From a bacterium (GTDB lineage: Bacteria; UBA8248): a stretch of DNA of 64,000 nt. This document shows positions 1 to 64,000 of this stretch, piece after piece. The translations under genes were made by a program, and so were the position numbers. The notes below the pieces were generated by a model. The model had not been told where the DNA came from and did not search any database. It worked only from the letters and a program-made list of their open reading frames with translations. The stretch covers positions 3,098,019-3,162,018 of the forward strand of contig OZ245330.1 in NCBI GenBank assembly GCA_965225985.1. Reading direction: 5' to 3'. Each line of letters opens with the position of its first letter. Within the stretch, counting starts at the first letter, position 1.

Positions 1-506
1 ATCCCAGCATCTGCCCCTACCGGGAGTTCGCCTGCTCGGACGGGGAGATCATCGTCGCCGCCGCGAACGACAGCCTGTGGGAGCGCTTCGCCCGCGCCAT
101 CGGGCGGGCGGACCTCGCCGGCGATCCGCGCTGGAGGCGGAACGCGGACCGCGTCGCGGGCCGGGACGCGCTGGAGGCCGAGTTGCGGAAAACGCTATCG
201 GCCAAGACCCGGGCCGAATGGCTGCGGGCCATCTCGGAAGGGGGGGTGCCCTGCGGGCCGGTGCGGGACATCGGGGAGTTGGCGAACGACCCTCAGATCG
301 CGCACCGCGGCATGGTGGTCGAGATGGCGCACCCGACGGTCGGCGCCCTCAAGGTGATGGGGGTTCCGGTCAAACTCTCCGCCACCCCCGGGTCCGCCGC
401 CGCCCCGCCGCCCCTCCTGGGGGAGCACACCGAAGAGGTGCTCTCGTCCCTTTTGGGCAAGACGAAGGAGGAAATCGGAAATCTGCGGGAGAAAGGGGTG
501 GTTTGA
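1..506 (+). CDS. CoA-transferase family III (CaiB/BaiF-type), 3' part; 5' end lies outside the window
   Basis: Frame-3 translation from the window start (...ANDSLWERFARAIGRADLAGDPRW...) runs continuously into ORF 183..506 (...GPVRDIGELANDPQ...HRGMVVEMAHP...). These are family-III CoA-transferase hallmarks. Confidence 0.75.
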   Translation, partial: PSICPYREFACSDGEIIVAAANDSLWERFARAIGRADLAGDPRWRRNADRVAGRDALEAELRKTLSAKTRAEWLRAISEGGVPCGPVRDIGELANDPQIAHRGMVVEMAHPTVGALKVMGVPVKLSATPGSAAAPPPLLGEHTEEVLSSLLGKTKEEIGNLREKGVV

Positions 507-557
507 GGGCCGGGCGGAACGCGGCGCCCTTGCGGTACGGCGGACCTGCGGATAGGA

Positions 558-1607
558 TTGCGGGCACCTGGAACAGAAGTTTCCCCCTTTCGCGGGAGGC
601 GAGCCCTGAGAGTCATCACCTATTCGGTGAACTTCACGTTGCCGATCACAAATTGGTGCGTGAACCGTTGCGCTTACTGCCATTTCCGGAGCGACGCGCC
701 TCTCCTACTCTCCCTGGAGGAGTGCGGCCGGATCGGGCGTGAGGCGTACGAAAAAGGGGCGATCGAAGCGCTGGTCATGACCGGGGAGGGGATCGACCAT
801 CATCCCGCCCTGCGCCGCCAGCTCGCCCAGTGGGGCTTCGATTCCTACGCCGCCTACACGGCGGAGGTGTGCCGCCTTTGCCTCGAAATCGGTCTTCTTC
901 CCCACACCAATATCGGCACCCTGGAGGAGTGGGAGTACGAGCTCCTCAAGCCCTACAACGTGAGCATGGGCATGATGGCCGAGACGGTGAGCCCGGAGGC
1001 CACCCGCATCGCGCACCGGGCGGCGCCCACCAAAACGCCCGAGCGCAGGCTCGCCTCGGTCGAGGCGGCGGGGAAGCTCGGCATCGCCTTCACCACGGGC
1101 ATCCTGATCGGGATCGGGGAGCGGCCCGAGGAGCGCGTCGCGGGCCTGGAGGCCATCGCCGGGATACACAGCCGCTACGGCCACATCCAGGAGATCATCA
1201 TTCAGCCCCTGAACCCGCAGGAAGAGACGCCGATGGCGCGTTGGGCGCGCCCTTCGGACGGCGAGGTGGCCGAGCTCATCGCGGAGGCGCACCGGCTCAT
1301 GCCCGGCGTGCACGTCCAGATTCCGCCGAACCTGGTGGACGACCTTCCCCGCCTGTTGCGGGCGGGGGCGGACGACATCGGGGGGATTGCGCCCGAGCCG
1401 GATCACATCAACCCCAACCGCCCCTGGCCGGAGCTGGAGGAGCTGGAGGCAGCGATCCGCGGCGACGGAATGACCCTCCGTCTCCGAATGCCCATTTATG
1501 ACGAGTTCATCGCGGCGAGCTGGTGTCCCGATCCCGCGCGCCCCGCCCTGGAGCGGATGCTGGCGCGCCGGGAGGAGGCCGCCTCCGCCGCCGTGGAGGT
1601 CCCATGA
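558..1607 (+). CDS. cofG: FO synthase subunit 1 (7,8-didemethyl-8-hydroxy-5-deazariboflavin synthase CofG), radical SAM
   Basis: 349 aa. Carries the CxxxCxxC motif 'CVNRCAYC'. Typical CofG blocks are present (GEGIDHHP, IGTLEEWE, FTTGILIGIGE). Confidence 0.88.
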   Translation: MRAPGTEVSPFRGRRALRVITYSVNFTLPITNWCVNRCAYCHFRSDAPLLLSLEECGRIGREAYEKGAIEALVMTGEGIDHHPALRRQLAQWGFDSYAAYTAEVCRLCLEIGLLPHTNIGTLEEWEYELLKPYNVSMGMMAETVSPEATRIAHRAAPTKTPERRLASVEAAGKLGIAFTTGILIGIGERPEERVAGLEAIAGIHSRYGHIQEIIIQPLNPQEETPMARWARPSDGEVAELIAEAHRLMPGVHVQIPPNLVDDLPRLLRAGADDIGGIAPEPDHINPNRPWPELEELEAAIRGDGMTLRLRMPIYDEFIAASWCPDPARPALERMLARREEAASAAVEVP

Positions 1608-2839
1608 GCAAACCGGCGAGCGCCGAGATTCTGAACGCCTTCGAAGCGGGGGAAGCGATTTCGCGCTCCGCCGCCGCAGCCCTGCTGGAGGAAACCTCCC
1701 CCGAGGCGATCGAGCGGCTGAACGCCGCCGCCGACGCCGAGCGGAAGCGCACCGCCGGCGACGAGGTGAGTTACGTCATCAACGCGAACGTGAACTTCAC
1801 CAACGTCTGCTACACCGACTGCAAGTACTGCGGCTTTTGGCGCCGCCCGAACGCCCCGGACGCCTACACCCACGGCGACGACGTCCTCCGCGCCAAGTTC
1901 GAGCGCGCGCGGGGCTTCGGCGTGGGCGAGATCTGCATGCAGGGCGGGCTCAACCCCGCCATCTCTCTCGACCGCTACGAGGAGGTGCTGCGCCTGGCCC
2001 GGGAGGTCATCCCCGGGGTCCACATGCACGCCTACTCGCCGGCGGAGATCGATCATATTCAGCGCAAGACGCGCCTGCCGCTCGAAACCATCCTGCGCAG
2101 GCTGAAAGACGCGGGGCTGGGCTCCATCCCCGGGACGGCGGCGGAGATCCTCGTCGAGCACGTGAAAAAACTCATCAGCCCGGGGCGGATTCCGGTCGAG
2201 CGCTGGTGCGAGATCATCAAGACCGCCCACGCGGTGGGAATCCCGACCACCTCGACCGTGATGTACGGCCACATCGAATCCGCCGGGGACCTGGCCGAAC
2301 ACATGGATATCATCCGCAGCATCCAAGCCGAGTCCGACCGGGGGGGCGGGGCGCGCTTCACCGAATTCGTCCCCCTCCCGTTCATCCCGTACGACAACAA
2401 AATGGGGGAGGAATTCGGCATCCGGAAGATGGCTGGGCTGGATTACATCTTCCGCCTCCATGCCGTTGCTCGGTTGTTCTTCCGCGGCGCGATAACGAAT
2501 CTTCAGGTGGCCTGGCCCAAAATCGGAATCGAGGCGGCGAAGCGGGCGCTCTCGTTCGGGGTGAACGACCTGGGCGGCACCCTCATCGAGGAGAACATCA
2601 GCCGGGGCTCGGGTTCGGAATACGGCCAGAGCCTGACGGTCTCGCAGTTCAACGAGGCCATCCGCGCGGCCGGGCGCGTCCCCGTCCAGCGCACCACCAC
2701 CTACGACATCATCCGTGAGAGCGACCCCCGCTACCGCCACCCCCGCTCCGAGGATGAAGCCTATCTCGGCGAGGGGAACTACGGCGGCCGGAAAAAGTCT
2801 CCCTCCCTTCCCATGGCGAATGCCGCCGACCCCCCCTAG
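1604..2839 (+). CDS. cofH: FO synthase subunit 2 (CofH), radical SAM
   Basis: ATG at 1604 overlaps the cofG stop (ATGA). Radical-SAM motif 'CYTDCKYC'. CofH-like blocks are present (GLNPAISLDRYEEVLRLARE, VMYGHIESAGD). Confidence 0.88.
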   Translation: MSKPASAEILNAFEAGEAISRSAAAALLEETSPEAIERLNAAADAERKRTAGDEVSYVINANVNFTNVCYTDCKYCGFWRRPNAPDAYTHGDDVLRAKFERARGFGVGEICMQGGLNPAISLDRYEEVLRLAREVIPGVHMHAYSPAEIDHIQRKTRLPLETILRRLKDAGLGSIPGTAAEILVEHVKKLISPGRIPVERWCEIIKTAHAVGIPTTSTVMYGHIESAGDLAEHMDIIRSIQAESDRGGGARFTEFVPLPFIPYDNKMGEEFGIRKMAGLDYIFRLHAVARLFFRGAITNLQVAWPKIGIEAAKRALSFGVNDLGGTLIEENISRGSGSEYGQSLTVSQFNEAIRAAGRVPVQRTTTYDIIRESDPRYRHPRSEDEAYLGEGNYGGRKKSPSLPMANAADPP

Positions 2840-2878
2840 GCACCGCCGCACACCCACTCTTAAGCGAGGCTCCACGAT

Positions 2879-4324
2879 TTGCCTGAACTGCATCACAACT
2901 CATTCAAGGACATGATGAACGACGTGGTGGAAGCGGGAAGCTGCTGCGAGTGCGGCAGCTGCGTTCTCGTTTGCCCCCACAACGTAATCGAATACGTCGA
3001 CGCGAAGCCGAAGCAGACGGCCAAGGCGAGCGCGGCGTTCGACTACTGCGGAATCAGCGAGGGGATCGGCTGCGATGTGTGCGCTTCGGTGTGCCCGCGC
3101 CTCTGGCCCCGCGAGATCCATCTGCGCGACGCGGCCTTCGGCGACCGGGGAACGCTCTACGAGGGCATCTTCGGCGCCTACCGACGGATTTTCATGGCGC
3201 GCACCAAGCGCGAGGACGTAATGGAGCGCGCCCAGGACGGCGGGATCGTGACCGCCCTCCTCGCCTGGGCCCTCGCGGCGGGCGAGATCGACGGCGCGGT
3301 GGTCTCGGCGGTGGGCGAGGACGACCCGCCGTGCGATCCCAGCCCCAAGGTGATCACCACCTACGAGGAAATCGTGGCCAGCGCGGGAAGCTGGTACACC
3401 TACTGCGAAAACAACATGGCCCTGCGGGAGGTCAAGGAGCGCGACCTGAAAAAGGTCGCCTTCGTGGGGGTCCCCTGCCAGATCACCCCGCTCCGCAAGA
3501 TGGAGCTCATCGACCCGGCCTTTCTCCTCTCCGCCAAGAAAAGGCCCCAAATCATTCAAAAGCAGCGGGGCTTCCTGCGCGGCTTCTCCGACCGGGTGGC
3601 CTTCAACATCGGGCTTTTCTGCACCGAAGTCTTCACCTTCGATCTGATGACGGAAAAGATCGAAAAGGAGTTGGGCATACCCCTCACCGAGGTATCGAAG
3701 TTCAACGTCAAAGGAGAGGTGCTCGTTTACAAGAAAGACGGCGAGCTCGTCACCTTTCCCCTCCAGGAGGCGATGGAGAATTACCAGCGGCCCGAATGCC
3801 AGCACTGCGCGGACTTCTCGGCCGAACTCTCCGACATCGCCTGCGGCGGGGTCGGCACCCGGGGCTGGACCATCGTCGTCCTGCGCACCGAGAAGGGAGA
3901 GCGCGTCTGGCGCGCCTTCGAGGAAGAGGGGCTGATCGAAACCAAACCCATGCAGGAGAACCGGCGGGCCTGGAACATTCTCCAAATCCTCTCCCGCAGG
4001 CAGCGGAACCGCGTCCCCGAGGGGGGCGTGCGGAGCGGAACCGCGCCGGGGCTTCCCCCGTATTCTGTCCCGGGCGACGCCGAGTTCGCCGCCGCGCGGA
4101 TGCAGGAGAGCGGCAAGAGCGAGGAAGAGCTCACCGCCGCCCTCGACGCCGCCTACGAGAGCGAGGAGCGGCCGGCCGGGGTCAGGGGATACATGGCCGG
4201 CCAGCCCATCCCCGGCGATCCGGGAGATCCCCCGCCCGGCGAGAAACGGAAGCATCCCCCGCCGCCCACCCCCGACCAAGGCGGGGCGCCGCCCGGGTGG
4301 AAAGCGGACGAGAGCGCAGCGTGA
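2879..4324 (+). CDS. FrhB/FdhB-family F420-binding flavoprotein with an N-terminal 2x[4Fe-4S] ferredoxin domain and a C-terminal Pro/Gly-rich disordered tail
   Basis: Two Cys clusters 'CECGSCVLVCP' and 'CDVCASVCP', followed by FrhB_FdhB N- and C-like regions (GGIVTALLAWAL..., VGVPCQI..., CQHCADFSAELSDIACGG). The last roughly 120 aa are low complexity. Confidence 0.75.
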   Translation: MPELHHNSFKDMMNDVVEAGSCCECGSCVLVCPHNVIEYVDAKPKQTAKASAAFDYCGISEGIGCDVCASVCPRLWPREIHLRDAAFGDRGTLYEGIFGAYRRIFMARTKREDVMERAQDGGIVTALLAWALAAGEIDGAVVSAVGEDDPPCDPSPKVITTYEEIVASAGSWYTYCENNMALREVKERDLKKVAFVGVPCQITPLRKMELIDPAFLLSAKKRPQIIQKQRGFLRGFSDRVAFNIGLFCTEVFTFDLMTEKIEKELGIPLTEVSKFNVKGEVLVYKKDGELVTFPLQEAMENYQRPECQHCADFSAELSDIACGGVGTRGWTIVVLRTEKGERVWRAFEEEGLIETKPMQENRRAWNILQILSRRQRNRVPEGGVRSGTAPGLPPYSVPGDAEFAAARMQESGKSEEELTAALDAAYESEERPAGVRGYMAGQPIPGDPGDPPPGEKRKHPPPPTPDQGGAPPGWKADESAA

Positions 4325-4950
4325 GGGAAGTGAAGGCCCCCGCTTCCCTCAACGCCGTCTCGCTCGGGGAGGCGCTCATCCGCCGGCGGTCGATCCGGAA
4401 TTTCTCGCCCGGGCCCGTGGACCCGGAACGCATCCGAATCGCCATCGAGGCCGCCTGCCTCGCCCCCAGCCCGCACGGGACCGAGCCCTGGCGCTTCTGC
4501 CTTCTCGAATCGCCCGAGGCGAAAAAGAAGCTGGCAGAGGAGATGGGCCGCGATTTTCTCCGGGACATGGAGAGCGAGGGGGTCCCCGGGGAGGAGCGAG
4601 CCCGCCGCCACGCCGGAAGCCTTCGCCTCCTGACCGGGGCCCCCGTACTCCTTCTCGCCGCGCTCTCCCTCTCCGGCCTCGACGCCTACGAAGACCCCGG
4701 GCGCCAGGCGCACGAGTATATGATGGCCGAGCACAGCCTGGGGGCGGCGCTCCAAAACCTCATGCTCGCCCTCGCCGCCCAGGGCGTGGGGACCGTCTGG
4801 CGCTGCGCCCCCCTCTTTTGCCCCGAGACGGCGCGCGCCGCCCTGGACCTGCCCGGGGACTGGATTCCCCGGGCGCTCATTCTCGCGGGGTATCCCGAGG
4901 CCGCCCCGCCGCCGAAGACGCCCCCCGCCCCGCAAATCCTCGTCCGATGA
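4321..4950 (+). CDS. Nitroreductase-family flavoprotein, similar to the FbiB C-terminal domain (putative dehydro-F420-0 reductase)
   Basis: GTG at 4321 overlaps the upstream stop (GTGA). Nitroreductase-fold blocks (RRSIRNFSPGPV, GTEPWRF, AEHSLGAALQNLMLALAAQGVGTVW). It sits inside the F420 operon. Confidence 0.72.
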   Translation: MREVKAPASLNAVSLGEALIRRRSIRNFSPGPVDPERIRIAIEAACLAPSPHGTEPWRFCLLESPEAKKKLAEEMGRDFLRDMESEGVPGEERARRHAGSLRLLTGAPVLLLAALSLSGLDAYEDPGRQAHEYMMAEHSLGAALQNLMLALAAQGVGTVWRCAPLFCPETARAALDLPGDWIPRALILAGYPEAAPPPKTPPAPQILVR

Positions 4951-5888
4951 AGGGGCCCGTCCTTGCCCTCGCCGGGGGGGTCGGAGGCGCCAAGCTCGCG
5001 GTGGGCCTCGCGGCCGCGCTTCCGCCGGGGGCGCTCACCGTCGTCGTCAATACCGCGGACGATCTGTCCCTTCACGGCCTCCACATCAGCCCCGACCTCG
5101 ACACCGTGATGTACAACCTGGCCGGGGTGGCCGACCCGGAACAGGGATGGGGGATCGCCGGGGATACCACCACCGCCCTCGAATTGCTCGGCCGGCTCGG
5201 CGGGCCCACCTGGTTCCGGCTGGGGGATCAGGACCTCGCCACCCACGTCCGGCGCACCCAGCGCCTCGCCGAAGGCGCCCGCCTCACCGAGGTGACGGCC
5301 GAGCTTTGCGCGGCGCTCGGCATCCGCTCCCGCGTCCTTCCGATGACGGACAGCCCCGTGGCGACGCGCGTGAACACGCCCGAGGGCGAATTGGAGTTCC
5401 AGGACTATTTTGTCGCCCGAAGCACCCGGCCCCGGGTGACGGGCGTGCGCTTCCAAGGCGCGGAACGATCCCGGATGACGCCGGAGGCGGAAGAAGCCCT
5501 CAAGGAGGCGCGCGCTATCGTGTTCTGCCCTTCCAATCCGATCGTGAGCGTGGGACCCATCCTCGCCGTCCCCGGATTTCTCGAAAAATTCATGCAGAAC
5601 GACGCTCCCCGGATCGCGGTGAGTCCCATCGTGGGGGGAGCCGCTCTTCGCGGGCCCGCGGCCGAAATGCTCGAGGGCATGGGGCACGAGGCGACCGCGC
5701 TCGGGGTGGCGAGGATTTACCAAGAATTCCTGGACGGGTTCGTCCTCGACGAAGAAGACGCCGAACTCCTGCCGGAAATCGAAAAGCTGGGCCTGGCGGC
5801 ACGGGCGCTTCCCACCATCATGACCGATTTGGAGTCAAAAAAACGCCTCGCCGGGGAAATTCTCCGCTTCGCCGGCGGCCTTCGGTAA
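4947..5888 (+). CDS. cofD: 2-phospho-L-lactate transferase CofD
   Basis: ATG at 4947 overlaps the upstream stop (ATGA). CofD/UPF0052 blocks (LALAGGVGGAKL, VVNTADD, FCPSNPIVSVGPIL). Confidence 0.88.
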   Translation: MKGPVLALAGGVGGAKLAVGLAAALPPGALTVVVNTADDLSLHGLHISPDLDTVMYNLAGVADPEQGWGIAGDTTTALELLGRLGGPTWFRLGDQDLATHVRRTQRLAEGARLTEVTAELCAALGIRSRVLPMTDSPVATRVNTPEGELEFQDYFVARSTRPRVTGVRFQGAERSRMTPEAEEALKEARAIVFCPSNPIVSVGPILAVPGFLEKFMQNDAPRIAVSPIVGGAALRGPAAEMLEGMGHEATALGVARIYQEFLDGFVLDEEDAELLPEIEKLGLAARALPTIMTDLESKKRLAGEILRFAGGLR

Positions 5889-5963
5889 GACCCTTTCCGG
5901 CAGCCGTGATAAGATGGGCCTGCACACGTAACCATTCCATTAAATGGTCGCGGGGCATTTCGG

Positions 5964-6617
5964 ATGGCCACATCGGGAGAATGCATCGCTCTGGTGCCGG
6001 AGCGGGGGTTCCGCTCCGGAAAGTCCCGCCTCTCGCCCGTCCTCACGCCCGAGGAGCGGGACGAGCTCGGGCGCTGGATGCTGGGCCGCGTGCTCATCGC
6101 CCTCCGGGAATCAGATTCGGTCGGGCGGGTCGCCGTCCTCAGCGAGGACGATGAGGTGCTCGCCTTCGCGGGCGAGAACGGCGCCGCGGGCATTCGCTGC
6201 GAGGGCGCCGAGATGAACGCCGACCTGGAGAAAGGCCGCGCCTGGTCCCTTTCGAAAGGCGCCAGCGCCCTCCTCGTCATTCCGGGCGACCTCCCTGCCC
6301 TCCGGGCAATCGAAGTGGATTCGCTGATTGACCTCGGGAAAAAAACAAACGGGGAGAAAGGTTGCGTCGTCCTCACGCCCGCATTGGATGGGGGGACAAA
6401 CGGAATCTATCTGCGCCCCGCCGGCGCGCTCTCCTTCTCCTTCGGGCCCGGAAGTTTCAAGCGCCACTCCGCTGCGGCAAAGGCGGCGGGCCTGGAGGTG
6501 TCGCGTTTTGAAAGCCTGGGCCTGTGTCTGGACGTGGACCGCCCCTCGGACATTGTCGCCTTCCTGCGTTCCGGGGTACCGGCCCCCGAGTGGCTGGCGG
6601 AAATCCCGCTGCCATGA
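5964..6617 (+). CDS. cofC: 2-phospho-L-lactate/PEP guanylyltransferase CofC
   Basis: 217 aa. CofC-like N-terminus (IALVPERGFRSGKSRL) and GTP:adenosylcobinamide-phosphate guanylyltransferase-like fold features. Lies between cofD and cofE. Confidence 0.8.
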   Translation: MATSGECIALVPERGFRSGKSRLSPVLTPEERDELGRWMLGRVLIALRESDSVGRVAVLSEDDEVLAFAGENGAAGIRCEGAEMNADLEKGRAWSLSKGASALLVIPGDLPALRAIEVDSLIDLGKKTNGEKGCVVLTPALDGGTNGIYLRPAGALSFSFGPGSFKRHSAAAKAAGLEVSRFESLGLCLDVDRPSDIVAFLRSGVPAPEWLAEIPLP

Positions 6618-7375
6618 ATCCGGTTCAAATTCTTCCCATCAACGACCTCCCGGAAATCCGGGAAGGGGACGACCTTCCCCGCCTCCTCCTGGACGCGATG
6701 CGGGAAAGCGGCATCCGCTTCAAAGAAGGGGATATCCTCGTTCTGGCCCAAAAGATCGTGAGCAAGGCCGAGGGCCGCTTCGTCCGCCTGTCCGGGGTAT
6801 CGCCTTCGCCGGACGCCATTCGGATCGCCGAGCGGGACGGCCGCGACGCGCGCATGGTGGAGGTGGTCCTGCGCGAGTCGAACGAGGTGGTGGCGGCCTC
6901 GGAGCGCGCCCTCATCGCCGAGCACCGATCGGGCGCCGTTTGCGCCCACGCGGGGGTGGACCGATCCAACCTGACGGGAGACGCGGATCTCGTGCTGCTT
7001 CTCCCGGCTGACTCCGACGCCTCGGCAAGAAAGATCCGCGAAGCCCTCAACCGCCTTGCGGGGGCCGGCCCCGCCGTCATCATCGCCGATACCCAGGGGC
7101 GCGCCTTCCGAAGCGGGGTGGTCGGGGTGGCGATCGGCTGCGCGGGGGTGGAGCCGGTTGCGGACCTCCGCGGCACAAAGGATCGGGCCGGGCGGCCGCT
7201 CGAGATCACCCAGGTGGCCCAGGCGGACGAGCTGGCCGCCGCCGGGAGCCTGGCCATGGGGCAGGCGGCCGAAGGCGTGCCGGCCGTCATCGTCCGCGGG
7301 TTCGGCTACCGGCCCGGGGAAGAGCCGGCCACCCGCCTCTTCCGCAAAAAGGCGGAAGACCTCTTCCGCCGATAA
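6614..7375 (+). CDS. cofE: Coenzyme F420-0:L-glutamate ligase CofE
   Basis: ATG at 6614 overlaps the cofC stop (ATGA). CofE blocks (GDILVLAQKIVSKAEGR, HAGVDRSN, IADTQGRAFR). There is no fused nitroreductase domain. Confidence 0.88.
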   Translation: MNPVQILPINDLPEIREGDDLPRLLLDAMRESGIRFKEGDILVLAQKIVSKAEGRFVRLSGVSPSPDAIRIAERDGRDARMVEVVLRESNEVVAASERALIAEHRSGAVCAHAGVDRSNLTGDADLVLLLPADSDASARKIREALNRLAGAGPAVIIADTQGRAFRSGVVGVAIGCAGVEPVADLRGTKDRAGRPLEITQVAQADELAAAGSLAMGQAAEGVPAVIVRGFGYRPGEEPATRLFRKKAEDLFRR

Positions 7376-7440
7376 TCTCCGGGAGGGCTCCGCCTTCGGG
7401 CAGCCGGGGCTTTCCCCAAAATTCATGAGGAAAATGAAAC

Positions 7441-7761
7441 ATGCCGCTTTTTCGCTGGAGTGAAATCGAGGAGAAACAACTCAACGCGCTGGTCCGCGGC
7501 CGGATCGTGAAAACCGATAATGTGATGGCCTGCCGGATCACCGCGCCGCGGGGGGAGATATCCACCCACGAGCATGACTTCGACCAGATCACGCATATCA
7601 TCAGCGGAAAATTGAATTTCCGCCTCGGAGACGGAAACCAACGGATCGTTCAGGCGGGAGACGTCATGGTTTTGCCGGCGGGAACTCCGCACGGGGGCGA
7701 GGTGCTCGAGGAGGCGGAATACATCGATATCTTCTCTCCCCCCAATCCGGACTTCGCCTGA
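7441..7761 (+). CDS. Cupin-domain protein
   Basis: 106 aa. Cupin motifs around 'THEHDFDQITHIISGKL' and 'GDVMVLPAGTPHG'. Confidence 0.65.
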   Translation: MPLFRWSEIEEKQLNALVRGRIVKTDNVMACRITAPRGEISTHEHDFDQITHIISGKLNFRLGDGNQRIVQAGDVMVLPAGTPHGGEVLEEAEYIDIFSPPNPDFA

Positions 7762-8491
7762 GGCGAAGAAGCACCCGGGAAGCCATTCCCCCCGCCGGAA
7801 AAAGAGATCTGTTGAAAATTCACGTTCACCGGTGAATGACCCATTTACCGCGTCCCGTGGGATGAACCATACGGTTTGCAGGGTTCCGGCTTTTTTTGCA
7901 TAATTTACGCGGAGCGGTGAAAAAGGGACGCGGGATCGACCTGTACGCAGCAAGCCCGAACAGACGGCAAAAAGGATTTCTCCATGGCGGAAAGCGAACA
8001 TTCTTCCCATGTTGGGGAGGAGGAGCGAAACGAGGAATCGGGCGCATATGGGCCCTCCGGGGACGGCGACGCGGCCACTTCACCGGCGGCCGGGCTGATC
8101 ACGCTCGGATCGAAGACCGCCTTGCTCTCGCGCCCGATGCCCTGCCCCTACCTCGGCTCAAGCGAGGGCAGGGAGCACCCCTTCGACACGCCCTCCCGGA
8201 GAAACGGCTGCTACGCCCAAAAGGGGAAGAAAAAGGGGGGGCCGGCGCCCGGGGGCCGCCTCGTACAGCCGCATTCCGCGTGAAAAGCAAGAAAGCCATT
8301 GCTTGAGCCATTTCGCCCAATGCGAGCTGTACCAAAAAAAGCTTCAAGAGGAACCCGAAGATGCCGCGGGCGGGGCTGGGTCCCGCTCCAACTCGGATTC
8401 ACCGGCTTCCGATGCGAAGAGCAAACAGAGAGATAAGACGCATCGGTCCGGAACAAGAAAGAGAAAGTAATCGCGGAAAAGATCCTTTCCC

Positions 8492-8836
8492 ATGTTCGCG
8501 GGCCGCCGGTGGAGAAAGTTCTTTCAGGTCGGCCTCCTCACCTCGTTTTGCTTCGTTTCGGCGCTCGCCCTTTACATCATCATCGCGCTCGAGCCTTCAA
8601 GCTGGCTCATGTTCGTCTTTGAAACCCGAATCCGACAGCGGCTCCAATCGCTCGGCCTGAGACAACCGGGCATTGCGGGTAAGACCCAACCCGGAGGAAT
8701 CCCCGGCGGCGGCCTCCGGTCGTTGAAAGGTATGTCCGCGGCCCAAAAGAAAAAACTGAAGAGCAAGGGAATTCCCAAAGGGATGTCCCGGGCGCAATTG
8801 GAAAAACTCAAAAAACAATTTAAGGGAAGAAGATAA
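8492..8836 (+). CDS. Hypothetical small membrane protein with a Lys-rich tail
   Basis: ORF with one TM segment (LLTSFCFVSALALYIIIAL) and a basic C-terminus. GC is somewhat lower here. Confidence 0.35.
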   Translation: MFAGRRWRKFFQVGLLTSFCFVSALALYIIIALEPSSWLMFVFETRIRQRLQSLGLRQPGIAGKTQPGGIPGGGLRSLKGMSAAQKKKLKSKGIPKGMSRAQLEKLKKQFKGRR

Positions 8837-8980
8837 GCGTCCCGATCCGCGCATCCCGGAAATCCAGGAAGAAGAATCCATTTTTGTCCGGGCTGCGCCT
8901 TTCCCCGGGCAAGATAACCACCGGCTTCTGGGCGGCCGAAGAGCCGGCCGCAATGCCCCCTCGATCCGAAGAAGGTTCTG

Positions 8981-9763
8981 ATGAGAAAAATATTTTCCCC
9001 GGTTCAGTTCGATTTCCGGGCCCGGAACGTTGGGCCGCCTGAAAGGAAAACCCTTTTCCCGGCGAAAACGGCGCGCCTCAAAATACGGAACCGGCTGGCG
9101 GTACTGGCCGTCCTTTTATCCGCATCGTGGGCAACGCCCGCCCTCCCCCAGGCTGAGAAGAAATCACCGCCGCCCGGGGCGCCGACAGCGGACCGGCCCA
9201 CGCTGGCAAAGGGCGATTGCTGGCGATACCGGAACCTGAACGTCCGGAAGGGCCCGAGCGAATCGGTTCGATGCGTCGTTAAGGTGCTAAACGACGGCTA
9301 CGTCATGCGGACAAAAGGCCGCGTCGAGGGACTCGCCCGTTACGATCGCAACCTGGTTTGGCTCGGCTCGATCGGCCAAAACAGGGTCATCCGCCAGCCG
9401 GGGCGGAGCCGGCCCCCGCTCCGGCTGAATTTTCCCCTCTGGGTGGGAAAAAGCTGGTCTGACAGTTACCGGGTGCTGGATGAAACGCTCACCGGCTTCC
9501 ACCATTTTGCGAATCTCTACGTCGTCGAAGCCGTGGAGACCATCCGCATTTCATCCCAGGATATCCTGACTTTCCGAATCCGGTGGATCAGAAAAAGCGT
9601 GGCGAGCGGCGAGTCGGCCGAGGGCCACACCTGGTACGCGCCCGCGGTCCGGAACGTGGTGCGGATACAAAATAATTGGCCGGGCGGAACGAACCTCATT
9701 CTGACCGGGTTCAAACCCTCATCCAACCCTCCCCAGACAACAGGGCGCCGAAAATCGAAATAG
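8981..9763 (+). CDS. Hypothetical secreted protein
   Basis: 260-aa ORF with a signal-peptide-like segment (RLAVLAVLLSASWATPALPQA). I see no recognisable family. Confidence 0.5.
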   Translation: MRKIFSPVQFDFRARNVGPPERKTLFPAKTARLKIRNRLAVLAVLLSASWATPALPQAEKKSPPPGAPTADRPTLAKGDCWRYRNLNVRKGPSESVRCVVKVLNDGYVMRTKGRVEGLARYDRNLVWLGSIGQNRVIRQPGRSRPPLRLNFPLWVGKSWSDSYRVLDETLTGFHHFANLYVVEAVETIRISSQDILTFRIRWIRKSVASGESAEGHTWYAPAVRNVVRIQNNWPGGTNLILTGFKPSSNPPQTTGRRKSK

Positions 9764-9811
9764 CGTTCGGCTCAAGTTTTCTCCAAAGACGCTTCACAGG
9801 CCGATTTCCCC

Positions 9812-11134
9812 TCACGATGTAAATCGGAAACCGCCGACCAGCGCTCCGGGCAGCAAGCTTCCCCGCATGGATCGGGAGGAGTAGGTGCCGCCGTCGGCGA
9901 TGAGATCGCGCTCGGCGGTCAGGCCCAAAAGGTTCTCGCCCAATGCACGATAGAGGGTTTCGTCGAAACGCATGACCGCGAGCGGGGCCTGAATTTCACC
10001 GCCCTCCACCCAAAGCGTTGCAAAGCGCGTGAGACCCGTAATCCGGCAGGCGGGGATGTCGGAAAAGTTGAGATACCACAGATTGTTGACGTACACCCCT
10101 CTCTCCAGCTTCGAGAGGACCCCGCTGGCGGAAACCTCCCCCGCCGTCATTTCGATGAACTGCGGCATCTCGCCCTCCGAAGCGCCGTTCGTCGCCACGC
10201 CATACTCCCGCGCGGACCGCGGCGAGACCAAGGCCTCGGAAAAGGCGCCGCCTTCGATAAGCGGGATGCGGGGGGGCCTCCGGAAACCCTGCTCCTGGAA
10301 ATCGGGCGAACGGCCCTCCCGGGACTCTTCGGTCAGATGGATCGATTTGCTGAGGAAGAAACCCTCTTCAAACATTTTCAAAAGGGGCGTCTTCTTGGTA
10401 CGGCAGGCCCGGAGGCCGAACCCGCCGTAGCTCACCAAATTCAAAAGCTCCCGAAGCGCCGCGGGCGCGAGGTAAACCCGGTATTCTCCGGGCGAAATGC
10501 GGCGGGGCGGGCGGGCGAGAACCTCAAGATGGCGCGCCGTCTTTTCCATTCGATGGCGAAACTCGGCGGGCTCCCACTCGGCCCCGGCGTACTCTCCCTT
10601 CGCGGCCTTATCGGCGGATCGGTACAGACTCCAATCGAGCCCAAAGCGAAACGTGGAAAACCAGTTCCGCTGCCCGAAAGAGTTTGCGAATCCCGCGTGG
10701 ATCCCTCCCGCCGCGTAGAAGCCGACGAGATCCTTCTCCCGGGCGGCCTCCAATACGGCCTCCGTCACATTCTGGGTGTCCGGAAGCCGATTTTCACTTC
10801 TCCATTCGCTGGAGCCGTCCTCGGTCGCAAAAAGAAGATGCGGATCCTCCGGAAGGATCGGCAGGATATCCCGAAGTTCCCCCAAGAGCCTCGAGACGGC
10901 GGGGCGATCCGCCTCGGCCCGGCCGCTGATGACGGTCTCGCCGCGGGCCCGCCGCCCATCATCGATCAATTCGAGAAGAAGATATCCCTGGAATACGGAA
11001 CCGGCCTGCCGGATTCTAGACCGGTTGAAGCGGACGAAATCCGAATCCTCCCCCCTATAAGAACAAAGGAGAATCTCACTTCCGCGCAGGAGGGAATTCG
11101 CCCAATCGGCGATGGCGTAGAAGAATTCTTTCAC
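9812..11134 (-). CDS. pmbA: PmbA/TldE-family metallopeptidase-like protein (peptidase U62 partner)
   Basis: 440 aa. It overlaps the tldD stop by 4 nt, has the PmbA_TldD fold pattern and lacks an intact HExxxH. Confidence 0.75.
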   Translation of the reverse strand: MKEFFYAIADWANSLLRGSEILLCSYRGEDSDFVRFNRSRIRQAGSVFQGYLLLELIDDGRRARGETVISGRAEADRPAVSRLLGELRDILPILPEDPHLLFATEDGSSEWRSENRLPDTQNVTEAVLEAAREKDLVGFYAAGGIHAGFANSFGQRNWFSTFRFGLDWSLYRSADKAAKGEYAGAEWEPAEFRHRMEKTARHLEVLARPPRRISPGEYRVYLAPAALRELLNLVSYGGFGLRACRTKKTPLLKMFEEGFFLSKSIHLTEESREGRSPDFQEQGFRRPPRIPLIEGGAFSEALVSPRSAREYGVATNGASEGEMPQFIEMTAGEVSASGVLSKLERGVYVNNLWYLNFSDIPACRITGLTRFATLWVEGGEIQAPLAVMRFDETLYRALGENLLGLTAERDLIADGGTYSSRSMRGSLLPGALVGGFRFTS

Positions 11135-12570
11135 CCCTGCTCTCCCCCGAAGACCTCGACGCCGGCGAAGAGACAGGCGGGCGAGGCGTGCCCTACGTTG
11201 ATCGCCTGGTTGGGCTCCCCCTTCCCGCAGTTGGGCGTTCCAAGGGCCTCAAACGTATCGCCGCCGCCCACCATCTTGAGGCTTCGCCAGAATTCGGGGG
11301 TGATGCCGCGGTAGCTTGGCTTTTTCGCCACCTGCGTCAGCCTTCCCCCTTCAATGAGCTGCCCCCACTCGCATCCAAACTGGAACTTGAGCCGGGAGTC
11401 ATCGATGGACCAGGAACAGTTGGTCTTCATGAGAATCCCCCTGTCCACGCCGGCGACCATCTCATCGAAACCCGAGCCCCCGGGTTCGATATTGAGGTTC
11501 GCCATCCGGTCGATGGGCGGGCGGTTCCAGTTGGTGGCGCGCGAGCAGGCTACTCCGGGAAGTTCCGCCCGGGCCTGGGAGATCAGCCCTCCGAGACCGC
11601 GGAGAAGAATACCCTCCCGGATGATGTACTCCTTCCGGGCGGGAACGCCCCAATCGTCGAAGCCGAAGCTCGCAAACTCCTCGGGGCGGGAAGGATCGAA
11701 CGTAACGTTTAAAAGATCCGAACCGAAGCGATAGCCTCCGAACATATCGCGCGTGACGAAGCTGGTCCCGGCGTAGTTCCGCTCGTCGCCGAGGATCCGG
11801 TCCAGTTCCAGGGGATGGCCGATGGACTCGTGGATTTGGAGAATCATTTGGTCGGGATCGAGGAGGAGATCCATCTTCTCCGAGGGACAGTTCGGGGCCG
11901 CGAGCAGCGCGAGCGCCTCCTCCGAAACACGGGGCGCGGCTTCAGCCAGATCGAACCCTTCCACCACCTCCCAGCCGCCCTGACGGCACCGGAGATGCCC
12001 CCCAAAAGTCCTCCGGACCGTTTCCGCCCCCGCGTTCGCGTATACGCCCATTCCCGGAAGAAGGTAGCGGAACCGCTGCCGGACTCGCCCTCCATCCGCG
12101 GTGATGAAGATGGTCTCCGCCTCTTTGTTGAACAGCGAGGCTTCCCAATCGGCGATCCGGTCGTCGGTCTTGAGACGCTGGTTCAAATCCCGGAGCAATT
12201 CCACTTTTTCCCGGAGCGGCACTTCGCTCCAGGCAACTTGGGTGGGGGTCTCATACTCGCCCTGCGACCGGGGAAAAACGATACGGGAATAATCCACCGC
12301 GCCGTGCCGGGCGCAAACCCGCGCCCATGCCGCCGCGTCCTCGACGGCTCTTGCCAGGCCCTTTTTCGTCAGATCGCAGGTGGCGCCATACCCCATTCCG
12401 CCTCCCTGAACGACGGTGACCATCGCACCGAGATTTTCCGACGACGCTACGGGCTGAAGGACATCCCGCCGCACCGAAAGGCTTTCCTTCTTCTCGCGGA
12501 CAAGCCGAAACGAGCAATAGCCCGCCTTGGGGAAAAGCTCCCGGCAACGCTCCTCAAGCCCGTTCCACAT
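11131..12570 (-). CDS. tldD: TldD-family metallopeptidase (peptidase U62)
   Basis: 479 aa. 'HESIGHPLELD' zinc motif and the C-terminal GxC...Gx glycine-rich TldD region. Confidence 0.82.
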   Translation of the reverse strand: MWNGLEERCRELFPKAGYCSFRLVREKKESLSVRRDVLQPVASSENLGAMVTVVQGGGMGYGATCDLTKKGLARAVEDAAAWARVCARHGAVDYSRIVFPRSQGEYETPTQVAWSEVPLREKVELLRDLNQRLKTDDRIADWEASLFNKEAETIFITADGGRVRQRFRYLLPGMGVYANAGAETVRRTFGGHLRCRQGGWEVVEGFDLAEAAPRVSEEALALLAAPNCPSEKMDLLLDPDQMILQIHESIGHPLELDRILGDERNYAGTSFVTRDMFGGYRFGSDLLNVTFDPSRPEEFASFGFDDWGVPARKEYIIREGILLRGLGGLISQARAELPGVACSRATNWNRPPIDRMANLNIEPGGSGFDEMVAGVDRGILMKTNCSWSIDDSRLKFQFGCEWGQLIEGGRLTQVAKKPSYRGITPEFWRSLKMVGGGDTFEALGTPNCGKGEPNQAINVGHASPACLFAGVEVFGGEQG

Positions 12571-12748
12571 GCGCTACGCACCTTCCTTTTCCGACTCATC
12601 CGGCCTTGCAGGAAGGCCGCTTCCCGCCGGCCCCATTTTATCATTCAAAGCGCGCTACGATTAAATTTTGATTTTTCTTCCGGATCCAGGAAGAATACGC
12701 GACAGAAGTATCCGGGTTCATCCTTTTCCCATTTATCCGGAAGGCGGC

Positions 12749-14041
12749 ATGAACGAATCAATGAGCGATCTCAACCGGCGCCTCGCCCTTTTGGAGCGGG
12801 AGGTCGCGCAACTGCGCCGCGTTCAGGACTGTACGGCAACCCTCATCAGCTCCCTCGAATTGGAGGAGTCTCTGTTCACGATCCTGGAAACGGCGCTGGA
12901 CGTCGCGGGCGCCGCACAGGGCTCCATTCTCCTCTACAACCCGGAGCGTACCCACCTTTACATCGCGAACGCCATCGGCATCAATAAAGAGACGGTGGAA
13001 TCCACCCGGATCCCGAACGGCGAAGGCATCGCGGGCATGGTCGCCCAAACGGGAGAGCCGATTCTCGTGGAAAATATCGACGCGGATCCCCGTTTCAGCG
13101 AAAGGCGAATCCGCCGGGAACGGTCCCAGTCTTTCGTCAGCCTGCCCCTCATCTACCGGGAAAGCACCTTGGGCGTAATGAACATGAGCCACCCCAAGAG
13201 CGAAGAGAAATTTCATCTGGAAGATCTGTCTCTCCTCACCGCGTTGGCGAACCAGGCGGCCGTCGCGATCGCGCACTCGGAACTTCACCGCTCTCTGTTG
13301 GAGAAGAAGAGCCTGGAGCAGCAACTGGAGACGGCGCGGGCCATCCAGGAAGGCTTCGTCCCGGCCTCGTTCCATCTCGCGGGGGACGGCTTCGAGTTCG
13401 CTGCGCGCAACCAGGCCGCGGCGGTCGTGGGCGGCGACCTGTATCATGTCGCCGCGATTTCCGAAAGCCGGTTCGCGTTTTTTCTCGGAGACGTATCGGG
13501 AAAAGGCATCGCGTCCGCCCTGTACATGGCGAGGCTATTCAGCGATGCGCGCCATCTCATCGGAGTGGACCCGGAGCCCGCTCCGCTCCTATTCGCCCTG
13601 AACGAACTCCTCTTGAACCGCCAGCACAGAGGAATGTTCGTCACCATGTGCTATGGCGTGGCCGACACCCTCTCGAAATCCATCCGGTTCGCCTGCGCCG
13701 GGCACCATCCCCCCATCGTACGGAGATGCGACGGCTCGATTTTCCAATCCGTTCCAGGCGCTATGAACGCACCCATGGGAATCGTTCCCCAGACAAATAT
13801 CGAGGCCGACACGATTTCGCTCGGCCCGGGAGACATCCTTCTCCTTTATTCAGACGGCGCAACCGAGTCCCACGACCCATCCGGAACCGAATTCGGGATA
13901 GAGCGGCTCGAGGAAAGCCTTGCCCAAACCCGGGGAAACGCCACCGCGGCAATCGGCTCCCTCTTCCAACGATTGAATGATTTCACCGCCGGCAGCCCCC
14001 CGCGCGACGACATCACCCTCCTCGCCGTTAGGGGGATCTGA
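12749..14041 (+). CDS. GAF-domain plus PP2C/SpoIIE-type serine phosphatase (RsbU-like)
   Basis: GAF region (SILLYNPERTHLYIANAIG...GIAGMV) followed by a PP2C region (GGDLYHV, FFLGDVSGKGIASAL, LLLYSDGATE). The start is chosen at the ATG preceded by GGAAGG. Confidence 0.82.
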   Translation: MNESMSDLNRRLALLEREVAQLRRVQDCTATLISSLELEESLFTILETALDVAGAAQGSILLYNPERTHLYIANAIGINKETVESTRIPNGEGIAGMVAQTGEPILVENIDADPRFSERRIRRERSQSFVSLPLIYRESTLGVMNMSHPKSEEKFHLEDLSLLTALANQAAVAIAHSELHRSLLEKKSLEQQLETARAIQEGFVPASFHLAGDGFEFAARNQAAAVVGGDLYHVAAISESRFAFFLGDVSGKGIASALYMARLFSDARHLIGVDPEPAPLLFALNELLLNRQHRGMFVTMCYGVADTLSKSIRFACAGHHPPIVRRCDGSIFQSVPGAMNAPMGIVPQTNIEADTISLGPGDILLLYSDGATESHDPSGTEFGIERLEESLAQTRGNATAAIGSLFQRLNDFTAGSPPRDDITLLAVRGI

Positions 14042-14056
14042 CGCCGGAAACAGAAA

Positions 14057-14506
14057 TCATAGCCTCTTGTACCTGTCGATCACGCGCTGGCGGAAGGCGC
14101 CCATCGTTGGAGCCGTATAGCCCGCAAGGACGCCCGCGATGGTTTGTAGCTCGGCGTGGTACTCGATAAGAGCCGACTTGAATATTTTCCGGTTGACCGC
14201 CGCCGTTCCCGTTGCGTCCGTGTACTCAGCGGCCTCGGCTTCGTTGCTCGCATCCACCCGGGCATCCTTTTCCGCCTGGGTTTCATCCCGGAGAACGGCT
14301 TGAGATGAACTTACGCCGTCCCACCTTTTGCTATCAGTATTGGGCGGCTTGTCAATCCCAGGAAACTTTAAGATCACAAAATCCGGATCATGTTGGTCTG
14401 TTCCGTCCGAATTTTGCCCGATGATGGGAAGAGAGTGCTCATCGAAATTTGGGCCATCTATAAATTCACCTGTCGATATTCGCGCGAGTGCCTTGATCGT
14501 CGTCAT
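14057..14506 (-). CDS. Phage hypothetical protein (distal end of the tail module)
   Basis: 149-aa ORF. It is the last gene of the minus-strand phage cluster, in a lower-GC segment. Confidence 0.45.
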   Translation of the reverse strand: MTTIKALARISTGEFIDGPNFDEHSLPIIGQNSDGTDQHDPDFVILKFPGIDKPPNTDSKRWDGVSSSQAVLRDETQAEKDARVDASNEAEAAEYTDATGTAAVNRKIFKSALIEYHAELQTIAGVLAGYTAPTMGAFRQRVIDRYKRL

Positions 14507-15879
14507 TAGAATTCATACCCCCCTATAAAGACTTGATGCGTCCCTGATGATCCTCGGTGGTACAACGCTTGAAATTCTGTGGGACAGTCACCGAGAACCG
14601 CTCCAGCATCCGTCGCGCTCGCATTTATATTGCGCCCGGCAGTACCAGCAAGCATAATTCCTCCCGCAGATTCGTGGCCGTCAGGAACGCCTGACACTGA
14701 GATCAACCTGTCCGCCGTTGAATGACCGCCGTGTAAATCTTTTAAGACCACAGGAACAGGCGGGATGAACGTACTTATATCGGCAAGGGTCGGGATGGTG
14801 GCGGTAGATGTGCCAAGTCCATAGCCCGCTACGGTATCCAACAAAAGACGAACATAGCGGGCCGCTTGAATAAATCCCTGAAGGTCGCTTCCGCTGTCGT
14901 TGTACACATAGCCGAGGAGCGCCGAGCCGTCGGCGTAGCCTGCGGGAAGGGAGAGCGCGGTCGGCGGGATGGTGACGAAGACCTTGAAAGCGAAATCATG
15001 CCCCGCGATATCGGACCAAGCTGTGCCGTTGTATGTCTTGGCGATTCCTGCCGCATAGCCCCCCGCCGAGTTGGAGCGCCAGACGATGTTGACCGTTGCG
15101 CTTGCCGTATAATCGCCCTGAAGGACAAGTGCGTAGGTAGTCCCAGCCGTCAGCGAGGCGGGCGAACGAAACGGAATGCGAATGAATCCAGACGATACAG
15201 GTAAAGCATCAACTTTAATTTTGTCTGAGGTGGCAAGGGGCGTCCCGTCCGGGTCGCCGCCGGAAAGCGCTTCGATGGTCGCCCAGATGCGGCCTGAGAC
15301 AGCAGCTTGACGAAAAAGTCTTATGTCAACGAATTCAACAAAACCGGTAGTGTCCGTATCGAAGGTTTGAGCCAACTTAACGTTAGTGGTCGCTCCCTCT
15401 CGAAGCTCCTGATTGGTATCGTTTGTGGTCTGCGTCTCATCCTCAAAGTACCGTTTCGCCTCCCGCCCGAGAAGGCCCTGCCCGGAGCTTCCCTTGCAAA
15501 GATAGACCTCCCACCACCTAGGTGCCGCCTCCGTCTCGCCGCTCATTTTTCCGTTGATGCCAGAAGCGGTGATGTCGAAGGTGAGGATGCTTGAAAGGGC
15601 GACGCGCTCACCGTTTGAGAGGATGGCCTGCGCGTTGTCCCCCGGGAGCATCTTAACCTTCACCGCCGCGCTGTCCTTATCTGGATCGGTGCGGAGAACG
15701 ATACCGTCAAACCCCGTGAGCCCCCGCAGGCCCAACGCCAGCAGCGAGGTGACCGCCGCCGCCTTATGGGTTCCGTCGGTGTTGTGTTCAACGACATCGA
15801 GGCGGTTCAGGGTGTCCGCTTTCGAGGGGTGGCCCGGCCCAACCATCTCCTCGGTGTACTGGATTCGCTGATCTGCCAT
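14506..15879 (-). CDS. Phage tail fibre / receptor-binding-like protein
   Basis: 457 aa. Gly/Thr/Ser-rich beta-like composition. Its position after the baseplate-like gene suggests a fibre. Lower GC. Confidence 0.55.
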   Translation of the reverse strand: MADQRIQYTEEMVGPGHPSKADTLNRLDVVEHNTDGTHKAAAVTSLLALGLRGLTGFDGIVLRTDPDKDSAAVKVKMLPGDNAQAILSNGERVALSSILTFDITASGINGKMSGETEAAPRWWEVYLCKGSSGQGLLGREAKRYFEDETQTTNDTNQELREGATTNVKLAQTFDTDTTGFVEFVDIRLFRQAAVSGRIWATIEALSGGDPDGTPLATSDKIKVDALPVSSGFIRIPFRSPASLTAGTTYALVLQGDYTASATVNIVWRSNSAGGYAAGIAKTYNGTAWSDIAGHDFAFKVFVTIPPTALSLPAGYADGSALLGYVYNDSGSDLQGFIQAARYVRLLLDTVAGYGLGTSTATIPTLADISTFIPPVPVVLKDLHGGHSTADRLISVSGVPDGHESAGGIMLAGTAGRNINASATDAGAVLGDCPTEFQALYHRGSSGTHQVFIGGYEF

Positions 15880-15890
15880 CTGCCTTTCTC

Positions 15891-17102
15891 CTAAGCGTAA
15901 ACGTTGAAATCGCGCCGTCCGCCGGCGAGGCTCCCGCCGTCCGCCGTCTCAGAGCCGTCCGCGAGGGCGGCCGCCGTCAAAAAGTACCCCGTGTCGCGGA
16001 TTCGGATCTCCATCGTCTGCTCCCTAAGGTCCCGCGCGATGGAGAGAATATCGCCGATCTGATTGGTGAGGGGTTCGAGCTCCTCCGTCCGCAACCAGGG
16101 AACCGAGAAGACGACATAATCGTGCGCCTCGGCCAACAGCGCCCGCCAGGTGGAATCACGGATGGTGAGGATCCGGCTCGGCGCCCCCATCCGCTCCACG
16201 ATCCGCCCCTGCACGGCGCGGGCGGTCGCCGACCCGCGGATCCATTCGAACTCGAGCCGCCCCCGCGCCGGGAGGCGCACCCCGTAGAGCGCCTGGGAGG
16301 CGGCGTCGAGGGTGGCCGCCCCGTCGTCGTGCTGGATGAAATCGGTTGTCTTTCCCGTAAAATTCCGGGAAAAGAGCGCCGGCACCTGGTTCACCACCCC
16401 CTCGCGGCTCGTCTCGCAAGAGACCGAGGCCGCCTCGAGGGAGGGGAGCGCCAGGGCGGGGCGGATCGCCCCCGCCTCCGGGCCCGCGATCCCCAGCCGG
16501 AGCCGCCCGCGCGGGTCCACCTCGTACCAGCCCAGAAAATCGGCCAGGATGCCCGTCAGCGCCTCGGCGGGCGCGCGATCGTCCGCGATCACCCCCGCCG
16601 CCAGGTAGCCGAGCCCCGCCGCCACCGCCCGCCCGAGCGCCACCTGATCCAGGTCCCGCGAGGTGTAGCCCCACACGTTCACCATTAAATCCTCGGCGAT
16701 CCGGGCGGGGTTTTCGATGAGGGCGCCCGAAGCGTCCTTTTCCCCCTTGCACACCGCCGTCACCTCGCCGTTCGGCACGGCGGAGAAGGCCGCCGTCGCG
16801 ATGACCCCCACCCCCTGGAAATCGTCTGCGAGGTTCAGGGTGTAGTCCCCCCCGGCGATGAGGCCGTCGTCGTCGAAAAGGCTCACCGCGCCCAGGGCGG
16901 CGTGCCCCGCCACGCAGTAGGTCCCCGCCCCCGCGGTGTCGATCTTGGGGAGTACGTAGACCCCCGCGTCGGTCCGGGCGGGCACCGTCAGATCCCCGTA
17001 GACGATGGGGAGCGCGTCCCCCCCGTTCCCGGGGGCGGCGTAGCGCGAGGCCCGCGCGATGCGGAAAGGGTCCGCCAGCCAGTCCTTCGTCAGATCCGCC
17101 AT
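15891..17102 (-). CDS. Phage tail / baseplate-associated protein
   Basis: 403-aa ORF with strong coding character between the fibre and tail genes. Confidence 0.5.
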   Translation of the reverse strand: MADLTKDWLADPFRIARASRYAAPGNGGDALPIVYGDLTVPARTDAGVYVLPKIDTAGAGTYCVAGHAALGAVSLFDDDGLIAGGDYTLNLADDFQGVGVIATAAFSAVPNGEVTAVCKGEKDASGALIENPARIAEDLMVNVWGYTSRDLDQVALGRAVAAGLGYLAAGVIADDRAPAEALTGILADFLGWYEVDPRGRLRLGIAGPEAGAIRPALALPSLEAASVSCETSREGVVNQVPALFSRNFTGKTTDFIQHDDGAATLDAASQALYGVRLPARGRLEFEWIRGSATARAVQGRIVERMGAPSRILTIRDSTWRALLAEAHDYVVFSVPWLRTEELEPLTNQIGDILSIARDLREQTMEIRIRDTGYFLTAAALADGSETADGGSLAGGRRDFNVYA

Positions 17103-17233
17103 GGGTCACCCCTCATCCTTTCACCCCTTTGCTCCCCCTCCCCGGCCCTCCCCCGGCGGGGGAGGGAGCCGTTCTCCTCCCCACTCCCCCCCCCCATCGG
17201 AGGGAGGAAGGGTTAGGGTGCCTTGGGGCGCCT

Positions 17234-17775
17234 TTACGCCCCCTCGCACTCGAGGACCACCGCCTCCCGGCGCTCGACCGCCCGCCGCACCGAGAAGGAG
17301 GCGAGCGGCATGACATCCTCCAGGTCACCGCCCGCGAAGGCGGCGTGGACCTCCACCCTTCCGCCCACGACGGGCTCCTGGGCCAGGATCCGGCCCATCC
17401 GGGGGTGGCCTTCAACGTCCGGCGCGTTCGAGAGGGTGAGCGCGAGGCCCGAGAGCTCCCCCTCGCGGAAGACATCGAGGGGGGATCCGCCCCCCTTGGC
17501 CCCCTCGGTGAAGGCCCCCCCCGTCCAGCACCCAGTCGTGGATCCCCAGGGGCACCTCCGAGCCCTCCCCCGCGAGGGCCTCCCCGTCCGCGGTCCACGC
17601 GCCGTCGGCGAAGCGGATTCCGCCCGAGGCCGCGACGAGGGCGTCCGCCGGCACCGTGCGGCAGAAAACGCGCAGCCCCGCCGCGCTCAAAAGGTGGAAG
17701 AGCACCAGGGCCCGCCGCCCCGCCCCGTGGGCCGAGAGGTCCGAGAAGGCCGCCTCGCTCGCGTGCCGCATGTCT
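17234..17775 (-). CDS. Phage hypothetical protein, apparently frameshifted at a poly-C/G run
   Basis: N-terminal part MRHASEAAFSDLSAHG...GIHDWVLDGGG continues in another frame as FTEGAKGGGSPLDVFREGELSGL...VVLECEGA*. The break is at the homopolymer near 17480-17525. Confidence 0.4.
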
Positions 17776-18862
17776 CCCCGCCCCCTAAGGAAAGCCGCTC
17801 GCGCAGCGTGAGCTCGAAGGCGTAGTCGTCCGGCCCCTCCTCGACCGGGGCGAAGCGCCCCTCCAGGCGCATGAGGAGGAGCGCCGCCGGATCGTCCACG
17901 TCCAGATGGGCGAAGAGCGACTTGTCCCGCTCGCCCGAAACGTCCTTCACCGCCCGGAACATGGCCTGGAAGAGGTCCCGCTGCGCCCCGGTCACGTGGC
18001 GGTAGGGAAGGAACGCCGCCTCCCCCCGGTTGAGGAGCACCGCCTTCTCCACCTTGCTCTCGGTCTCCTGGCGGATCTCGAAGGCCTCGTCCCCCCGCAC
18101 GTTCCCCCACTCGAAGGCGTAGTCGGGCTCGAAGTAGTCCCCCAGGTACACCTCCGAAACCTCGATGTAGCCGTCCGGGTTCCCCGAATCCCCCTCGATG
18201 AGGAGCCGCCAGTAGCGGTAGGTCTTGGTCGCGCTCGTGAGGTAGCGGTGCAGGGTCCCGGTGCGCCAGGCGATGGTCTCCTCCAGGGCGGGCGCGCCCC
18301 AGGCGTCCGCCGTGTTCCCCTGGATCTTCACCGTCCCCCCGGAGGAGATGTTGTGCCCGTAGACGGCGGCCGCCTTCACCTCCTGGGCGGAGCCGAGATC
18401 GAATACCAGGCTCTCCGGGTCCGAGGGAGTTCCCGAGCGCCAGGCCGTGTTGGGGTCCAGCTCGAAGGTCCGCTTCGCCGCGCGGAAGCGCGTCGCCGTC
18501 GCCTGCCAGCGGTCCCCCGCCTCGAAGGCCGGGGAGGAGGCGCCGTCCGAAAAGCGCACCCTCACCCCGTCGCCCAGGCTGGTGTCGGCCGCCGCGGTCG
18601 CCACCCCCGAGGCCTCCCAGGCCCCCGGGGCGGTCGCGGAGTTGCGCCACTTGAAGGTGGCCGCCCCGGTGTCCCCCGCCCCGTCGATCTCGACCGTGGT
18701 GAGGGAGGGATCGTTCCCGGTGTAGGTCCCCGAGAAGATCGCCGCGCCCGAGCCGTTCGCCACCCGGGGCACCGCCGCCCCGACGAAGCCCGCCGCCGTC
18801 GAGGAGGCCGTGATCGCCGTCCCCGTCCCGATCCGGTTCTGGTAGAGAAACCGGTGGCTCAT
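17687..18862 (-). CDS. Phage tail protein (hypothetical); the 3' end is uncertain
   Basis: 391-aa ORF. The last roughly 30 codons look out of frame and overlap the next gene, so the true stop is probably near 17790. Confidence 0.5.
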   Translation of the reverse strand: MSHRFLYQNRIGTGTAITASSTAAGFVGAAVPRVANGSGAAIFSGTYTGNDPSLTTVEIDGAGDTGAATFKWRNSATAPGAWEASGVATAAADTSLGDGVRVRFSDGASSPAFEAGDRWQATATRFRAAKRTFELDPNTAWRSGTPSDPESLVFDLGSAQEVKAAAVYGHNISSGGTVKIQGNTADAWGAPALEETIAWRTGTLHRYLTSATKTYRYWRLLIEGDSGNPDGYIEVSEVYLGDYFEPDYAFEWGNVRGDEAFEIRQETESKVEKAVLLNRGEAAFLPYRHVTGAQRDLFQAMFRAVKDVSGERDKSLFAHLDVDDPAALLLMRLEGRFAPVEEGPDDYAFELTLRERLSLGGGETCGTRARRPSRTSRPTGRGGGPWCSSTF

Positions 18863-18913
18863 GCCGTTCTCCTTTTTATTCCCTCACCCTGCCACTCCAA
18901 GCGGCAAGCCGCT

Positions 18914-19019
18914 CGGGGACCCCGCCTTCCCTCTCTCTGTCACCCCAAGCGCCAAGCCGCTCGGGGACCCCGCCTTCCCTATCCCTCGCCCCAAAAATAT
19001 CCGATTTTCGGGGACCCCG
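18914..19019. promoter_or_regulatory. Operator-like array: three copies of the palindrome CGGGGACCCCG spaced 47-48 bp apart, upstream of the tail gene that starts at 18862
   Basis: Exact palindromes at 18914-18924, 18962-18972 and 19009-19019. The first two sit in a 45-bp tandem duplication. The third sits inside TTTTCGGGGACCCCGAAAA, a perfect 19-nt palindrome. Confidence 0.5.
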
Positions 19020-19103
19020 AAAAGAACCAGGGAGAGGGTTTGACAGGGACGCAGGGAATTCTTCCCCGCACCCGCACAGGGCAATGTAAGAGAGGAGGAT
19101 GAA

Positions 19104-19126
19104 AAGCCAACTACCGGAAATTCGGG
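19104..19126 (+). repeat. Dispersed-repeat core copy (AGCCAACTACCGGAAATTCGGGG, then a duplicated AAATTCGG)
   Basis: Exact core. Further copies at 21614-21636 and 22304-22326 inside the tandem array. Confidence 0.7.
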
Positions 19127-19270
19127 GAAATTCGGAAAATTTTAAACGGGGAAAATCAGGCCGCGGGGGAGGGGTTCTCCCTGATGCGCCTGGCCGGAGC
19201 TCCCCCGCCCCGGGAGAGGGCTGGGGTGAGGGAAACTGCGCCTCGGCGACTTCAGTCCTTCCTGTTTTCC

Positions 19271-19495
19271 CTACTTGTTCGTGACCCTGACATCGAGTGT
19301 TGTGCCGGTGCTCTGAATTCCAATTGGCACGTATGCTAAATCAGGATTGATCCTTTCCCCGGCCACCCCGACAACATCCACCTGCATCACCCCCTGCGCG
19401 CCCAACCCCCCCGGCGCGAGCCAGGGGTTCAGCGCGATGAGCGTTAAGGCGAGGGCGATGACGGTCCAGACGACGTTCTGATATATCCCGCGCAT
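19271..19495 (-). CDS. Small membrane protein, copy 1 of the MRGIY family (constant N-terminal TM helix, variable C-terminus)
   Basis: MRGIYQNVVWTVIALALTLIALNPWLAPGG followed by a unique 40-aa tail. Confidence 0.55.
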   Translation of the reverse strand: MRGIYQNVVWTVIALALTLIALNPWLAPGGLGAQGVMQVDVVGVAGERINPDLAYVPIGIQSTGTTLDVRVTNK

Positions 19496-19833
19496 TTGAA
19501 TTCTCCTTTGGGATGGGCAGCGGAACTCGTTCTCACGCCCATTCTACCGCCATCCTTTCCGGCCGGTCCCCCTCCCTGCCCTCCCCCGAAGGGGGAGGGA
19601 AAAATGCTCCCCCTCCCCCCCGGGGGGGGGTTGGGGGAACCCCCAAAATCAAAGATTTTAGGGGGCCCCGGGGTGAGGGAAAAAATAACCCCCGCGCAGG
19701 GCATGGCCCGGAATGAAAGGCGCGAGGCGTTCAGAATTACATGAGGGGGGGGGGAATCCGGGATGCGGGGGAAGGAATTTCACCCTCTCCCCTTGGGAGA
19801 GGGTGAGGGGGATGAGGGGTGAGGGGAAAAATC

Positions 19834-21291
19834 CTACGCCCGCCCGAGGTCGATCCGCCGGGTGCGCCGGCGCTTCTCCTCGAGGAGGCGGAAGAGGCGC
19901 TCGACGCTCCGCTCGTCCGGGAGGAACGCCCCGCGCAGGTCCACGTTGTACGCCACCGAGCCCCCGCCGCCGGAAACGCCCGACCGCTTCAGCGCCCGCA
20001 CCATCACCTCGGTCATCATGCGCAGCCCGCGCTCGTCCTCGAGGGGAACGATGGCCTCGGCGCGGCCGCGCTCCCCCACGTTGAGCCGGGCGGGCCCCAG
20101 GGCGAACGCCCCGTGCTGTGCGCCGTCCCCGTCATCGATCCGGCTGGTAAGAAACGGCGCGAGGATCTTCCGCGCCGCTTGGCGGTTGCCCCCTGTTCGG
20201 CGTATCACTTCTTCAATCGACGGCCGGAAATTCGGATCGGAGGAACTTTGAACGTTCCCCGTCGCAGACAGTCCCGCCAGTTTTCCGAGCCTCGTGATCT
20301 CGGCGATGTTCGCCGCGCCGGACATCTCAGGCGTATTTTTTGGGGTATTCATCCGCTTGTTGAGGGCGAGGGCGAGTGCAGCCCCGCCCCCGAGAGCCGC
20401 CGCAGCGCCCGCGCCGCCCAGACCCGCGATGAGTCCAGCGGATGAACTCGTGCCCGCTGCCGCCGCACCCGCGCCCGCAGCGGCGGGCCCCCCCGCAGCC
20501 GCGCTCGCTGCTGCGCTTCCTCCGGCGGCTACAAAGCCAGCCTGACCGACGGCGGGAACTACGGTGGACGAAAGCCCCGCGCTCGCGCCGAACGTGGACG
20601 CTGCGGTCGCCCCGCCCCCGATTCCGAGCGCGCCCAAAGCGGCAGACCCGGCGGCGCTGACTCCTTTGCTCGCAACCTCCCCGAGCAACCCCCCGGTGCC
20701 GAGCGGAGAGCCTTTCACCTCAAGTCCCAGGGCGCGCTGCACCAGGTTGGCGAAGGGCGCGACGAGGCTCTGCTCCACGATCCCCGCCGCCATCTTCGCG
20801 AGGGCGCGCATGAAGGTGTCCTTCATGCTCCTGACGAACCTGTCCCACTGGGTCAGGAACTTGTCGGTGTTGTTCCGAAAGCGCACGAAGAGGAGGTCTG
20901 CCAAAGCCGCGTCCGTGCTTCTTGCAAATCCTTCGAACGCCTCCCTCGCCTTAACTGCCACGAACGTATTTTTGCGGAGGGCCTCTTCCGAGTCCCTCAG
21001 ATAATCTCCCATGGCGGTGCGGAGCTGCTCCAGGTGGCCCGTCTGATCTTTCGCCGCCTTGCCGGCTTCCACCGCTTTTTTGACGAATACACCGTGCGCC
21101 TCGGCCGCTTCCAGCAATCCTTTTCTCAAGGCGTCCGTGGACTCGGAAAGTTGCGCGAAATCCTTTGACGCTTTGCCGGTGTCCTTCCCCATCCTCCCGA
21201 GAAGCTTCAAGAGCTTTTTCAGCATCTCGGCGAGATTGCCACCACCATCAACGTTGACTTTTACACCGTTCATCCCGTTCGCCAAGACCAC
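19834..21291 (-). CDS. Phage tail tape-measure-like protein
   Basis: 485 aa. Helical N-terminus, a long Gly/Ala-rich central region and a C-terminal domain. It sits between tail-tube-side and baseplate-side genes. Confidence 0.55.
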   Translation of the reverse strand: MVLANGMNGVKVNVDGGGNLAEMLKKLLKLLGRMGKDTGKASKDFAQLSESTDALRKGLLEAAEAHGVFVKKAVEAGKAAKDQTGHLEQLRTAMGDYLRDSEEALRKNTFVAVKAREAFEGFARSTDAALADLLFVRFRNNTDKFLTQWDRFVRSMKDTFMRALAKMAAGIVEQSLVAPFANLVQRALGLEVKGSPLGTGGLLGEVASKGVSAAGSAALGALGIGGGATAASTFGASAGLSSTVVPAVGQAGFVAAGGSAAASAAAGGPAAAGAGAAAAGTSSSAGLIAGLGGAGAAAALGGGAALALALNKRMNTPKNTPEMSGAANIAEITRLGKLAGLSATGNVQSSSDPNFRPSIEEVIRRTGGNRQAARKILAPFLTSRIDDGDGAQHGAFALGPARLNVGERGRAEAIVPLEDERGLRMMTEVMVRALKRSGVSGGGGSVAYNVDLRGAFLPDERSVERLFRLLEEKRRRTRRIDLGRA

Positions 21292-21304
21292 TTCTCCTTA
21301 TTTG

Positions 21305-21490
21305 CTACCGCTCAACTTTAACGTGAATGGGTGTGGCAGAAGCAATTGACCTTCTACCTATTTTAGCGATATCCACCTCCATCACTCCCCGCGCACTTAA
21401 TCCCCCCGGCGCGAGCCAGGGGTTCAGCGCGATGAGGCTGAGGGCGAGGGCGATGACGGTCCAGACGATGTCCCGATAGATCCCGCGCAT
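21305..21490 (-). CDS. Small membrane protein, MRGIY family copy 2
   Basis: MRGIYRDIVWTVIALALSLIALNPWLAPGG followed by a unique tail. Its stop is 14 nt before the tape-measure start. Confidence 0.55.
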   Translation of the reverse strand: MRGIYRDIVWTVIALALSLIALNPWLAPGGLSARGVMEVDIAKIGRRSIASATPIHVKVER

Positions 21491-21653
21491 TGGAATTCTC
21501 CTTTTTGGATGGCGGTGTATGATTCATCGTTCGCCCATTCTACCGCCATCCGGCCCGCCCCGCCCGGGGTGGGCCGCCCGCCAACGTGGGAATCTATAAG
21601 AGGAGGATGAAAACCCAACTACCGGAAATTCGGGGAAATTTAAATGGGGAAAA

Positions 21654-21947
21654 TCAGGCCGCCAGGGGGAGGGACTTTTCGAGGGAGAAGCTGAATTGCC
21701 CGAGGAGGCTTACTTGTTTTTCCACCGAGTCGGAGGCTTCGCCGGTTTTTCGGCCGAATTTATTCTGTGCATCGGTTGCTTCCTTCAAGCCTTTTTTCAT
21801 CTCGTCCGTGGGCTTGATGATCTTCCGGATACTGTCCGCCGCGGTCTTTGCGCTGACCCCCGTTTGGTCGAGACTTTTGGTAAAATTTTTCAGTGACTTT
21901 GTCGCCTCGTCTCTTACTTTGACAGAAATTTCAATTCCATTTGCCAA
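21654..21947 (-). CDS. Truncated paralog (97 aa) of the tape-measure N-terminus
   Basis: MANGIEISVKV...KKGL aligns to the tape-measure N-terminus MVLANGMNGVKV...RKGL. It ends ...EKSLPLAA, just before a dispersed-repeat core. Confidence 0.45.
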   Translation of the reverse strand: MANGIEISVKVRDEATKSLKNFTKSLDQTGVSAKTAADSIRKIIKPTDEMKKGLKEATDAQNKFGRKTGEASDSVEKQVSLLGQFSFSLEKSLPLAA

Positions 21948-21972
21948 GACTGTCTCTCCTTAGACTCTCCTA

Positions 21973-22164
21973 TTACTTGCTTTCAATAACCACAACAGGA
22001 ATAGGTTCATAAGAAATGCCTTTACCGCCAACACTAACAATATCCACAGGAGTAATTATCCCCTGCGCACCCGACCCCCCCGGCGCGAGCCAGGGGTTCA
22101 GGGCGATCAGCGTTAAGGCGAGGGCGATGAAGGTCCAGACGACGTTCTGATAGATCCCGCGCAT
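21973..22164 (-). CDS. Small membrane protein, MRGIY family copy 3
   Basis: The internal ATG of ORF 21973..22275 is preceded by AAAGGAGAG and encodes MRGIYQNVVWTFIALALTLIALNPWLAPGG.... Confidence 0.55.
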   Translation of the reverse strand: MRGIYQNVVWTFIALALTLIALNPWLAPGGSGAQGIITPVDIVSVGGKGISYEPIPVVVIESK

Positions 22165-22354
22165 GATTGTTCTCTCCTTTTGGATGGGCGATGGAATGCG
22201 TTCTCTCAAAAACATTCTACCGCCATCCGGCCCGGCCCGCCCGGGGTGGCCGCCCCGGGGAGGCCCGCCCGCCAACGTGGGAATCTATAAGAGGAGGGAG
22301 GAAACCCAACTACCGGAAATTCGGGGAAATTCGGAGGGGTGCAGGAAGGAAAAC

Positions 22355-22624
22355 TTAGGCCGCGAGTGAGAGGGATTTTTCGAGATGCGCCTGGCCGGAG
22401 CTCCCTCTCCCCCCGGGAGAGGGCTGGGGTGAGGGAAACTGCGCCTTGGCCGCTACCTCCAATCCCTTCTTGAGGTCGGCCGTGGGCCTGATCATTTTCC
22501 GGAAGGACCCGGCCGCTTTTCGCGCGGACTTTTCCGTTTGATCGAGAGTTTTGCTGAAACCCTGGAGGGACTTGGCCGCCTCGCCCTTCACTTCGACATA
22601 AACCGCTACCTTATTTTCTGCCAA
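22355..22624 (-). CDS. Truncated paralog (89 aa) of the tape-measure N-terminus
   Basis: MAENKVAVYVEVKGEAAKSL...KKGL...EKSLSLAA, homologous to 21654..21947. Confidence 0.45.
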   Translation of the reverse strand: MAENKVAVYVEVKGEAAKSLQGFSKTLDQTEKSARKAAGSFRKMIRPTADLKKGLEVAAKAQFPSPQPSPGGRGSSGQAHLEKSLSLAA

Positions 22625-22679
22625 GACGGTTTCTCCTATTAAACACCAACCTCAATCATTTCATCATGAAAAGTTCCGA

Positions 22680-22862
22680 TTAATCCAAAACTCTAACAGG
22701 AATAGAAGCGCCTACTCTGAATCCGCTTATCCGAACAACATCCACCTTCACAATCTCCGACTGCGCACTCAAACCCCCCGGCGCGAGCCAGGGGTTCAGC
22801 GCGATCAGCGTTAAGGCGAGGGCGATGACGGTCCAGACGACGTTCTGATAGATCCCGCGCAT
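22680..22862 (-). CDS. Small membrane protein, MRGIY family copy 4
   Basis: MRGIYQNVVWTVIALALTLIALNPWLAPGG...VRVLD. Confidence 0.55.
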   Translation of the reverse strand: MRGIYQNVVWTVIALALTLIALNPWLAPGGLSAQSEIVKVDVVRISGFRVGASIPVRVLD

Positions 22863-22922
22863 GATTGTTCTCTCCTTTTGGATGGGCGATGGAATGCGTT
22901 CCCGCAAAACATTCTACCGCTT

Positions 22923-23488
22923 ATCCCTCCCCCTTGTGGCGGCGGAGGCCGGCGCCCCTCGGGGCGGCGCGGCGCTCGAGCTCGAGGCCGGCCTCGAGGG
23001 CTTCCTGGTTGAAGCGGAACTCCTCCCAGCTAGCCTCCGCCAGAAGGTGCGGGGGCAGGCCGTAGGTCTTCGCCTGGAGGTGGATCAGGGCGAGGAGCTC
23101 CCGCCGGGCCCGTCGGAAAGGGGGCGGGGGCCGCCTCTCCTCCCCCGGCGGCGAGGGCGCCCAACTCGCCCACGGCGGCGAGGATGGCGCCGGCGTCCTC
23201 GGCGGTGAGCTCGTGGACGCTGAGCTCGGCCGGGCCGCACGCGCCGGGCTCCTTGTCGGTCATGGCCCCGCGCTCGGGCAGGAAGCACCGGCGGAGGACG
23301 CAGTGCACCCAGTCCCCCATGGCGGCCGCCCGCCCGGCCGCGTCCTCCGCGGCGCCGTTCTGGCCGGCGGGCAGGAGGCGGGGGTAGGCGGCGAGGTCCA
23401 TCACGCTCGGGGCGCGGACGAAGCCCCGCAGCCCCGAGGGCAGCTCGATGGGCCTTCGGCCCCGGTTGCGGTAGGCGCTGATGTCCAT
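22923..23488 (-). CDS. Phage hypothetical protein (tail-assembly position), probably frameshifted
   Basis: The ATG is preceded by AAGGAG. The N-terminal frame (MDISAYRNRGRRPIELPSGLRGFV...) switches near 23090-23120 into ...ELLALIHLQAKTYGLPPHLLAEASWEEFRFNQEALEAGLELE...*. Confidence 0.4.
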
Positions 23489-23514
23489 GGCGGGATCTCC
23501 TTTTTCCATGACTG

Positions 23515-24651
23515 CTAGGTGAACTGGATCTGGATCTCGTCGTCCCCGGTGTTCCGCGCCATCGAGAAGGGGACCTCGTAGGTGAGGAGGCCGTCCCGGT
23601 CCCCGAGGCCGATGTCGCCGTACTGGCACTTGGGGGCGGTGACGGTGCAGATGTTCCCCGCCGCCTGGCCCACCTGGACGCTGAGGGCGAGCTGGTTCTG
23701 CGCCTCCCACTTGGCCCAGACGTCCTCGGTGGCCTTGAGGACGGCCTCGGGGTCGAACGAGCCCGCCGGGGCGCGGCCGGTGACGAGGGAGTTGATGTGC
23801 CCCCCGGTCTGGTTCGCGCTCCGGCGCAGGGCGACGGTGTTGTTCATCGAGAAGGTGATGGACGCCGCGTCGAAGTTGAACCCGCCGAAGGAGAAGGCCG
23901 CCACCAGGGCGGGCTCGGGAAGCTGGGCGTCGTAGGCGCTCCCGGCGACCAGGGAGGCGTCCGAGACCCGGAAGTCCGCCGCGGTGAACTCCCAGTCCAC
24001 CGTCGGGACGGCGTCGAGGGGGACGTTGAGGGTGAAGGTGCCCATGCAGCCCATGTAGAGGACGCGCAGGCCGTCGATGAAGGCCGTGACGGCGCAGCGG
24101 GTGAAGCTCGACTTGTCCGAGATGGGGGCGTAGGTGACCGAGGTGCCGCCCACGACGGTCTCGCTCATCCCGCACGCCTTGAAGAGGATGCCGTAGTCCG
24201 GCGCGGTGCCCGCCGCGCCCGAGCCGCGCAGCTCGGCGGTGAAGGAGATCCGCGCCGAGCGTCTTCCCGCGACGAAGGGGAAGGGCGAGAGGCTGTCGTC
24301 CCGCACCGCCCGCTCGAGGCGCTCGACCTCGAGGTCGTGCGAAAAATTCCCCGCCCGGAAGAGTTCCGCCGCCGGGGCGGGCCGCTCGAGGAGGTAGACC
24401 GTGGTCGAGTCGGGCACCGGGCTCAGGGTGCCCACCGTCAGGGTGTCGCTCGCCGCGTCGAAGTCGGTGACCGAGACCTACTGGCCCACCCCGACGCCCC
24501 GGATGGTGCGAAGGGTCGAGCCGTTCCAGAAATCGTCCGCCTCGGTGCGCGCCGCGTCCACGACGGTGGTGGCGGTGGCGCTGTCCATCGTTCCTTCCAA
24601 CTCCTCGGTCGCGCCGATGATCTGGCGCTCCATCAACAGGGTATCGCCCAT
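23515..24651 (-). pseudogene. Phage major tail (tube)-like protein interrupted by an in-frame TAG at 24478-24480
   Basis: MGDTLLMERQIIGATEEL...TIRGVGVGQ[TAG]VSVTDFDAASDTLTVGTLSPVP... continues in the same frame for another 306 codons. Confidence 0.5.
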
Positions 24652-24716
24652 CTCTTTGCCTCTCCCTTTCTTTTAGGAAAAATGCTCTCGTCCTTTGAAT
24701 GCGGCTCTCCCCGGCC

Positions 24717-25236
24717 TCACGCCCGGGTGATCCGCTCGAAGGCCTGGAGGCGGATCTCGGCGTAATGGCAGAGAACCCCCCCGAAGGCCCGCGGTTCGAT
24801 GACGTCCACCTGGGGCGGCTGAAGGCGCTCCAGGGTGGGGACCTTGCTTCGGAGCCGGAGGGCGTCGTTCGATCGGAAGCGGTCGCAGACCGCCTCGATG
24901 AGGTCCTGGAAGACGAGCTCGCTCGCCGCGCCGTCCTTCAGCCCCATGATCCCGGCGAGGAGGAAGGTGTGGGCCCGCCGGTTCACCCCCGCGGGGATGA
25001 GTCCGCCCGGGGCGCTCGCGCCGAATCCGCCGAGCGCCTCGCTCACCCGCTCGCGCGTGACGATCCAGCCGCGAATTTGATCCCCTCCGTCCGGCGCCTC
25101 CCAGCGGAACAGGCCGATGTACTTCGCCATGTCGGCGGCGGTCCGCTGGTAGAGGTGCACCCTTCCGGCGTTTTCCACCGCCTCGATTTCGGCGGCGACC
25201 GCCGCGCCGATATCCTTGTAGAATGAGCTAGCCACG
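24717..25236 (-). CDS. Phage head-tail joining / neck-region hypothetical protein
   Basis: GTG start overlaps the upstream stop (GTGGCTAG). 173 aa, VASSFYKDIGAAVAAEIEAV.... Confidence 0.45.
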
Positions 25237-25743
25237 CAGCCTCCCCGCGATGTCGGCGCCGAGCCTTTCCACCCGGCGCGCAATGGGCCCCATGCTTTTT
25301 TCGAGGGCGTCCCGGAACATGTGCCGGCCCGCGGTGCCCCTCCGCCCGATGGCGCGCGCGATGAGGAAGGCCGCCGAGCGGGCCTCCCCGCCGCTGACCC
25401 CCAGCACCCGCTCCACCCAGCCGTAGAGGGAGGAGCCGGGCCCCGAGGGGGGCCGCCGGCCCGGGCCGCGCCCCTCCTCGACGGGAAGGGCGTAGGCGAG
25501 CGGGGTGGCGACGGTGCCGCGAAGCGAATCGAGCGCGCTCCCGCGCACCTCGGATACGATCGAGCCCCGAAGCGCGCCCGTCGCCCCCCGGGGGGTACCG
25601 GCGGCGGCGCGTGCATGAATCATCTCCACGATGTCTCCCACGGCCCGCGCGGCCTCCTCGAAAACGACGCCCGCGGGATCGGCCCCATCGCCCGCGAGGG
25701 GGCCGGCCCGCTCAAAGGTGAGACTCCAATCTCCTTTCGCCAT
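25228..25743 (-). CDS. Phage hypothetical protein (head-tail connector region)
   Basis: 172 aa starting MAKGDWSLTFERAG.... It is the C-terminal segment of the long spurious ORF 25228..27276. Confidence 0.45.
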   Translation of the reverse strand: MAKGDWSLTFERAGPLAGDGADPAGVVFEEAARAVGDIVEMIHARAAAGTPRGATGALRGSIVSEVRGSALDSLRGTVATPLAYALPVEEGRGPGRRPPSGPGSSLYGWVERVLGVSGGEARSAAFLIARAIGRRGTAGRHMFRDALEKSMGPIARRVERLGADIAGRLRG

Positions 25744-25757
25744 TCCAGCCTCCCGCG

Positions 25758-26480
25758 CTAGCGCTCCCCGGGGCCGCCGTGGGTCAGGTACCGGCCCCGC
25801 CGCTGGGAGAGCGCCTCGTCCCAGTCGAGGGAGTGGCCCGCCGGGCCCGCCGTATCCCCCTCGCGCTGGCCGATGTGGGCCTGGTACTTGCGCTCGAGCT
25901 CCTTGGCGAGCCGGGTGTACTCGGACGCCTTGCTCGGGTAGCTCACCGCGTCCGCCCCGATGAGGGGCTCGGCGCTCTGGGCGAACCGCCGGGCGAGGAT
26001 GTGGCACCCTTCCGCCGCGGCGAGCCAGGCCGCCGCGATCAGGTCGTTCGCCGGGATGCTCGTTGCGGCGTCGTCCGCGGTGTGCGGCGCCGCGTAGAAG
26101 AGCCGCGCCGTCTCCCCGGTGCCGGGGGTGAGCCGCAGGAGGCGAAGCTTCGCCGCCGAGGTCGCCGCCCCGTAGATCGTCCAGTCCCGCCGCTGCAGGT
26201 AGACAGGCTCGCGCTCCCCCTGGGGGTACTCGACCGCGAGCACCGTCGAGAGGGCCGCGTCCCAATCCGCGGGCAGGCTGAAGTCGTACGCCGCACCGTC
26301 GCCGGCGTAGTCCTGAAAAGCCTTCCGCGGCCGGTCCTTGCTGTAGCGGGCGAGGGCCGCACGGACGAGGTCCGCGAAATCCGCCTCGGCCAGTGCGACC
26401 TCGGGCGGGATCTCGCCCGACTTCAAAAAGACCTTCACGTCCGCGATGATGGTTTGTCGTGATGACACTGCGTTCTCCAC
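25758..26480 (-). CDS. Phage hypothetical protein
   Basis: Clean 240-aa ORF (MENAVSSRQTIIADVKVFLKSG...). Confidence 0.55.
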   Translation of the reverse strand: MENAVSSRQTIIADVKVFLKSGEIPPEVALAEADFADLVRAALARYSKDRPRKAFQDYAGDGAAYDFSLPADWDAALSTVLAVEYPQGEREPVYLQRRDWTIYGAATSAAKLRLLRLTPGTGETARLFYAAPHTADDAATSIPANDLIAAAWLAAAEGCHILARRFAQSAEPLIGADAVSYPSKASEYTRLAKELERKYQAHIGQREGDTAGPAGHSLDWDEALSQRRGRYLTHGGPGER

Positions 26481-26513
26481 GGGACTGGGGCGGGGTAAAT
26501 TCCCCGCCCGCCC

Positions 26514-26808
26514 CTAGGTTTTGACCGCCAGCTTCGCCTCGAAAGTGAACGAGGGGCTCGACCCTCCGATGTCCCACGAGAGACGGAACCACTTCCCGAG
26601 GTTCGTCAGCTTGACGAGGGTCTTGCCCGTACCCGTGATTTGCGCCGGCTCGGTGTGGATGTAGCCGAGCGCGTCGTCCGCCGGCCCGGCTTCGATATCG
26701 AAATCGAGGGTGGGTGAACCGCCCGACGTCGAAGGGCGTGCTCTCGCCGTCCGCCGTCCGGGCCGCTGAGGCGGCCAATGTGATCGTCTTGGTCCTTCTG
26801 TCCGCCAT
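26514..26808 (-). CDS. Phage small structural protein, apparently frameshifted
   Basis: MADRRTKTITLAASAARTADGESTPFDV... shifts near 26735-26745 into ...PTLDFDIEAGPADDALGYIHTEPAQITGTGKTLVKLTNLGKWFRLSWDIGGSSPSFTFEAKLAVKT*. Confidence 0.4.
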
Positions 26809-26818
26809 GATCGGGCTC

Positions 26819-27099
26819 CTAGAAATCGAGGTAGAGCTTCGCGCCGGCCCCTGTGAGGACCGCGTGGAGCCCCACGCCGAAGCGGATGCCGCCCGGCGCC
26901 AGGTCCAGGCTCTTGGACACTCTCCGGCGGGCGCGTTGACGGCCCGCAGCACGGTGCCGGAGGCCGCCGTGTTGTCGTACAGCGTGACAGTGGCCGCCGC
27001 GCCGGAGCCCGCCGTGAGAATTCCGCCCATGAGCTTTCCGTTCCCCGTCGTCGCGGTGCCGGTGGCGGTAACCTCTGTCGTTTCGACTGGATGGATCAT
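26819..27099 (-). CDS. Phage small structural protein, apparently frameshifted
   Basis: MIHPVETTEVTATGTATTGNGKLMGGILTAGSGAAATVTLYDNTAASGTVLRAVNAPAGE... shifts near 26925-26935 into ...VSKSLDLAPGGIRFGVGLHAVLTGAGAKLYLDF*. Confidence 0.4.
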
Positions 27100-27145
27100 C
27101 GTGTACCTCCCTTTCCCGTTCTGGGCCGTCCCGGGCCGCCGCGGG

Positions 27146-27571
27146 CTAGTTGGGCGAGAATTCCACCGTGACCGCGAAGGGGGGCAGCGCCATTCCACTT
27201 CCCACCTGCTCGACCTGGAGTCCGAGCTGGTTTCCGGTGGAAACCGAGAGGGGGCTGGCCGGGCTGTAGAGGTCATAGCCCGCGACTCCGATGTCGTTTC
27301 CGCTCGTCAGGTCATAGTTCGCAAGCTCGGCCGCGCCGGCGCCGTTCGTCCCGCGGTCGATGAGATTCAGGTTCTTGGTGTTCGTGTTCTGGCCGGTGAC
27401 GGCCGCGCCGGGCACCACCCGAACCTTCTCGATCTTGCAATTCACCGGGGCTTCGAAAATCACGTAGGTGGTGCTGGCGTCCGCGGCGGCGGCGGCGGCG
27501 GCGGCGGCGGCCGGGGAGACGACCGTCTTGTCGTGGGTTCCCGGGACGTCGCAAGCCTGTCTGTTGCTCAT
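27146..27571 (-). CDS. Phage head-associated hypothetical protein (decoration-like)
   Basis: 141-aa ORF with an Ala-run and beta-rich composition. Preceded by a CCCCAAAAATCACAGATTTTGAGG element. Confidence 0.45.
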   Translation of the reverse strand: MSNRQACDVPGTHDKTVVSPAAAAAAAAAADASTTYVIFEAPVNCKIEKVRVVPGAAVTGQNTNTKNLNLIDRGTNGAGAAELANYDLTSGNDIGVAGYDLYSPASPLSVSTGNQLGLQVEQVGSGMALPPFAVTVEFSPN

Positions 27572-27696
27572 TTTTTTCTCCTTTCTCTAAACGGGTCGAA
27601 AAGAGACCCTTTCGCAGGGACGAGGGCCACCCCAAAAATCACAGATTTTGAGGACCCGGGGCACGCCTCGCCCCTGCGAGTTCAATTGACAATCGG

Positions 27697-29805
27697 TTAT
27701 GCCGGGGCGCCGCGGTAGAATCCCCGGTAGTCGAGGACCGCGCCGCCGTAGACGTGGCGGATCTTGTAGCGCACCTTGTCCGCGTTGAATCCGCTTCCGG
27801 CCAAGGGGTTGTCCTCGACGAAGAGCTCGGGATCCTGCATGTCCTCGAGGAAGCCGATTTCGACGGTGTCCACGAGCAGGGGATCCGCGGCGAGGTACCA
27901 GTTGTTCGCGTCGGTGAGCTCCGGCACCCATAGGGGCTCGACCCCGAGGCGGTTGATCACGCTCGGCTGGGTGGAGTTCTCCCCCGAGATGACTTTCACC
28001 GCGGACTGGGTGATGTCGAACGCCTCTTCGAGCAGCTCGGTCGGATGGAGCAGGTACTTCGGGTACACCTGAGAGGCCATCTCGACCCCCGACTCGCCGT
28101 AAAACGTTTGCTGGCCCATCGACTTGATGCCGGTGATGACGTTTGCGTAGGTGAGCACGTTGGTCGATGTGTTGTTGTGGTTGGCGTGGAAGAGCGCCAC
28201 GCCGTCGTAGATGTTGGTGGCCGAGGCGAGGAACCCGAAGACGAAGTTGTTCAGGGTCCGCTGGGCCGCGCGCGCGAGGCGGCGCGGGATCAACCGGATG
28301 GATCCCATGTCGTCGTTCTGGATCATCTCCCAGGTGAGGTCCTCGATCCCGCCGCGCTTCGAAACCGCGTAGGTCACCTCCTCGTCGGTGGGCGAGGCGA
28401 GGGTGGGATAGGTGGCCTGCTCGGAAACCGCCTGCAGGTCGCCGTAGCCGCCCACCCGGATGCGGCGGTTGGTGCGGAAATCCTTCACCGGCACGATGGC
28501 CGAGACGATCTTCCGCCAAAGCTGAAAGCGGTCGTCGCGGAAATCGCGGAGGAGGGCCCGCCGGATCGAGTCGCCGAACGCCTCCCCCCAGGTGCTGGTG
28601 TCGAGCGCGGCTGAGAGCCGGCGGATGCCGTTCCAATTCTCGGCGGCCCGGTGGTAGTGAAAGGTCTCGGCGAAGAACAGATGTGGCGTAAGCCGGTGGC
28701 CGGTGAAGTCCTGGAAGGCCTCGCCCAGGAAGCGATAGGGCCGGTGGCCGTCCCGGACCGTCGGGCTGGACTCCCAAAGGCCGTCCAGTGCCGCCTTCTT
28801 CCGATCAATCTCGTCCCGGACCACCTCGGCCCGCCGCCCAAAGCCCTTCAGCGCCCCGCTCGCGGTGAGCTTCTCCAGGGCGGACGACTCCAGCCGCAGC
28901 GCCTCGTCGATCTCCTCTCCGGAGCACACGCGGCCGGTGAACTGGGTCCGGACCTTTTCCTTGACGGGCTCGGGAAGGGGAGACTCCGCGAGCCGGCAGG
29001 TGAGCCGGTCCCGGCTCTCCGCAGCACGCAACGACTCCTGCAGACTTCCGATTTCCTGTTGCATCGCTTCCTCCTCACTTTGGATCAGATGGGGATTTTC
29101 GTTTTCCATGGCGTCTCCTTTCTGCGCGAGATCCGAATCGAGGCCCGCTCTCTCGCAGGCCGAGATCAGCTGCTGCCGCGTCCATCTCCCGCCGAGTCTG
29201 GCGGCGGCCTCCGGTACGGCCGCCCTGAGTTTTCTGAACAATTTCTCCATCGCCACCACCTCTGTATCCGGCCGATCGGCCGCGGCGAGGTCCAGGAGGC
29301 CGCCCCCCAGCCGGCCCTTGTGGACCACGTCCACCGAATTGACCGCAACGATTTTTTGAAAATGCAGAACGAGGCCCCCCTCCTCCTCCCGGTACTCTGT
29401 CTGGGCCACCACATCGAAAGAAAAACCGAAGGGCTCCTCGATCCCGCGCGCGAGGGCGTCCTGGGCCAGGGCCTGGAACCAGCCGGCCGACCGGGCCACG
29501 GCGAAGGTGCTGTGGAGGTCCGATTCGACCATCCGCACGTTCCGGTGCCAGCCGACGAGGGCGCGGATGTCGGGCGCGCCGCCCTCGGCGTGATTCGCGA
29601 ACGCCTGCGCCCCCTCGAAAAGGGGCGCGGCCTCGCGGAGCACCTCCCGGGACAGGAACCAGCGCCCCTCGTGCGAGTAGCCGGGAGTTGCGATCCGCAC
29701 CTCGAAATCCCACGGTGTGTTGTCCGGGGCGGCGCCGGAGGGGACGCCCGCGGCCCGGAGAACCCGGCCCGTGAGCCGCAACCCCCGCTTTTCGCCCGGG
29801 GGCAT
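27697..29805 (-). CDS. Phage prohead protease / scaffold / major head subunit fusion (Mu gpT-like C-terminus)
   Basis: The long ORF runs to 30051, but the Arg-rich N-terminal stretch looks non-coding, so the start is probably the internal M at about 29805. Protease-like N-terminus (PWDFEVRIATPGYSHEGRW), coiled-coil middle, and a C-terminus ending ...KVRYKIRHVYGGAVLDYRGFYRG, typical of Mu-like major head proteins. Confidence 0.55.
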   Translation of the reverse strand: MPPGEKRGLRLTGRVLRAAGVPSGAAPDNTPWDFEVRIATPGYSHEGRWFLSREVLREAAPLFEGAQAFANHAEGGAPDIRALVGWHRNVRMVESDLHSTFAVARSAGWFQALAQDALARGIEEPFGFSFDVVAQTEYREEEGGLVLHFQKIVAVNSVDVVHKGRLGGGLLDLAAADRPDTEVVAMEKLFRKLRAAVPEAAARLGGRWTRQQLISACERAGLDSDLAQKGDAMENENPHLIQSEEEAMQQEIGSLQESLRAAESRDRLTCRLAESPLPEPVKEKVRTQFTGRVCSGEEIDEALRLESSALEKLTASGALKGFGRRAEVVRDEIDRKKAALDGLWESSPTVRDGHRPYRFLGEAFQDFTGHRLTPHLFFAETFHYHRAAENWNGIRRLSAALDTSTWGEAFGDSIRRALLRDFRDDRFQLWRKIVSAIVPVKDFRTNRRIRVGGYGDLQAVSEQATYPTLASPTDEEVTYAVSKRGGIEDLTWEMIQNDDMGSIRLIPRRLARAAQRTLNNFVFGFLASATNIYDGVALFHANHNNTSTNVLTYANVITGIKSMGQQTFYGESGVEMASQVYPKYLLHPTELLEEAFDITQSAVKVISGENSTQPSVINRLGVEPLWVPELTDANNWYLAADPLLVDTVEIGFLEDMQDPELFVEDNPLAGSGFNADKVRYKIRHVYGGAVLDYRGFYRGAPA

Positions 29806-30092
29806 TCCCCGGCCGGGGCCTTTGTTGGCCCCCGTTGCTGCGGGGAACAGGGGGGAGCGCGCCAAGCGCTTTCTTCCGGCTCTGAGAAATCGGTTCAACA
29901 CGGGTTTCTCTCCTCTCTTTCCTTTTGCTTCTCTCCCATCAGGGCGTTCGGGCGCCGCGACGGGTTCCCATTTCCCGGATCTTCCGGCCCGCCGCGGAAG
30001 GCCCTTTCGACCGACTCCCGCGGGGAGGGAAAAACCCGTGCGGCCGGCCACCCCGGCCGCGCGAGGAGGAATCTAAATGAAAAAGGGACTGG

Positions 30093-30114
30093 GCCAACTA
30101 CCGGAAATTCGGGG
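30093..30114 (+). repeat. Dispersed-repeat core copy (GCCAACTACCGGAAATTCGGGG)
   Basis: Exact core, 40 nt upstream of the capsid gene on the minus strand. Confidence 0.7.
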
Positions 30115-30334
30115 AATTTCGCGCCAGGAAAAAATCCGCACTGTGGGGGGGGAATCCTTTGTTCCGGGGAGAAAAAAGTTCTGGTTGGCATGAGAATGGG
30201 GTTTTCAGATATTTCCCGTTCGGGTTCAGAACCCGCGATCCCGGATTCGGGAGCAACAATCCCATTTTGAGACACGCCCCCGAGGAAATCCGCTTGACGT
30301 TTCCCCCACCCCACCTAATATATTCAATGTCGCG

Positions 30335-31297
30335 TTGCGCCTTGACGATAAGGCAAAAGAGAGGGCGGCGACCGCAGCCGAAGACCGCTTCGGCGTCCCG
30401 GCCGCGCCGCCGAAAGGGCATATGGGGCCTGGATTTTCGGGAGAAAACATTCCGGTTTCGTTGAAACCCCGGCGGCCGCTGAACATTGCCACTTCCCATT
30501 TTCGAGAGGCCCGCTCTTTTCATCCAGATGAGGGGCACACCCCCGTGCGATACAGGCTCCGCGCTTTGACCCTGATCCTGGCCGCGCTTCTCCTGTCCGC
30601 CGCCCTTCCAGGCGGCGTTGCCCGGGCGCAAGAAGTGCCCCGCAAGATGGTTTTCATCCCCGGGGGGCTGTTCTTCATGGGCAGCGACGACAAGGGGAGG
30701 GACGAGCGCCCCCGCCGCCACGTGTACCTGGATCCCTTCTTCATCGACAAGTACGGCGTGACGAACGAGGCGTTCCGCAAGTACGCGCGGCCGGAAAAAT
30801 ATTTCGGCAAAAAGTTCAACGGAAAAAAACAGCCCATCGTGGGAGTAACCTAGTACCAGGCGAGGGACTACTGCCGGTCCGTCAAGAAGCGCCTTCCCAC
30901 CGAGGGCGAATGGGAAAAAGCCGCCCGGGGGCCGGACGGCTCGAAATACCCCTGGGGGAACTTCTGGATCTCGACCAACGTGATCTGGAAGAAAAACAGC
31001 CTGAAAAAGACCCACCCCGTTGACCGGAACTACAACCACAACACGAGCCCCTACGGCGTCTCCGACATGGCCGGAAACGCTTTCGAGTGGGTCCAGGACT
31101 GGTACGACCCGGAATACTACAAGCGGATGCCGGAGCGGAACCCGAAGGGCGCCTCGCGCGGCTTACTGCGCGTCTACCGCGGCGGCGCCTGGGACGTCAC
31201 GACCCAGCACGCCTTCCGCGGCTCCTACCGCTACCGCGGGCACCCCTACAAAACGGTCGACAACCTCGGCTTCCGCTGCGCCCGGGACCCGCGCTGA
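30335..31297 (+). pseudogene. FGE-sulfatase (SUMF1/EgtB/PvdO-type) domain protein with an in-frame TAG at 30851-30853; a reverse-oriented cargo gene between the portal and capsid genes
   Basis: GGLFFMGSDD...RHVYLDPFFIDKYGVTN...IVGVT[TAG][26 protein letters not shown]...[11 protein letters not shown]...RVYRGGAW...GFRCARD. The stop sits where the family has a conserved Trp (TGG). Confidence 0.65.
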
Positions 31298-31315
31298 GCC
31301 GCCGGCCCGCGCCGC

Positions 31316-32707
31316 CTAGGCGCTCCCCTCCACCTCCAACCCGAACTGCGAGGCCAGGTGGGCGAAGAGCTTTCCCGCCGCCCCGTCCTTGATCCAGCCC
31401 CGCCGCGTGGCGAGGTCCAGGGCGCGGCCGATCTCGTGGAGGGCGGCCGAGAGCTTTTGAGTGTCCTTCACGGAAATTTCCGGAAGCACCGCCCGCGCCC
31501 CCGCCCGGGCCGCCTCCTCCGAGAGCCTTCCCGCGCGGCGCGCCTCCGCGAGCTGCTTTTCGGCCATCTGCTGGAGGATGTGGCGCACCGTCCGCTGGCG
31601 CCGGCGCATCCGCTTCAGGGTGGGCTGGTCCATCGACTCCGCCGAGGCCCGGTTCGCGTCCTCCCCCTGGCCGAACCAGTGCTGGGGCACCCCCATCCCC
31701 CCCAGAACGAGCCCGCGCATGAGCCGGGCGAGCCCGCCCGTCCCCGCCTCCCCGGACCGGAGGTCGGGCGAGATCACCTGCCAGGCCTCCTTCTCGTTGT
31801 GCACCCGCACGCTCGCCGGCCGGGGGGCGGCCCCGTTCTGGGCCAGCCACTCGGCGATCCGCTCGGGCCCCGCCCCCTTCAGCGTCACGTCGTAGACAAA
31901 ACTGTTCTGGATGCGGGAGCGCTCGGCCGCGTCGAAGAGAAACCGCTCGTAGATGTCGATCCAGTCGATGGCCGCGAGGATGTCGCTCGTCCCGCGCGCC
32001 GCGTCGCTCGCCTTGTTGATCTGGAAGAGGAACGCCTCCCCGCCCCCGAAGCGCTCGCGCTCGCGCGCCGCCGCCGGGCCCAGGTACTCGCGCGGGTCCC
32101 CGGCCAGCACGGTGCGGACCCGCCGGCCCGGCCCCCCGTCCTCCCGCTTGAGGATCACCCCGATGGGAAGGGCGCAGTTGTCCGGATCCGTCACCACCTC
32201 CTCGATGAGGCGGGGCGAGATGTAGCCCAGGCGCACCCTCCCCTCGAAGCGCGAGACCGCCGCCGGGAGCAGCAGCTCCCCGAAGATGCCCAGCTCGCTC
32301 ACCAGCCGCTCGAAGCGGAGGTCCATCTGGTTCACCGGGTCCTCCCAAAATCCCCGCACCGCCGCCAGCGCCTCCGGGTCCGGGCTCTGCCACGAGATTC
32401 CCTCCCCCACCACGTGGTCGGTCACGATCTCGATGAGCCGCCGCCCCATCAGGTTGGTGAGCCAGAGGTCGTAGGCCAGCCCCTGCATCCGCTCCTGGGT
32501 GTAGCGGGGAACGTCCCCCCGCCGCCCCGAGAGCGAGCGCCAAAGATCCTCGTCCGGATCGATCGAAGTCCCCGGAAAGGCCGCCCGCGCAGGGGAAGCC
32601 CCCCGCGCAGGCGTTGCCCCCGGCTTCGGGGGAGTTGCCCCCTTCCTCGCCGCCTTCTTCGCGCCCGCCGCCGCCACATTCGCCAAGGCCGAACCCTCCC
32701 TTTTCAC
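31316..32707 (-). CDS. Phage portal protein
   Basis: 463 aa. The GTG/ATG start lies within repeat copy L1. The size, charged C-terminus and position immediately upstream of the capsid gene fit a portal. Confidence 0.55.
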   Translation of the reverse strand: MKREGSALANVAAAGAKKAARKGATPPKPGATPARGASPARAAFPGTSIDPDEDLWRSLSGRRGDVPRYTQERMQGLAYDLWLTNLMGRRLIEIVTDHVVGEGISWQSPDPEALAAVRGFWEDPVNQMDLRFERLVSELGIFGELLLPAAVSRFEGRVRLGYISPRLIEEVVTDPDNCALPIGVILKREDGGPGRRVRTVLAGDPREYLGPAAARERERFGGGEAFLFQINKASDAARGTSDILAAIDWIDIYERFLFDAAERSRIQNSFVYDVTLKGAGPERIAEWLAQNGAAPRPASVRVHNEKEAWQVISPDLRSGEAGTGGLARLMRGLVLGGMGVPQHWFGQGEDANRASAESMDQPTLKRMRRRQRTVRHILQQMAEKQLAEARRAGRLSEEAARAGARAVLPEISVKDTQKLSAALHEIGRALDLATRRGWIKDGAAGKLFAHLASQFGLEVEGSA

Positions 32708-32860
32708 CCAAAAATCATCCCGCGTCCGCCCTCTCCCCGCATGGAGAAAGGCCCGGGCCGCAAAGGCGCAAACGCCCCGCGCAGCCCCTTCTACCGGGGG
32801 AGCCTAGCCCAGGCTCGGAGAAAGCCAACTACCGGAAATTCGGGGAGGTTTGTGGGGGGG
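32668..32860 (+). repeat. Long copy L1 (about 190 bp) of the dispersed repeat family; it includes the portal gene's upstream region and first roughly 13 codons
   Basis: About 90% identical to 35531..35725. Contains the core at 32823-32845 and ends in a G-run. Confidence 0.75.
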
Positions 32861-33015
32861 GACGGGGGGGCTTTCTCCTGGGGGAGCCCAGGCCACACGG
32901 GAGAGAGTCAGCTGGCGGATATGCGGGGATGGGTGAGGAGGTGTCGAGCCCGGGCGGGCGGATCCCTCTATAATAATATGTTTTTTCTCACTCGCAATTT
33001 GAGGAACGATCAATA

Positions 33016-33774
33016 GTGCTTGCTTTCTATCTTGATGAATCAGGAACCCACAGCCTTAACCCCATAGAGTCTGAGTACCCAGTATTTGTATTGGCCGGGT
33101 GTCTAATGGACCAATCTTATCACGACAAAACGGCTACCGAGAGAATGAATCAATACAAGACTTGTCTTTGGAGACGAGAGGACATTATTTTGCACACTTC
33201 AGGTATCGTCGGAAAACAAAAAGGGTTTGAAAATTTAAGGGATGAAGCCGAATGGGAGAAGTTTTTAAGAAAAACAAATCGGCTGATGAGCGAATTGGAT
33301 TACATGGTTATCGCTTGCGCCATCCTAAAAAATGCACACAAAGAAAAATATGGTGGGGCGGCCTTTAACCCTTATTGTTTTTCTTTAGAAGTATTGGTTG
33401 AGCGATTGGTTTTTGAACATCGGGATAGAAAAGAAGTGGTTCCCGCTCAGATCATTGCTGAATCAAGGGGTGAAGTGCCTGACAGGCGACTCGATCTTGC
33501 ATGGAAGCGCCTTAAAAGAGATAGAACCTCTTATATTGGAGCAAAGGAAATTCGAACAAGAATCAAAGACGATGTTGTATTTTTTCAGAAAAAAGAAAAC
33601 ATTTACGGGCTTCAGCTAGCGGATTTAGTGGCGAGCCCAATAGGCAGAAAGGTTCTTGGGAGGCTAAGTCAAAATGATTGGGAGATTGTAAAAGGGAAAT
33701 TTCGGACCAACCCAAGAGGAAGGTACACCGGTTGGGGTCTCATTATTTTGCCCAAAAAAGGAAGCGGCCACTAA
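33016..33774 (+). CDS. DUF3800-domain protein
   Basis: Starts MLAFYLDESGTHS.... AT-rich (about 45% GC) island. Confidence 0.7.
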   Translation: MLAFYLDESGTHSLNPIESEYPVFVLAGCLMDQSYHDKTATERMNQYKTCLWRREDIILHTSGIVGKQKGFENLRDEAEWEKFLRKTNRLMSELDYMVIACAILKNAHKEKYGGAAFNPYCFSLEVLVERLVFEHRDRKEVVPAQIIAESRGEVPDRRLDLAWKRLKRDRTSYIGAKEIRTRIKDDVVFFQKKENIYGLQLADLVASPIGRKVLGRLSQNDWEIVKGKFRTNPRGRYTGWGLIILPKKGSGH

Positions 33775-33911
33775 AAGTGACCGCCCCACTCCACGTGTGC
33801 CCAAGTATTGTCCGGGCACCGGTTTTACAATCTAAATATAAGCTTCCGGCTATTCATTTGTCAAATATCACGTAAATTCAACGATTTGCATGGGTTTTGG
33901 CTGTTTATAGG

Positions 33912-34136
33912 TCAGCCTTCCCCTTCGAGCCCCTTAATTGCGGCCACAGCCCTCTGGCCGTCGCTCATCCCCCGGTGGTTCCAGCGGAAATCAAATTCGC
34001 TCAAGTATCGGGGCAAGTGCTCTTTACTGACGTGGTGGAAGGTTCCAATCACGCCACGCTTTATGAGGTTGAAATAGCTCTCGGCAAAATTCGTGTGAAT
34101 GATCCCGCAAAATTTCAGTTGGCCGAAGGCCTCCAC
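33912..34136 (-). mobile_element. Remnant of an IS1595-family transposase (C-terminal fragment only)
   Basis: 74-aa ORF ...IHTNFAESYFNLIKRGVIGTFHHVSKEHLPRYLSEFDFRWNHR... matches the conserved C-terminus of ISXO2/IS1595 transposases. No N-terminal part or inverted repeats were found. Confidence 0.5.
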
Positions 34137-34320
34137 CCCCCGCCCTTCGTGCTAAAATCATCTCATTCAAGAAGCCATCGGGAAAAATTTGCGGGTGAAT
34201 GGTTTCCACGCGCTCTGTTCTCCCACGAGGAGGTGGCCTGCGCTTTCACGCCTCGGGGGCAATAGGGCGCGGCCCGCTCTCCTCATCCATAGCTTATCCA
34301 TTCGAGAGAAAGGGCTCGGT

Positions 34321-35520
34321 ATGCCGATGACCCCTGCCGAGGATCGCATCCTGGCTTGTTTGGACGAAAAAGCCGTCCTGGCGACAACGCGCGAGCTCGT
34401 CCGCAGGCCGAGCGTCAACCCCCCCGGCGACTACGGCGCCGTCGCCGAATTTGTGGAAAATTGCATGAAAGATATGGGCCTCGACGTGGAGATTTCGGAA
34501 GGAACGCCCGGGAGGCCGAACGTGATCGGCCTCCTGCGGGGAGCCGGGGATGGGCCCGCTTTCTGTCTCTCCTCCCACATGGACGTCGTGGACCCCGGGG
34601 ACGGCTCCGCCTGGCGGTTTCCCCCCTTCGAGGCCCGGGTGGAAGAAGGCGTGCTTTGGGGCCGCGGATCGGCCGACTCCAAGGGCATGCTCGCGGGGAT
34701 GCTCGAGGCGGTCCGGGCCATCCGGGACTCCGGCGTGAAACCCAAGGGAGACCTCTATCTGGTGGCCGCCGTGGACGACGAAACCGCAGGGGAGTTCGGC
34801 CTGCGATACCCGTTCCAACAGGGCCTGGTTCCGGCGCGCTCGGCCATCCTGGGCGAGGCTTCGAACTTCGACGTCCCCCACGTCTTCAAGGGCCGGATCT
34901 GGTTCGAGCTGGATGTATTCGGAAAACCGAGCCACGGCGCCTTTCCCCAGGACGGGGTGAACGCCATCCTCAAGGCCTACAAGGTCATCGACGCCATCTA
35001 CGGCATCAAGCTGGGCGGCCATCCCCGCTTGGGGAACGACACCATCAGCCTCGGGACCCTCCGGGGCGGGAAGGTCGTCAACGTGGGTCCAGGGGAATGC
35101 ACGGCGGCCTTCGACGTCCGCTGGGGGCCGCCTCTCGGCAGCCGCGACATCCGGGCAAGGGTGGAAGAGGCCGCAAGGGGGGTCGTACAGAAGGATGGGG
35201 ACTTCGGCGTCGGAAAGATCCGCGCCAGCGAGGAGAGAGACCCCTTGGAGTTTCCGGAAGACTCCCCTCTGATCCGGGCGATCAAATCCGCCTGCCGCAA
35301 GATTCGGGGAAAAGAATCCGGCCTCATCGGCTGGTACTCCAGCGGCGAGGTCTATCACATGTTCCAAGGGGGGCACATCGACTGCGGCACCCTTTTCGGC
35401 CCCGGCGAGCCGCGGCAGGCGCACGCCATCGACGAGCGGATCGCGGTCAAAGACCTGGAAGAGGGCGCCAAAATCTACGCCCTGACGGCCCTGGCCATGT
35501 GCGGCGGGCCGGCCGACTGA
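34321..35520 (+). CDS. M20-family metallopeptidase (ArgE/DapE/acetylornithine deacetylase-like)
   Basis: HMDVVDPGDG, GRGSADSKG, AAVDDETAGEFG and the dimerisation domain are present. Confidence 0.82.
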   Translation: MPMTPAEDRILACLDEKAVLATTRELVRRPSVNPPGDYGAVAEFVENCMKDMGLDVEISEGTPGRPNVIGLLRGAGDGPAFCLSSHMDVVDPGDGSAWRFPPFEARVEEGVLWGRGSADSKGMLAGMLEAVRAIRDSGVKPKGDLYLVAAVDDETAGEFGLRYPFQQGLVPARSAILGEASNFDVPHVFKGRIWFELDVFGKPSHGAFPQDGVNAILKAYKVIDAIYGIKLGGHPRLGNDTISLGTLRGGKVVNVGPGECTAAFDVRWGPPLGSRDIRARVEEAARGVVQKDGDFGVGKIRASEERDPLEFPEDSPLIRAIKSACRKIRGKESGLIGWYSSGEVYHMFQGGHIDCGTLFGPGEPRQAHAIDERIAVKDLEEGAKIYALTALAMCGGPAD

Positions 35521-35530
35521 TCTTCCGGCT

Positions 35531-35725
35531 CCGCCGCCGCATTCGCCGAGACCGAACCCTCCCTTTTCACCCGGAAATCATCCCGCATCCGCCCTCCCCC
35601 CGCATGGAGAAAAAACCGGGCCGCAAAGGCGCAAACGCCCCGCGCAGCCCCGCTACCGGGGGAGCCTAGCCCACACTCGGAGAAAGCCAACTACCGGAGA
35701 TTCGGGGAGTTTTGTCGGGGGGGGG
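35531..35725 (+). repeat. Long copy L2 of the dispersed repeat family, carrying a truncated portal-like 5' gene fragment
   Basis: Core at 35685-35707 (variant GGAGATTCGGGG). The reverse strand encodes (M)KREGSVSANAAAEPED..., similar to the portal N-terminus (M)KREGSALANVAAAGAK. Confidence 0.75.
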
Positions 35726-35754
35726 ATTTTTTTCGTGCCGGAAGCCCGGGGGGA

Positions 35755-36180
35755 TCAGGCCGCCGCCAGCACCTCGTTGATCGTCCCGATGAATTTGGGG
35801 AGGGAAAAGGGCTTGCGGACGAGGGCGGCCACGCCGAGCGCGGCCCGCTCCTCCGGGCCCACCTCCTCGGCGGAGCCTGTCACCACCACGCAGGGCAGCC
35901 GGCGGAGGGCGAGGTGCCCGCGGAGAAAGCGGATGAGCGCCCGGCCGTCCATGCCGGGCATGTCCAGGTCGGTCAGGACGAGGTCGAAGGCGGAAGCCCC
36001 ATCCCGCTCCAGCCCCGCCTCCAGCAGGCTGCGGGCGCGGAGGCCGTCCTCGGCCAGGGCCACGTGCCGGAAGCCGAACGCGCCCAGGGCATCGCCGATG
36101 AAGGCGCGCATCCCCTCGTCGTCCTCGGCCACCAGAACGCGGCAGCCGCGATGGGGGGTGGAAAGTTCCCTGGAGTCCAT
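35755..36180 (-). CDS. Single-domain response-regulator receiver (CheY-like)
   Basis: RVLVAEDDEGMRAF...DLVLTDLDMPGMDG...VVVTGSAE.... Divergent from the cyclase gene at 36689. Confidence 0.7.
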   Translation of the reverse strand: MDSRELSTPHRGCRVLVAEDDEGMRAFIGDALGAFGFRHVALAEDGLRARSLLEAGLERDGASAFDLVLTDLDMPGMDGRALIRFLRGHLALRRLPCVVVTGSAEEVGPEERAALGVAALVRKPFSLPKFIGTINEVLAAA

Positions 36181-36319
36181 CTTCGCCTCACCGGGCGGAA
36201 AGGCAAATTGCGGTGTGCTATTCAAATTGACAACACATCCGCATCACCCAAAGTAACCCCCCGCGAAAGAAAATCGCAAAAGAGCACACGATCTGCGCGA
36301 AAAAGCCGGGAACGCCCGG

Positions 36320-36440
36320 GCCGCCGCCGGGAGAGCCCGGGCCGCAAAGGCGCAAACGCCCCGCGCGGCCCCGCTACCGGGGGAGCCTGGCCCAGACTTG
36401 GAGAAAGCCAACTACCGGAAATTCGGGGAGGCTTGTGTGG
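36320..36440 (+). repeat. Partial copy L3 of the dispersed repeat (3' roughly 110 bp)
   Basis: GCCCGGGCCGCAAAGGCGCAAACGCCCCGCGC...AGCCAACTACCGGAAATTCGGGG (core at 36406-36428) followed by a G-run. Confidence 0.7.
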
Positions 36441-36688
36441 GGGGGGGAATTTTTGGCCCTGAGCAAGGCCTGCGACTACCTTGTTTCGAATGAAGTGGCG
36501 GAGGAATTCTCCGCTTCTTTTTCTTTTTTTCTCGGTTCGCTTCTGGCGCAATTCCTGGACGCGTTGGTCTCGACTTGCCCTCCCTGGTTGCTGCTTCTCC
36601 TCTTTCTTGACCCTCGAATTCGCAACGCTTAGACTTTGCGGGATTTTCCTTACATTTTTGAGGAACCTGAAGGCCGGAGGACCGCTCA

Positions 36689-39600
36689 TGCAGTGCCCCC
36701 GCTGCCAAGTGGAAGCTCCGTCCGACGCGGAGTTCTGCCCCGAGTGCGGGGCGAAGCTCGCGGCCACCTGCGTTCAATGCGGCACCGAAAACGCCCCCAC
36801 CCATAAGTTTTGCAAAAAATGCGGCCAATCCTTGGCCCAGGCCGACGGCGCAGATTCGGCGGCCGCCTCGAAGTTCGCCTCCCCCGAGTCCTACACCCCC
36901 AAGTACCTCGCCGAGCGGATCCTGACCTCGAAGGCGGCTTTGGAGGGCGAGCGCAAGCAGGTGACTGTCCTCTTCGCCGACCTCAAGGGCTCGATGGAGC
37001 TTCTGGCCGACCGCGACCCCGAGGACGCGAGGGCGCTCTTGGATGCTGTCCTCACCCGGATGATGGAAGCTGTCCACCGCTACGAGGGCACAGTCAATCA
37101 GGTCATGGGCGACGGGATCATGGCGCTGTTCGGCGCGCCGCTGGCGCTCGAAGACCACGCGCTCCGCGCCTGCTATGCCGCCCTCGCCATCCAGAATTCG
37201 ATCAAGTCCTTCGCTGAGGAAGCCCGCAGGGAGCACGGCGTCGAGGTGCACATCCGCGTGGGGCTCAACTCCGGCGAGGTCGTGGTGCGGGCCATCGGCT
37301 CGGACCTCCGTATGGACTACACCGCCGTGGGCCAGACGGTGAACCTCGCCTCCCGGATGGAGCAGTTGGCCCAGCCCGGCAGCATTAGGCTTACAGCCGA
37401 CACCCTGCGGTTCGCCGAGGGGTTCATTCAGGCCGAGCCCTTGGGCCCGGTCCCCATTAAGGGGATGAGCGAGGCTGTCGAGGTCTTTGAGCTAACGGGC
37501 GCGACCTCGGGCAGGACGCGCTTTCAGGCCACCGCCGCGGGCGGTCTCACCAAGTTCGTGGGACGCCGGAACGAACTTGAAGACCTTCAGGGCGCGCTCA
37601 ACAAGGCAGAAGAAGGACATGGGCAGATCTTTGCCACTGTCGCCGAGGCGGGCGTAGGCAAATCGCGCCTCTACTGGGAGTTCACCCGCTCGCACAGAAC
37701 GAAAGACTGGATGGTCATCGAGAGCGGTTCGGTCTCCTACGGCAAGGCGACGGCCTACAAGCCCGTCATCGATCTCTTGAAAGCCTATTTCTCGGTCGAG
37801 GATTCTGACGACCACCGCCGTATCCGGGAAAAAGTGACGGGCAAGGTCCTGACCCTCGATGAATCGCTCACGCCGGCGATTCCCCCCGTTCTCTCTCTTC
37901 TCGAAGTGCCGATTGAGGACGAAGGCTGGACGAATCTCGACCCGCCCCAGCGGAGACAGCGGACTCTCGACGGCGTGAAGGGTCTCCTTCTCCGCGAGGC
38001 GAAGGTCCAGCCGCTCTGCCTCGTATTCGAGGACCTTCACTGGATAGATACCGAGACGCAGGCGCTGCTCGACTCTCTGATCGAAAGCCTGCCGGGTGCG
38101 CGGGCGCTTTTGCTGGTCAACTACCGGCCCGAGTACGAGCACGGATGGGCGAACATGAGCTTCTACACGAGGCTTCGCCTCGACCCGCTTTCCTCGGAGG
38201 GAGCGGCGGAGCTTCTGGCCGCTATTCTCGGCGGGGATCCTGCCTTGGACCCGCTCAAGAAGCTCCTCATCGAGCGCACCGAGGGAAATCCCTTCTATCT
38301 CGAAGAATCCGTCCAGACCCTCATTGAGAGCGAAGCCCTGGTGGGGGCTCCCGGCGCCTATCTGCTGACGGAGGAGGTTTCCAAGATACAGGTGCCCTCC
38401 ACCGTTCAGGCGATTCTCGCCGCCCGCATGGACCGCCTTCCGCCTGAGGAAAAACGCCTGCTTCAGACAGCCTCTGTAATCGGAACACATATGTCTTATC
38501 CTTTGCTCGCAGCTATTGCCGAGATGTCCGAGGAAGAGCTGAACCGGGGCCTTTCGGCCCTACAGGCTTCCGAGTTCCTCTACGAGACGAACCTTTTTCC
38601 GGAGCGCGAATTCACCTTCAAGCACGCCCTGATACACGAGGTGACTTACGGGAGTCTGGTCCAAGAGACCAAACGGGCCCTCCACGCGCTGGTGATCGAA
38701 GTATATGAGAGGGTCTACCCTGACCGCCTGAGCGAACACCTCGATACGCTCGCCCACCACCTTGTTCGGGGTGAGGTCTGGAGCAAGGCGTCCAAGTATT
38801 TTCGCCCGGTCCTCAGCATGTCCCCCGATATCTGGGGGACGGGTGATCATATGCAAACCATTGAGTTGGGCCAGCGCGACCTGGCGTCGGCGGCGAATTA
38901 TCGGAATTTCGGCCTGGAAGTGATGGCCAGCCTCCGCGTTGGCCTGGCCTGCCATGCGTTGGGGGATTATCCTCGGGCGGAGGAGTTGTTTGGGCGGAAC
39001 GTGGCAATGCTGGAAGGCGACCTGACCCGCGAACGCTTCGACCTGCCCGGCATCGCCTCCGTGCTCTCTCGCACCGGGCTGGTCCTATGCCTCGCCGAGG
39101 AGGGAAAGTTCGCCGAAGGAGTCGTGTGCGCTGAAGAAGCGGTCCTGATCGCCGAAGGGGCAAATCACCCGTACAGCATCGCTGTAGCGCAGTTCGGCCT
39201 TGGGTTCTTATATTTCTTCAAAGGGGATTACGCTAAAGCCATTCCCGTGCTCGAGGATGGCCTGGCCTGTGCGCAGGCAGCGGACATCCCGCAGTTGTTC
39301 CCGCTTATTGCATCGCCCTTGGGCGCCGCATATGCGCGCGGCGGGCGGCTGTCGGAAGCTCTGCCCCTCTTGGAGAAGGCTGTGGAAGAAGCCGCTGCTA
39401 CTAAACTCATGATCCATCAGTCGCTCCGGACTGCCTGGCTGGGCGAGGCCCATCTGCTGGCCGGGCGGCTGGACGAGGCGAGTCAATTTGCCCAGCGGAG
39501 CCTGGAACTCTCCCGCAGGCACAAGGAGCGGGGCCATGAGGCGTGGGCCCTCCGGCTCCTCGGCGAGATCGCCTCGCGTTGTGATCCCCCGGACGCCGAG

Positions 39601-39822
39601 AAGGCAGAAGACCACTATCGTCAGGCCCATCCTTTGGCCGAGGACCTGGGGATGCGCCCCCTGCTGGCGCTCTGCCTCCTCAGCTCAGGCTCCCATTACC
39701 GCCGGGTGGAGCGGGCGGAGCAGGCCCGGGCCGAACTGTGCGCAGCGGTCGAGCTCTTCCGCTCCATGGGGATGTCTCACTGGCTGCCCCGGGCGGAAGC
39801 GGAGCTCGCCGAGGCGGGATGA
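36689..39822 (+). CDS. Double zinc-ribbon / class III adenylate-guanylate cyclase / STAND (AAA_16) ATPase / TPR protein
   Basis: Two CxxC...CxxC ribbons at the N-terminus. Cyclase catalytic-domain blocks (VTVLFADLKGSMEL, GDGIMALFGAP). Walker A 'AEAGVGKSRL'. C-terminal TPR-like repeats. Confidence 0.82.
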
Positions 39823-40009
39823 AGCGCCCCTGCGGGCGGACCAGTCGCGAAAATCCACTTTCTTGACGGCCTCCCCCGGGTTCGAATAAACTTACATGGA
39901 ACCCTCTTTTAACTGCCCGTCCCCGCTGGGGGTACCCGGCGAGGATTTTTGCGTCACGCCTCCGTTGTTCACGTCGACGATGGTATTTGCGAGAAGAAGG
40001 AACCGCGAG

Positions 40010-40252
40010 ATGCCCCTTTTCCTTGATATTCATAACAAAATCAAGGGCTTGACGGCCGCCGCGGCCCACCGGCAGGACCTCGAAGTTCAGCACAAGTACG
40101 GGGTCAAGTACCTAAGGTATTGGTTCGACGAAGGCACCGGCAAGGTCTTCTGCTTGATTGAGGCCCCGAACAAAGAAGCGGCCGTGGCCGTGCACCGCGA
40201 GGCCCACGGTAACGTTGCGGACGAGATCATCGAGGTCGAAGAAGGTCACTAG
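40010..40252 (+). CDS. DUF4242-family small protein
   Basis: MPLFLDIHNKIKGLT...YWFDEGTGKVFCLIEAPNKEAAVAVHREAHG.... Confidence 0.55.
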   Translation: MPLFLDIHNKIKGLTAAAAHRQDLEVQHKYGVKYLRYWFDEGTGKVFCLIEAPNKEAAVAVHREAHGNVADEIIEVEEGH

Positions 40253-40280
40253 CCACAGAAGTCGCCATTTCAGTTGAAAT

Positions 40281-40884
40281 GTGAATTCCGGCTCATGCCT
40301 ACCCCCAGCGCGGTTGCTCATCGAGGTTGATGCCGAGAGCCGTCTTGGCCGCGCCTATTCCCTAGCCGGGAGACATTCCGAAGGTCTGTCATTTCTGGAG
40401 CAGGGCGAGAAGGAATCCGAATCCGTCGGAGCGCTCCATTGGCACTCGCTTCATGTCGCTTGGCAGGTAGAAGAGCACCTGCAGGCCGGGCCCGGATGAA
40501 GCCGCCATGCACGCCACTCGCGCGCTTGAGCTCTCCCGCGAGCGCAAAGAGCGTGGGAACGAAGCATGGTCTCTCCGCCTCCTCGGCGAGATTCACTCCC
40601 ACCCCGACGCCCTCGACGCCGAAAAGGCCGAAGACCACTACCGGGGGGCCCTCGCGCTGGCTGAAGAACTCGGCATGCGGCCTCTCCAAGCCCACTGCCG
40701 GAAGGGCCTCGGGGCGCTCTATGGCCGGACGGGCCGGGAGGAGAAGGGCCGAGAGGAGCTCACCGCCGCGATGGACATATACCGCGATATGGAGATGACC
40801 TTCAGGCTGGAGAAGGCGGAGGAGGCGATGGCGGGGGTAGGGGAAATTTCTTGCGGGCCGGGAGACAGGGGCGGGTATTGCTGA
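40281..40884 (+). pseudogene. Fragment paralogous to the C-terminal TPR region of the cyclase-STAND-TPR proteins
   Basis: LSRERKERGNEAWSLRLLGEIHSHPDALDAEKAEDHYRGALALAEELGMRPL aligns to LSRRHKERGHEAWALRLLGEIASRCDPPDAEKAEDHYRQAHPLAEDLGMRPL in the gene at 36689..39822. There are no upstream domains. Confidence 0.5.
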
Positions 40885-40941
40885 TCACATTTTGGGGATA
40901 GAGGAAATGATCCAGAAATGAAAAAGATTTGAAAAAACTAT

Positions 40942-41229
40942 TTACTTTTGCTTTTTCTTCTTTGACGCGGACTTTTTAACTAGGATTGGGAAATGGCCTT
41001 GGGCACATTCTTCGATATTGAGTTGGCGGACCATCTGACGAAGAATACCTACCTCGACCTCAATTTTGCTGAGGCTTTTGCCATGACCACCATTGGGGAG
41101 GTGACGAAAGCTCTTATCGTTGTAATATACCCAGTAGTTATGTGGCTTGAGGCTCATCGTATGCCCTGGGGCACATTCGTTCAGCATATCGACGATCTTA
41201 TCGAGACTTACAGTGCCAAACGAAGACAC
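40942..41229 (-). CDS. Possible HicA-like toxin (weak call)
   Basis: 95-aa basic protein immediately downstream of a HicB-like gene in an AT-rich island. It has a GHxxS...G pattern but no strong motif. Confidence 0.3.
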   Translation of the reverse strand: MSSFGTVSLDKIVDMLNECAPGHTMSLKPHNYWVYYNDKSFRHLPNGGHGKSLSKIEVEVGILRQMVRQLNIEECAQGHFPILVKKSASKKKKQK

Positions 41230-41231
41230 TG

Positions 41232-41693
41232 TCAGGCAGCCAAGGCTTGCTCTTGTTCTTCAATGATGTTCATCTCGGGCGTTGGCTTGGTGATCTCCAA
41301 TACCTCTACTTGGTTTGACCTATCTGCGGGCAGTTTGGGCAACCCTTCCACAGAATGATTGGATTCCCTTACCTCTTCTACTGCGGCCTTCCATTCCCTG
41401 AGAGTTGCTTCGCACTCGTCACAGAAGAAGGATTCCACCTCTCGGCTGAATTCGCTAAAATCCTCCGAACCATAGGCGATATCATAGAGAACCGAAATAA
41501 AAGCTTTTTTGAAGTTTAGATACGCTTCTCCCCCTGTTTTTCCGCCCGCCGAAAGACCTCCGGGGGTAACACCATAAATCCAGGTTCCGGCTTCTTCTTT
41601 AACGGCCAAAACTCGGCCCATAGCAGTGATGTCAGCCACAAAGCCCTTCCCAGAAACCTTTTCCCTAATAGTGAATAGGAGTGGCAGGTTCAT
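41232..41693 (-). CDS. HicB-like (UPF0150, RNase-H-like fold) antitoxin-type protein
   Basis: The N-terminus LPLLFTIREKVSGKGFVADITAMGRVLAVKEEAGTWIYGVTPGGLSAGGKTGGEAYLNFKKA fits the HicB pattern. AT-rich. Confidence 0.45.
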   Translation of the reverse strand: MNLPLLFTIREKVSGKGFVADITAMGRVLAVKEEAGTWIYGVTPGGLSAGGKTGGEAYLNFKKAFISVLYDIAYGSEDFSEFSREVESFFCDECEATLREWKAAVEEVRESNHSVEGLPKLPADRSNQVEVLEITKPTPEMNIIEEQEQALAA

Positions 41694-42009
41694 GGAATCC
41701 CTCCAGTTGGAATAATGCGTCCGATCGCAATTAAACGCACAAAACCCTAACAAAACCCTATAGGTACCTATCGGCACCAAAGCGGGAGTTAATAACACAA
41801 TGGCAAGTTCTCATCAATCGCTGAACTACACCATAAGCGGCCAAGGCTTTCAACAGTAAGTGAACCCCTCTCAGTATAATTTAACCCAAATGAGACAAAA
41901 AGCGACCATTATTTTCATTAAAATGTCCAATTTCACACACATTGTTTGAGCACATTGCATGCCAATTCATCTTGTTTCTGGTTGATATTTGTGGAATTTC
42001 TAAATGGGA

Positions 42010-42120
42010 CACCACCCAACTCCGCGCAAACGCCCGGCACGGCCCCGCTACCGGGGAGCCTGGCCCAGACTTGGCGAAAGCCAACTACCGGAAATTCGGG
42101 GGGGTTCGGGCGCGGGGGAA
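42010..42120 (+). repeat. Partial copy L4 of the dispersed repeat
   Basis: Core at 42079-42101 preceded by GGCCCCGCTACCGGGGAGCCTGGCCCAGACTTGG. Confidence 0.7.
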
Positions 42121-42236
42121 ATTTCTTGCGGGCCGGGAGACAGGGGCGGGTTTCATGCCCGCCGCCGCGGTTTCCGTGAATCACCCGGGCGGGGGGGGAG
42201 TTTTTTGCGGGGCGGGCGGCGCCCCCGGGCCGGCGG

Positions 42237-42689
42237 TCACGCCAGGGGTGTGGGAGCGCCCGCCGATTTGGTCTCTTCGAGGGCCTCGCCGATCGCGCCG
42301 GCGAGGTCCTTAAGTTCAAAGGGTTTTTGGAGGAATGCCGGGACGCCGAGGGCGGCGAGCGCCGCGCGGACATCGCCCCGGCCGGTGCCCGACATGGCGG
42401 CGCAGGGCGTCGGCCCGAGATCGGCGTGCCCCCGGATCCAGCGCAGGAGGGTGAGGCCGTCCATCCCGGGCATCCGCAGGTCGGTCAGGACGAGGCCGAA
42501 GGGCTCCTCCCGCGCCAGCCCCTCCTCCAGGTGGGTGAGGGCAGAAAAGCCTTCCCCGGCGAGGGTGACATGGCGGTGGCCGAGGGCGCGAAGGGCCTCG
42601 CCGAGGAATTCGCGCGTATCGGGGTCGTCATCCACCACGAGGATGCGGCGGCCGTTTTCTTCCTCATCTCCGGGAATCGGGGAATCCAT
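42237..42689 (-). CDS. Single-domain response-regulator receiver (CheY-like)
   Basis: RILVVDDDPDTREFL...LVLTDLRMPGMDGL.... A paralog of 35755..36180. Confidence 0.7.
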   Translation of the reverse strand: MDSPIPGDEEENGRRILVVDDDPDTREFLGEALRALGHRHVTLAGEGFSALTHLEEGLAREEPFGLVLTDLRMPGMDGLTLLRWIRGHADLGPTPCAAMSGTGRGDVRAALAALGVPAFLQKPFELKDLAGAIGEALEETKSAGAPTPLA

Positions 42690-42928
42690 TTTCTCCACTC
42701 TCCTTGCGTTTGCCGTGAGCGCGAATCTTTCTTCCTGCACACCACCCAAGATGTTGCAAGATGCGGTCCGCCGGGCGGGGGGAAAGTGAGCCGCGACACG
42801 CGGGGGGTGTGAGGGCGATCACAGGAAGGCCGGTTTTCAGGCGGTATTCGGCGAACCGGAGAAAAAGCGCGCGGGCGCGGAATGGGGCGCGCCAAATAAA
42901 CGGCGGGCCGCTGGGAAAAAAGGGGTCC

Positions 42929-44716
42929 CTACCGCCGCCACCTGCGCGTCCGGCGGCGGGCGTAGCTCGCCGGGTCCGCCCCCCAGTCGGGGGCCGAGCC
43001 GCCCTCGGTGTACCCCCCGGCGGGCGCGGTGAGGATCCCCTCGGCGCGGGCGAGCTCCTCGGCGAGCTTGGCGTAGGCGAAGGCGAAGTGATTCTCGTTG
43101 CGCTCGAAGCGCGCGCCCCCCTCCCCCTCCCCCTCCCCGCGGCCGCACCCTGAGGTTCATGAGGTGGGCGTCCACCTCGGCGAGGAGGGCTTCCTCGGCC
43201 GCGTCCCGGGGGGCGGGAAGGCGGACCGCGCCGGGCCCCCGTGGAACTCCTCCACAATCCGCTCGAGCAGCTCCTCGCGGTTCAGGCGCACATGGCCGCG
43301 CTCGACCCCGAGGAAGGCGACGCGCTTGACGGCCATCTCGCCCGGGGTGTGCCGCCAGATGAAGCAGCCCTCCGGGAGGAGGTCGTGCATCTCGCGGGCG
43401 GTCTGGGTGAAGGGCCCCCCGTCGATGACGGCGGCCTCGACCCCGAGCCGCCCGAAGAGGTCGGCGCAGCGCGCGGCGAGCCGGTCGATGGGGGGGCCTC
43501 GAAATAGACCCAGCGGACGGGGCCCTGGCCGGAGACCCGCTCGCGCACCGCGAGGGCGCAGCGCTCCCCGGTGTCGATGCCGCAAAAGCGGGGGGCGGTC
43601 ACGGCCCGGCCCCCCCGGCTTCGGCATCTTCCATGAAGAAGGGCTCCGCCCCGCGCAGCCGCCCCAGGAGGTCCGCCCCGATGGACTGGAGGTCGCCCGC
43701 CTCGGGAAGGGCGAGGCTCGAGCAGCGGAACCGCGCACGCTCGCGCGGGCTCGCCGCCGCGCGCCACTTCTCCGCGATCCGCCCGAGGCGGACGGCCCCG
43801 ACCGCGAGCTGGGAGATGCGGTAGCTCCGGTGGCCGGGGGCGGCGGCCTCCGCGTTCTGGGCGGCCCACCGCCCCGCCCCCCGCGCGAGGGCGCCGCCGC
43901 AGGCGGGGCAGGCGAGGGCGCCGGCCGCCGCCTCCCGCATCACCCGGGGCCAGCCCTCCTCCAGGACGGTCTCCTCCCCGCATCCGGGGCAGGGAACGCG
44001 CCAGACCCGCTGGTCCCCGCGCAGGTACATCGCGTGAATTCCCGCCCCGGGCGTCCGCCCCATGGCGAGGTTCACCGTGAGGGCGAGCCCCGAGGCGTCG
44101 AGCCGGTCGTTCGACCACTTCAGGTTTCGGGGGGGATGTCGTCCACCTCGTCCCGGATGAGGACGTCCATCGGCATCGAGATGGCGTTGCCGACATCGCG
44201 CAGGCCCAGGATGTAGAGGAAGCGCGAGCCGCCCCGCCCCGGGAACTCCTTCAGCCCCTTGGGGGAGACCCCCTTGTAGCGGCCGTCCCGCATGGCCCGG
44301 GCGAGGCGGCCGCGCAGGGCGGGCTTCACCCGGGTGTCGTCGAAGCGGTCCGCGAAATTCTGGTCCGGGAGGAAATAGCCCACGTTCAGCCGCAGGCGCG
44401 CCGCACAGTAGATCGCGAGGCCCACCGCGATCGTGGTCATCCCGATCTGGGTCCCCTTGAGGAGGGTCAGCGTCCGGCCCGGCAGGCCGAGGCGGAGCAC
44501 CTTTTCCAGATGGGCCGTCGCCTCGCGGAGGGCCTCCCGCCCGGCGAAGCCGAACCGCCCGGCGTCGGTGCGGATCTCCCGCTCCAAAAAGGCGGGGAAG
44601 GAGAGCCGCCCCGCCCCGAAGACCGGCCTCCCCCCCGCGAGGGAATCGAACACTTCTTCTCCGGTTTTCTTTTGCTGGAAATGAAACGATTTTTCCCCGA
44701 TCCGATCCAAGGCCAC
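42929..44716 (-). CDS. Phage terminase large subunit (GpA-like), with several apparent homopolymer frameshifts
   Basis: N-terminal ATPase segment with 'LKGTQIGMTT'. Later segments in other frames include a zinc ribbon 'CPGCGEE...CPACGG' and ...FERNENHFAFAYAKLAEEL...*. Frame breaks coincide with G/C runs near 44130, 43605 and 43495. Confidence 0.5.
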
Positions 44717-44777
44717 CCTCCCCGGGGAGGCACTTCGCGCCGCTCCCCGGGAGGGAGTCTAGGGCCGGGGCCCCGGA

Positions 44778-44800
44778 AGCCAACGACCGGAAATTCGCGC
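44778..44800 (+). repeat. Dispersed-repeat core, diverged variant (AGCCAACGACCGGAAATTCGCGC)
   Basis: 62 nt upstream of the terminase start on the minus strand. Confidence 0.6.
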
Positions 44801-45206
44801 ATTTTCGGGTAGTGGGTCAATTTGAATTTTTTAGGGGTAGGGTGCGAAAAAGGTTCTTCATTTGAATTTCAATATACACAATAAGAAATGCCCCCTCGGA
44901 CCCGATCCGAAAAGGGCATTTCCCCATTAGTGGTTCAAAAGCAACACTTACATATTCAAGTTTGGTAATTCAAGAAAAATATTGATCAGGGTTTTCCCTT
45001 CTAATTTAACCATTTTCGCGAATATCTATCCCTGGCGGGTCCATGCATCAAGCAAATAGTCCTGATTCGACTAAGGGCGGCTATCGTCTTTCAAAAGGTC
45101 AAAGGGTGAATATGGGTTGAAATCCATTCTTGCATGTCGTATATTTAGGTTAATCTAAAAATAAATTTAGTTTAACAAAAATTATGCGCGAGCAGGAGGC
45201 CAAACA

Positions 45207-45684
45207 ATGACGAAAATAATGTTTCGAGTTCCAGCGTTGGCGATTGTTTTTTGGGGGGGGTCTCTTGGCCGGGTGGGTGTCTTTGGCCGGGGCGGCCGAG
45301 AGGGTCATCTACATGCAGGCCATGGAGCCCAAAGGAACAACCTCTGCGAGCAAAGAGCCGTTTCCGGGCAAGACCCTTCCCAAGGGAGGTGGCTACATCA
45401 TCAAGCCGCCGAGCAAAGCGGGCAAGTGGCAAGTGTCGACCTACATCTTTAACCCCACCCAAGTCATTGTGAACAAGGGTGAAAAGGTGACGCTCAAGAT
45501 TCTTGGCATCAACGGCTCAAAACACACCGTGTCCATCGAGAGGTATGCGAAAAAGCCGTTTTCGATCAAACGTGGAAAGTTGACGGAGGTTTCCTTCGTC
45601 GCGGACAAGGCAGGCGTCTTCAGGATCGTCTGTTCCGAGCATCCACCAAGTATGACGGGCGAGATCATTGTCTTGGCCAACTAA
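45207..45684 (+). CDS. Small blue-copper (cupredoxin) protein with a signal peptide; frameshift in a T6G8 run
   Basis: MTKIMFRVPALAIVFWGG, then a shift to ...LLAGWVSLAGAAE.... Type-1 copper ligand pattern H...CSEHPPSM near the C-terminus. Confidence 0.6.
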
Positions 45685-45845
45685 GGCCAAATAATCAAAT
45701 TAGGACACTACCCAACTTCGCGGCCCCCCCGGCATGGGGAGACCCTCCCCCGGCATGGGGAGACCCGCCCCATTCGCCGGGACAGTCAATGAAACCGGGA
45801 TGTTCCGGATTCTTCAGCCGGCAAGAGCCCGCCCGCGGGCCGCCC

Positions 45846-47009
45846 CTATCGCAGAGAGGAGGCGGACTCGAGCTTCTTGAGGGCGTCCTTGGCTTCCTGG
45901 AAGTCGGGGTTCAGCACGATGGCCCGGCGCAGGGTCGAGGTCGCCTGGTAGGCGTCGCCGCTCCCGAAGAGGGCGAGGGCCATGTTGTAGTAGAGGACCG
46001 CATCGTTCGGCGCGACGGAGAGGGCCTGGCGGTAGTTCTGGATGGCCTCATTGTATTTCTTTTGCTGGCGGAAGGCGATTCCGAGCCGGTTGTAGTAGTG
46101 GATGTTGTCGGGATTGGCCTCGAGCGCGGCCGCGAATTCCGTCTCGGCGATGTCGGCGCGGCCGTTTTCGAGGAAAAACTCGGCGACGGCTGCGCCCCGG
46201 TCGCCCTCGTCTGGGTTCAGGGAAACGGCGGCCTCGATCGCCTCGCGCGCCTCCTCCACGTTTCCCTTCGAGATGTGCGCCTTGGCCAGCCGCGTCTGGC
46301 GATCGGGGTTGCGGGGGCTGAGGAGGGTCGCGCGCTTGATCGCCGCGAGCGCCGCGTCCGTCTTGCCCTCCTTTTGGAGCATGTCCCCGATGCGGTCGTA
46401 GGCCTTGGTGTAATTCTCGTCCACCTTCACCGCCTCCTGGTAGCAGGACTTCGCCTTGCGGCCCTCGCCCATGACCTCGTAGAGCTCGCCCGTCTTCGTC
46501 CAGACGCGGGGCGACTTGGGGTCGATCTCCTGGGCGGCGCTGATCTCTTCAACGGCCTCGTCGGGGACGCCGATGTCCAGGAAGGCGCCGCCCCGGGCGA
46601 GCCGGACGACGGTTTCCGCCGAGTACTCCCGCCGGAGGAGGACGGCGTTGATCATGTCCTCGACATTCTTCTGGGAAAGCGGGGTGATCAGCTGGCCGTC
46701 GGCTTCGAATTCGGCCGCATGGGCGATCTGATCCTCGTCGAGGCCGTCGCTTGTCAGCAGAAACGGCACGTTCTCGGTGACGGAGTTCTCCCGGACGAAG
46801 CGGAGGAGCTTTATGCCGTTTCTCTCGGGGGCCTCCCAGTTGCACAGGATGACGTCCACGCGGGTCTTGAGGAGGCTTTCCATCGCGTCGTTTTCGGTGA
46901 CGATATCGCGCAGGACCTCGAACCCCGACCGGTGCAGCATCTTCAAGAGCACGCTGCGGAACTGGCCCATCTCTTCGATAACGATGACCTGAAGCTTATC
47001 GTCAGCCAA
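45846..47009 (-). CDS. Response-regulator receiver domain fused to TPR repeats
   Basis: The N-terminus (VIVIEEMGQFRSVL...DVILCNWEAP) is receiver-like. The C-terminus has at least six TPR-like repeats. Divergent from the cyclase gene at 47421. Confidence 0.78.
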   Translation of the reverse strand: MADDKLQVIVIEEMGQFRSVLLKMLHRSGFEVLRDIVTENDAMESLLKTRVDVILCNWEAPERNGIKLLRFVRENSVTENVPFLLTSDGLDEDQIAHAAEFEADGQLITPLSQKNVEDMINAVLLRREYSAETVVRLARGGAFLDIGVPDEAVEEISAAQEIDPKSPRVWTKTGELYEVMGEGRKAKSCYQEAVKVDENYTKAYDRIGDMLQKEGKTDAALAAIKRATLLSPRNPDRQTRLAKAHISKGNVEEAREAIEAAVSLNPDEGDRGAAVAEFFLENGRADIAETEFAAALEANPDNIHYYNRLGIAFRQQKKYNEAIQNYRQALSVAPNDAVLYYNMALALFGSGDAYQATSTLRRAIVLNPDFQEAKDALKKLESASSLR

Positions 47010-47420
47010 CGCCGTGACCTCCGGGCGGGGGGGCGGATGATACCGGGCTTCCCGTCCCGCCGCGGGCCTCTGGGGAAACGCCGGGCGCGGCCCCTTGCAG
47101 GGCGGCGCCGGGCCCGCGCCCGAACCGCATGAATCGCCGGGCGGTTTTCAAAACTCCGTATAAAGAATGAATATACCTAAAAAATAACACAATTATGCGC
47201 GGGAAAGTTCTACCGATTTAAACTTTTGGCATCTCTTTGCCGGGAAGGCGTTTCCCCGGGTTCGATTCAGAGGAAAAAGCATGGCAGAATTGGATTTTGG
47301 TATAATCGCCGGACGATAGGGCGAGCCGGGGATTTGTGAGATTTCCGGGAAACGGGCGTCCCAAGGCCTTTCGCGCGGCGCCGGGCCGGGGGGCGGCCCG
47401 TTCCCGAGGGGAAGCGCGCC

Positions 47421-49763
47421 GTGCAATGTCCCGCCTGCCAGCATGAAAACCGGGATCGAGCGCACTTTTGCGATCAGTGCGGCGCCAGGTTAGAGCGATC
47501 CTGCCCCCACTGCGGAAACGCCGCCCGGCCGGGCGCCGCCTTTTGCGACCAATGCGGAGGGGCTCTCGAATCCCCCGCCCCCGCCGCTTCCCCTCCCCCG
47601 GGCCTGGAGGCGCGGGCGGAAGCCTTCGCCAGCCGGATCCCCAGCTACACCCCCGCGCACCTGGTCAAAAAAGTGCTGACCTCCCGGGGCGCCATCGAGG
47701 GAGAGCGCAAGCAGGTGACCGTCCTCTTCGCGGACGTTTGCGGCTTCACCGGGCTCTCGGAGCAGCTGGACCCGGAAGAGGTCCACGGCCTCATGGACCG
47801 CTGCTTCGAGATCCTGATGCGCGAGATCCACCGCTTCGAGGGGACCATCAACCAGTTCACCGGGGACGGGGTGATGGCCCTCTTCGGCGCGCCCGTCGCC
47901 CACGAGGACGCGCCCCAGCGCGCCATCCGGGCGGCCCTGGGCATCCAGGGGGCGCTCCGCCAGGAGGCGCTCCGCGAACAAGGCGCGGATTTCCCGGGCG
48001 GGGAGGGCGCGGCGTTTCAGATGCGCATCGGCATCGACACGGGCACCGTGGTGGTCGGCAAGATCGGCGACGACCTGCGGATGGACTACACCGCCGCGGG
48101 GGACACCACGAACCTGGCCGCCCGCCTCCAGGCCGCCGCCGAGCCCGGCACCGTGCTGGTCAGCGAGAACACCCACCGCCTGACGAAGGATTTTTTCGAG
48201 TTCTCCCACGCCGGGCCGATCGAGGTGAAAGGGAAGAAAACCCCGGTGGCCGTCTACGGCGCGATCCGGCCCAAGGCGGTGCGCTCGCGCATGGAGGCGG
48301 CCGCGCGGCGCGGGCTCACCCCCCTGGTGGCCCGGGACGCGGAGATCGGCCACCTCATGACCGCCTTCGCCAAGGTCAAGGAGGGCCACGGCCAGATCGT
48401 CTCGCTGGTGGGCGAGGCCGGGGTCGGCAAGTCCCGCCTGGCGCACGAGTTCAAGAAGCGCCTCCGCGGCGAGGACATCACCCTCTTCGAGGCCTACTGC
48501 CCCTCCTACGGCCATGCCACCCCCTACCTGCCCGTCGCCCAGATCATAAAAGGCTACTGCGGCATCACGGACGCCGACAACGAGGTCAAGATCCGGGAGA
48601 AGGTGACATCGGCCTGAAGCCGGTGGGTCTCGTGGGGTCACCACGAGGGGCTGGACATCACAAAAAGGCTCGAATACGTCATCGCCTATCTCAGCAACAT
48701 CATCTCCATCCGGGTGAAGGACGATCTGCTGCAGGGCATCAGCCTGGAGGATCGCAAGCGGGAGAGCTTCGACGGGCTGAAGGCCATGTTCGTGGGCGAG
48801 AGCCAGGAGAAGCCCGTCGTGGTCATCCTGGAGGACATCCACTGGATCGACAAGATCTCCGAGGAGTCCTTCGACTACCTGAGCGCGAGCGTTCCCAAGA
48901 ACCGGCTCCTCGTCCTGGCGCTCCACCGCCCGGAATACCGGTGTCCCTGGGGGACGAGCTCGAGCTACCTTCGGATTCCCGTCGAGCCGCTCTCCCCCGC
49001 CGAGAGCGACGAGATGATCCACCGCGTGCTGGAGGTCCCGGAGGTGGGCCGGGAGGTGAAGGAGCTCGTCCAGGCCAAGAGCGAGGGAAACCCCTTCTTC
49101 CTGGAGGAGCTCATCCTGGAGCTGCGGGAAGCCGGGTGGATCCGGACGGAGAAAAACGCCTGCCGCATGGTGGGCGCCGGGGCGAAGGCGCAGGTGCCCG
49201 CCACCGTCCAGGACGTCATCATGGCCCGCATCGACCGGCTGGCGGATCCCCTGAAGCACACCCTCCAGCTGGCCGCCGTGATCGGCCGCGAGTTCCCCTT
49301 CGCCGTCCTGGAGAAGATCGCCGATCCGGCCCACCAGCTGGAGCCCTCGCTCCAGTCCCTCCAGCATTCGGAGTTGATTACGGAAAAGAACCTCTTCCCG
49401 GAGCTGGAGTACATGTTCAAGAACGTCCTCACCCAGAACGTGGCCTACAACAGCCTGCTCGTTCAGCGCCGCCGCGAGCTCCACACCCGGATCGCCGCCG
49501 CCATCGAGGAGCTCAAGCGGGACAGCCTGGAGGAGCACTTCGAGGTTCTGGCCCACCACTACAAGAGCGGCAACCAGCCCGGGAAAGCCTTCGAATTCCT
49601 GGCCCGCGCGGGAGAGAAGGCGATGGAACTGCACTCGGTGGAGGTGGCCGAGAGCTACTACAACGACGCCATCGCCATCGCCGCCGAGCTGGACCCTTCA
49701 GACGCGGCGAGGGAGAAGGGGCGCGAGCTGAAGTCGAGGCTGCGGGAAATCGGCACGTACTAA
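47421..49763 (+). pseudogene. Second zinc-ribbon/adenylate-cyclase/STAND/TPR paralog, interrupted by one in-frame TGA (48615-48617); otherwise a single frame
   Basis: ORFs 47421..48617 and 48714..49763 share a frame. Cyclase blocks (VTVLFADVCGFTGL, GDGVMALFGAP), Walker A GEAGVGKSRL and TPR repeats are present. The sequence reads KVTSA[TGA]SRWVSWG.... An extended -10 promoter (TGGTATAAT) lies at about 47303. Confidence 0.7.
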
Positions 49764-49786
49764 TCCAATTTTTGAAAGGGCGCGCG

Positions 49787-50572
49787 ATGAGCGAAAAAGT
49801 CTCCATACCGGCAGTGAACGTTTCGGGCCTCCGGGAAGCGGCCCGGCAGGAGTACGCCGAGGTGGCGGGCGACCCCCACAAGGGGTTCCACTTCCACACC
49901 GGAAGAGTGCTGGCGGCAATTCTCGAATATCCAGAAACCTGGCTGGAGAGCCTCCCCGAGAGCGCCGTCGAGTCGCTGGCGGGCACCGGCAACCCATTCT
50001 CCCTGGGCGGGATCCGGGCCGGCGAGCGCGTCGTGGACGTCGGCTGCGGGGCAGGCTTCGACAGCTTCCTCGCCGCGGGCTTCACCGGGCCCTCCGGCCG
50101 CGTCATCGGGGTGGAAATGACGCGGGAGATGCTCCAAAAGGCCCGCGGCGGCGGCGCCGGGAGCGGTCTCGCCCACCTGGAATTCAAAGAGGGCTTCGCT
50201 GAGGAGCTGCCCGTCCCGGACGGGTGGGCCGACGCCGTCATCTCCAACGGCGTGCTCAACCTCTGCCCGGACAAGCACCGGGTGTTCGGGGAGCTGCACC
50301 GCGTGCTCAAGCCGGGGGGGCGGATCCAGATCGCCGACATCCTGGTGCAAAAGCCCGTTCCCGAGGAGGCGAAAGAAGACATCGATCTTTGGACGGGGTG
50401 AATCGCGGGGGCTCTGCTGGAGGCAGAGCTGGAATCGGTCGTCACCCAGGCCGGATTCGAGGGTTTCGAGATCACCTGGCGGAAGGATGTCTTCGCCGGG
50501 GCGCCGCAGGACTCCAGCGCCGCCGCCTTCGGCACCCTGGGCATCAACTACCGCGCCCGCAAGCCCGCCTAG
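49787..50572 (+). CDS. ArsM-like SAM-dependent methyltransferase with an in-frame TGA (50399-50401) at a conserved Cys position; candidate selenoprotein or disrupted gene
   Basis: Methyltransferase motifs (VVDVGCGAGFD, VISNGVLNLCPDK). Reads ...DIDLWTG[TGA]IAGALLEAELESVVTQAGFEGFEITWRK..., where family members have 'GCIAGA'. A hairpin GCTCTGC-TGGAG-GCAGAGC starts 9 nt after the TGA. Confidence 0.65.
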
Positions 50573-50595
50573 ACCGAAGGGTGGGGGCGCAAAAC

Positions 50596-51225
50596 GTGAC
50601 CCGCGACCCCGTCCGGCGGGAGTACTCCCGCCTCGCGGCCCGCTACGACAGGAGATGGTCCTCCTTCAACGAGGCGACGGTCGCGGCCACCCTCGGGCGA
50701 ATCTCGGTCTCGGGCCGGGAGCGGATCCTCGACGCGGGCTGCGGCACGGGAAACCTGATCCTCCGCCTGCGGGAGCGCTGGCCCGGGCTCGCGTGCTGGG
50801 GGGCCGACCTCAGCGGCGAGATGCTGCGGGTGGCGAAGGGAAAGCTCGCGGGTCGGGCGCCGCCGCTGATCCAGGCCGACGCGGAGCGCCTGCCCTTCCC
50901 CGGCGCCTCCTTCGACATCGTCACCTCGTGCAACGCCCTTCACTATTGCCCGCGGCCCGCGCGGGCGCTCGCCGAGTTCCGGCGCGTCCTCCGCCCGGGC
51001 GGGCGGCTCGTCCTCACCGACTGGTGCCACGACTACCTCAGCTGCAAGCTCTGCGACGCTTTTTTGACCCTCTCCAACCGGGCGCACAGGCGGGCCATGG
51101 GCACCCGCGCGTGCGCGGAGGCGCTGCAGGAAGCGGGGTTTTCCCTGGAAAACATCGATAGTTACAAGGTCAGCTGGCTCTGGGGCCTGATGACGGCGCG
51201 GGCCTCGAAGGCCGCTTCAAGCTGA
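50596..51225 (+). CDS. Class I SAM-dependent methyltransferase
   Basis: ILDAGCGTGNL, LIQADAERLPFPGASFDIVTS, LRPGGRLVL. Confidence 0.72.
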   Translation: MTRDPVRREYSRLAARYDRRWSSFNEATVAATLGRISVSGRERILDAGCGTGNLILRLRERWPGLACWGADLSGEMLRVAKGKLAGRAPPLIQADAERLPFPGASFDIVTSCNALHYCPRPARALAEFRRVLRPGGRLVLTDWCHDYLSCKLCDAFLTLSNRAHRRAMGTRACAEALQEAGFSLENIDSYKVSWLWGLMTARASKAASS

Positions 51226-51315
51226 AAAAATAGCGCCCGCCCCCGGCACACGCTCCCGGGGGCGGGCGCCCCGCGTCATCATCAAAATGCCGGGACAGTC
51301 TCCGGCCCCGGGGGC

Positions 51316-51771
51316 CTAGTTCACGCTCTCCCCATGGAGCACGACGGGCCCGCCGCCAGAATTTCCGCCGCCGCCTGAGCCGCCGCCCCCCCCAGGGCTG
51401 TCGCCCGGATCGCCGCCACCCGGATCTTCAGAATCAATGCCGAGCAGCGCGTTCACCGCCCCGATCACGGCATCGGTGAGGGCCTCGCCGAAGGATGCCT
51501 CGGCCGCCGCCGCGGGATCCTCGCCGGAGAGGACCGCATCCTCATAAGTCGCGATCTGGCCCACCATGGAGTTGGGCGCGGCGTTGGCCCTTCCCGTCGC
51601 GGAAGCGTGGGCCGCGTTGAGGCCGCCCAGCGCGCTCGCCGTCGCGCCCTGGGCCGCGGCGGCCTTCGGGCCGAAGGGGTGGGAATCCCCCCCGGCGCCG
51701 AAGAGCGCCAGGGCGCCGATCAGCCCGAAGAGGGCGAAGCCGATTATGAAGGAGCGCAGGTGGCGCAGCAT
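51316..51771 (-). CDS. Hypothetical membrane-anchored protein with a Gly-rich C-terminus
   Basis: N-terminal TM segment (SFIIGFALFGLIGALALFGA). C-terminal GGGDPGDSPGGGGGSGGGGNSGGG. Confidence 0.4.
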   Translation of the reverse strand: MLRHLRSFIIGFALFGLIGALALFGAGGDSHPFGPKAAAAQGATASALGGLNAAHASATGRANAAPNSMVGQIATYEDAVLSGEDPAAAAEASFGEALTDAVIGAVNALLGIDSEDPGGGDPGDSPGGGGGSGGGGNSGGGPVVLHGESVN

Positions 51772-52042
51772 GATCTTTCCTCCCGATGGGGGTCCCGAAT
51801 CCCCCCGCCTTGTCCGATGTCTCCGTAAGTCAACCGCTTACTATCTTTCGGAATTATATTACATCCTCCCGCAGCACTCGTCCGCCGAAAACCGCCCGTT
51901 TGTGAACCCGTTCACGCACCGGGAGTGATGGGTTCACAACCGGCGGATTTCGGCCCCGCTTGACGGCCCCCCGCGGCCCCATTATGTTCGGGCCGTCCCG
52001 ATCATGCCTCTACATATACATACCTCTATATAAGGAGCGGCC

Positions 52043-53026
52043 GTGGCCGAGGTGCTGATCCTGAACCGGCGGGAGGTGGAAGAACTCCTCACCCTGGAGG
52101 TCATCCTCCCCGTCATCGAGCGCGCCTTCGTCGCCTTCGCCGAGGGCCGGACGGTGGCCTATCCCGTGGTGCGCGAGGAAGTCGCCGCCCACCGGGGGAT
52201 TTTCGGCATCAAGTCGGGCTACCTCACCGACGAGGAGGTGATCGGGCTCAAGGCGGGGGGCTTCTGGCTGGGGAACCCGGCGCGGGGGCTGACCGCCCAC
52301 CAGTCCACCACGGTGATGTTCGACCCGGCGACCGGCCTTCCGACCGCCCTCATGGACGGAAACCACATCACCACCATCCGCACCGCCGCGGTGGGCGCCC
52401 TGGCGGCGCGAGAGCTCTCGCGCGGGGACAGCCGGACCGCGGCCGTCCTCGGCTGCGGCACCCAGGGGACGGGCCAGGCCGGGGCGCTCTGCCACGTCCG
52501 CCCCATCGAGCGGCTGCGCGCCTTCGACGTCATCGAGGAGAGCCGGGAGCGTTTTGCAGGGATTTGCCGGGCGAAGGGCATCGAGGTCGAGACCTTCGAT
52601 TCGCCGGAGGAGGCGGTGCGCGGGGCGGACATCATCGTGACCGCGACGCCCGCCAAGGCGCCCGTCCTCCGGGCCGGCTGGGTGGGGCCGGGGACCCACG
52701 TGAGCGCCTTCGGGACCGACACCCGGGGGAAGAACGAGGTGGAGGCCGCCCTCTTCCCCCGGGCGCGCGTGGTGGTGGACGACATCGCCCAGGCCACAAC
52801 CATCGGGGACACCCAGCACCCGGTGGGCCAGGGCCTGATGTCGGAGGCGGACATCCACGCCGAGCTCGGCGAAATTCTGGCGGGAAAGAAAAAGGGAAGG
52901 GCGTCCGCCGAGGAGATCACCCTCTTCGACGGCACCGGGCTCGCCTTTCAGGATCTGATCGCGGGGCACCTCGCCATGGAGCTCGCCGCCGAGAGCGGCG
53001 CGGGCGTGCGGGTGGAGTTGAGCTGA
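52043..53026 (+). CDS. Ornithine cyclodeaminase / mu-crystallin family protein
   Basis: Rossmann 'VLGCGTQG', plus TIRTAAVGALAA and the overall OCD_Mu_crystall pattern. Confidence 0.82.
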   Translation: MAEVLILNRREVEELLTLEVILPVIERAFVAFAEGRTVAYPVVREEVAAHRGIFGIKSGYLTDEEVIGLKAGGFWLGNPARGLTAHQSTTVMFDPATGLPTALMDGNHITTIRTAAVGALAARELSRGDSRTAAVLGCGTQGTGQAGALCHVRPIERLRAFDVIEESRERFAGICRAKGIEVETFDSPEEAVRGADIIVTATPAKAPVLRAGWVGPGTHVSAFGTDTRGKNEVEAALFPRARVVVDDIAQATTIGDTQHPVGQGLMSEADIHAELGEILAGKKKGRASAEEITLFDGTGLAFQDLIAGHLAMELAAESGAGVRVELS

Positions 53027-53421
53027 GGGGGGGGGAATGAATCGGCTCGAATTGTTCGGAAATCATCTTAAGTCATGAAGAAAAGACATATCCGGCAAAT
53101 CTAGAGGGTTTCGTGAAAAGATCCAGATACCTCTCTACGCGCTGCAGGTTTCACCATCGAAGTTGTTCCAAGAATTAGGGCGAAGGCGCAAAATTCGGAA
53201 GACCCGCCACTTTACGTCGATTTTGCCTTCCGTGTGATGCTATTGCGAACAGTTTTAAATCCCTCTGCAACTGAGCCAGAAGAGTAAACTTTTGTACCGC
53301 GGATTTCAGTTTTCTTTAGAGTTATACTCGGCACTTTATCTGATTTGTTACGAATGACGATTTCGCTTTTCTTTGGCATCTTTCTCTTTCCCCACATATG
53401 GGGCGTAACTTCAATAAAATC

Positions 53422-54126
53422 TCATGTTTCCAGGGAACTTGAAATAACAGCCATCCAGGTAAACAACTCCTCGCTAGTAATAACTTCCGAAATAGAATCT
53501 GTAACCCAACTATCGATACTCAAAACGCCTAGAAATCTGTCGCTACTATCTACCAATCCAATGCAGAGAATGGAACGAATTTCTTGCATTGAATTACTTA
53601 TTCTGGAGGCATCTTTTTGAGCAAATTTCAACTCTTTTGTATAATAATTCTCAAATGCTTTCCTGGAATCGAAAGGGCCAAATTTACCCTCTGTGGGCCA
53701 TTGAAAGATTTCAAGCGGACGTTCCCACGCCAAACCGGAAATAAAATATCCTTTGCGGAACCGAGCCTGTGAAGACCAGTCAGATTCGTCACCTAGCTGC
53801 CATCGACAAGTTGGAACAATAAATTCTGAATTGTAATTTGGCTGCTGTAATATGGATAATCGATAGCCTGAAACACGCCCAAAGAAATGTAAATATGCAG
53901 CTCTAAGTACGACCTCTTCAACCCGTCGCCGGTCTCGCTTACGAGTTCCCAACAAACGAAAACCATGCGCCAATAAATAAATTACACTAAATGCGCCAAC
54001 CGTCCCTAATGAAGAAATTGCTGAGCCAATGCCGACGCCGACCGTCCCGATGTGTCCGCAGGATTCTTGAAATTTCCTGGAACGGAACCATCGCAGAAAT
54101 TTTCTTGAATGGAACCATCGCTGCAT
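53422..54126 (-). CDS. Hypothetical membrane protein in an AT-rich island
   Basis: 234-aa ORF. Direct repeat at the N-terminus (HSRKFLRWFRSRKFQES), then a TM segment. A 61-aa basic ORF (53212..53397) follows 24 nt downstream. Confidence 0.4.
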   Translation of the reverse strand: MQRWFHSRKFLRWFRSRKFQESCGHIGTVGVGIGSAISSLGTVGAFSVIYLLAHGFRLLGTRKRDRRRVEEVVLRAAYLHFFGRVSGYRLSILQQPNYNSEFIVPTCRWQLGDESDWSSQARFRKGYFISGLAWERPLEIFQWPTEGKFGPFDSRKAFENYYTKELKFAQKDASRISNSMQEIRSILCIGLVDSSDRFLGVLSIDSWVTDSISEVITSEELFTWMAVISSSLET

Positions 54127-54265
54127 AAATAAAATACCACCGTGTGAAGGGGGCGGTATAATTCATTTGGCAGCTCAAATTCCAACTCTATAAAACCGGA
54201 GACATTATTGCACGATATCTTTTGGTATCGCAAGAAACTTCTTTAATAATTTACTCATTCTTATT

Positions 54266-54871
54266 TTACCCCTCCCCCTCCTCCCGCACCACGATGGGCC
54301 TTCCACTTTCGTCGAGCTCGAGGACGCCCGCTCTGGCCTCTTCCTCCGCCGCCGCCCGGTCGGCCACCTCGCGCACGGCGTCCAGCAGGTCGGGGTGATC
54401 GGGCAGGTCCTCGGCCATTTTTGCGAGGATGGCCCGCTTCGCCGTCTCGAACCCTTTGGTGAACTGAAGGCGGAGCCTGTCCGCATCGTTCCGCGAGCGC
54501 TCGAGGGCGATCACCATGCGGGCGAGCTGATCGGGGGCGAGCTTGGCCATGGCCTCGGGGGTCACCTCCGCCACCGCCTCGGCCGCCTGGGCGAGGAGCA
54601 TTCCCCGGGCATAAGAGGCCGCCCCCGCGCCGGGATTCTTCTCGATGATCTTGTCCACGAGGATCTCCACCCGCTGCATCTTCTCGATGCCCTCCTGGAT
54701 CCGCCGGTTGTGGCGGCCCATCGAGAAGAGGTGGATGCGCTCCCCGGTCGCCTCCTCGAAGGCCTCGCAGGCCTCCTGGAGGGTGCCCCCTTCCAGCAGA
54801 ATGGGGTTCGCCTTTTCCTCCGCGCGGTGCCGCTGGACCTTGGTGGGGATAAGTTTCCTGTAGCGGCCCAT
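54266..54871 (-). CDS. Hypothetical protein, possibly phage-related (terminase-small-subunit / DUF3486-like; weak call)
   Basis: 201 aa. The ATG overlaps the upstream stop (ATGA). Helical and charged. Confidence 0.4.
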   Translation of the reverse strand: MGRYRKLIPTKVQRHRAEEKANPILLEGGTLQEACEAFEEATGERIHLFSMGRHNRRIQEGIEKMQRVEILVDKIIEKNPGAGAASYARGMLLAQAAEAVAEVTPEAMAKLAPDQLARMVIALERSRNDADRLRLQFTKGFETAKRAILAKMAEDLPDHPDLLDAVREVADRAAAEEEARAGVLELDESGRPIVVREEGEG

Positions 54872-54873
54872 CA

Positions 54874-55203
54874 CAGCTCTCCCACCAGGATGCCGGGCTC
54901 CTCGGGGAGCGCCCCTTCGAGGAGACCCCTTCCCCTGCGGGTGAGGTGGACCTCGTAGTCGGTGAGCAGGCGCCCGACCGCGCCCGGCACGATCTTCTTC
55001 AAAAAACCCCGCCCCGCCAGCTCGTCCACGAAGCGCTCGAGCGTCTCCCGCGGGAGGGGCGCGCCCCCTTCGTGGTGGCCCGCTTCGCGGAGCGCGCTCC
55101 AGAGCATGAGGCTCCCCACCCCGGTGCCCCGTTGGAAGGCCCCGCGGTAGTAAAGCGTTTTCAGGACATCGCCCCGCAGGACGCCCGCCGCCAAATCGTT
55201 CAC
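54874..55203 (-). CDS. Small winged-helix-like hypothetical protein
   Basis: 110 aa (MNDLAAGVLRGDVLKTLYY...FVDELAGRGFLKKI...). Coupled to the downstream gene. Confidence 0.4.
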
Positions 55204-55252
55204 TTTCCACGCCTCCTTTTTTTCGTCCCGCCGCGGCGGGGGGGGCTCCCCC

Positions 55253-55612
55253 CTATCCCTGCGGGGGGCCCTCCGCCTCCCCGCGAAGGGCGGCGATTCC
55301 CTCGTTCGCCCGGCGCAGCTCCGAGAAGACCTCCGCGAACGCCTTGCGGATACCCTCGAGCTCTCGGCTGATATCGTCCCGCCTTGCGTAGCGGAGGTGT
55401 ATCTCGTCGATCCGCGCCTCGGTCCGCTCGATGCGCGCGCGAAGCTCGCCCTCGATCGCGCCGGTCCGCTGGGTCAGGCCCCGATCGGTGCGATCGATCC
55501 GGCCGCGCAGCTCGGAGTAGACGAGCCGGGCCAGCACCCCGGCCGCCGTCATCACCAGGACGAGCGCGCCCGCCGCCGCCGTTCCGATCCATTCCACTCC
55601 CAGGCCCGCCAT
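55253..55612 (-). CDS. Membrane-anchored coiled-coil protein
   Basis: MAGLGVEWIGTAAAGALVLVMTAAGVLARL... followed by a heptad-like region. The boundary is accurate to about 1 nt. Confidence 0.45.
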   Translation of the reverse strand: MAGLGVEWIGTAAAGALVLVMTAAGVLARLVYSELRGRIDRTDRGLTQRTGAIEGELRARIERTEARIDEIHLRYARRDDISRELEGIRKAFAEVFSELRRANEGIAALRGEAEGPPQG

Positions 55613-55693
55613 CCCCGGCCTCCGTTTCGCGCGCCCGCCGGGGCCCTTCCGCCCCGGCCTCGCCACGCCCCGAATGTAGCCGAGCGGGCCCGA

Positions 55694-55716
55694 AAGCCAA
55701 CAACCGGAAATTCGCG
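55694..55716 (+). repeat. Dispersed-repeat core, diverged variant (AGCCAACAACCGGAAATTCGCGC)
   Basis: About 85 nt upstream of the minus-strand gene 55253..55612, in a divergent intergenic region. Confidence 0.6.
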
Positions 55717-55794
55717 CAGTTTCGCGGCGGAAATCCGCCCGGCGGCGTGGTAGACTCGGGTCCGCCGCTGCCCCTCGAATCGTGAGGCAAATCA

Positions 55795-56577
55795 ATGGTT
55801 TTCTTTCGATCTCACCGCCTCATTCCCGCCGCCGCGCTCCTCCTCGCGGGCGGCCTGGCCCTCGCCCCTCCCGCCCGGGCGACCACCTTGCGCCGCGTCG
55901 AGGTCACCTGCCCGGTGGACGGGGAGAGGTTCTTCGCGCGCACCGTCATGAGCACCAACTCGGTGGGAACGGACCGGGACCTCTTCCGGCGAACCAGCGG
56001 GCTGCACGCCGGGAAGGTGATCATCTGGACCTGTCCCGGAAACTATTACAGCGGCTACGCGAAGGATTTCCGAATCCGGCTCGGCGAGGACCTGAAGCGG
56101 CGCATCCGCGAGGAGCTTCGCCCCCTGATCAAGGGCGTCCCCGCCGCCGCCCTCCCCGCCTGGGCGCGCTACGAGCTGGCCGGGCGGATCTACGAGTGGC
56201 ACGGGCAGCCCCCCGAGGCCATCGCCTGGACCTACCTGCGGGCCACCCACTTCCTGAAAAATTTCCGGCGGAGTGGCGATCCGGGAGGCGGGCGGACTTC
56301 CTCCCTCGCCGGCCTGCGGGCGCGGGCGGCGGGCTGGTTCGCGAAGGCGTTCGAGGACAAAGAAACCAACGAGAAAAACCTCGTCCACATCGCCTACATC
56401 GCCGGGGAGCTCCTCCGCCGCGCGGGGAAGTTCGGCGAGGCGATCACCTGGCTCGACAGGGCGGCCTCCCTGTCAAAGGGCGCTTCCCCGGAGTTTCGCC
56501 TTTGGATCACGGAGCAGCGCTCCCTCGCCGCGGCGAAGAACGCGTGCAAGTGCGACGGCGGGCCGGAGGGCCGGTGA
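55795..56577 (+). CDS. Secreted hypothetical protein
   Basis: Signal peptide (LIPAAALLLAGGLALAPPARA). 260-aa ORF. Confidence 0.5.
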   Translation: MVFFRSHRLIPAAALLLAGGLALAPPARATTLRRVEVTCPVDGERFFARTVMSTNSVGTDRDLFRRTSGLHAGKVIIWTCPGNYYSGYAKDFRIRLGEDLKRRIREELRPLIKGVPAAALPAWARYELAGRIYEWHGQPPEAIAWTYLRATHFLKNFRRSGDPGGGRTSSLAGLRARAAGWFAKAFEDKETNEKNLVHIAYIAGELLRRAGKFGEAITWLDRAASLSKGASPEFRLWITEQRSLAAAKNACKCDGGPEGR

Positions 56578-56597
56578 CGCGCCGGGCGAGGCGAAGC

Positions 56598-57080
56598 ATG
56601 AGGCGCTTCTCCGGGCGCGGCGGGGCGGCCGCCCTCGCGGGGGCGCCGCTCTTCTTCTTTCTGCTTTCCGAAAATGCCCTTGCCCACGGGGAAGAAGCCG
56701 CCCTCTTCGCCTCCCTCGCGGTCGAGCCCGGCTTCCTGCGGGCGGCGGTCGCCCTCTTCGGGGGGGCGCTCACCCTCCTCGGCGCCGGGGTGTTCTACCA
56801 GGGCTGGGTCACGCGGAAGCGGACGGAGACGCCCCCCCCGGAAAGAAGGAGGGCGGCCCTCGAGCTCCTCGCGCCGGGGGCCGCCATCGCGGGACTGGGG
56901 CTGGCGATCGCGGCGGGCGGCCTTTTCTTCGTCCCCGAGATGGTGGACCTGCCCCACCCCCATCTTGCCGGGGAGGCCGGGGCCCCGGCCCCGCCCGAGG
57001 ACCTGATCTTGAAAAAATCGCCGGGCGAACGCGGGCGGGGCAATCCCCTCAAAGGGTCCGCTGGCGGCGCGCGCGAATGA
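56598..57080 (+). CDS. Hypothetical membrane protein
   Basis: MRRFSGRGGAAALAGAPLFFFLL.... Several hydrophobic segments. Confidence 0.45.
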   Translation: MRRFSGRGGAAALAGAPLFFFLLSENALAHGEEAALFASLAVEPGFLRAAVALFGGALTLLGAGVFYQGWVTRKRTETPPPERRRAALELLAPGAAIAGLGLAIAAGGLFFVPEMVDLPHPHLAGEAGAPAPPEDLILKKSPGERGRGNPLKGSAGGARE

Positions 57081-57705
57081 TCTCGAGACCCTGCCGGGCG
57101 GGGATGTAGTCCGGGTCGAACTCGAGCGCGCGCTCGAAGAGCCGCCCGGCCTCCTCCAGCCTCCCCTCGGCCAGATAGATCCGGCCCAGGTTGAAGTGCG
57201 GGAACTGGCGGCAGCAGTAGCGCTTCGCGCGCATGGCCTTGCGGAGCCAAGGCTCCGCCTCGCGGGCCCGGCCCAGCGCGATGAGGTAGACCCCGATGTC
57301 GTTGTAGGGGTTCCCGAAGTCCGGGTCGAGGGGGATGGCCTTCTCGCACTGGGCGATGGCCTCCTCGTAGCGGCCCAGCATGCTGAGGGACCAGCCGAGG
57401 AAGGTGTGGGCCTCGGCGGTGGGGTGGATCGCGATGGACCGGCGGAAGAGGGCGATGGCGTCATCGTACTCGCCGAAGGCGTGGAGGAGGGAGCCCTTCC
57501 GGCGGAAGAGGAAGGCCCGGACGATGGGTTTCAGGCCCTCGAGGTCGTCTCCGGCTTCCTTTTGCCTTTCTTCTTGTGCCTCCGGGCGGGGCGCGCCGGG
57601 CTTCTCCTCCGCGAAAGAAGACACGGCGCCGAAGGGGGAAGTCGGAGGGAGCGCAAGGAGGGCGGCGAAGAGAAAAAGTGGGGTCCGCGCCCAGCCGCGG
57701 TTCAT
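57049..57705 (-). CDS. Secreted TPR-repeat protein
   Basis: Signal peptide, then three to four TPR-like repeats (AHTFLGWSLSMLGRYEEAIAQCEKAIPLDPDF...). Confidence 0.6.
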   Translation of the reverse strand: MNRGWARTPLFLFAALLALPPTSPFGAVSSFAEEKPGAPRPEAQEERQKEAGDDLEGLKPIVRAFLFRRKGSLLHAFGEYDDAIALFRRSIAIHPTAEAHTFLGWSLSMLGRYEEAIAQCEKAIPLDPDFGNPYNDIGVYLIALGRAREAEPWLRKAMRAKRYCCRQFPHFNLGRIYLAEGRLEEAGRLFERALEFDPDYIPARQGLEIIRARRQRTL

Positions 57706-57779
57706 TTTTCCGCCCTCCCGGTACGATTCTACCACCCGGGGGGAGAAGGGGAAGAGGGGGAGAAACGGCGGCGCCCGCT

Positions 57780-57962
57780 AATTCCTCCCCCCGGCCGGCC
57801 GCTTCATCCCGGCGATCTGCTTTTCGAGCTTTTCGATGTGGGCGCGGAGGCGGCGGGTTTCCTCCCCGGCGTGCGCTTCGAGGGCGATGAGGTATTCGAG
57901 GATCTCGCGCCACTTCCCCGCCCGGAAGCAGACCCGCGGCGCGAATTCGCCCACGGCCAGCC
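57780..57962 (-). CDS. Small coiled-coil protein downstream of the holin (spanin-like position; weak call)
   Basis: (V)GEFAPRVCFRAGKWREILEYLIALEAHAGEETRRLRAHIEKLEKQIAGMKRPAGGRN*. Confidence 0.3.
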
Positions 57963-58003
57963 CGGCGAGGGTGTCCTCGGGCCGGCGGGGCGGGGATTTT
58001 CCC

Positions 58004-58211
58004 TCAGCGGATGCGCTTTTGCGCCCGGATGCGGCCGGCGATGGCGAGAAGGCCGCCCGCCCCGCCGCCCGCCGCCGCGAGCAGGGAGGCGATCTGGGCC
58101 TGCTCCGCCTCCGGGACGGCGTAGCCAAACAGGGCCGCCCCCCCCGGCGAGCAGGGCGACGATCCCGCCCCACACGCCCTTCGATGCATACCAGTTCTTG
58201 AAGTCCGTCAT
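58004..58211 (-). CDS. Holin-like small membrane protein; frameshift in a C8/G8 run (58138-58145)
   Basis: MTDFKNWYASKGVWGGIVALLAGG, then a shift to ...AALFGYAVPEAEQAQIASLLAAAGGGAGGLLAIAGRIRAQKRIR*. Two TM segments. Confidence 0.5.
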
Positions 58212-58246
58212 CTTGTTTCTCCTTCCGGTAAAGGGGCCGGCGCGGC

Positions 58247-58742
58247 TCACCACCGAACGCCCGGCCGCCAGTTCAGGGGGTCGGGATTCGGCTCGAGCAG
58301 AAAGCCCGCCCCGAGGTGAAGGTGTGTCTCGCCGTAGAGGCGCGTTCCGATCCGGAGGCCGGAGTCTGTCTCTTCGAGCCACCGTGCGAAGCGGCGGATC
58401 TCTTCTTGAAGCCTTTTTTTCACCCTCACTCCACCCGCCCTCCGGCCGGGCGCGGTACCGCCAGGGGCGAAGGTCCAGCGCGACGTTGTACTCGTGCTCG
58501 GAGCGCGCCGCCGCCCGGTAGCGCGGGCTGCGCCGCAGGCGGGCCTGGCACCCGGCGCAGCGGAAACCCGAGGTGATCGCGATGGGGGCGCCGCGGCGCG
58601 CGCGGAGGGCGTGAAAGGCTTCGAGCAGGCGGGGCTGGTGGCGGAACAGGCTGTCCCCGCAGCGGACCCCCGCCTCGCGCACCTCCCCGTGGGGGCAGGA
58701 GAGAACGTCGTACCGCGTGTCGATGTAGCGTCCGATCTTCAT
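58247..58742 (-). CDS. Peptidase M15-family endolysin (L-alanyl-D-glutamate peptidase-like); frameshift in an A7/T7 run (58414-58420)
   Basis: MKIGRYIDTRYDVLSCPHGE...ITSGFRCAGCQ...SEHEYNVALDL..., then a shift to ...KRLQEEIRRFARWLEETDSGLRIGTRLYGETHLHLG...*. Confidence 0.55.
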
Positions 58743-58847
58743 GCCGCGCGCCTCCCGGCGGAGGTTGATGCAGGGGCAGGCGCGCCGGCCCCCCCGGCGG
58801 GGACCGCGAGCGCAGCCCGCTCCGGGCAATGTAGAGGGCGCGGCCGG

Positions 58848-58870
58848 ACCCAACTACCGGAAATTCGGGC
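58848..58870 (+). repeat. Dispersed-repeat core copy (ACCCAACTACCGGAAATTCGGGC)
   Basis: About 100 nt upstream of the endolysin start, in a divergent intergenic region. Confidence 0.65.
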
Positions 58871-59035
58871 TTGTTCGGGGCGGGGAAAACGGGCGGAAAG
58901 GCCCGATGACGAAGGAAAAAGAAAGGGATGCGCCGTCTTTCGGAGAGAGAGGTTCGGTGGTAGAATATCTGCCCGTTGGACGAATTATTTTTTTCGGGGG
59001 GAGTACCGCCGCCGGTCCAAGGAGGTTCGCGTCAA

Positions 59036-59526
59036 TGAAAAAATCCTTCGTTCTCATCTTCACCGTAATCTTGGCGGGCGGGGTGGTCGGTTGCGGCGCC
59101 CGGTCCGGCACCGGGATCAGCAAGGAGACGGGGGGCGCCGTCCTCGGCGGCATCGCGGGCGGGGTCCTCGGCTCGCGAATCGGCGGGGGGCGGGGCCGGG
59201 TCATCGCCACCATCGGCGGGGCCATTCTCGGAGGCCTCCTCGGCGGGTCCATCGGGCGGCAGCTGGACGAGCGGGACAAGCTCCTGATGGCCAATCAGAC
59301 CCAGGTCGCCCTGGAAAAAACCCCTTCCGGCTCCGCGAGCGAATGGCGGAATCCCGACACCGGCCACAGCGGGACCATCACCCCCGAGCCGGCCTACCGG
59401 AGCGAGGGGGGAACGGTCTGCCGCGAGTTCCAGCAGACCGTCACCATCGGCGGAAAGACCCAGCAAGCCTACGGAAGGGCGTGCCGGCAGGCGGACGGCT
59501 CCTGGAAGATCACCAACACCAACTAG
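59036..59526 (+). CDS. Lipoprotein with a glycine-zipper region and a 17-kDa-surface-antigen-like C-terminal domain
   Basis: MKKSFVLIFTVILAGGVVGC lipobox, then GAVLGGIAGGVLGSRIGGG...GGAILGGLLGGSIG and a Cys-containing C-terminus. Confidence 0.55.
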
Positions 59527-59585
59527 GGAAAGTGGCGGGCCCGCCCGGGAAAGCGGGGCGGACCACCCCCGACAGGAGAAACCGG

Positions 59586-59900
59586 ATGAAAAAATCGATC
59601 GTCAGGTTCGCGCTGGCCGCTTCCTTGCTGGCTTTTCACACGGGGACGTTCGCCGCGGGCCTGGAGTTGGGAAGAGAGGACATGGGCGAATCCGATGCCA
59701 CCCTCATCGTGGTGGACCTTATCGCCGTCCGCCCCCTCTCCCACATCGCCCTGGCGGCGGGAGCGATACTCTCCCTTCCCGCGCTGTTGCTGCAGGACAT
59801 GGCCGGAAACGACACCGAACCGATCAAGAAATTTCTCGTCACCGACCCTTACAACTTCGCGGTAAAGCGCCCGCTCGGAGATTTCAGCCGGCAGGAATGA
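59586..59900 (+). CDS. Small secreted protein, paralog of 60047..60328
   Basis: MKKSIVRFALAASLLAFHTGTFA signal, then ...DLIAVRPLSHI...VTDPYNFAVKRPLGDFS. Confidence 0.45.
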   Translation: MKKSIVRFALAASLLAFHTGTFAAGLELGREDMGESDATLIVVDLIAVRPLSHIALAAGAILSLPALLLQDMAGNDTEPIKKFLVTDPYNFAVKRPLGDFSRQE

Positions 59901-60046
59901 GGGAGGATCGGGCCAACCCATCCGGGAGGAGAGCCTGCTGCGTTTTTGCCTCTTCATTCCTTGCGGAAATTGCGGCTTTTCTGCGATCGGCCGCGTGAAC
60001 GGGAAGCCGCCCCATGACGGGAAGCCGCCCCATAAGGAGAGCACTC

Positions 60047-60328
60047 ATGAAAAAATTCTTATTCTCCCTCATTTTGGCCGTGGCGCTCCTCGCACCCGCC
60101 GGCGCGGCCTACGCCCAGGAGTCCCCGAACTTCGGCGAGGTCGTCCTCGACCTCGCCGTCGTCCGGCCCTTTCATTATGTCATCATGGCGGGGGGCTTCG
60201 TCCTCTATCCGTTCGCCTGGGTGCTGGACCCCCTCTTCCGCGACGATCCGGAGCTGCTGAAGGAGGAGCTGCTCACCCGGCCCTACAAATGCGCCATCGA
60301 GAGGCCGATCGGCAACTTCGACTGCTGA
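60047..60328 (+). CDS. Small secreted protein, paralog of 59586..59900
   Basis: MKKFLFSLILAVALLAPAGAAYA signal, then ...DLAVVRPFHYV...LTRPYKCAIERPIGNFDC. Confidence 0.5.
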   Translation: MKKFLFSLILAVALLAPAGAAYAQESPNFGEVVLDLAVVRPFHYVIMAGGFVLYPFAWVLDPLFRDDPELLKEELLTRPYKCAIERPIGNFDC

Positions 60329-60585
60329 CGCAGCGGACGAAGGGCGCCGAACCGCCCCGCCCGGACCGATAGAGAAAGCGAGCTGAAGAAGAAGGGGGCC
60401 CGACCGGCTCCCTTTCTTTTTTCCCAAGATCCCTTCCGCCTCCCCCCGGCGGGGGGGGAAGGAAAAATTCAGAGATAGAATCCTTTTTATCTGATATTTT
60501 TATGGCCAATGCCCGTCCCGGGGCTTATCTTAGTACTGTGTATATTGTATACAATCTTGAAAGCCTTTGAAAAAGGAGGCCGAAC

Positions 60586-61395
60586 ATGGACACAGCAGCC
60601 AGATGGCCCAAATTTCTAAGCGATGCCTTCACAACCACCCGCTACTCGGGGGTATGGCTCCTGGTCCGGGTCTGGCTGGGATTTCTGTGGCTGGACGCGG
60701 GCTGGCACAAGCTCATGGGAAAGGGATGGCTCTGGTTCGACGGCGGCGCCTCGCTGGAGGGCTTCTGGACGCGGGCGGTCGCCATCCCGGCGAAGGGCCG
60801 GCCCGCCATCCGCTACGACTGGTACCGCGACTTCCTCGCCTACATGCTCGATAACGGCTGGCACGAATGGTTCGGCACCCTGATCGTCTTCGCCGAGATC
60901 CTGGTCGGGCTGGCCTTGATCCTCGGCGCGCTGACCGGGCTCGCGGCCTTCGGCGGCTGGTTCATGAACGTGAACTTCATGCTCGCGGGAACGGCGGCCA
61001 CGAACCAGGTGATGGCCACCATGGCCGCGATGCTGATGATCTCCTACGCGGTGGCCGGGCACGCCGGCCTCGACCGCTGGCTGCTTCCCCGGCTGGGAAC
61101 CCCCTGGGGGGCGGCGCAGAAGATCCCCCTCATCGATCGGCTGGAGGGGTTCGCGGTCCAGCTCTTCTACATCGTCCTGCCGCTCGGCTTCGGCGTCCTG
61201 GCGGGGCAAGAACTTATCGCCTCCGACTTCGTGAACCACTTCATCCCGCTCAAGGCCCTGGGCGGCATCACGGGCGGGGCGCTCGGCCTCGCCGTCGGGG
61301 GATACGTGGTCTACCGGATTCACCGGGCTCCGGCCGGGGAGAAAGCGTCTCCGGCGGCTCCCGGCCCGAGGGAGAGACTCCCCCGGGCCGCCTGA
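60586..61395 (+). CDS. DoxX/DoxD-family membrane protein
   Basis: Four to five TM helices with the DoxX pattern (RVWLGFLWLDAGWHKL..., GTLIVFAEILVGLALILG). Confidence 0.68.
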   Translation: MDTAARWPKFLSDAFTTTRYSGVWLLVRVWLGFLWLDAGWHKLMGKGWLWFDGGASLEGFWTRAVAIPAKGRPAIRYDWYRDFLAYMLDNGWHEWFGTLIVFAEILVGLALILGALTGLAAFGGWFMNVNFMLAGTAATNQVMATMAAMLMISYAVAGHAGLDRWLLPRLGTPWGAAQKIPLIDRLEGFAVQLFYIVLPLGFGVLAGQELIASDFVNHFIPLKALGGITGGALGLAVGGYVVYRIHRAPAGEKASPAAPGPRERLPRAA

Positions 61396-61564
61396 GCGGC
61401 GCGGCGGTCGGACGGGCCGCTCCGGCCGGAGCCACCGGCCGGGGCGGTTTTTTCAGGCCGGAGGCAAGCGCCAGAAGAGCAGTCCGGGGGGAGGTGCCTC
61501 CCCCATCACCCCCTCCCCGGCGGGAAATCGCCAATAGTCCTTACGTTTCGGGGATTAATTTCGG

Positions 61565-61593
61565 TTGAAAGTTCCGACGGCAGGTACTATAAT
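61565..61593 (+). promoter_or_regulatory. Consensus sigma70-type promoter: TTGAAA, 17-nt spacer, TATAAT
   Basis: -35 at 61565-61570, -10 at 61588-61593, spacer exactly 17 nt. Read directly from the sequence. Confidence 0.6.
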
Positions 61594-61599
61594 TTATAT

Positions 61600-61913
61600 T
61601 ATAGGATCGAGATAAACAGGGGGAAACAGAACTGGGGACGCTGAGAAAAGATCGGCCGGAGCGATAGGGGCTTCCGCTCCGAGGGAGACTGCTCTCACAA
61701 CGGGAGGAAAGCTCGATGAAGCGAGACAGGAACCCGGTTCTGCAGGTGCAGTTTTCGGTCTCCCCGGCCCCACCGTCGGCCGGGCGGGGAGACTATAGGA
61801 AGGCGGACGACCCAAAAATGGGCGGCTTACCGTCCCGAATGGCAGCGGGGAAAATCCCCCGGCCAGAAAATTAGCATAGGGAGCGGGGTGCAACGCCCCG
61901 CTCCCTATTTTTT
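61600..61913 (+). ncRNA. Candidate structured RNA of about 310 nt (an sRNA, or a cis-regulatory leader of the downstream GAF gene); class unknown
   Basis: Lies between the consensus promoter and a strong intrinsic terminator. There is no ORF of 60 aa or more. Several stable hairpins are present, for example GGAGCG-ATAGGGGCTTC-CGCTCC, CTGCAGGTGCAG and TCTCCCCGGCC...GGCCGGGCGGGGAGA. A 52-codon ORF (61716..61874) with a GGAGGA SD is an alternative reading. Confidence 0.45.
61878..61913 (+). terminator. Rho-independent terminator
   Basis: AGGGAGCGGGG-TGCAAC-GCCCCGCTCCCT followed by ATTTTTT. Confidence 0.7.
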
Positions 61914-61976
61914 CCGCCCTCATAAAATGGAAGAAGCTTCCCGATTCTGCTCCCACCGTCTGGAAGCCACCTCGAA

Positions 61977-62572
61977 ATGGGGAGAGGGGCCATGGACCAG
62001 CAAGAAAAAAAGATTCTTATCTCGGCACCATCCGGAAGATCACCGAGGAGCTCACCTCCACCCTCGATATCGAAGAGGTGCTTCAGCACATCGTCCGCCT
62101 GACGGCGGAGGCCGTGGGCGTCAAGGGGTGCAGCCTCCGGCTGCTGAACGAGAAGACGAGACAGTTCGATCTCTCCGCCGCCTGGGGCCTGAGCCCGGTC
62201 TACCTCTCGAAGGGGCCCATCGACGCGGACCACAGCATGTCCGCCTGCATGAAGGGCGGCCTCGTGCACATCCTCGACGCGAAGAGCGACCTTCGCGTGC
62301 AGTACCCCGAGGACGCGCAGACGGAGGGGATCGTCTCGATGCTCTCGGTCCCGATGCTATCGGTGGGCCGTGTCCTGGGGGTGCTCCGCCTCTACACGTC
62401 GGAGACGCGGGACTTCGAGCGCGACGAGCTCGAATTCGTCCAGACGCTGGCCGACCTGGGCACCCTCGCGCTCGAGCACGCGCGCCTCTACACCGGCCTC
62501 AAGGAGGACCACGCCGCCCTCGTCGAGGACTTCCACGCCTGGTTCGAGGCGAGCACCTACCACCCCGCCTGA
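61977..62572 (+). CDS. GAF-domain protein; frameshift in an A7 run (62005-62011)
   Basis: MGRGAMDQQEKK, then a 1-nt shift into the GAF frame ...LGTIRKITEELTSTLDIEEVLQHIVRLTAEAVGVKGCSLRLL.... Confidence 0.58.
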
Positions 62573-62714
62573 GCGTTTCCACGGGGGGCGAATACACGGA
62601 GTGCAAGGGGGCCGGGGTGCGGCGGGCGGCCCGGTGAGAATTTCCCGGTCCGGCTGAAAAAGATGAAACCGCGGGGCATATTCGCGCCCCGTTTTTTTTC
62701 GTCCCCGGGCGGGG

Positions 62715-64000
62715 CTAGTCGGATTCGGCCCGGGCCACGGCGGGGGCCGTCCCGAGGTCTCCGGCCGTCGCGTCGTACTGCCGGAAGTAGGCGAGGTAGA
62801 TGAGGAAGGAGGCCACGTAGCAGACCGAGGCGATCCAGAAGGGCGCGAGCCACTGGTTTTGGGCGATGAAAAACCCCGCAATCCCCGCGCCGATCGCCAT
62901 GGGGAATTCCTTGAAGGCGTGGATGACGCCGTTGGTGGTTCCCCGCTCGGACGGCTCGACGATCTCCATCGGGAAGAGCTGATAGATCGGGTCCACCATC
63001 CCCAGCGTCGGGAAGATTGAGCCGATCAGGACCAGGGAGATGAGGTAGAAGATCGCCGCCAAGAGAAAATCGTCCGTCAGCCCGAGGAGCAGGACGAAGG
63101 GGACCCCCGCCATCCGGACCCAGACGATGGTGTTCACCTTCCCCAGGCGCTGGACCAGCAAGGGGATGAGCAGGGTGGCCGCCGCCACCGCGAGCGCCCC
63201 CACCGAGAAGACCAGGCCGATGTCCTCGGTGGAGGCGTGGATCTTGGTCGCGAAGTAGATGTTGAAGAAGGGGGCCGTCGCCCCCAGCCCCACGCTCATC
63301 AGGGCCGAGGTGAGCGCCAGCATGGTTATGTGCCGGTAGCTCCGCACCCCGCTCCACCACTTGCGCAGGGAGAGCCGCTCCCAGTCCTCCCGGATGAGGT
63401 AGATGGGCACCCAGGCCGCCGCCATGATGGGAAGGGCGAGGAAGAGCGCCCCCCGGAAGGCCCAGGCGCCGCCGGGCGCCACCCCCACCGTGAGCGCCAC
63501 CGCGAGGGGGAGCACCCCCGCCCCCAGGTTTCCCACGAAGTTGGAGCTCGTCTTGAGGACCGAATCCACCCCGAAGAGGTAGATGCGCTCCTCGGGCTCG
63601 CTCTGCTCGGTCAGGAAGGGAGGGCCCACGATGGCGTGGAAGCCCTCGGCCCCGCCCGCCAGGGCGTTCAGGGCCAGGAGCCAAGTGGGGTCCAGGGTGA
63701 TGAGGAGCATGATCTTGGCGGCGATGTTGGCGCTGTAGGAGACGAGGTAGGTGACCCGCCTGCCGAAAATGTCCGAGAGCATCCCGGCCGGGATCACGAC
63801 CAGGCCGTGCAGGAGCCAGTTCACCGTGACCATGGTGGCGACGAAGGCGGGCTCGAACCCCAGGGCCAGGAGGTAGAGGTTGAAGAGCAGGTTCCAGATT
63901 CCCAGGTTGAGGCCGAGGAAAGGCCCGCGGGCGAGGAGCAGCCGGGCGTTCGGGCGAAAACCCCGGATGCGCCGGACGTACTCCGAATCGCGGAGGAAGA
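62715..64000 (-). CDS. MFS-family transporter; N-terminal part lies outside the window
   Basis: Twelve-TM pattern. The reading frame continues upstream past 63833 to the window edge. Confidence 0.75.
   Translation of the reverse strand, partial: FLRDSEYVRRIRGFRPNARLLLARGPFLGLNLGIWNLLFNLYLLALGFEPAFVATMVTVNWLLHGLVVIPAGMLSDIFGRRVTYLVSYSANIAAKIMLLITLDPTWLLALNALAGGAEGFHAIVGPPFLTEQSEPEERIYLFGVDSVLKTSSNFVGNLGAGVLPLAVALTVGVAPGGAWAFRGALFLALPIMAAAWVPIYLIREDWERLSLRKWWSGVRSYRHITMLALTSALMSVGLGATAPFFNIYFATKIHASTEDIGLVFSVGALAVAAATLLIPLLVQRLGKVNTIVWVRMAGVPFVLLLGLTDDFLLAAIFYLISLVLIGSIFPTLGMVDPIYQLFPMEIVEPSERGTTNGVIHAFKEFPMAIGAGIAGFFIAQNQWLAPFWIASVCYVASFLIYLAYFRQYDATAGDLGTAPAVARAESD

Follow-up and report, generated by a model that had tools for sequence, protein, structure and literature searches.

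A candidate selenocysteine codon in a stand-alone methyltransferase related to arsenite methyltransferases

A gene for a methyltransferase related to the arsenite methyltransferases (ArsM) is interrupted by an in-frame TGA, which raises the question of whether this codon ends the protein, reflects an error or a recent lesion, or is read as selenocysteine (Sec). The gene lies in the window, by which is meant the whole 64-kb stretch of DNA that was analysed. The sequence contains an open frame that runs from the ATG at 49787 to the TAG at 50570-50572 and is broken by one in-frame TGA only, at 50399-50401, exactly as an initial annotation of this DNA had described it. The peptide around the TGA reads ...DIDLWTG[TGA]IAGALLEAELESVVTQAGFEGFEITWRK..., the longer read-through peptide is ...EDIDLWTG[TGA]IAGALLEAELESVVTQAGFEGFEITWRKDVFAGAPQDSSAAAFGTLGINYRARKPA, and 56 codons separate the TGA from the TAG. 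The initial annotation proposed a candidate selenoprotein, and the proposal is now supported by conservation of the UGA across genomes, by a covarying hairpin, and by purifying selection downstream. Judging from these comparisons, the TGA is very probably a Sec codon. The features discussed below are summarized in Table 1.

Table 1. Positions of the features in the window, with strand and remarks.
Feature	Position	Strand	Remarks
Cyclase/AAA_16 gene	47421..49763	+	Double zinc ribbon, class III cyclase, AAA_16 NTPase, helical C-terminal part
Candidate Sec codon in the cyclase/AAA_16 reading frame	48615..48617	+	TGA, residue 399
SECIS-like hairpin of the cyclase/AAA_16 gene	48628..48648	+	8-bp stem UCUCGUGG/CCACGAGG, loop GGUCA
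Shine-Dalgarno-like GAAAGGG	49774..49780	+	6 nt before ATG 49787; read directly, putative function
Methyltransferase gene, 261 residues	49787..50572	+	ATG start, candidate Sec codon 205, TAG stop; from translation
Candidate Sec UGA, codon 205	50399..50401	+	Position of CmArsM Cys224 / hAS3MT Cys206
Bacterial SECIS-type hairpin	50411..50429	+	Stem 50411-50417 : 50423-50429, apical loop UGGAG 50418-50422
Second class I methyltransferase gene, unrelated	50581..51225	+	GTG start, 9 nt past TAG; gene call on L001

When codon 205 is set to Cys, the product is recognized as a class I S-adenosylmethionine (SAM)-dependent methyltransferase (Pfam Methyltransf_31, 3e-29; also Methyltransf_11 and Methyltransf_25). 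The top NCBIfam models for the 261-residue protein are of the ArsM type, and three of them are curated selenoprotein families. The scores are 225 bits for NF041537, 215 for NF008823, and 203 for both NF047649 and NF041536, all of them below the respective cut-offs. The top match in the PDB is CmArsM (4fr0/4kw7, 2e-25), and in the alignment with it the TGA falls on Cys224 (GECLGGAL versus TG-U-IAGAL). Full-length homologues also align a Cys with the TGA (LWTG[U]IAG versus LWTGCIAG), and Cys occupies this column in 86 of 86 aligned Cys-form sequences. The TGA had been said to replace the Cys of a family motif, GCIAGA; the alignment bears this out and identifies the Cys of G-C-[IV]-A-G with CmArsM Cys224. 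It had also been said that the replaced Cys is a metalloid-binding thiol in ArsM, and CmArsM Cys224 is one (PMC6138428). The protein ends with ...YRARKPA just before the TAG and carries no further domain.

The TGA form of this gene is widespread. A scan of DNA from one genome per bacterial or archaeal species with the pattern YTN TGG ACN GGN TGA RTN GCN GGN G gave at least 120 loci, and at least 118 full-length homologues with 43-67% identity aligned across the TGA by tblastn. Two pattern matches, in Paraburkholderia fungorum (L027) and Amylibacter (L112), arose by chance without homology and were dropped. The carriers span at least nine phyla, including Actinomycetota, Acidobacteriota, Gemmatimonadota, Chloroflexota, Pseudomonadota, Myxococcota, Desulfobacterota-type lineages, and candidate phyla. 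Many are Acidimicrobiia, Gaiellales, Thermoleophilia, Vicinamibacteria, Gemmatimonadota, or Chloroflexota; some are Alpha- or Betaproteobacteria, Myxococcales, an Adiutricales MAG, Eisenbacteria, or Dormiibacterota; and one isolate, Pseudonocardia asaccharolytica DSM 44247, is among them. The alignment with Sec- and Cys-containing homologues that had been suggested as a check thus finds the candidate Sec codon, TGA, in at least 118 species genomes and Cys in others. Closer relatives of the window gene (L005/L006 and L007 at 74-77% amino acid identity, L008 at 69%) also keep the TGA together with the in-frame conserved C-terminus, as seen by tblastn. Over the 54 codons past the TGA, dN/dS lies between 0.16 and 0.40 when the window is compared with nine orthologues, and pN and pS resemble those of the upstream part. 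By these measures, the codons downstream of the TGA are under purifying selection.

A hairpin, GCTCTGC-TGGAG-GCAGAGC, begins 9 nt past the TGA. The bSECIS model of bacterial Sec insertion elements specifies a loop of 3-9 nt, a stem of 4-16 bp, a G within the first two loop positions, a distance of 16-37 nt between UGA and loop, and a minimum free energy (MFE) of -7.5 kcal/mol or lower (PMC13188914). The window hairpin agrees with the model throughout, with a loop of 5 nt, a stem of 7 bp, a G at loop position 2, and a spacing of 16 nt, which confirms the earlier description of a 7-bp hairpin where a bacterial SECIS would lie. Its layout is like that of the E. coli fdhF-type SECIS, in that an in-ORF stem-loop lies 3' of the UGA, a G comes early in the loop, and the spacing is within 16-37 nt; the spacing in the window is at the short end of that range, and binding of SelB is predicted. 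Folded alone, the hairpin has an MFE of -17.1 kcal/mol, with a z-score against shuffled sequence of -1.6 over 47 nt and -2.6 over 42 nt. The fold of the lone sequence thus only modestly beats its shuffles and is not decisive; it is the comparative evidence that is decisive.

This comparative evidence comes from an ungapped alignment of 121 distinct sequences, each covering the TGA and the following 39 nt. The scan pattern fixed alignment columns 1-13 only and left helix columns 14-31 unconstrained. Columns 13-19 and 25-31 form standard pairs with each other in 95.4% of 847 cells, and pairing falls to 26-46% if the 3' side is shifted by 1-3 columns. In 81 cells the change is compensatory, with both sides altered, and the observed value was reached by 0 of 500 shuffles. 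For example, CG is found at pair 14:30 in 81 sequences and GC in 34; at pair 15:29, 59 sequences have UA, 33 have CG, and 5 have GC; and all of GC, CG, UA, and AU are seen at pair 18:26. RNAalifold independently gives the same 7-bp helix. The helix is also kept in sequences that encode different peptides here (ALLEAEL versus GLPCAGW), and it is therefore not a by-product of the peptide. As a control, the same pattern with TGY was applied to metagenome contigs and gave 120 Cys loci. TGA forms have on average 6.68 of the 7 helix pairs, compared with 3.3-4.0 of 7 in 118 Cys-form sequences, and all seven pairs are present in 91 of the 121 TGA-form sequences. A sub-group of about 19 among the 121 has a loop of the CCCGU type and folds less canonically, the canonical helix being missing from the single-sequence fold. 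The hairpin is a conserved, covarying structure that is specific to the TGA forms and absent from the Cys-form homologues.

Based on the established bacterial Sec pathway, the hairpin starting 9 nt past the UGA would act as a SECIS. SelB-GTP carrying Sec-tRNA(Sec) would bind it, the dependence on SelB being drawn from the same analogy, and would bring Sec to the UGA, competing there with release factor 2. Translation would then go on for 56 codons to the TAG and yield a 261-residue SAM-dependent methyltransferase with selenium presumably incorporated. A selenol in the place of CmArsM Cys224, next to the methyl group of SAM, would be its sole reactive chalcogen. The genes selA, selB, and selD and a tRNA-Sec gene were looked for, and none was found within the 64-kb window. 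ARAGORN detected no tRNA gene in the window, which also has no Rfam match at gathering thresholds, and no tRNA-Sec in the 120 orthologous loci listed with 8-kb flanks. A weak tblastn search with approximate E. coli SelA and SelD queries gave no match in the window or in the loci with 8-kb flanks, and no sel genes were among ten further window ORFs examined with Pfam. These ten ORFs include phage capsid and tail-tube proteins, an M20 peptidase, DoxX, and an MFS protein. The gene adjacent to the methyltransferase, discussed below, carries a second conserved UGA with a SECIS-like hairpin that, if real, supports Sec decoding in this organism.

The alternative that survives best is that the TGA is a true stop and the product a protein of 204 residues, the hairpin having a regulatory or pausing role and the downstream frame being kept for another reason or translated separately. 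It is true that a hairpin alone is no proof of SelB binding and that the Sec machinery is postulated here. However, a protein ending at residue 204 would miss a C-terminal segment of the methyltransferase fold that every Cys form retains, and no ATG, GTG, or TTG follows in frame directly past the TGA to start that segment anew. The codons further on show the evolutionary pattern of coding sequence in this frame, and the stop would have to fall exactly on an invariant Cys. We consider a true stop unlikely. A nonsense mutation in a recent pseudogene, whose downstream frame would be intact for want of time, is less probable still. The fact that public gene callers stop the protein at the TGA speaks for it; the occurrence of TGA at the same codon in at least 118 species-level genomes of many phyla, the low downstream dN/dS, and a hairpin that covaries and is specific to TGA forms speak against it.

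A sequencing or assembly error at a TGC or TGT codon has its prior probability in its favour and nothing else. Four contigs from independent assemblies (ENA, Logan), obtained from different samples with different pipelines, encode exactly this 204-aa truncated product and match the window at 99.7-100% nucleotide identity, and the TGA is also present in many other genomes; an error is thus extremely improbable. Members of the 90%-identity cluster of the 204-aa product are also found on contigs of 2.84, 3.36, and 3.68 Mb, and one carrier of the gene is ENA ERZ28763718 ctg124344. The alternative that the initial annotation had allowed for, a nonsense substitution or a sequencing error, is excluded by the independent assemblies together with the purifying selection downstream.

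The use of TGA elsewhere bears on the remaining alternative, a genome-wide reassignment of TGA to Trp or Gly in place of site-specific Sec. TGA is the commonest terminator among the genes of the window and in L001, and in 73 of the 120 matches listed a TGA serves as an ordinary stop about 56 codons past the Sec codon, at the conserved ...ARKP end. The possibility that these terminal TGAs encode a second, UXPK-type Sec at the C-terminus was considered and rejected, since these TGAs terminate the gene in the usual way where the conserved protein sequence ends. Two readings of one codon within 170 nt are what SECIS-directed recoding would produce. An IMG/JGI protein, P0002 (from L008), has W at the TGA, which suggests that the codon was translated as Trp there, and the DNA on record for this entry does not yield the recorded protein when translated. 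Against this one entry stand the terminator usage just described, a genome with 65% G+C, and homologues with an invariant Cys, not Trp or Gly, at the position, so that reassignment is excluded for practical purposes.

With Sec as the preferred reading, it remains to be asked what kind of enzyme the gene encodes. Arsenite methyltransferases have four conserved cysteines, Cys44, Cys72, Cys174, and Cys224 in CmArsM; all four are needed for methylation of As(III), and Cys174 and Cys224 hold MAs(III) (PMC6138428). These columns were compared in an alignment of 108 full-length Sec forms from the matches listed with CmArsM and 70 canonical Cys forms. All 108 of these Sec forms have Gly at the Cys174 column. 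At the Cys72 column, 105 of them have V, T, or I, with T in the window protein, and the N-terminal CC pair is replaced in the Sec forms by a gap and Thr inside a conserved HFHTGR motif. The window protein thus keeps only one of the four ArsM cysteine positions, Cys224, as a predicted Sec. Canonical ArsM also has the motif LWTGC[IV]AG, yet 0 of the 118 TGA matches listed are canonical.

The scores of the family models agree with this division. NF008823, the model for arsenite methyltransferase, has a curated cut-off of 263 bits. Sec orthologues score 215-226 bits with it, and one-thiol clade members with either Sec or Cys score 215-239, whereas two canonical controls pass with 341 and 376 bits. 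With NF041537 the order is reversed, the one-thiol clade scoring 222-257 bits and canonical ArsM 175-183. On the basis of these comparisons, the recovered Sec forms are part of a widespread clade that is sister to the true arsenite methyltransferases and in which Cys and Sec forms are interchangeable. The earlier label 'ArsM-like' or 'ArsM-type' therefore stands for the fold, the SAM domain, and the Cys224 site, and fails for the other ArsM cysteines, which are missing, and for NF008823, whose cut-off is not reached.

Because the other conserved ArsM cysteines are missing and the NF008823 score is below cut-off, arsenite is doubtful as the substrate. In the absence of equivalents of Cys44, Cys72, and Cys174 the canonical ArsM mechanism cannot operate, and to judge from the residues present, the one-selenol clade cannot chelate As(III) in the manner of ArsM. 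The predicted substrate is more likely a species that needs just one ligand, thiol or selenol, for instance of the dimethylarsenite type or of sulfur, selenium, or tellurium. A TusA-like domain (PF01206) is present at the C-terminus of many close Cys homologues, and this hints at sulfur or selenium relay chemistry. An arsenic-resistance context is supportive of ArsM, not strictly defining. Clustering of the neighbourhoods revealed no ars operon across the 118 loci listed; besides an OsmC-like protein and shadow ORFs, the only recurrent neighbour in these loci is a generic MFS transporter (36 loci). In the window itself, the neighbours are the cyclase/AAA_16 gene upstream and, 9 nt downstream, the unrelated methyltransferase, and there is no arsenic-resistance context. 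The product of the downstream gene has weak NCBIfam matches only (DVU_1556 family, 93 bits against a cut-off of 155). Based on the spacing, this gene is probably co-transcribed with the methyltransferase gene in an operon.

Selenoproteins of this general type have been catalogued before. An arsenite (S-adenosyl)methyltransferase selenoprotein with the motif UxxG, assigned to PRK11873/NF008823, is on record (PMC2398784, PMC9312934, PMC13188914), with WP_011987699.1 as the catalogue example. A 2026 review lists it before the entries 'predicted with high confidence' and cites Fomenko et al. 2007 Science (PMC13188914), and the GOS study counted 8 Sec and 245 Cys sequences of arsenite methyltransferase (PMC2398784). 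The U-I-A-G found here is the UxxG motif, and the arsenite methyltransferase type of selenoprotein has been catalogued since 2007-2008. The window protein shares with that type the ArsM superfamily, the U-x-x-G placement of the candidate Sec at the position of CmArsM Cys224 and hAS3MT Cys206, and an in-ORF SECIS-type hairpin; it differs in that, like the 108 Sec orthologues listed, it does not have the other ArsM cysteines.

Three further families, NF041537 (ArsM/AhpD), NF041536 (ArsM/DUF2284), and NF047649 (a methyltransferase/UXPK-star double selenoprotein), come from Haft & Tolstoy 2025, as cited in PMC13188914. Their methyltransferase part aligns with the window protein over about 215 residues, including the Sec site. 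In contrast to the window protein, which is stand-alone, they carry a second domain (AhpD or DUF2284) or a C-terminal tail with a further Sec, and their cut-offs of 460-575 bits are far above the 203-225 bits of the window protein. Compared with CmArsM (4FR0/4KW7), the fold and the SAM motifs are the same and the predicted Sec is homologous to Cys224, which binds the arsenical together with Cys174; the equivalents of Cys44, Cys72, and Cys174 are replaced by T or a gap, by T or V, and by an invariant G, respectively.

The cyclase/AAA_16 gene ends 24 nt before the methyltransferase gene and is itself broken by an in-frame TGA, which is also present in L001-L003. A match to AAA_16 over residues 301-498 crosses the TGA at residue 399, so that if the TGA were a stop, Walker A and Walker B would lie on different polypeptides. 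Read through, the gene would give a product of about 780 residues. In the hairpin at 48628-48648 the distance from UGA to loop is 18 nt and GG opens the loop; the MFE is -21.3 kcal/mol, with a z-score of -2.6. The TGA and the hairpin sit in an 11-codon insertion (U-S-R-W-V-S-W-G-H-H-E) that is missing from a paralog in the window (36481..39822) and from eight database homologues, and no Cys homologue with the insertion was found. The hairpin is single-copy: the window contains no further copies of it and no repeated element there.

An exhaustive search with the segment past this TGA retrieved relatives of about 65% identity, which are called as separate proteins starting just past the TGA. Their contigs, L250 (GCA_041570855.1) and L251 (a JGI metagenome), both have about 48% G+C. 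They read ...KVTSA[TGA]SNWVSWGHHEELD... with the TGA positioned as in the window, and their hairpin, UUUCGUGG-GGUCA-CCACGAAG, has the same loop and one compensatory change from C-G to U-A. L252, a third lineage of the cyclase, does not extend as far as the TGA. Over the 32 codons that follow the TGA at 48615 the window offers no canonical start, yet the protein sequence of these codons is 69-75% identical to that of the orthologues, and their pN/pS is 0.28-0.36. On L251, TGA is used normally as a stop. A literature search on a cyclase/AAA_16 selenoprotein returned nothing relevant, and the words 'cyclase' and 'AAA' are absent from the text of the 2026 review, in which the only ATPase entry is a cation-transporting ATPase (PMC13188914).

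With support from three lineages, two of them close relatives, Sec insertion is the leading explanation of the TGA at 48615, with the chances of its being correct about even on the comparisons available. It is reasoned, with slightly less assurance, that the two genes may form a tandem of selenoprotein genes, one of them a new cyclase/AAA_16 family that would have arisen by insertion of a UGA and a SECIS, not by conversion of a Cys, and the other a non-arsenite methyltransferase with one selenol. If confirmed, the cyclase/AAA_16 protein would add a signalling protein to the selenoproteome and would provide a Sec site created by an inserted UGA-plus-SECIS module.

The value of the methyltransferase is mostly practical, as it offers a clean candidate Sec codon in a family that gene callers and GenBank systematically cut at residue ~204. 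The label 'ArsM selenoprotein' may also hide an enzyme with a different substrate, the Sec forms recovered being all of the non-canonical clade. The stand-alone form does not reach the cut-off of any NCBIfam model, and public gene calls end the methyltransferase at the TGA (204 aa). No full-length P. asaccharolytica entry is among the matches; P. asaccharolytica DSM 44247 is represented by a 200-aa 'arsenite S-adenosylmethyltransferase' and a 198-aa paralog, 'hypothetical protein PA7_40830', both of which end at the TGA. MEE9240270.1, at 204 aa, is cut at the TGA as well.

The zinc-ribbon/cyclase/AAA_16 gene that precedes the methyltransferase gene also contains an in-frame TGA. Both this codon and the hairpin that follows it lie within an insertion of 11 codons, which is absent from the paralogs of the gene. 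In two orthologues at ~65% identity, from genomes of ~48% G+C (the GCA_041570855.1 contig L250 and the JGI metagenome contig L251), the TGA and the hairpin are both kept, and the hairpin differs from that in the window by one compensatory base pair. Because the 2026 selenoprotein catalogue (PMC13188914) has no entry for this protein type, the predicted protein may represent a new selenoprotein family. The uninterrupted paralog in the window is 39% identical to the TGA-containing gene and carries extra TPR repeats. The cyclase/AAA_16 family is very large, with 84,762 cluster representatives (E <= 0.001).

Features of the window outside the methyltransferase gene
Feature	Position	Remark
TldD/PmbA pair	9812-12570	adjoins F420 cluster
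Tail tube protein, minus strand	23518-24435	
Capsid-domain protein, 784 aa, minus strand	27700-30051	
Cyclase/AAA_16 paralog without interruption, 1113-codon ORF	36481-39822	8 kb upstream of TGA-containing gene
GpA_ATPase terminase fragment	~43600	3812-4276 of L001, an almost identical independent assembly
Zinc-ribbon/cyclase/AAA_16 gene	47421-49763	upstream of methyltransferase gene
In-frame TGA of this gene	48615-48617	conserved in orthologues
SECIS-like hairpin, 8-bp stem, loop GGUCA	48628-48648	3' of this TGA

Many Cys-form homologues of the methyltransferase, at 61-66% identity, have at their C-terminus a TusA-like domain (PF01206) in which a Cys is conserved; proteins P0006, P0008, P0013, P0021, P0033, P0038, and P0055 are among them. 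This domain architecture suggests that the partner of the methyltransferase clade would be a sulfur or selenium carrier, not arsenite.

Some genomes have two Sec-form methyltransferases: the MAGs MFD10007.bin.3.89 (loci L026 and L095) and MFD05567.bin.2.201 (L068 and L125), and Pseudonocardia asaccharolytica DSM 44247 (L047), where both paralogs are truncated in the records. In a Gemmatimonadota MAG (L074), the Sec codon is followed by 283 stop-free codons, which extend into another class I methyltransferase (MNRKAHWERVYK...); the two are fused here, or the stop codon has been lost. Sec-form proteins in public records end at the TGA and are thus 198-204 aa long (L047; P0248, P0295, P0125), one such record being named 'arsenite S-adenosylmethyltransferase'. 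The IMG protein of an orthologue (P0002) has W at the Sec position.

Elsewhere in the window, a coenzyme F420 biosynthesis cluster occupies ~1-9800 (5700-14398 of locus L129, reversed) and encodes CofC, CofD, the F420 ligase CofE, radical-SAM CofG/CofH, an FrhB/FdhB-like protein, and a nitroreductase. Between this cluster and the methyltransferase gene, phage-type genes at ~23500-30050 and ~43600 look like a prophage or prophage remnant.

Follow-up and report, generated by a model that had tools for sequence, protein, structure and literature searches.

The region 61565–61913 of the analyzed DNA (the window, a stretch of 64,000 nucleotides from an uncultured, phylogenetically isolated bacterium, GCA_965225985.1) contains about 310 nt bracketed by a sigma-70-type promoter and an intrinsic terminator, both of which are stronger than expected by chance. 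The explanation that we tentatively prefer is that this element, which is confined to one narrow clade, is a young, lineage-specific small gene with an mRNA-like transcript that is probably translated. An earlier sequence-only reading of the window proposed a novel structured RNA. The hairpins in this region exceed the expectation for GC-rich sequence only slightly and give no indication of which strand is transcribed; the transcript is most likely not a conserved structured RNA, and it fits no family described to date. None of the explanations considered here amounts to a new kind of system. If expressed, the element would represent one more lineage-specific small gene (a peptide mRNA or an sRNA) in an uncultured, isolated bacterium, which would help annotation and might be a case of recent gene birth, with no new RNA class involved. 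More generally, a textbook promoter, a terminator and hairpins in a GC-rich genome are insufficient for a structured-RNA call, and the comparative data that could be recovered in this case speak against one.

The element is located between a gene of the DoxD/DoxX family and a stand-alone GAF-domain gene (Table 1). The −35 hexamer TTGAAA (61565–61570) and the −10 hexamer TATAAT (61588–61593), with the 17-nt spacer, are found exactly as previously described, and the predicted transcription start is at about 61600. The promoter lies in an AT-rich patch of about 42% GC, compared to the window average of 65%, as had also been noticed. The site had been considered the best sigma-70 match in the window; it indeed matches 11 of the 12 consensus positions but is not unique, being tied with a site at 33864 on the minus strand. 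On both strands of the window, these two are the only sites with 11 matches, and two sites have 10. In the 6-kb region, three promoter-like sites are found, with 0.5 expected from shuffled sequences. The terminator stem (61876–61908) consists of 15 pairs, 10 of which are G–C, with an arm duplex energy of −30.6 kcal/mol, and T6 occupies positions 61908–61913; this is the same hairpin that had been conservatively described as an 11-bp stem with a 6-nt loop and a U7 tail. Between the two signals, the conserved core (GGAGCGATWGGGGCTTCCGCTCCGAGGGAGAC) includes a 7-bp hairpin (CGGAGCG...CGCUCCG, 61657–61681) and, after it, a Shine-Dalgarno (SD) sequence, GGGAGG (61702–61707), that resembles the ribosome-binding sites of the DoxD and GAF genes and is separated by 8 nt from the ATG at 61716. 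In the predicted structural ensemble, the first three bases of the SD are mostly paired, and the remaining bases are open. The order of these features, namely promoter, 5′ UTR, SD, ATG, open reading frame (ORF), stop codon and terminator, is the standard arrangement of a small gene. No ORF of 60 amino acids or longer is present between the promoter and the terminator on the plus strand, in agreement with the sequence-only reading. A 120-aa ORF on the minus strand (61594–61956) overlaps the unit and was rejected as a gene on account of a GC3 of 0.51 and the lack of a Pfam hit. No additional paralogous copies of the element were detected within the window.

The upstream DoxD gene has its own terminator, a hairpin followed by T6 at 61416–61453, so that the promoter-to-terminator stretch appears to be a transcriptionally separate unit. 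Downstream, the GAF gene starts at the ATG at 61992 (as called in the sibling contigs), 78 nt after the end of the T-run at 61913 and on the same strand; the distance of 64 nt given previously fits an in-frame ATG at 61977. Thus, the terminator is immediately 5′ of, and co-oriented with, the GAF gene, as in attenuator leaders. The promoter scan found no promoter-like site in 61914–61991, and inspection by eye revealed no convincing match to a sigma-54 or ECF-type promoter in this 78-nt spacer. Within the GAF gene, an A7 run (62005–62011) causes a frameshift in the window and in strain L006; this run is A8 in five other lineage A strains (see below) and AAAAAAGA in lineage B, both of which yield an intact 193-aa protein. 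In the frame of the window the run reads GA[A AAA AAG], resembling the dnaX −1 slippery heptamer; the simpler reading is a homopolymer miscall or a true frameshift allele.

The scans of the large DNA collections were anchored on GAF, and the element was found in only three closely related lineages, at least 90% identical. Lineage A consists of seven near-identical strains (>99% identity), recovered by exact look-ups of the DoxD protein in long-read metagenome contigs of up to 3.4 Mb. Lineage B (L168, L172, L173 and L175) is about 92% identical to the window, and lineage C (L169, L170 and L171) is represented by three short, independently derived contigs whose coverage of the element is confined to its 3′ part, from about 61770. 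An exhaustive phmmer search of 1.84 billion representative sequences with the 52-aa ORF product retrieves a single 54-aa protein (E = 1.4e-4) from the sister lineage B, and none outside the clade. The contig that encodes this protein, L168, retains the gene order of the window, i.e., the small ORF followed by the genes for the GAF-domain protein, an MFS protein and an amidohydrolase; the remaining contigs of lineages B and C were reached through members of the GAF protein cluster. Beyond the clade, GAF orthologues with 72% identity or less are found in Nitrospinaceae, Tectomicrobia and unclassified MAGs. Among about 160 loci that carry GAF relatives, drawn from genome and metagenome collections, blastn and nhmmer detect no similarity to the element and synteny with DoxD or MFS genes is lacking throughout; the closest orthologues (72–55% identity) have unrelated upstream regions of 30–230 nt. 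No relatives of DoxD above 60% identity were found outside the species. Taken together, these findings indicate that the lineage is isolated and that the element is not a leader conserved with GAF. Outside the clade, the nearest GAF orthologues, L008 and L009, each have an AT-rich promoter-like sequence of their own, followed in L008 (2742–2971) by roughly 190 nt of G+C-rich leader containing a strong hairpin without a U-tract, and in L009 (2258–2368) by a leader of about 70 nt; both are unlike the element. An origin from a MITE or another mobile element was also considered and rejected, given that there are no flanking inverted or direct repeats, no match of the core to viral contigs and no PHROG hit.

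Table 1. Coordinates of the 61565–61913 unit and its neighbors in the window, and differences between lineages A and B (A–B)
Feature	Position	Strand	A–B differences	Remarks
DoxD/DoxX-family gene	60586–61395			Upstream neighbor
Sigma-70-type promoter, TTGAAA-17 nt-TATAAT	61565–61593	+	3/29, all in spacer; both hexamers identical	11/12 consensus positions
Purine-rich, indel-tolerant 5′ segment of the transcript	61600–61653	+	Mostly two indels, ~15 and ~10 nt (61594–61653)	Least conserved part of the element
Internal core	61654–61715	+	3/62; P = 0.28, no significant drop below the neutral rate	Best conserved internal part
52-codon ORF (MKRDRNPVLQVQFSVSPAPPSAGRGDYRKADDPKMGGLPSRMAAGKIPRPEN)	61716–61874	+	14/159	SD and ATG present in A and B
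Intrinsic terminator, 15-bp G+C-rich stem, 3-nt loop, T6	61876–61913	+	0/39; P = 0.04 under the neutral rate	Arm duplex −30.6 kcal/mol
Terminator-to-GAF spacer	61914–61991	+	4/79; about neutral	Without recognizable promoter
Stand-alone GAF-domain gene, 193 aa when intact	61992–62572	+		Pfam GAF_2, GAF, GAF_3

The DoxD gene is decaying in lineage B. In L172 and L173 the gene has become a pseudogene: 74 nt are deleted, frameshifts are present, and the three codon positions diverge equally. In L168, a deletion of about 900 bp at a TCGGGG microhomology removes DoxD and ends 10 nt upstream of the −35 box (the comparison involves 60586–61395 of the window, 1200–2030 of L173 and 1300–1373 of L168). 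The possibility that the element travels with DoxD was rejected, because lineage B loses DoxD yet retains the element.

The DoxD pseudogene together with three spacers provides the neutral yardstick, namely 98 differences in 1265 positions between lineages A and B (7.7%). Four-fold degenerate sites, which diverge by 4.6%, were not used for this purpose because they are constrained by a GC3 of about 0.9. With the indel zone excluded, the element differs between A and B at 24 of 368 positions (6.5%), which is indistinguishable from the neutral rate (p = 0.50). The sole segment that stands out, and weakly so, is the terminator, and even there single uncompensated changes at the base of the stem are found in some strains and in lineage C. 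The hexamers, the SD, the ATG and the core of the terminator are identical between A and B, and two substitutions fall in the 8-nt region between the SD and the ATG. By comparison, the GAF gene is clearly subject to purifying selection, with a divergence of 2.1% against the neutral 7.7% (p = 4e-7). Within lineage A, the transcript contains 3 SNPs in 314 positions versus 16 in 426 in the two flanking spacers, a 4-fold lower density (p = 0.018), so that some weak constraint is possible; given that the divergence between A and B is neutral-like, unlike that of the GAF gene, any constraint on the element must be weak. Both large indels map to 61600–61653: lineage A has an insertion of about 15 nt that resembles a tandem duplication (AAACAG-GGGG / AAACAG-AACT-GGGG), and lineage B has one of about 10 nt that forms a CCCGG-CAAGGA-CCGGG hairpin. 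Single-base indels were not counted as evidence because low-coverage long-read contigs carry homopolymer errors.

Two strains of lineage A deserve separate mention. In L001, the −10 box is TGTAAT instead of TATAAT (61589), an alteration of the most conserved −10 base that is either a natural promoter-down variant or a sequencing error. In L007, an insertion of 2.9 kb (5277–8169 of the contig) between the ORF stop codon and the terminator (window 61867–61874) separates the promoter and the ORF from the terminator and the GAF gene. This insertion carries an IS1595-type DDE transposase and an N6/N4 methyltransferase-Mrr fusion, and is flanked by an 8-bp target duplication, AAAATTAG.

The failure of the sequence-only reading to match RNase P, tmRNA, SRP, 6S or T-box features is borne out by a search of the whole window with the Rfam 15 covariance models, which yields no hits at the gathering score; when the threshold is relaxed to E ≤ 10 over the region, the best match is BjrC80, with 24.7 bits compared to a threshold of 80, and is driven by the terminator hairpin. 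ARAGORN identifies neither a tRNA nor a tmRNA. The several stable hairpins that had been reported are only partly above chance. The whole transcript folds with z = −4.07 relative to shuffled controls, a signal that is driven by the terminator, and the opposite strand reaches −4.46; for the body without the terminator (61600–61875) the score is −2.18, with 7 of 200 shuffles folding equally well, and −2.84 on the opposite strand.

Comparative analysis likewise speaks against the structured RNA that the sequence-only reading had suggested. The sequences upstream of GAF orthologues, which had been put forward as a source of covariation, contain nothing similar in the roughly 160 loci, and RNAalifold run on eight sequences from the three lineages returns a covariation term of +3.53 kcal/mol, i.e., a penalty; the test has low power, with only about 7% divergence available and lineage C lacking the 5′ half. 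In this alignment, the only pair changed on both sides lies in the indel zone, where the alignment is unreliable, and lineage B or C breaks about 12 of the predicted pairs. The core hairpin never varies and so is uninformative on structure. The terminator and a small hairpin at 61846–61861 keep their stems while the loops vary across the three lineages. The tolerance of 10–15-nt indels argues against a tightly structured 5′ third. The weak fold that is not strand-specific, the broken pairs and the neutral-like divergence point in the same direction.

The putative ORF product would be a basic peptide of 52 aa (pI 10.5) that is predicted to be disordered; AlphaFold predicts no fold (pLDDT 68, pTM 0.16). 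Apart from the sister-lineage copy, no homologue was detected in a word-indexed search of 5.8 billion proteins, and there is no family hit in Pfam, NCBIfam or PHROG. The sequence contains an APP motif at residues 18–20 and neither a single-amino-acid run nor a run of regulatory codons in its 52 residues. In lineage A, the stop codon precedes the terminator by 2 nt. In lineage B, the stop is changed from TAG to TGG and the frame continues through the terminator to 69 codons. In lineage C, TTG occupies the position of the lineage A stop, and K46>TAA, a change shared by the three independently derived contigs, truncates the ORF to 45 codons, 25 nt upstream of the terminator stem. In L005, a 1-nt deletion frameshifts the ORF. 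The frameshift in L168 was discounted as evidence against coding because it results from an extra C in a C-run of a contig with 2x coverage and is absent from L172 and L173.

Signs of coding are faint. The pN/pS ratio of frame 0 is 0.33, the lowest of the six frames (0.48–4.7 for the others, with only 14 substitutions), and the A–B substitutions are distributed over codon positions 1, 2 and 3 as 5, 2 and 7. With the lineages pooled, frame 0 has 10 synonymous and 13 nonsynonymous changes, the most synonymous of the frames, an excess with p = 0.04 under a 25% null and p = 0.20 under a 33% null. The GC3 of the ORF is 0.72 compared to 0.85–0.95 in real genes; its codon log-likelihood of −0.07 per codon corresponds to the 7th percentile of genuine in-frame windows, and 35% of random 40–70-aa ORFs in the window score as high or higher on codon usage. 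Gene callers skipped the ORF in lineage A, L172 and L173. Conservation of the 52-codon ORF, proposed earlier as a check, is mixed: the SD and the ATG are kept, with a faint lean towards synonymous change, but the ends at 45, 52 and 69 codons differ. The sequence-only reading held that an unconserved region with a conserved ORF would indicate a small protein gene instead; the outcome is halfway to that, as the region is absent outside the narrow clade and the ORF preserves its start signals and a slight synonymous excess, but not its end.

Under the preferred explanation of a young small gene, sigma-70 RNA polymerase would start at about 61600 and stop at the hairpin and T6 of 61876–61913, producing an mRNA-like transcript of about 310 nt. 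This transcript would begin with a 5′ UTR of about 115 nt, loosely constrained and tolerant of indels, followed by GGGAGG, 8 nt and the ATG, and then by the ORF of 45–69 codons that ends at or near the terminator. The ORF would probably yield a short, basic, disordered peptide of which only the first 45 or so residues are roughly constant. A minor read-through fraction of the polymerases probably contributes to the expression of the GAF gene, given that the terminator is 78 nt upstream of its start and no other promoter is visible. A more specific version, which we regard as rather improbable, is that of a proto-gene caught early, i.e., a full expression unit born in an intergenic spacer, evolving near-neutrally, with the ORF end turning over and a faint coding bias. 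A second, likewise improbable possibility is that ribosomes translating the ORF modulate the terminator and in this way tune GAF.

An alternative that we consider somewhat unlikely is that the element encodes a non-coding, trans-acting sRNA of about 310 nt that base-pairs with its targets, with the ORF being incidental; the A/U-rich AGAAAAUUAGCAUA in front of the terminator hairpin and the U-tail would then constitute a 3′ module for binding a chaperone. The element's own strong promoter and strong terminator are compatible with this scenario, as are the atypical codon usage and the unconserved end of the ORF, its omission by gene callers in most contigs, the retention of the stems of the terminator and of the 61846–61861 hairpin in three lineages with varying loops, and the lowered SNP density within lineage A. 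Nevertheless, such an RNA would match no Rfam family, shows no covariation and about 12 broken pairs, has a body z-score of only −2.2 that is no better than that of the opposite strand, diverges between A and B at a neutral-like rate, and has no identified conserved single-stranded seed, whereas the SD and the ATG are well positioned and conserved, and the synonymous bias is best in frame 0. The signals might also be a functionless by-product, newly arisen or a leftover in a spacer that is decaying alongside a DoxD gene undergoing loss, and drifting neutrally, in which case any transcript would be noise. An A–B divergence indistinguishable from that of pseudogene and spacer DNA (p = 0.5), the indels in the 5′ third, the −10 mutation in L001, the IS insertion in L007, the frameshift in L005, the premature stop in lineage C and the lack of the element beyond the clade all fit this possibility. 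We nonetheless regard it as distinctly improbable, because chance is unlikely to bring together a promoter with 11 of 12 matches, a terminator of 15 bp and an SD-ATG-ORF, correctly ordered and oriented, and all these signals are kept across about 7% neutral change, with an unchanged terminator (0/39, P = 0.04) and a SNP density in lineage A that is 4-fold below that of the flanking spacers (p = 0.018).

The remaining alternative, which appears unlikely, is that the element serves GAF as an extended 5′ leader, with P61565 as the GAF promoter and the terminator acting as an attenuator in the manner of pyrBI: ribosomes that reach the hairpin (lineage A) or pass through it (lineage B) would melt the stem and cause read-through, so that GAF expression would follow the translation status of the ORF. 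The separate termination of DoxD means that GAF must have a promoter; the 598-nt spacer offers P61565 as the sole recognizable candidate, and the 78 nt between the T-run and the co-oriented GAF gene contain no promoter-like site. Furthermore, the element stayed with GAF in the L168 deletion that stops 10 nt short of the −35 box, and the stop codon of the ORF is found right next to the stem in A and past it in B. These observations have to be weighed against the great strength of the terminator, for which there is no antiterminator: the best competing duplexes reach −17.5 and −19.3 kcal/mol, compared to −30.6 kcal/mol for the terminator itself, and blocking the 3′ arm costs 27 kcal/mol and creates no new structure, leaving the 5′ arm essentially unpaired. 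In addition, the stop codon of lineage C, 25 nt before the stem, is too distant for a terminating ribosome to cover it, there are no regulatory-codon runs, GAF orthologues with 72% identity or less have short, unrelated leaders, and an insertion of 2.9 kb that parts the ORF from the terminator is tolerated in L007. Of the two options offered by the sequence-only reading, an independent sRNA or a riboswitch/attenuator leader, the independence of a promoter-to-terminator unit of about 310 nt is retained, but the riboswitch/attenuator option lacks both an antiterminator and a corresponding leader in GAF orthologues.

Among the characterized systems, the closest in layout are dual-function sRNAs and small-ORF mRNAs, such as SgrS-SgrT (227 nt, 43 codons), RNAIII with delta-haemolysin, and SR1-SR1P. 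Like these, the element is predicted to be a unit of a few hundred nucleotides with its own promoter and intrinsic terminator and a small ORF with a ribosome-binding site; unlike these, it has no sequence or family relationship to them, the end of the peptide is not conserved, and it occurs in one narrow clade. In the E. coli pyrBI leader, a 44-codon leader ORF runs through the attenuator hairpin, and pyrE is another translation-coupled attenuator. The resemblance to pyrBI consists in an ORF of about 50 codons that ends at the base of the terminator (A) or passes through it (B), with the next gene on the same strand. The differences are that no U-rich pause sites or regulatory codons were identified, that the lineage C stop is 25 nt short of the stem, that the downstream gene encodes a GAF-domain protein without a known link to nucleotide pools, and that conservation does not extend past the clade. 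In riboswitch and T-box systems, too, a gene is preceded by a long leader and an intrinsic terminator, but for the element there is no Rfam match, antiterminator or covarying aptamer-like core, and nothing comparable is present upstream of GAF orthologues. The RNA polymerase-binding RNAs include 6S RNA and Ms1 of actinobacteria, which is about 300 nt long. The element is in the size class of Ms1 and has a strong promoter like both; unlike them, it has no Rfam hit even at E ≤ 10 and is not conserved, and since its 5′ and 3′ ends are not paired with each other, the predicted fold differs from a rod with a central bubble.

Two other regions of the window came to attention in the course of this analysis. 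At 33864–33755, on the minus strand, there is a second orphan mini-unit in which TTGACA-18-TATATT (11/12) precedes a 12-bp hairpin with T6 by about 45 nt; the predicted transcript is about 75 nt long and has no Rfam match at E ≤ 1. This mini-unit sits just downstream of the apparent 3′ end of an IS1595-like transposase (EFDFRWNHRG). At about 57959, the window and L006 are missing approximately 270 nt that are found in L001–L005, and gene calling yields a single 312-aa gene in L006 versus several shorter ones elsewhere.
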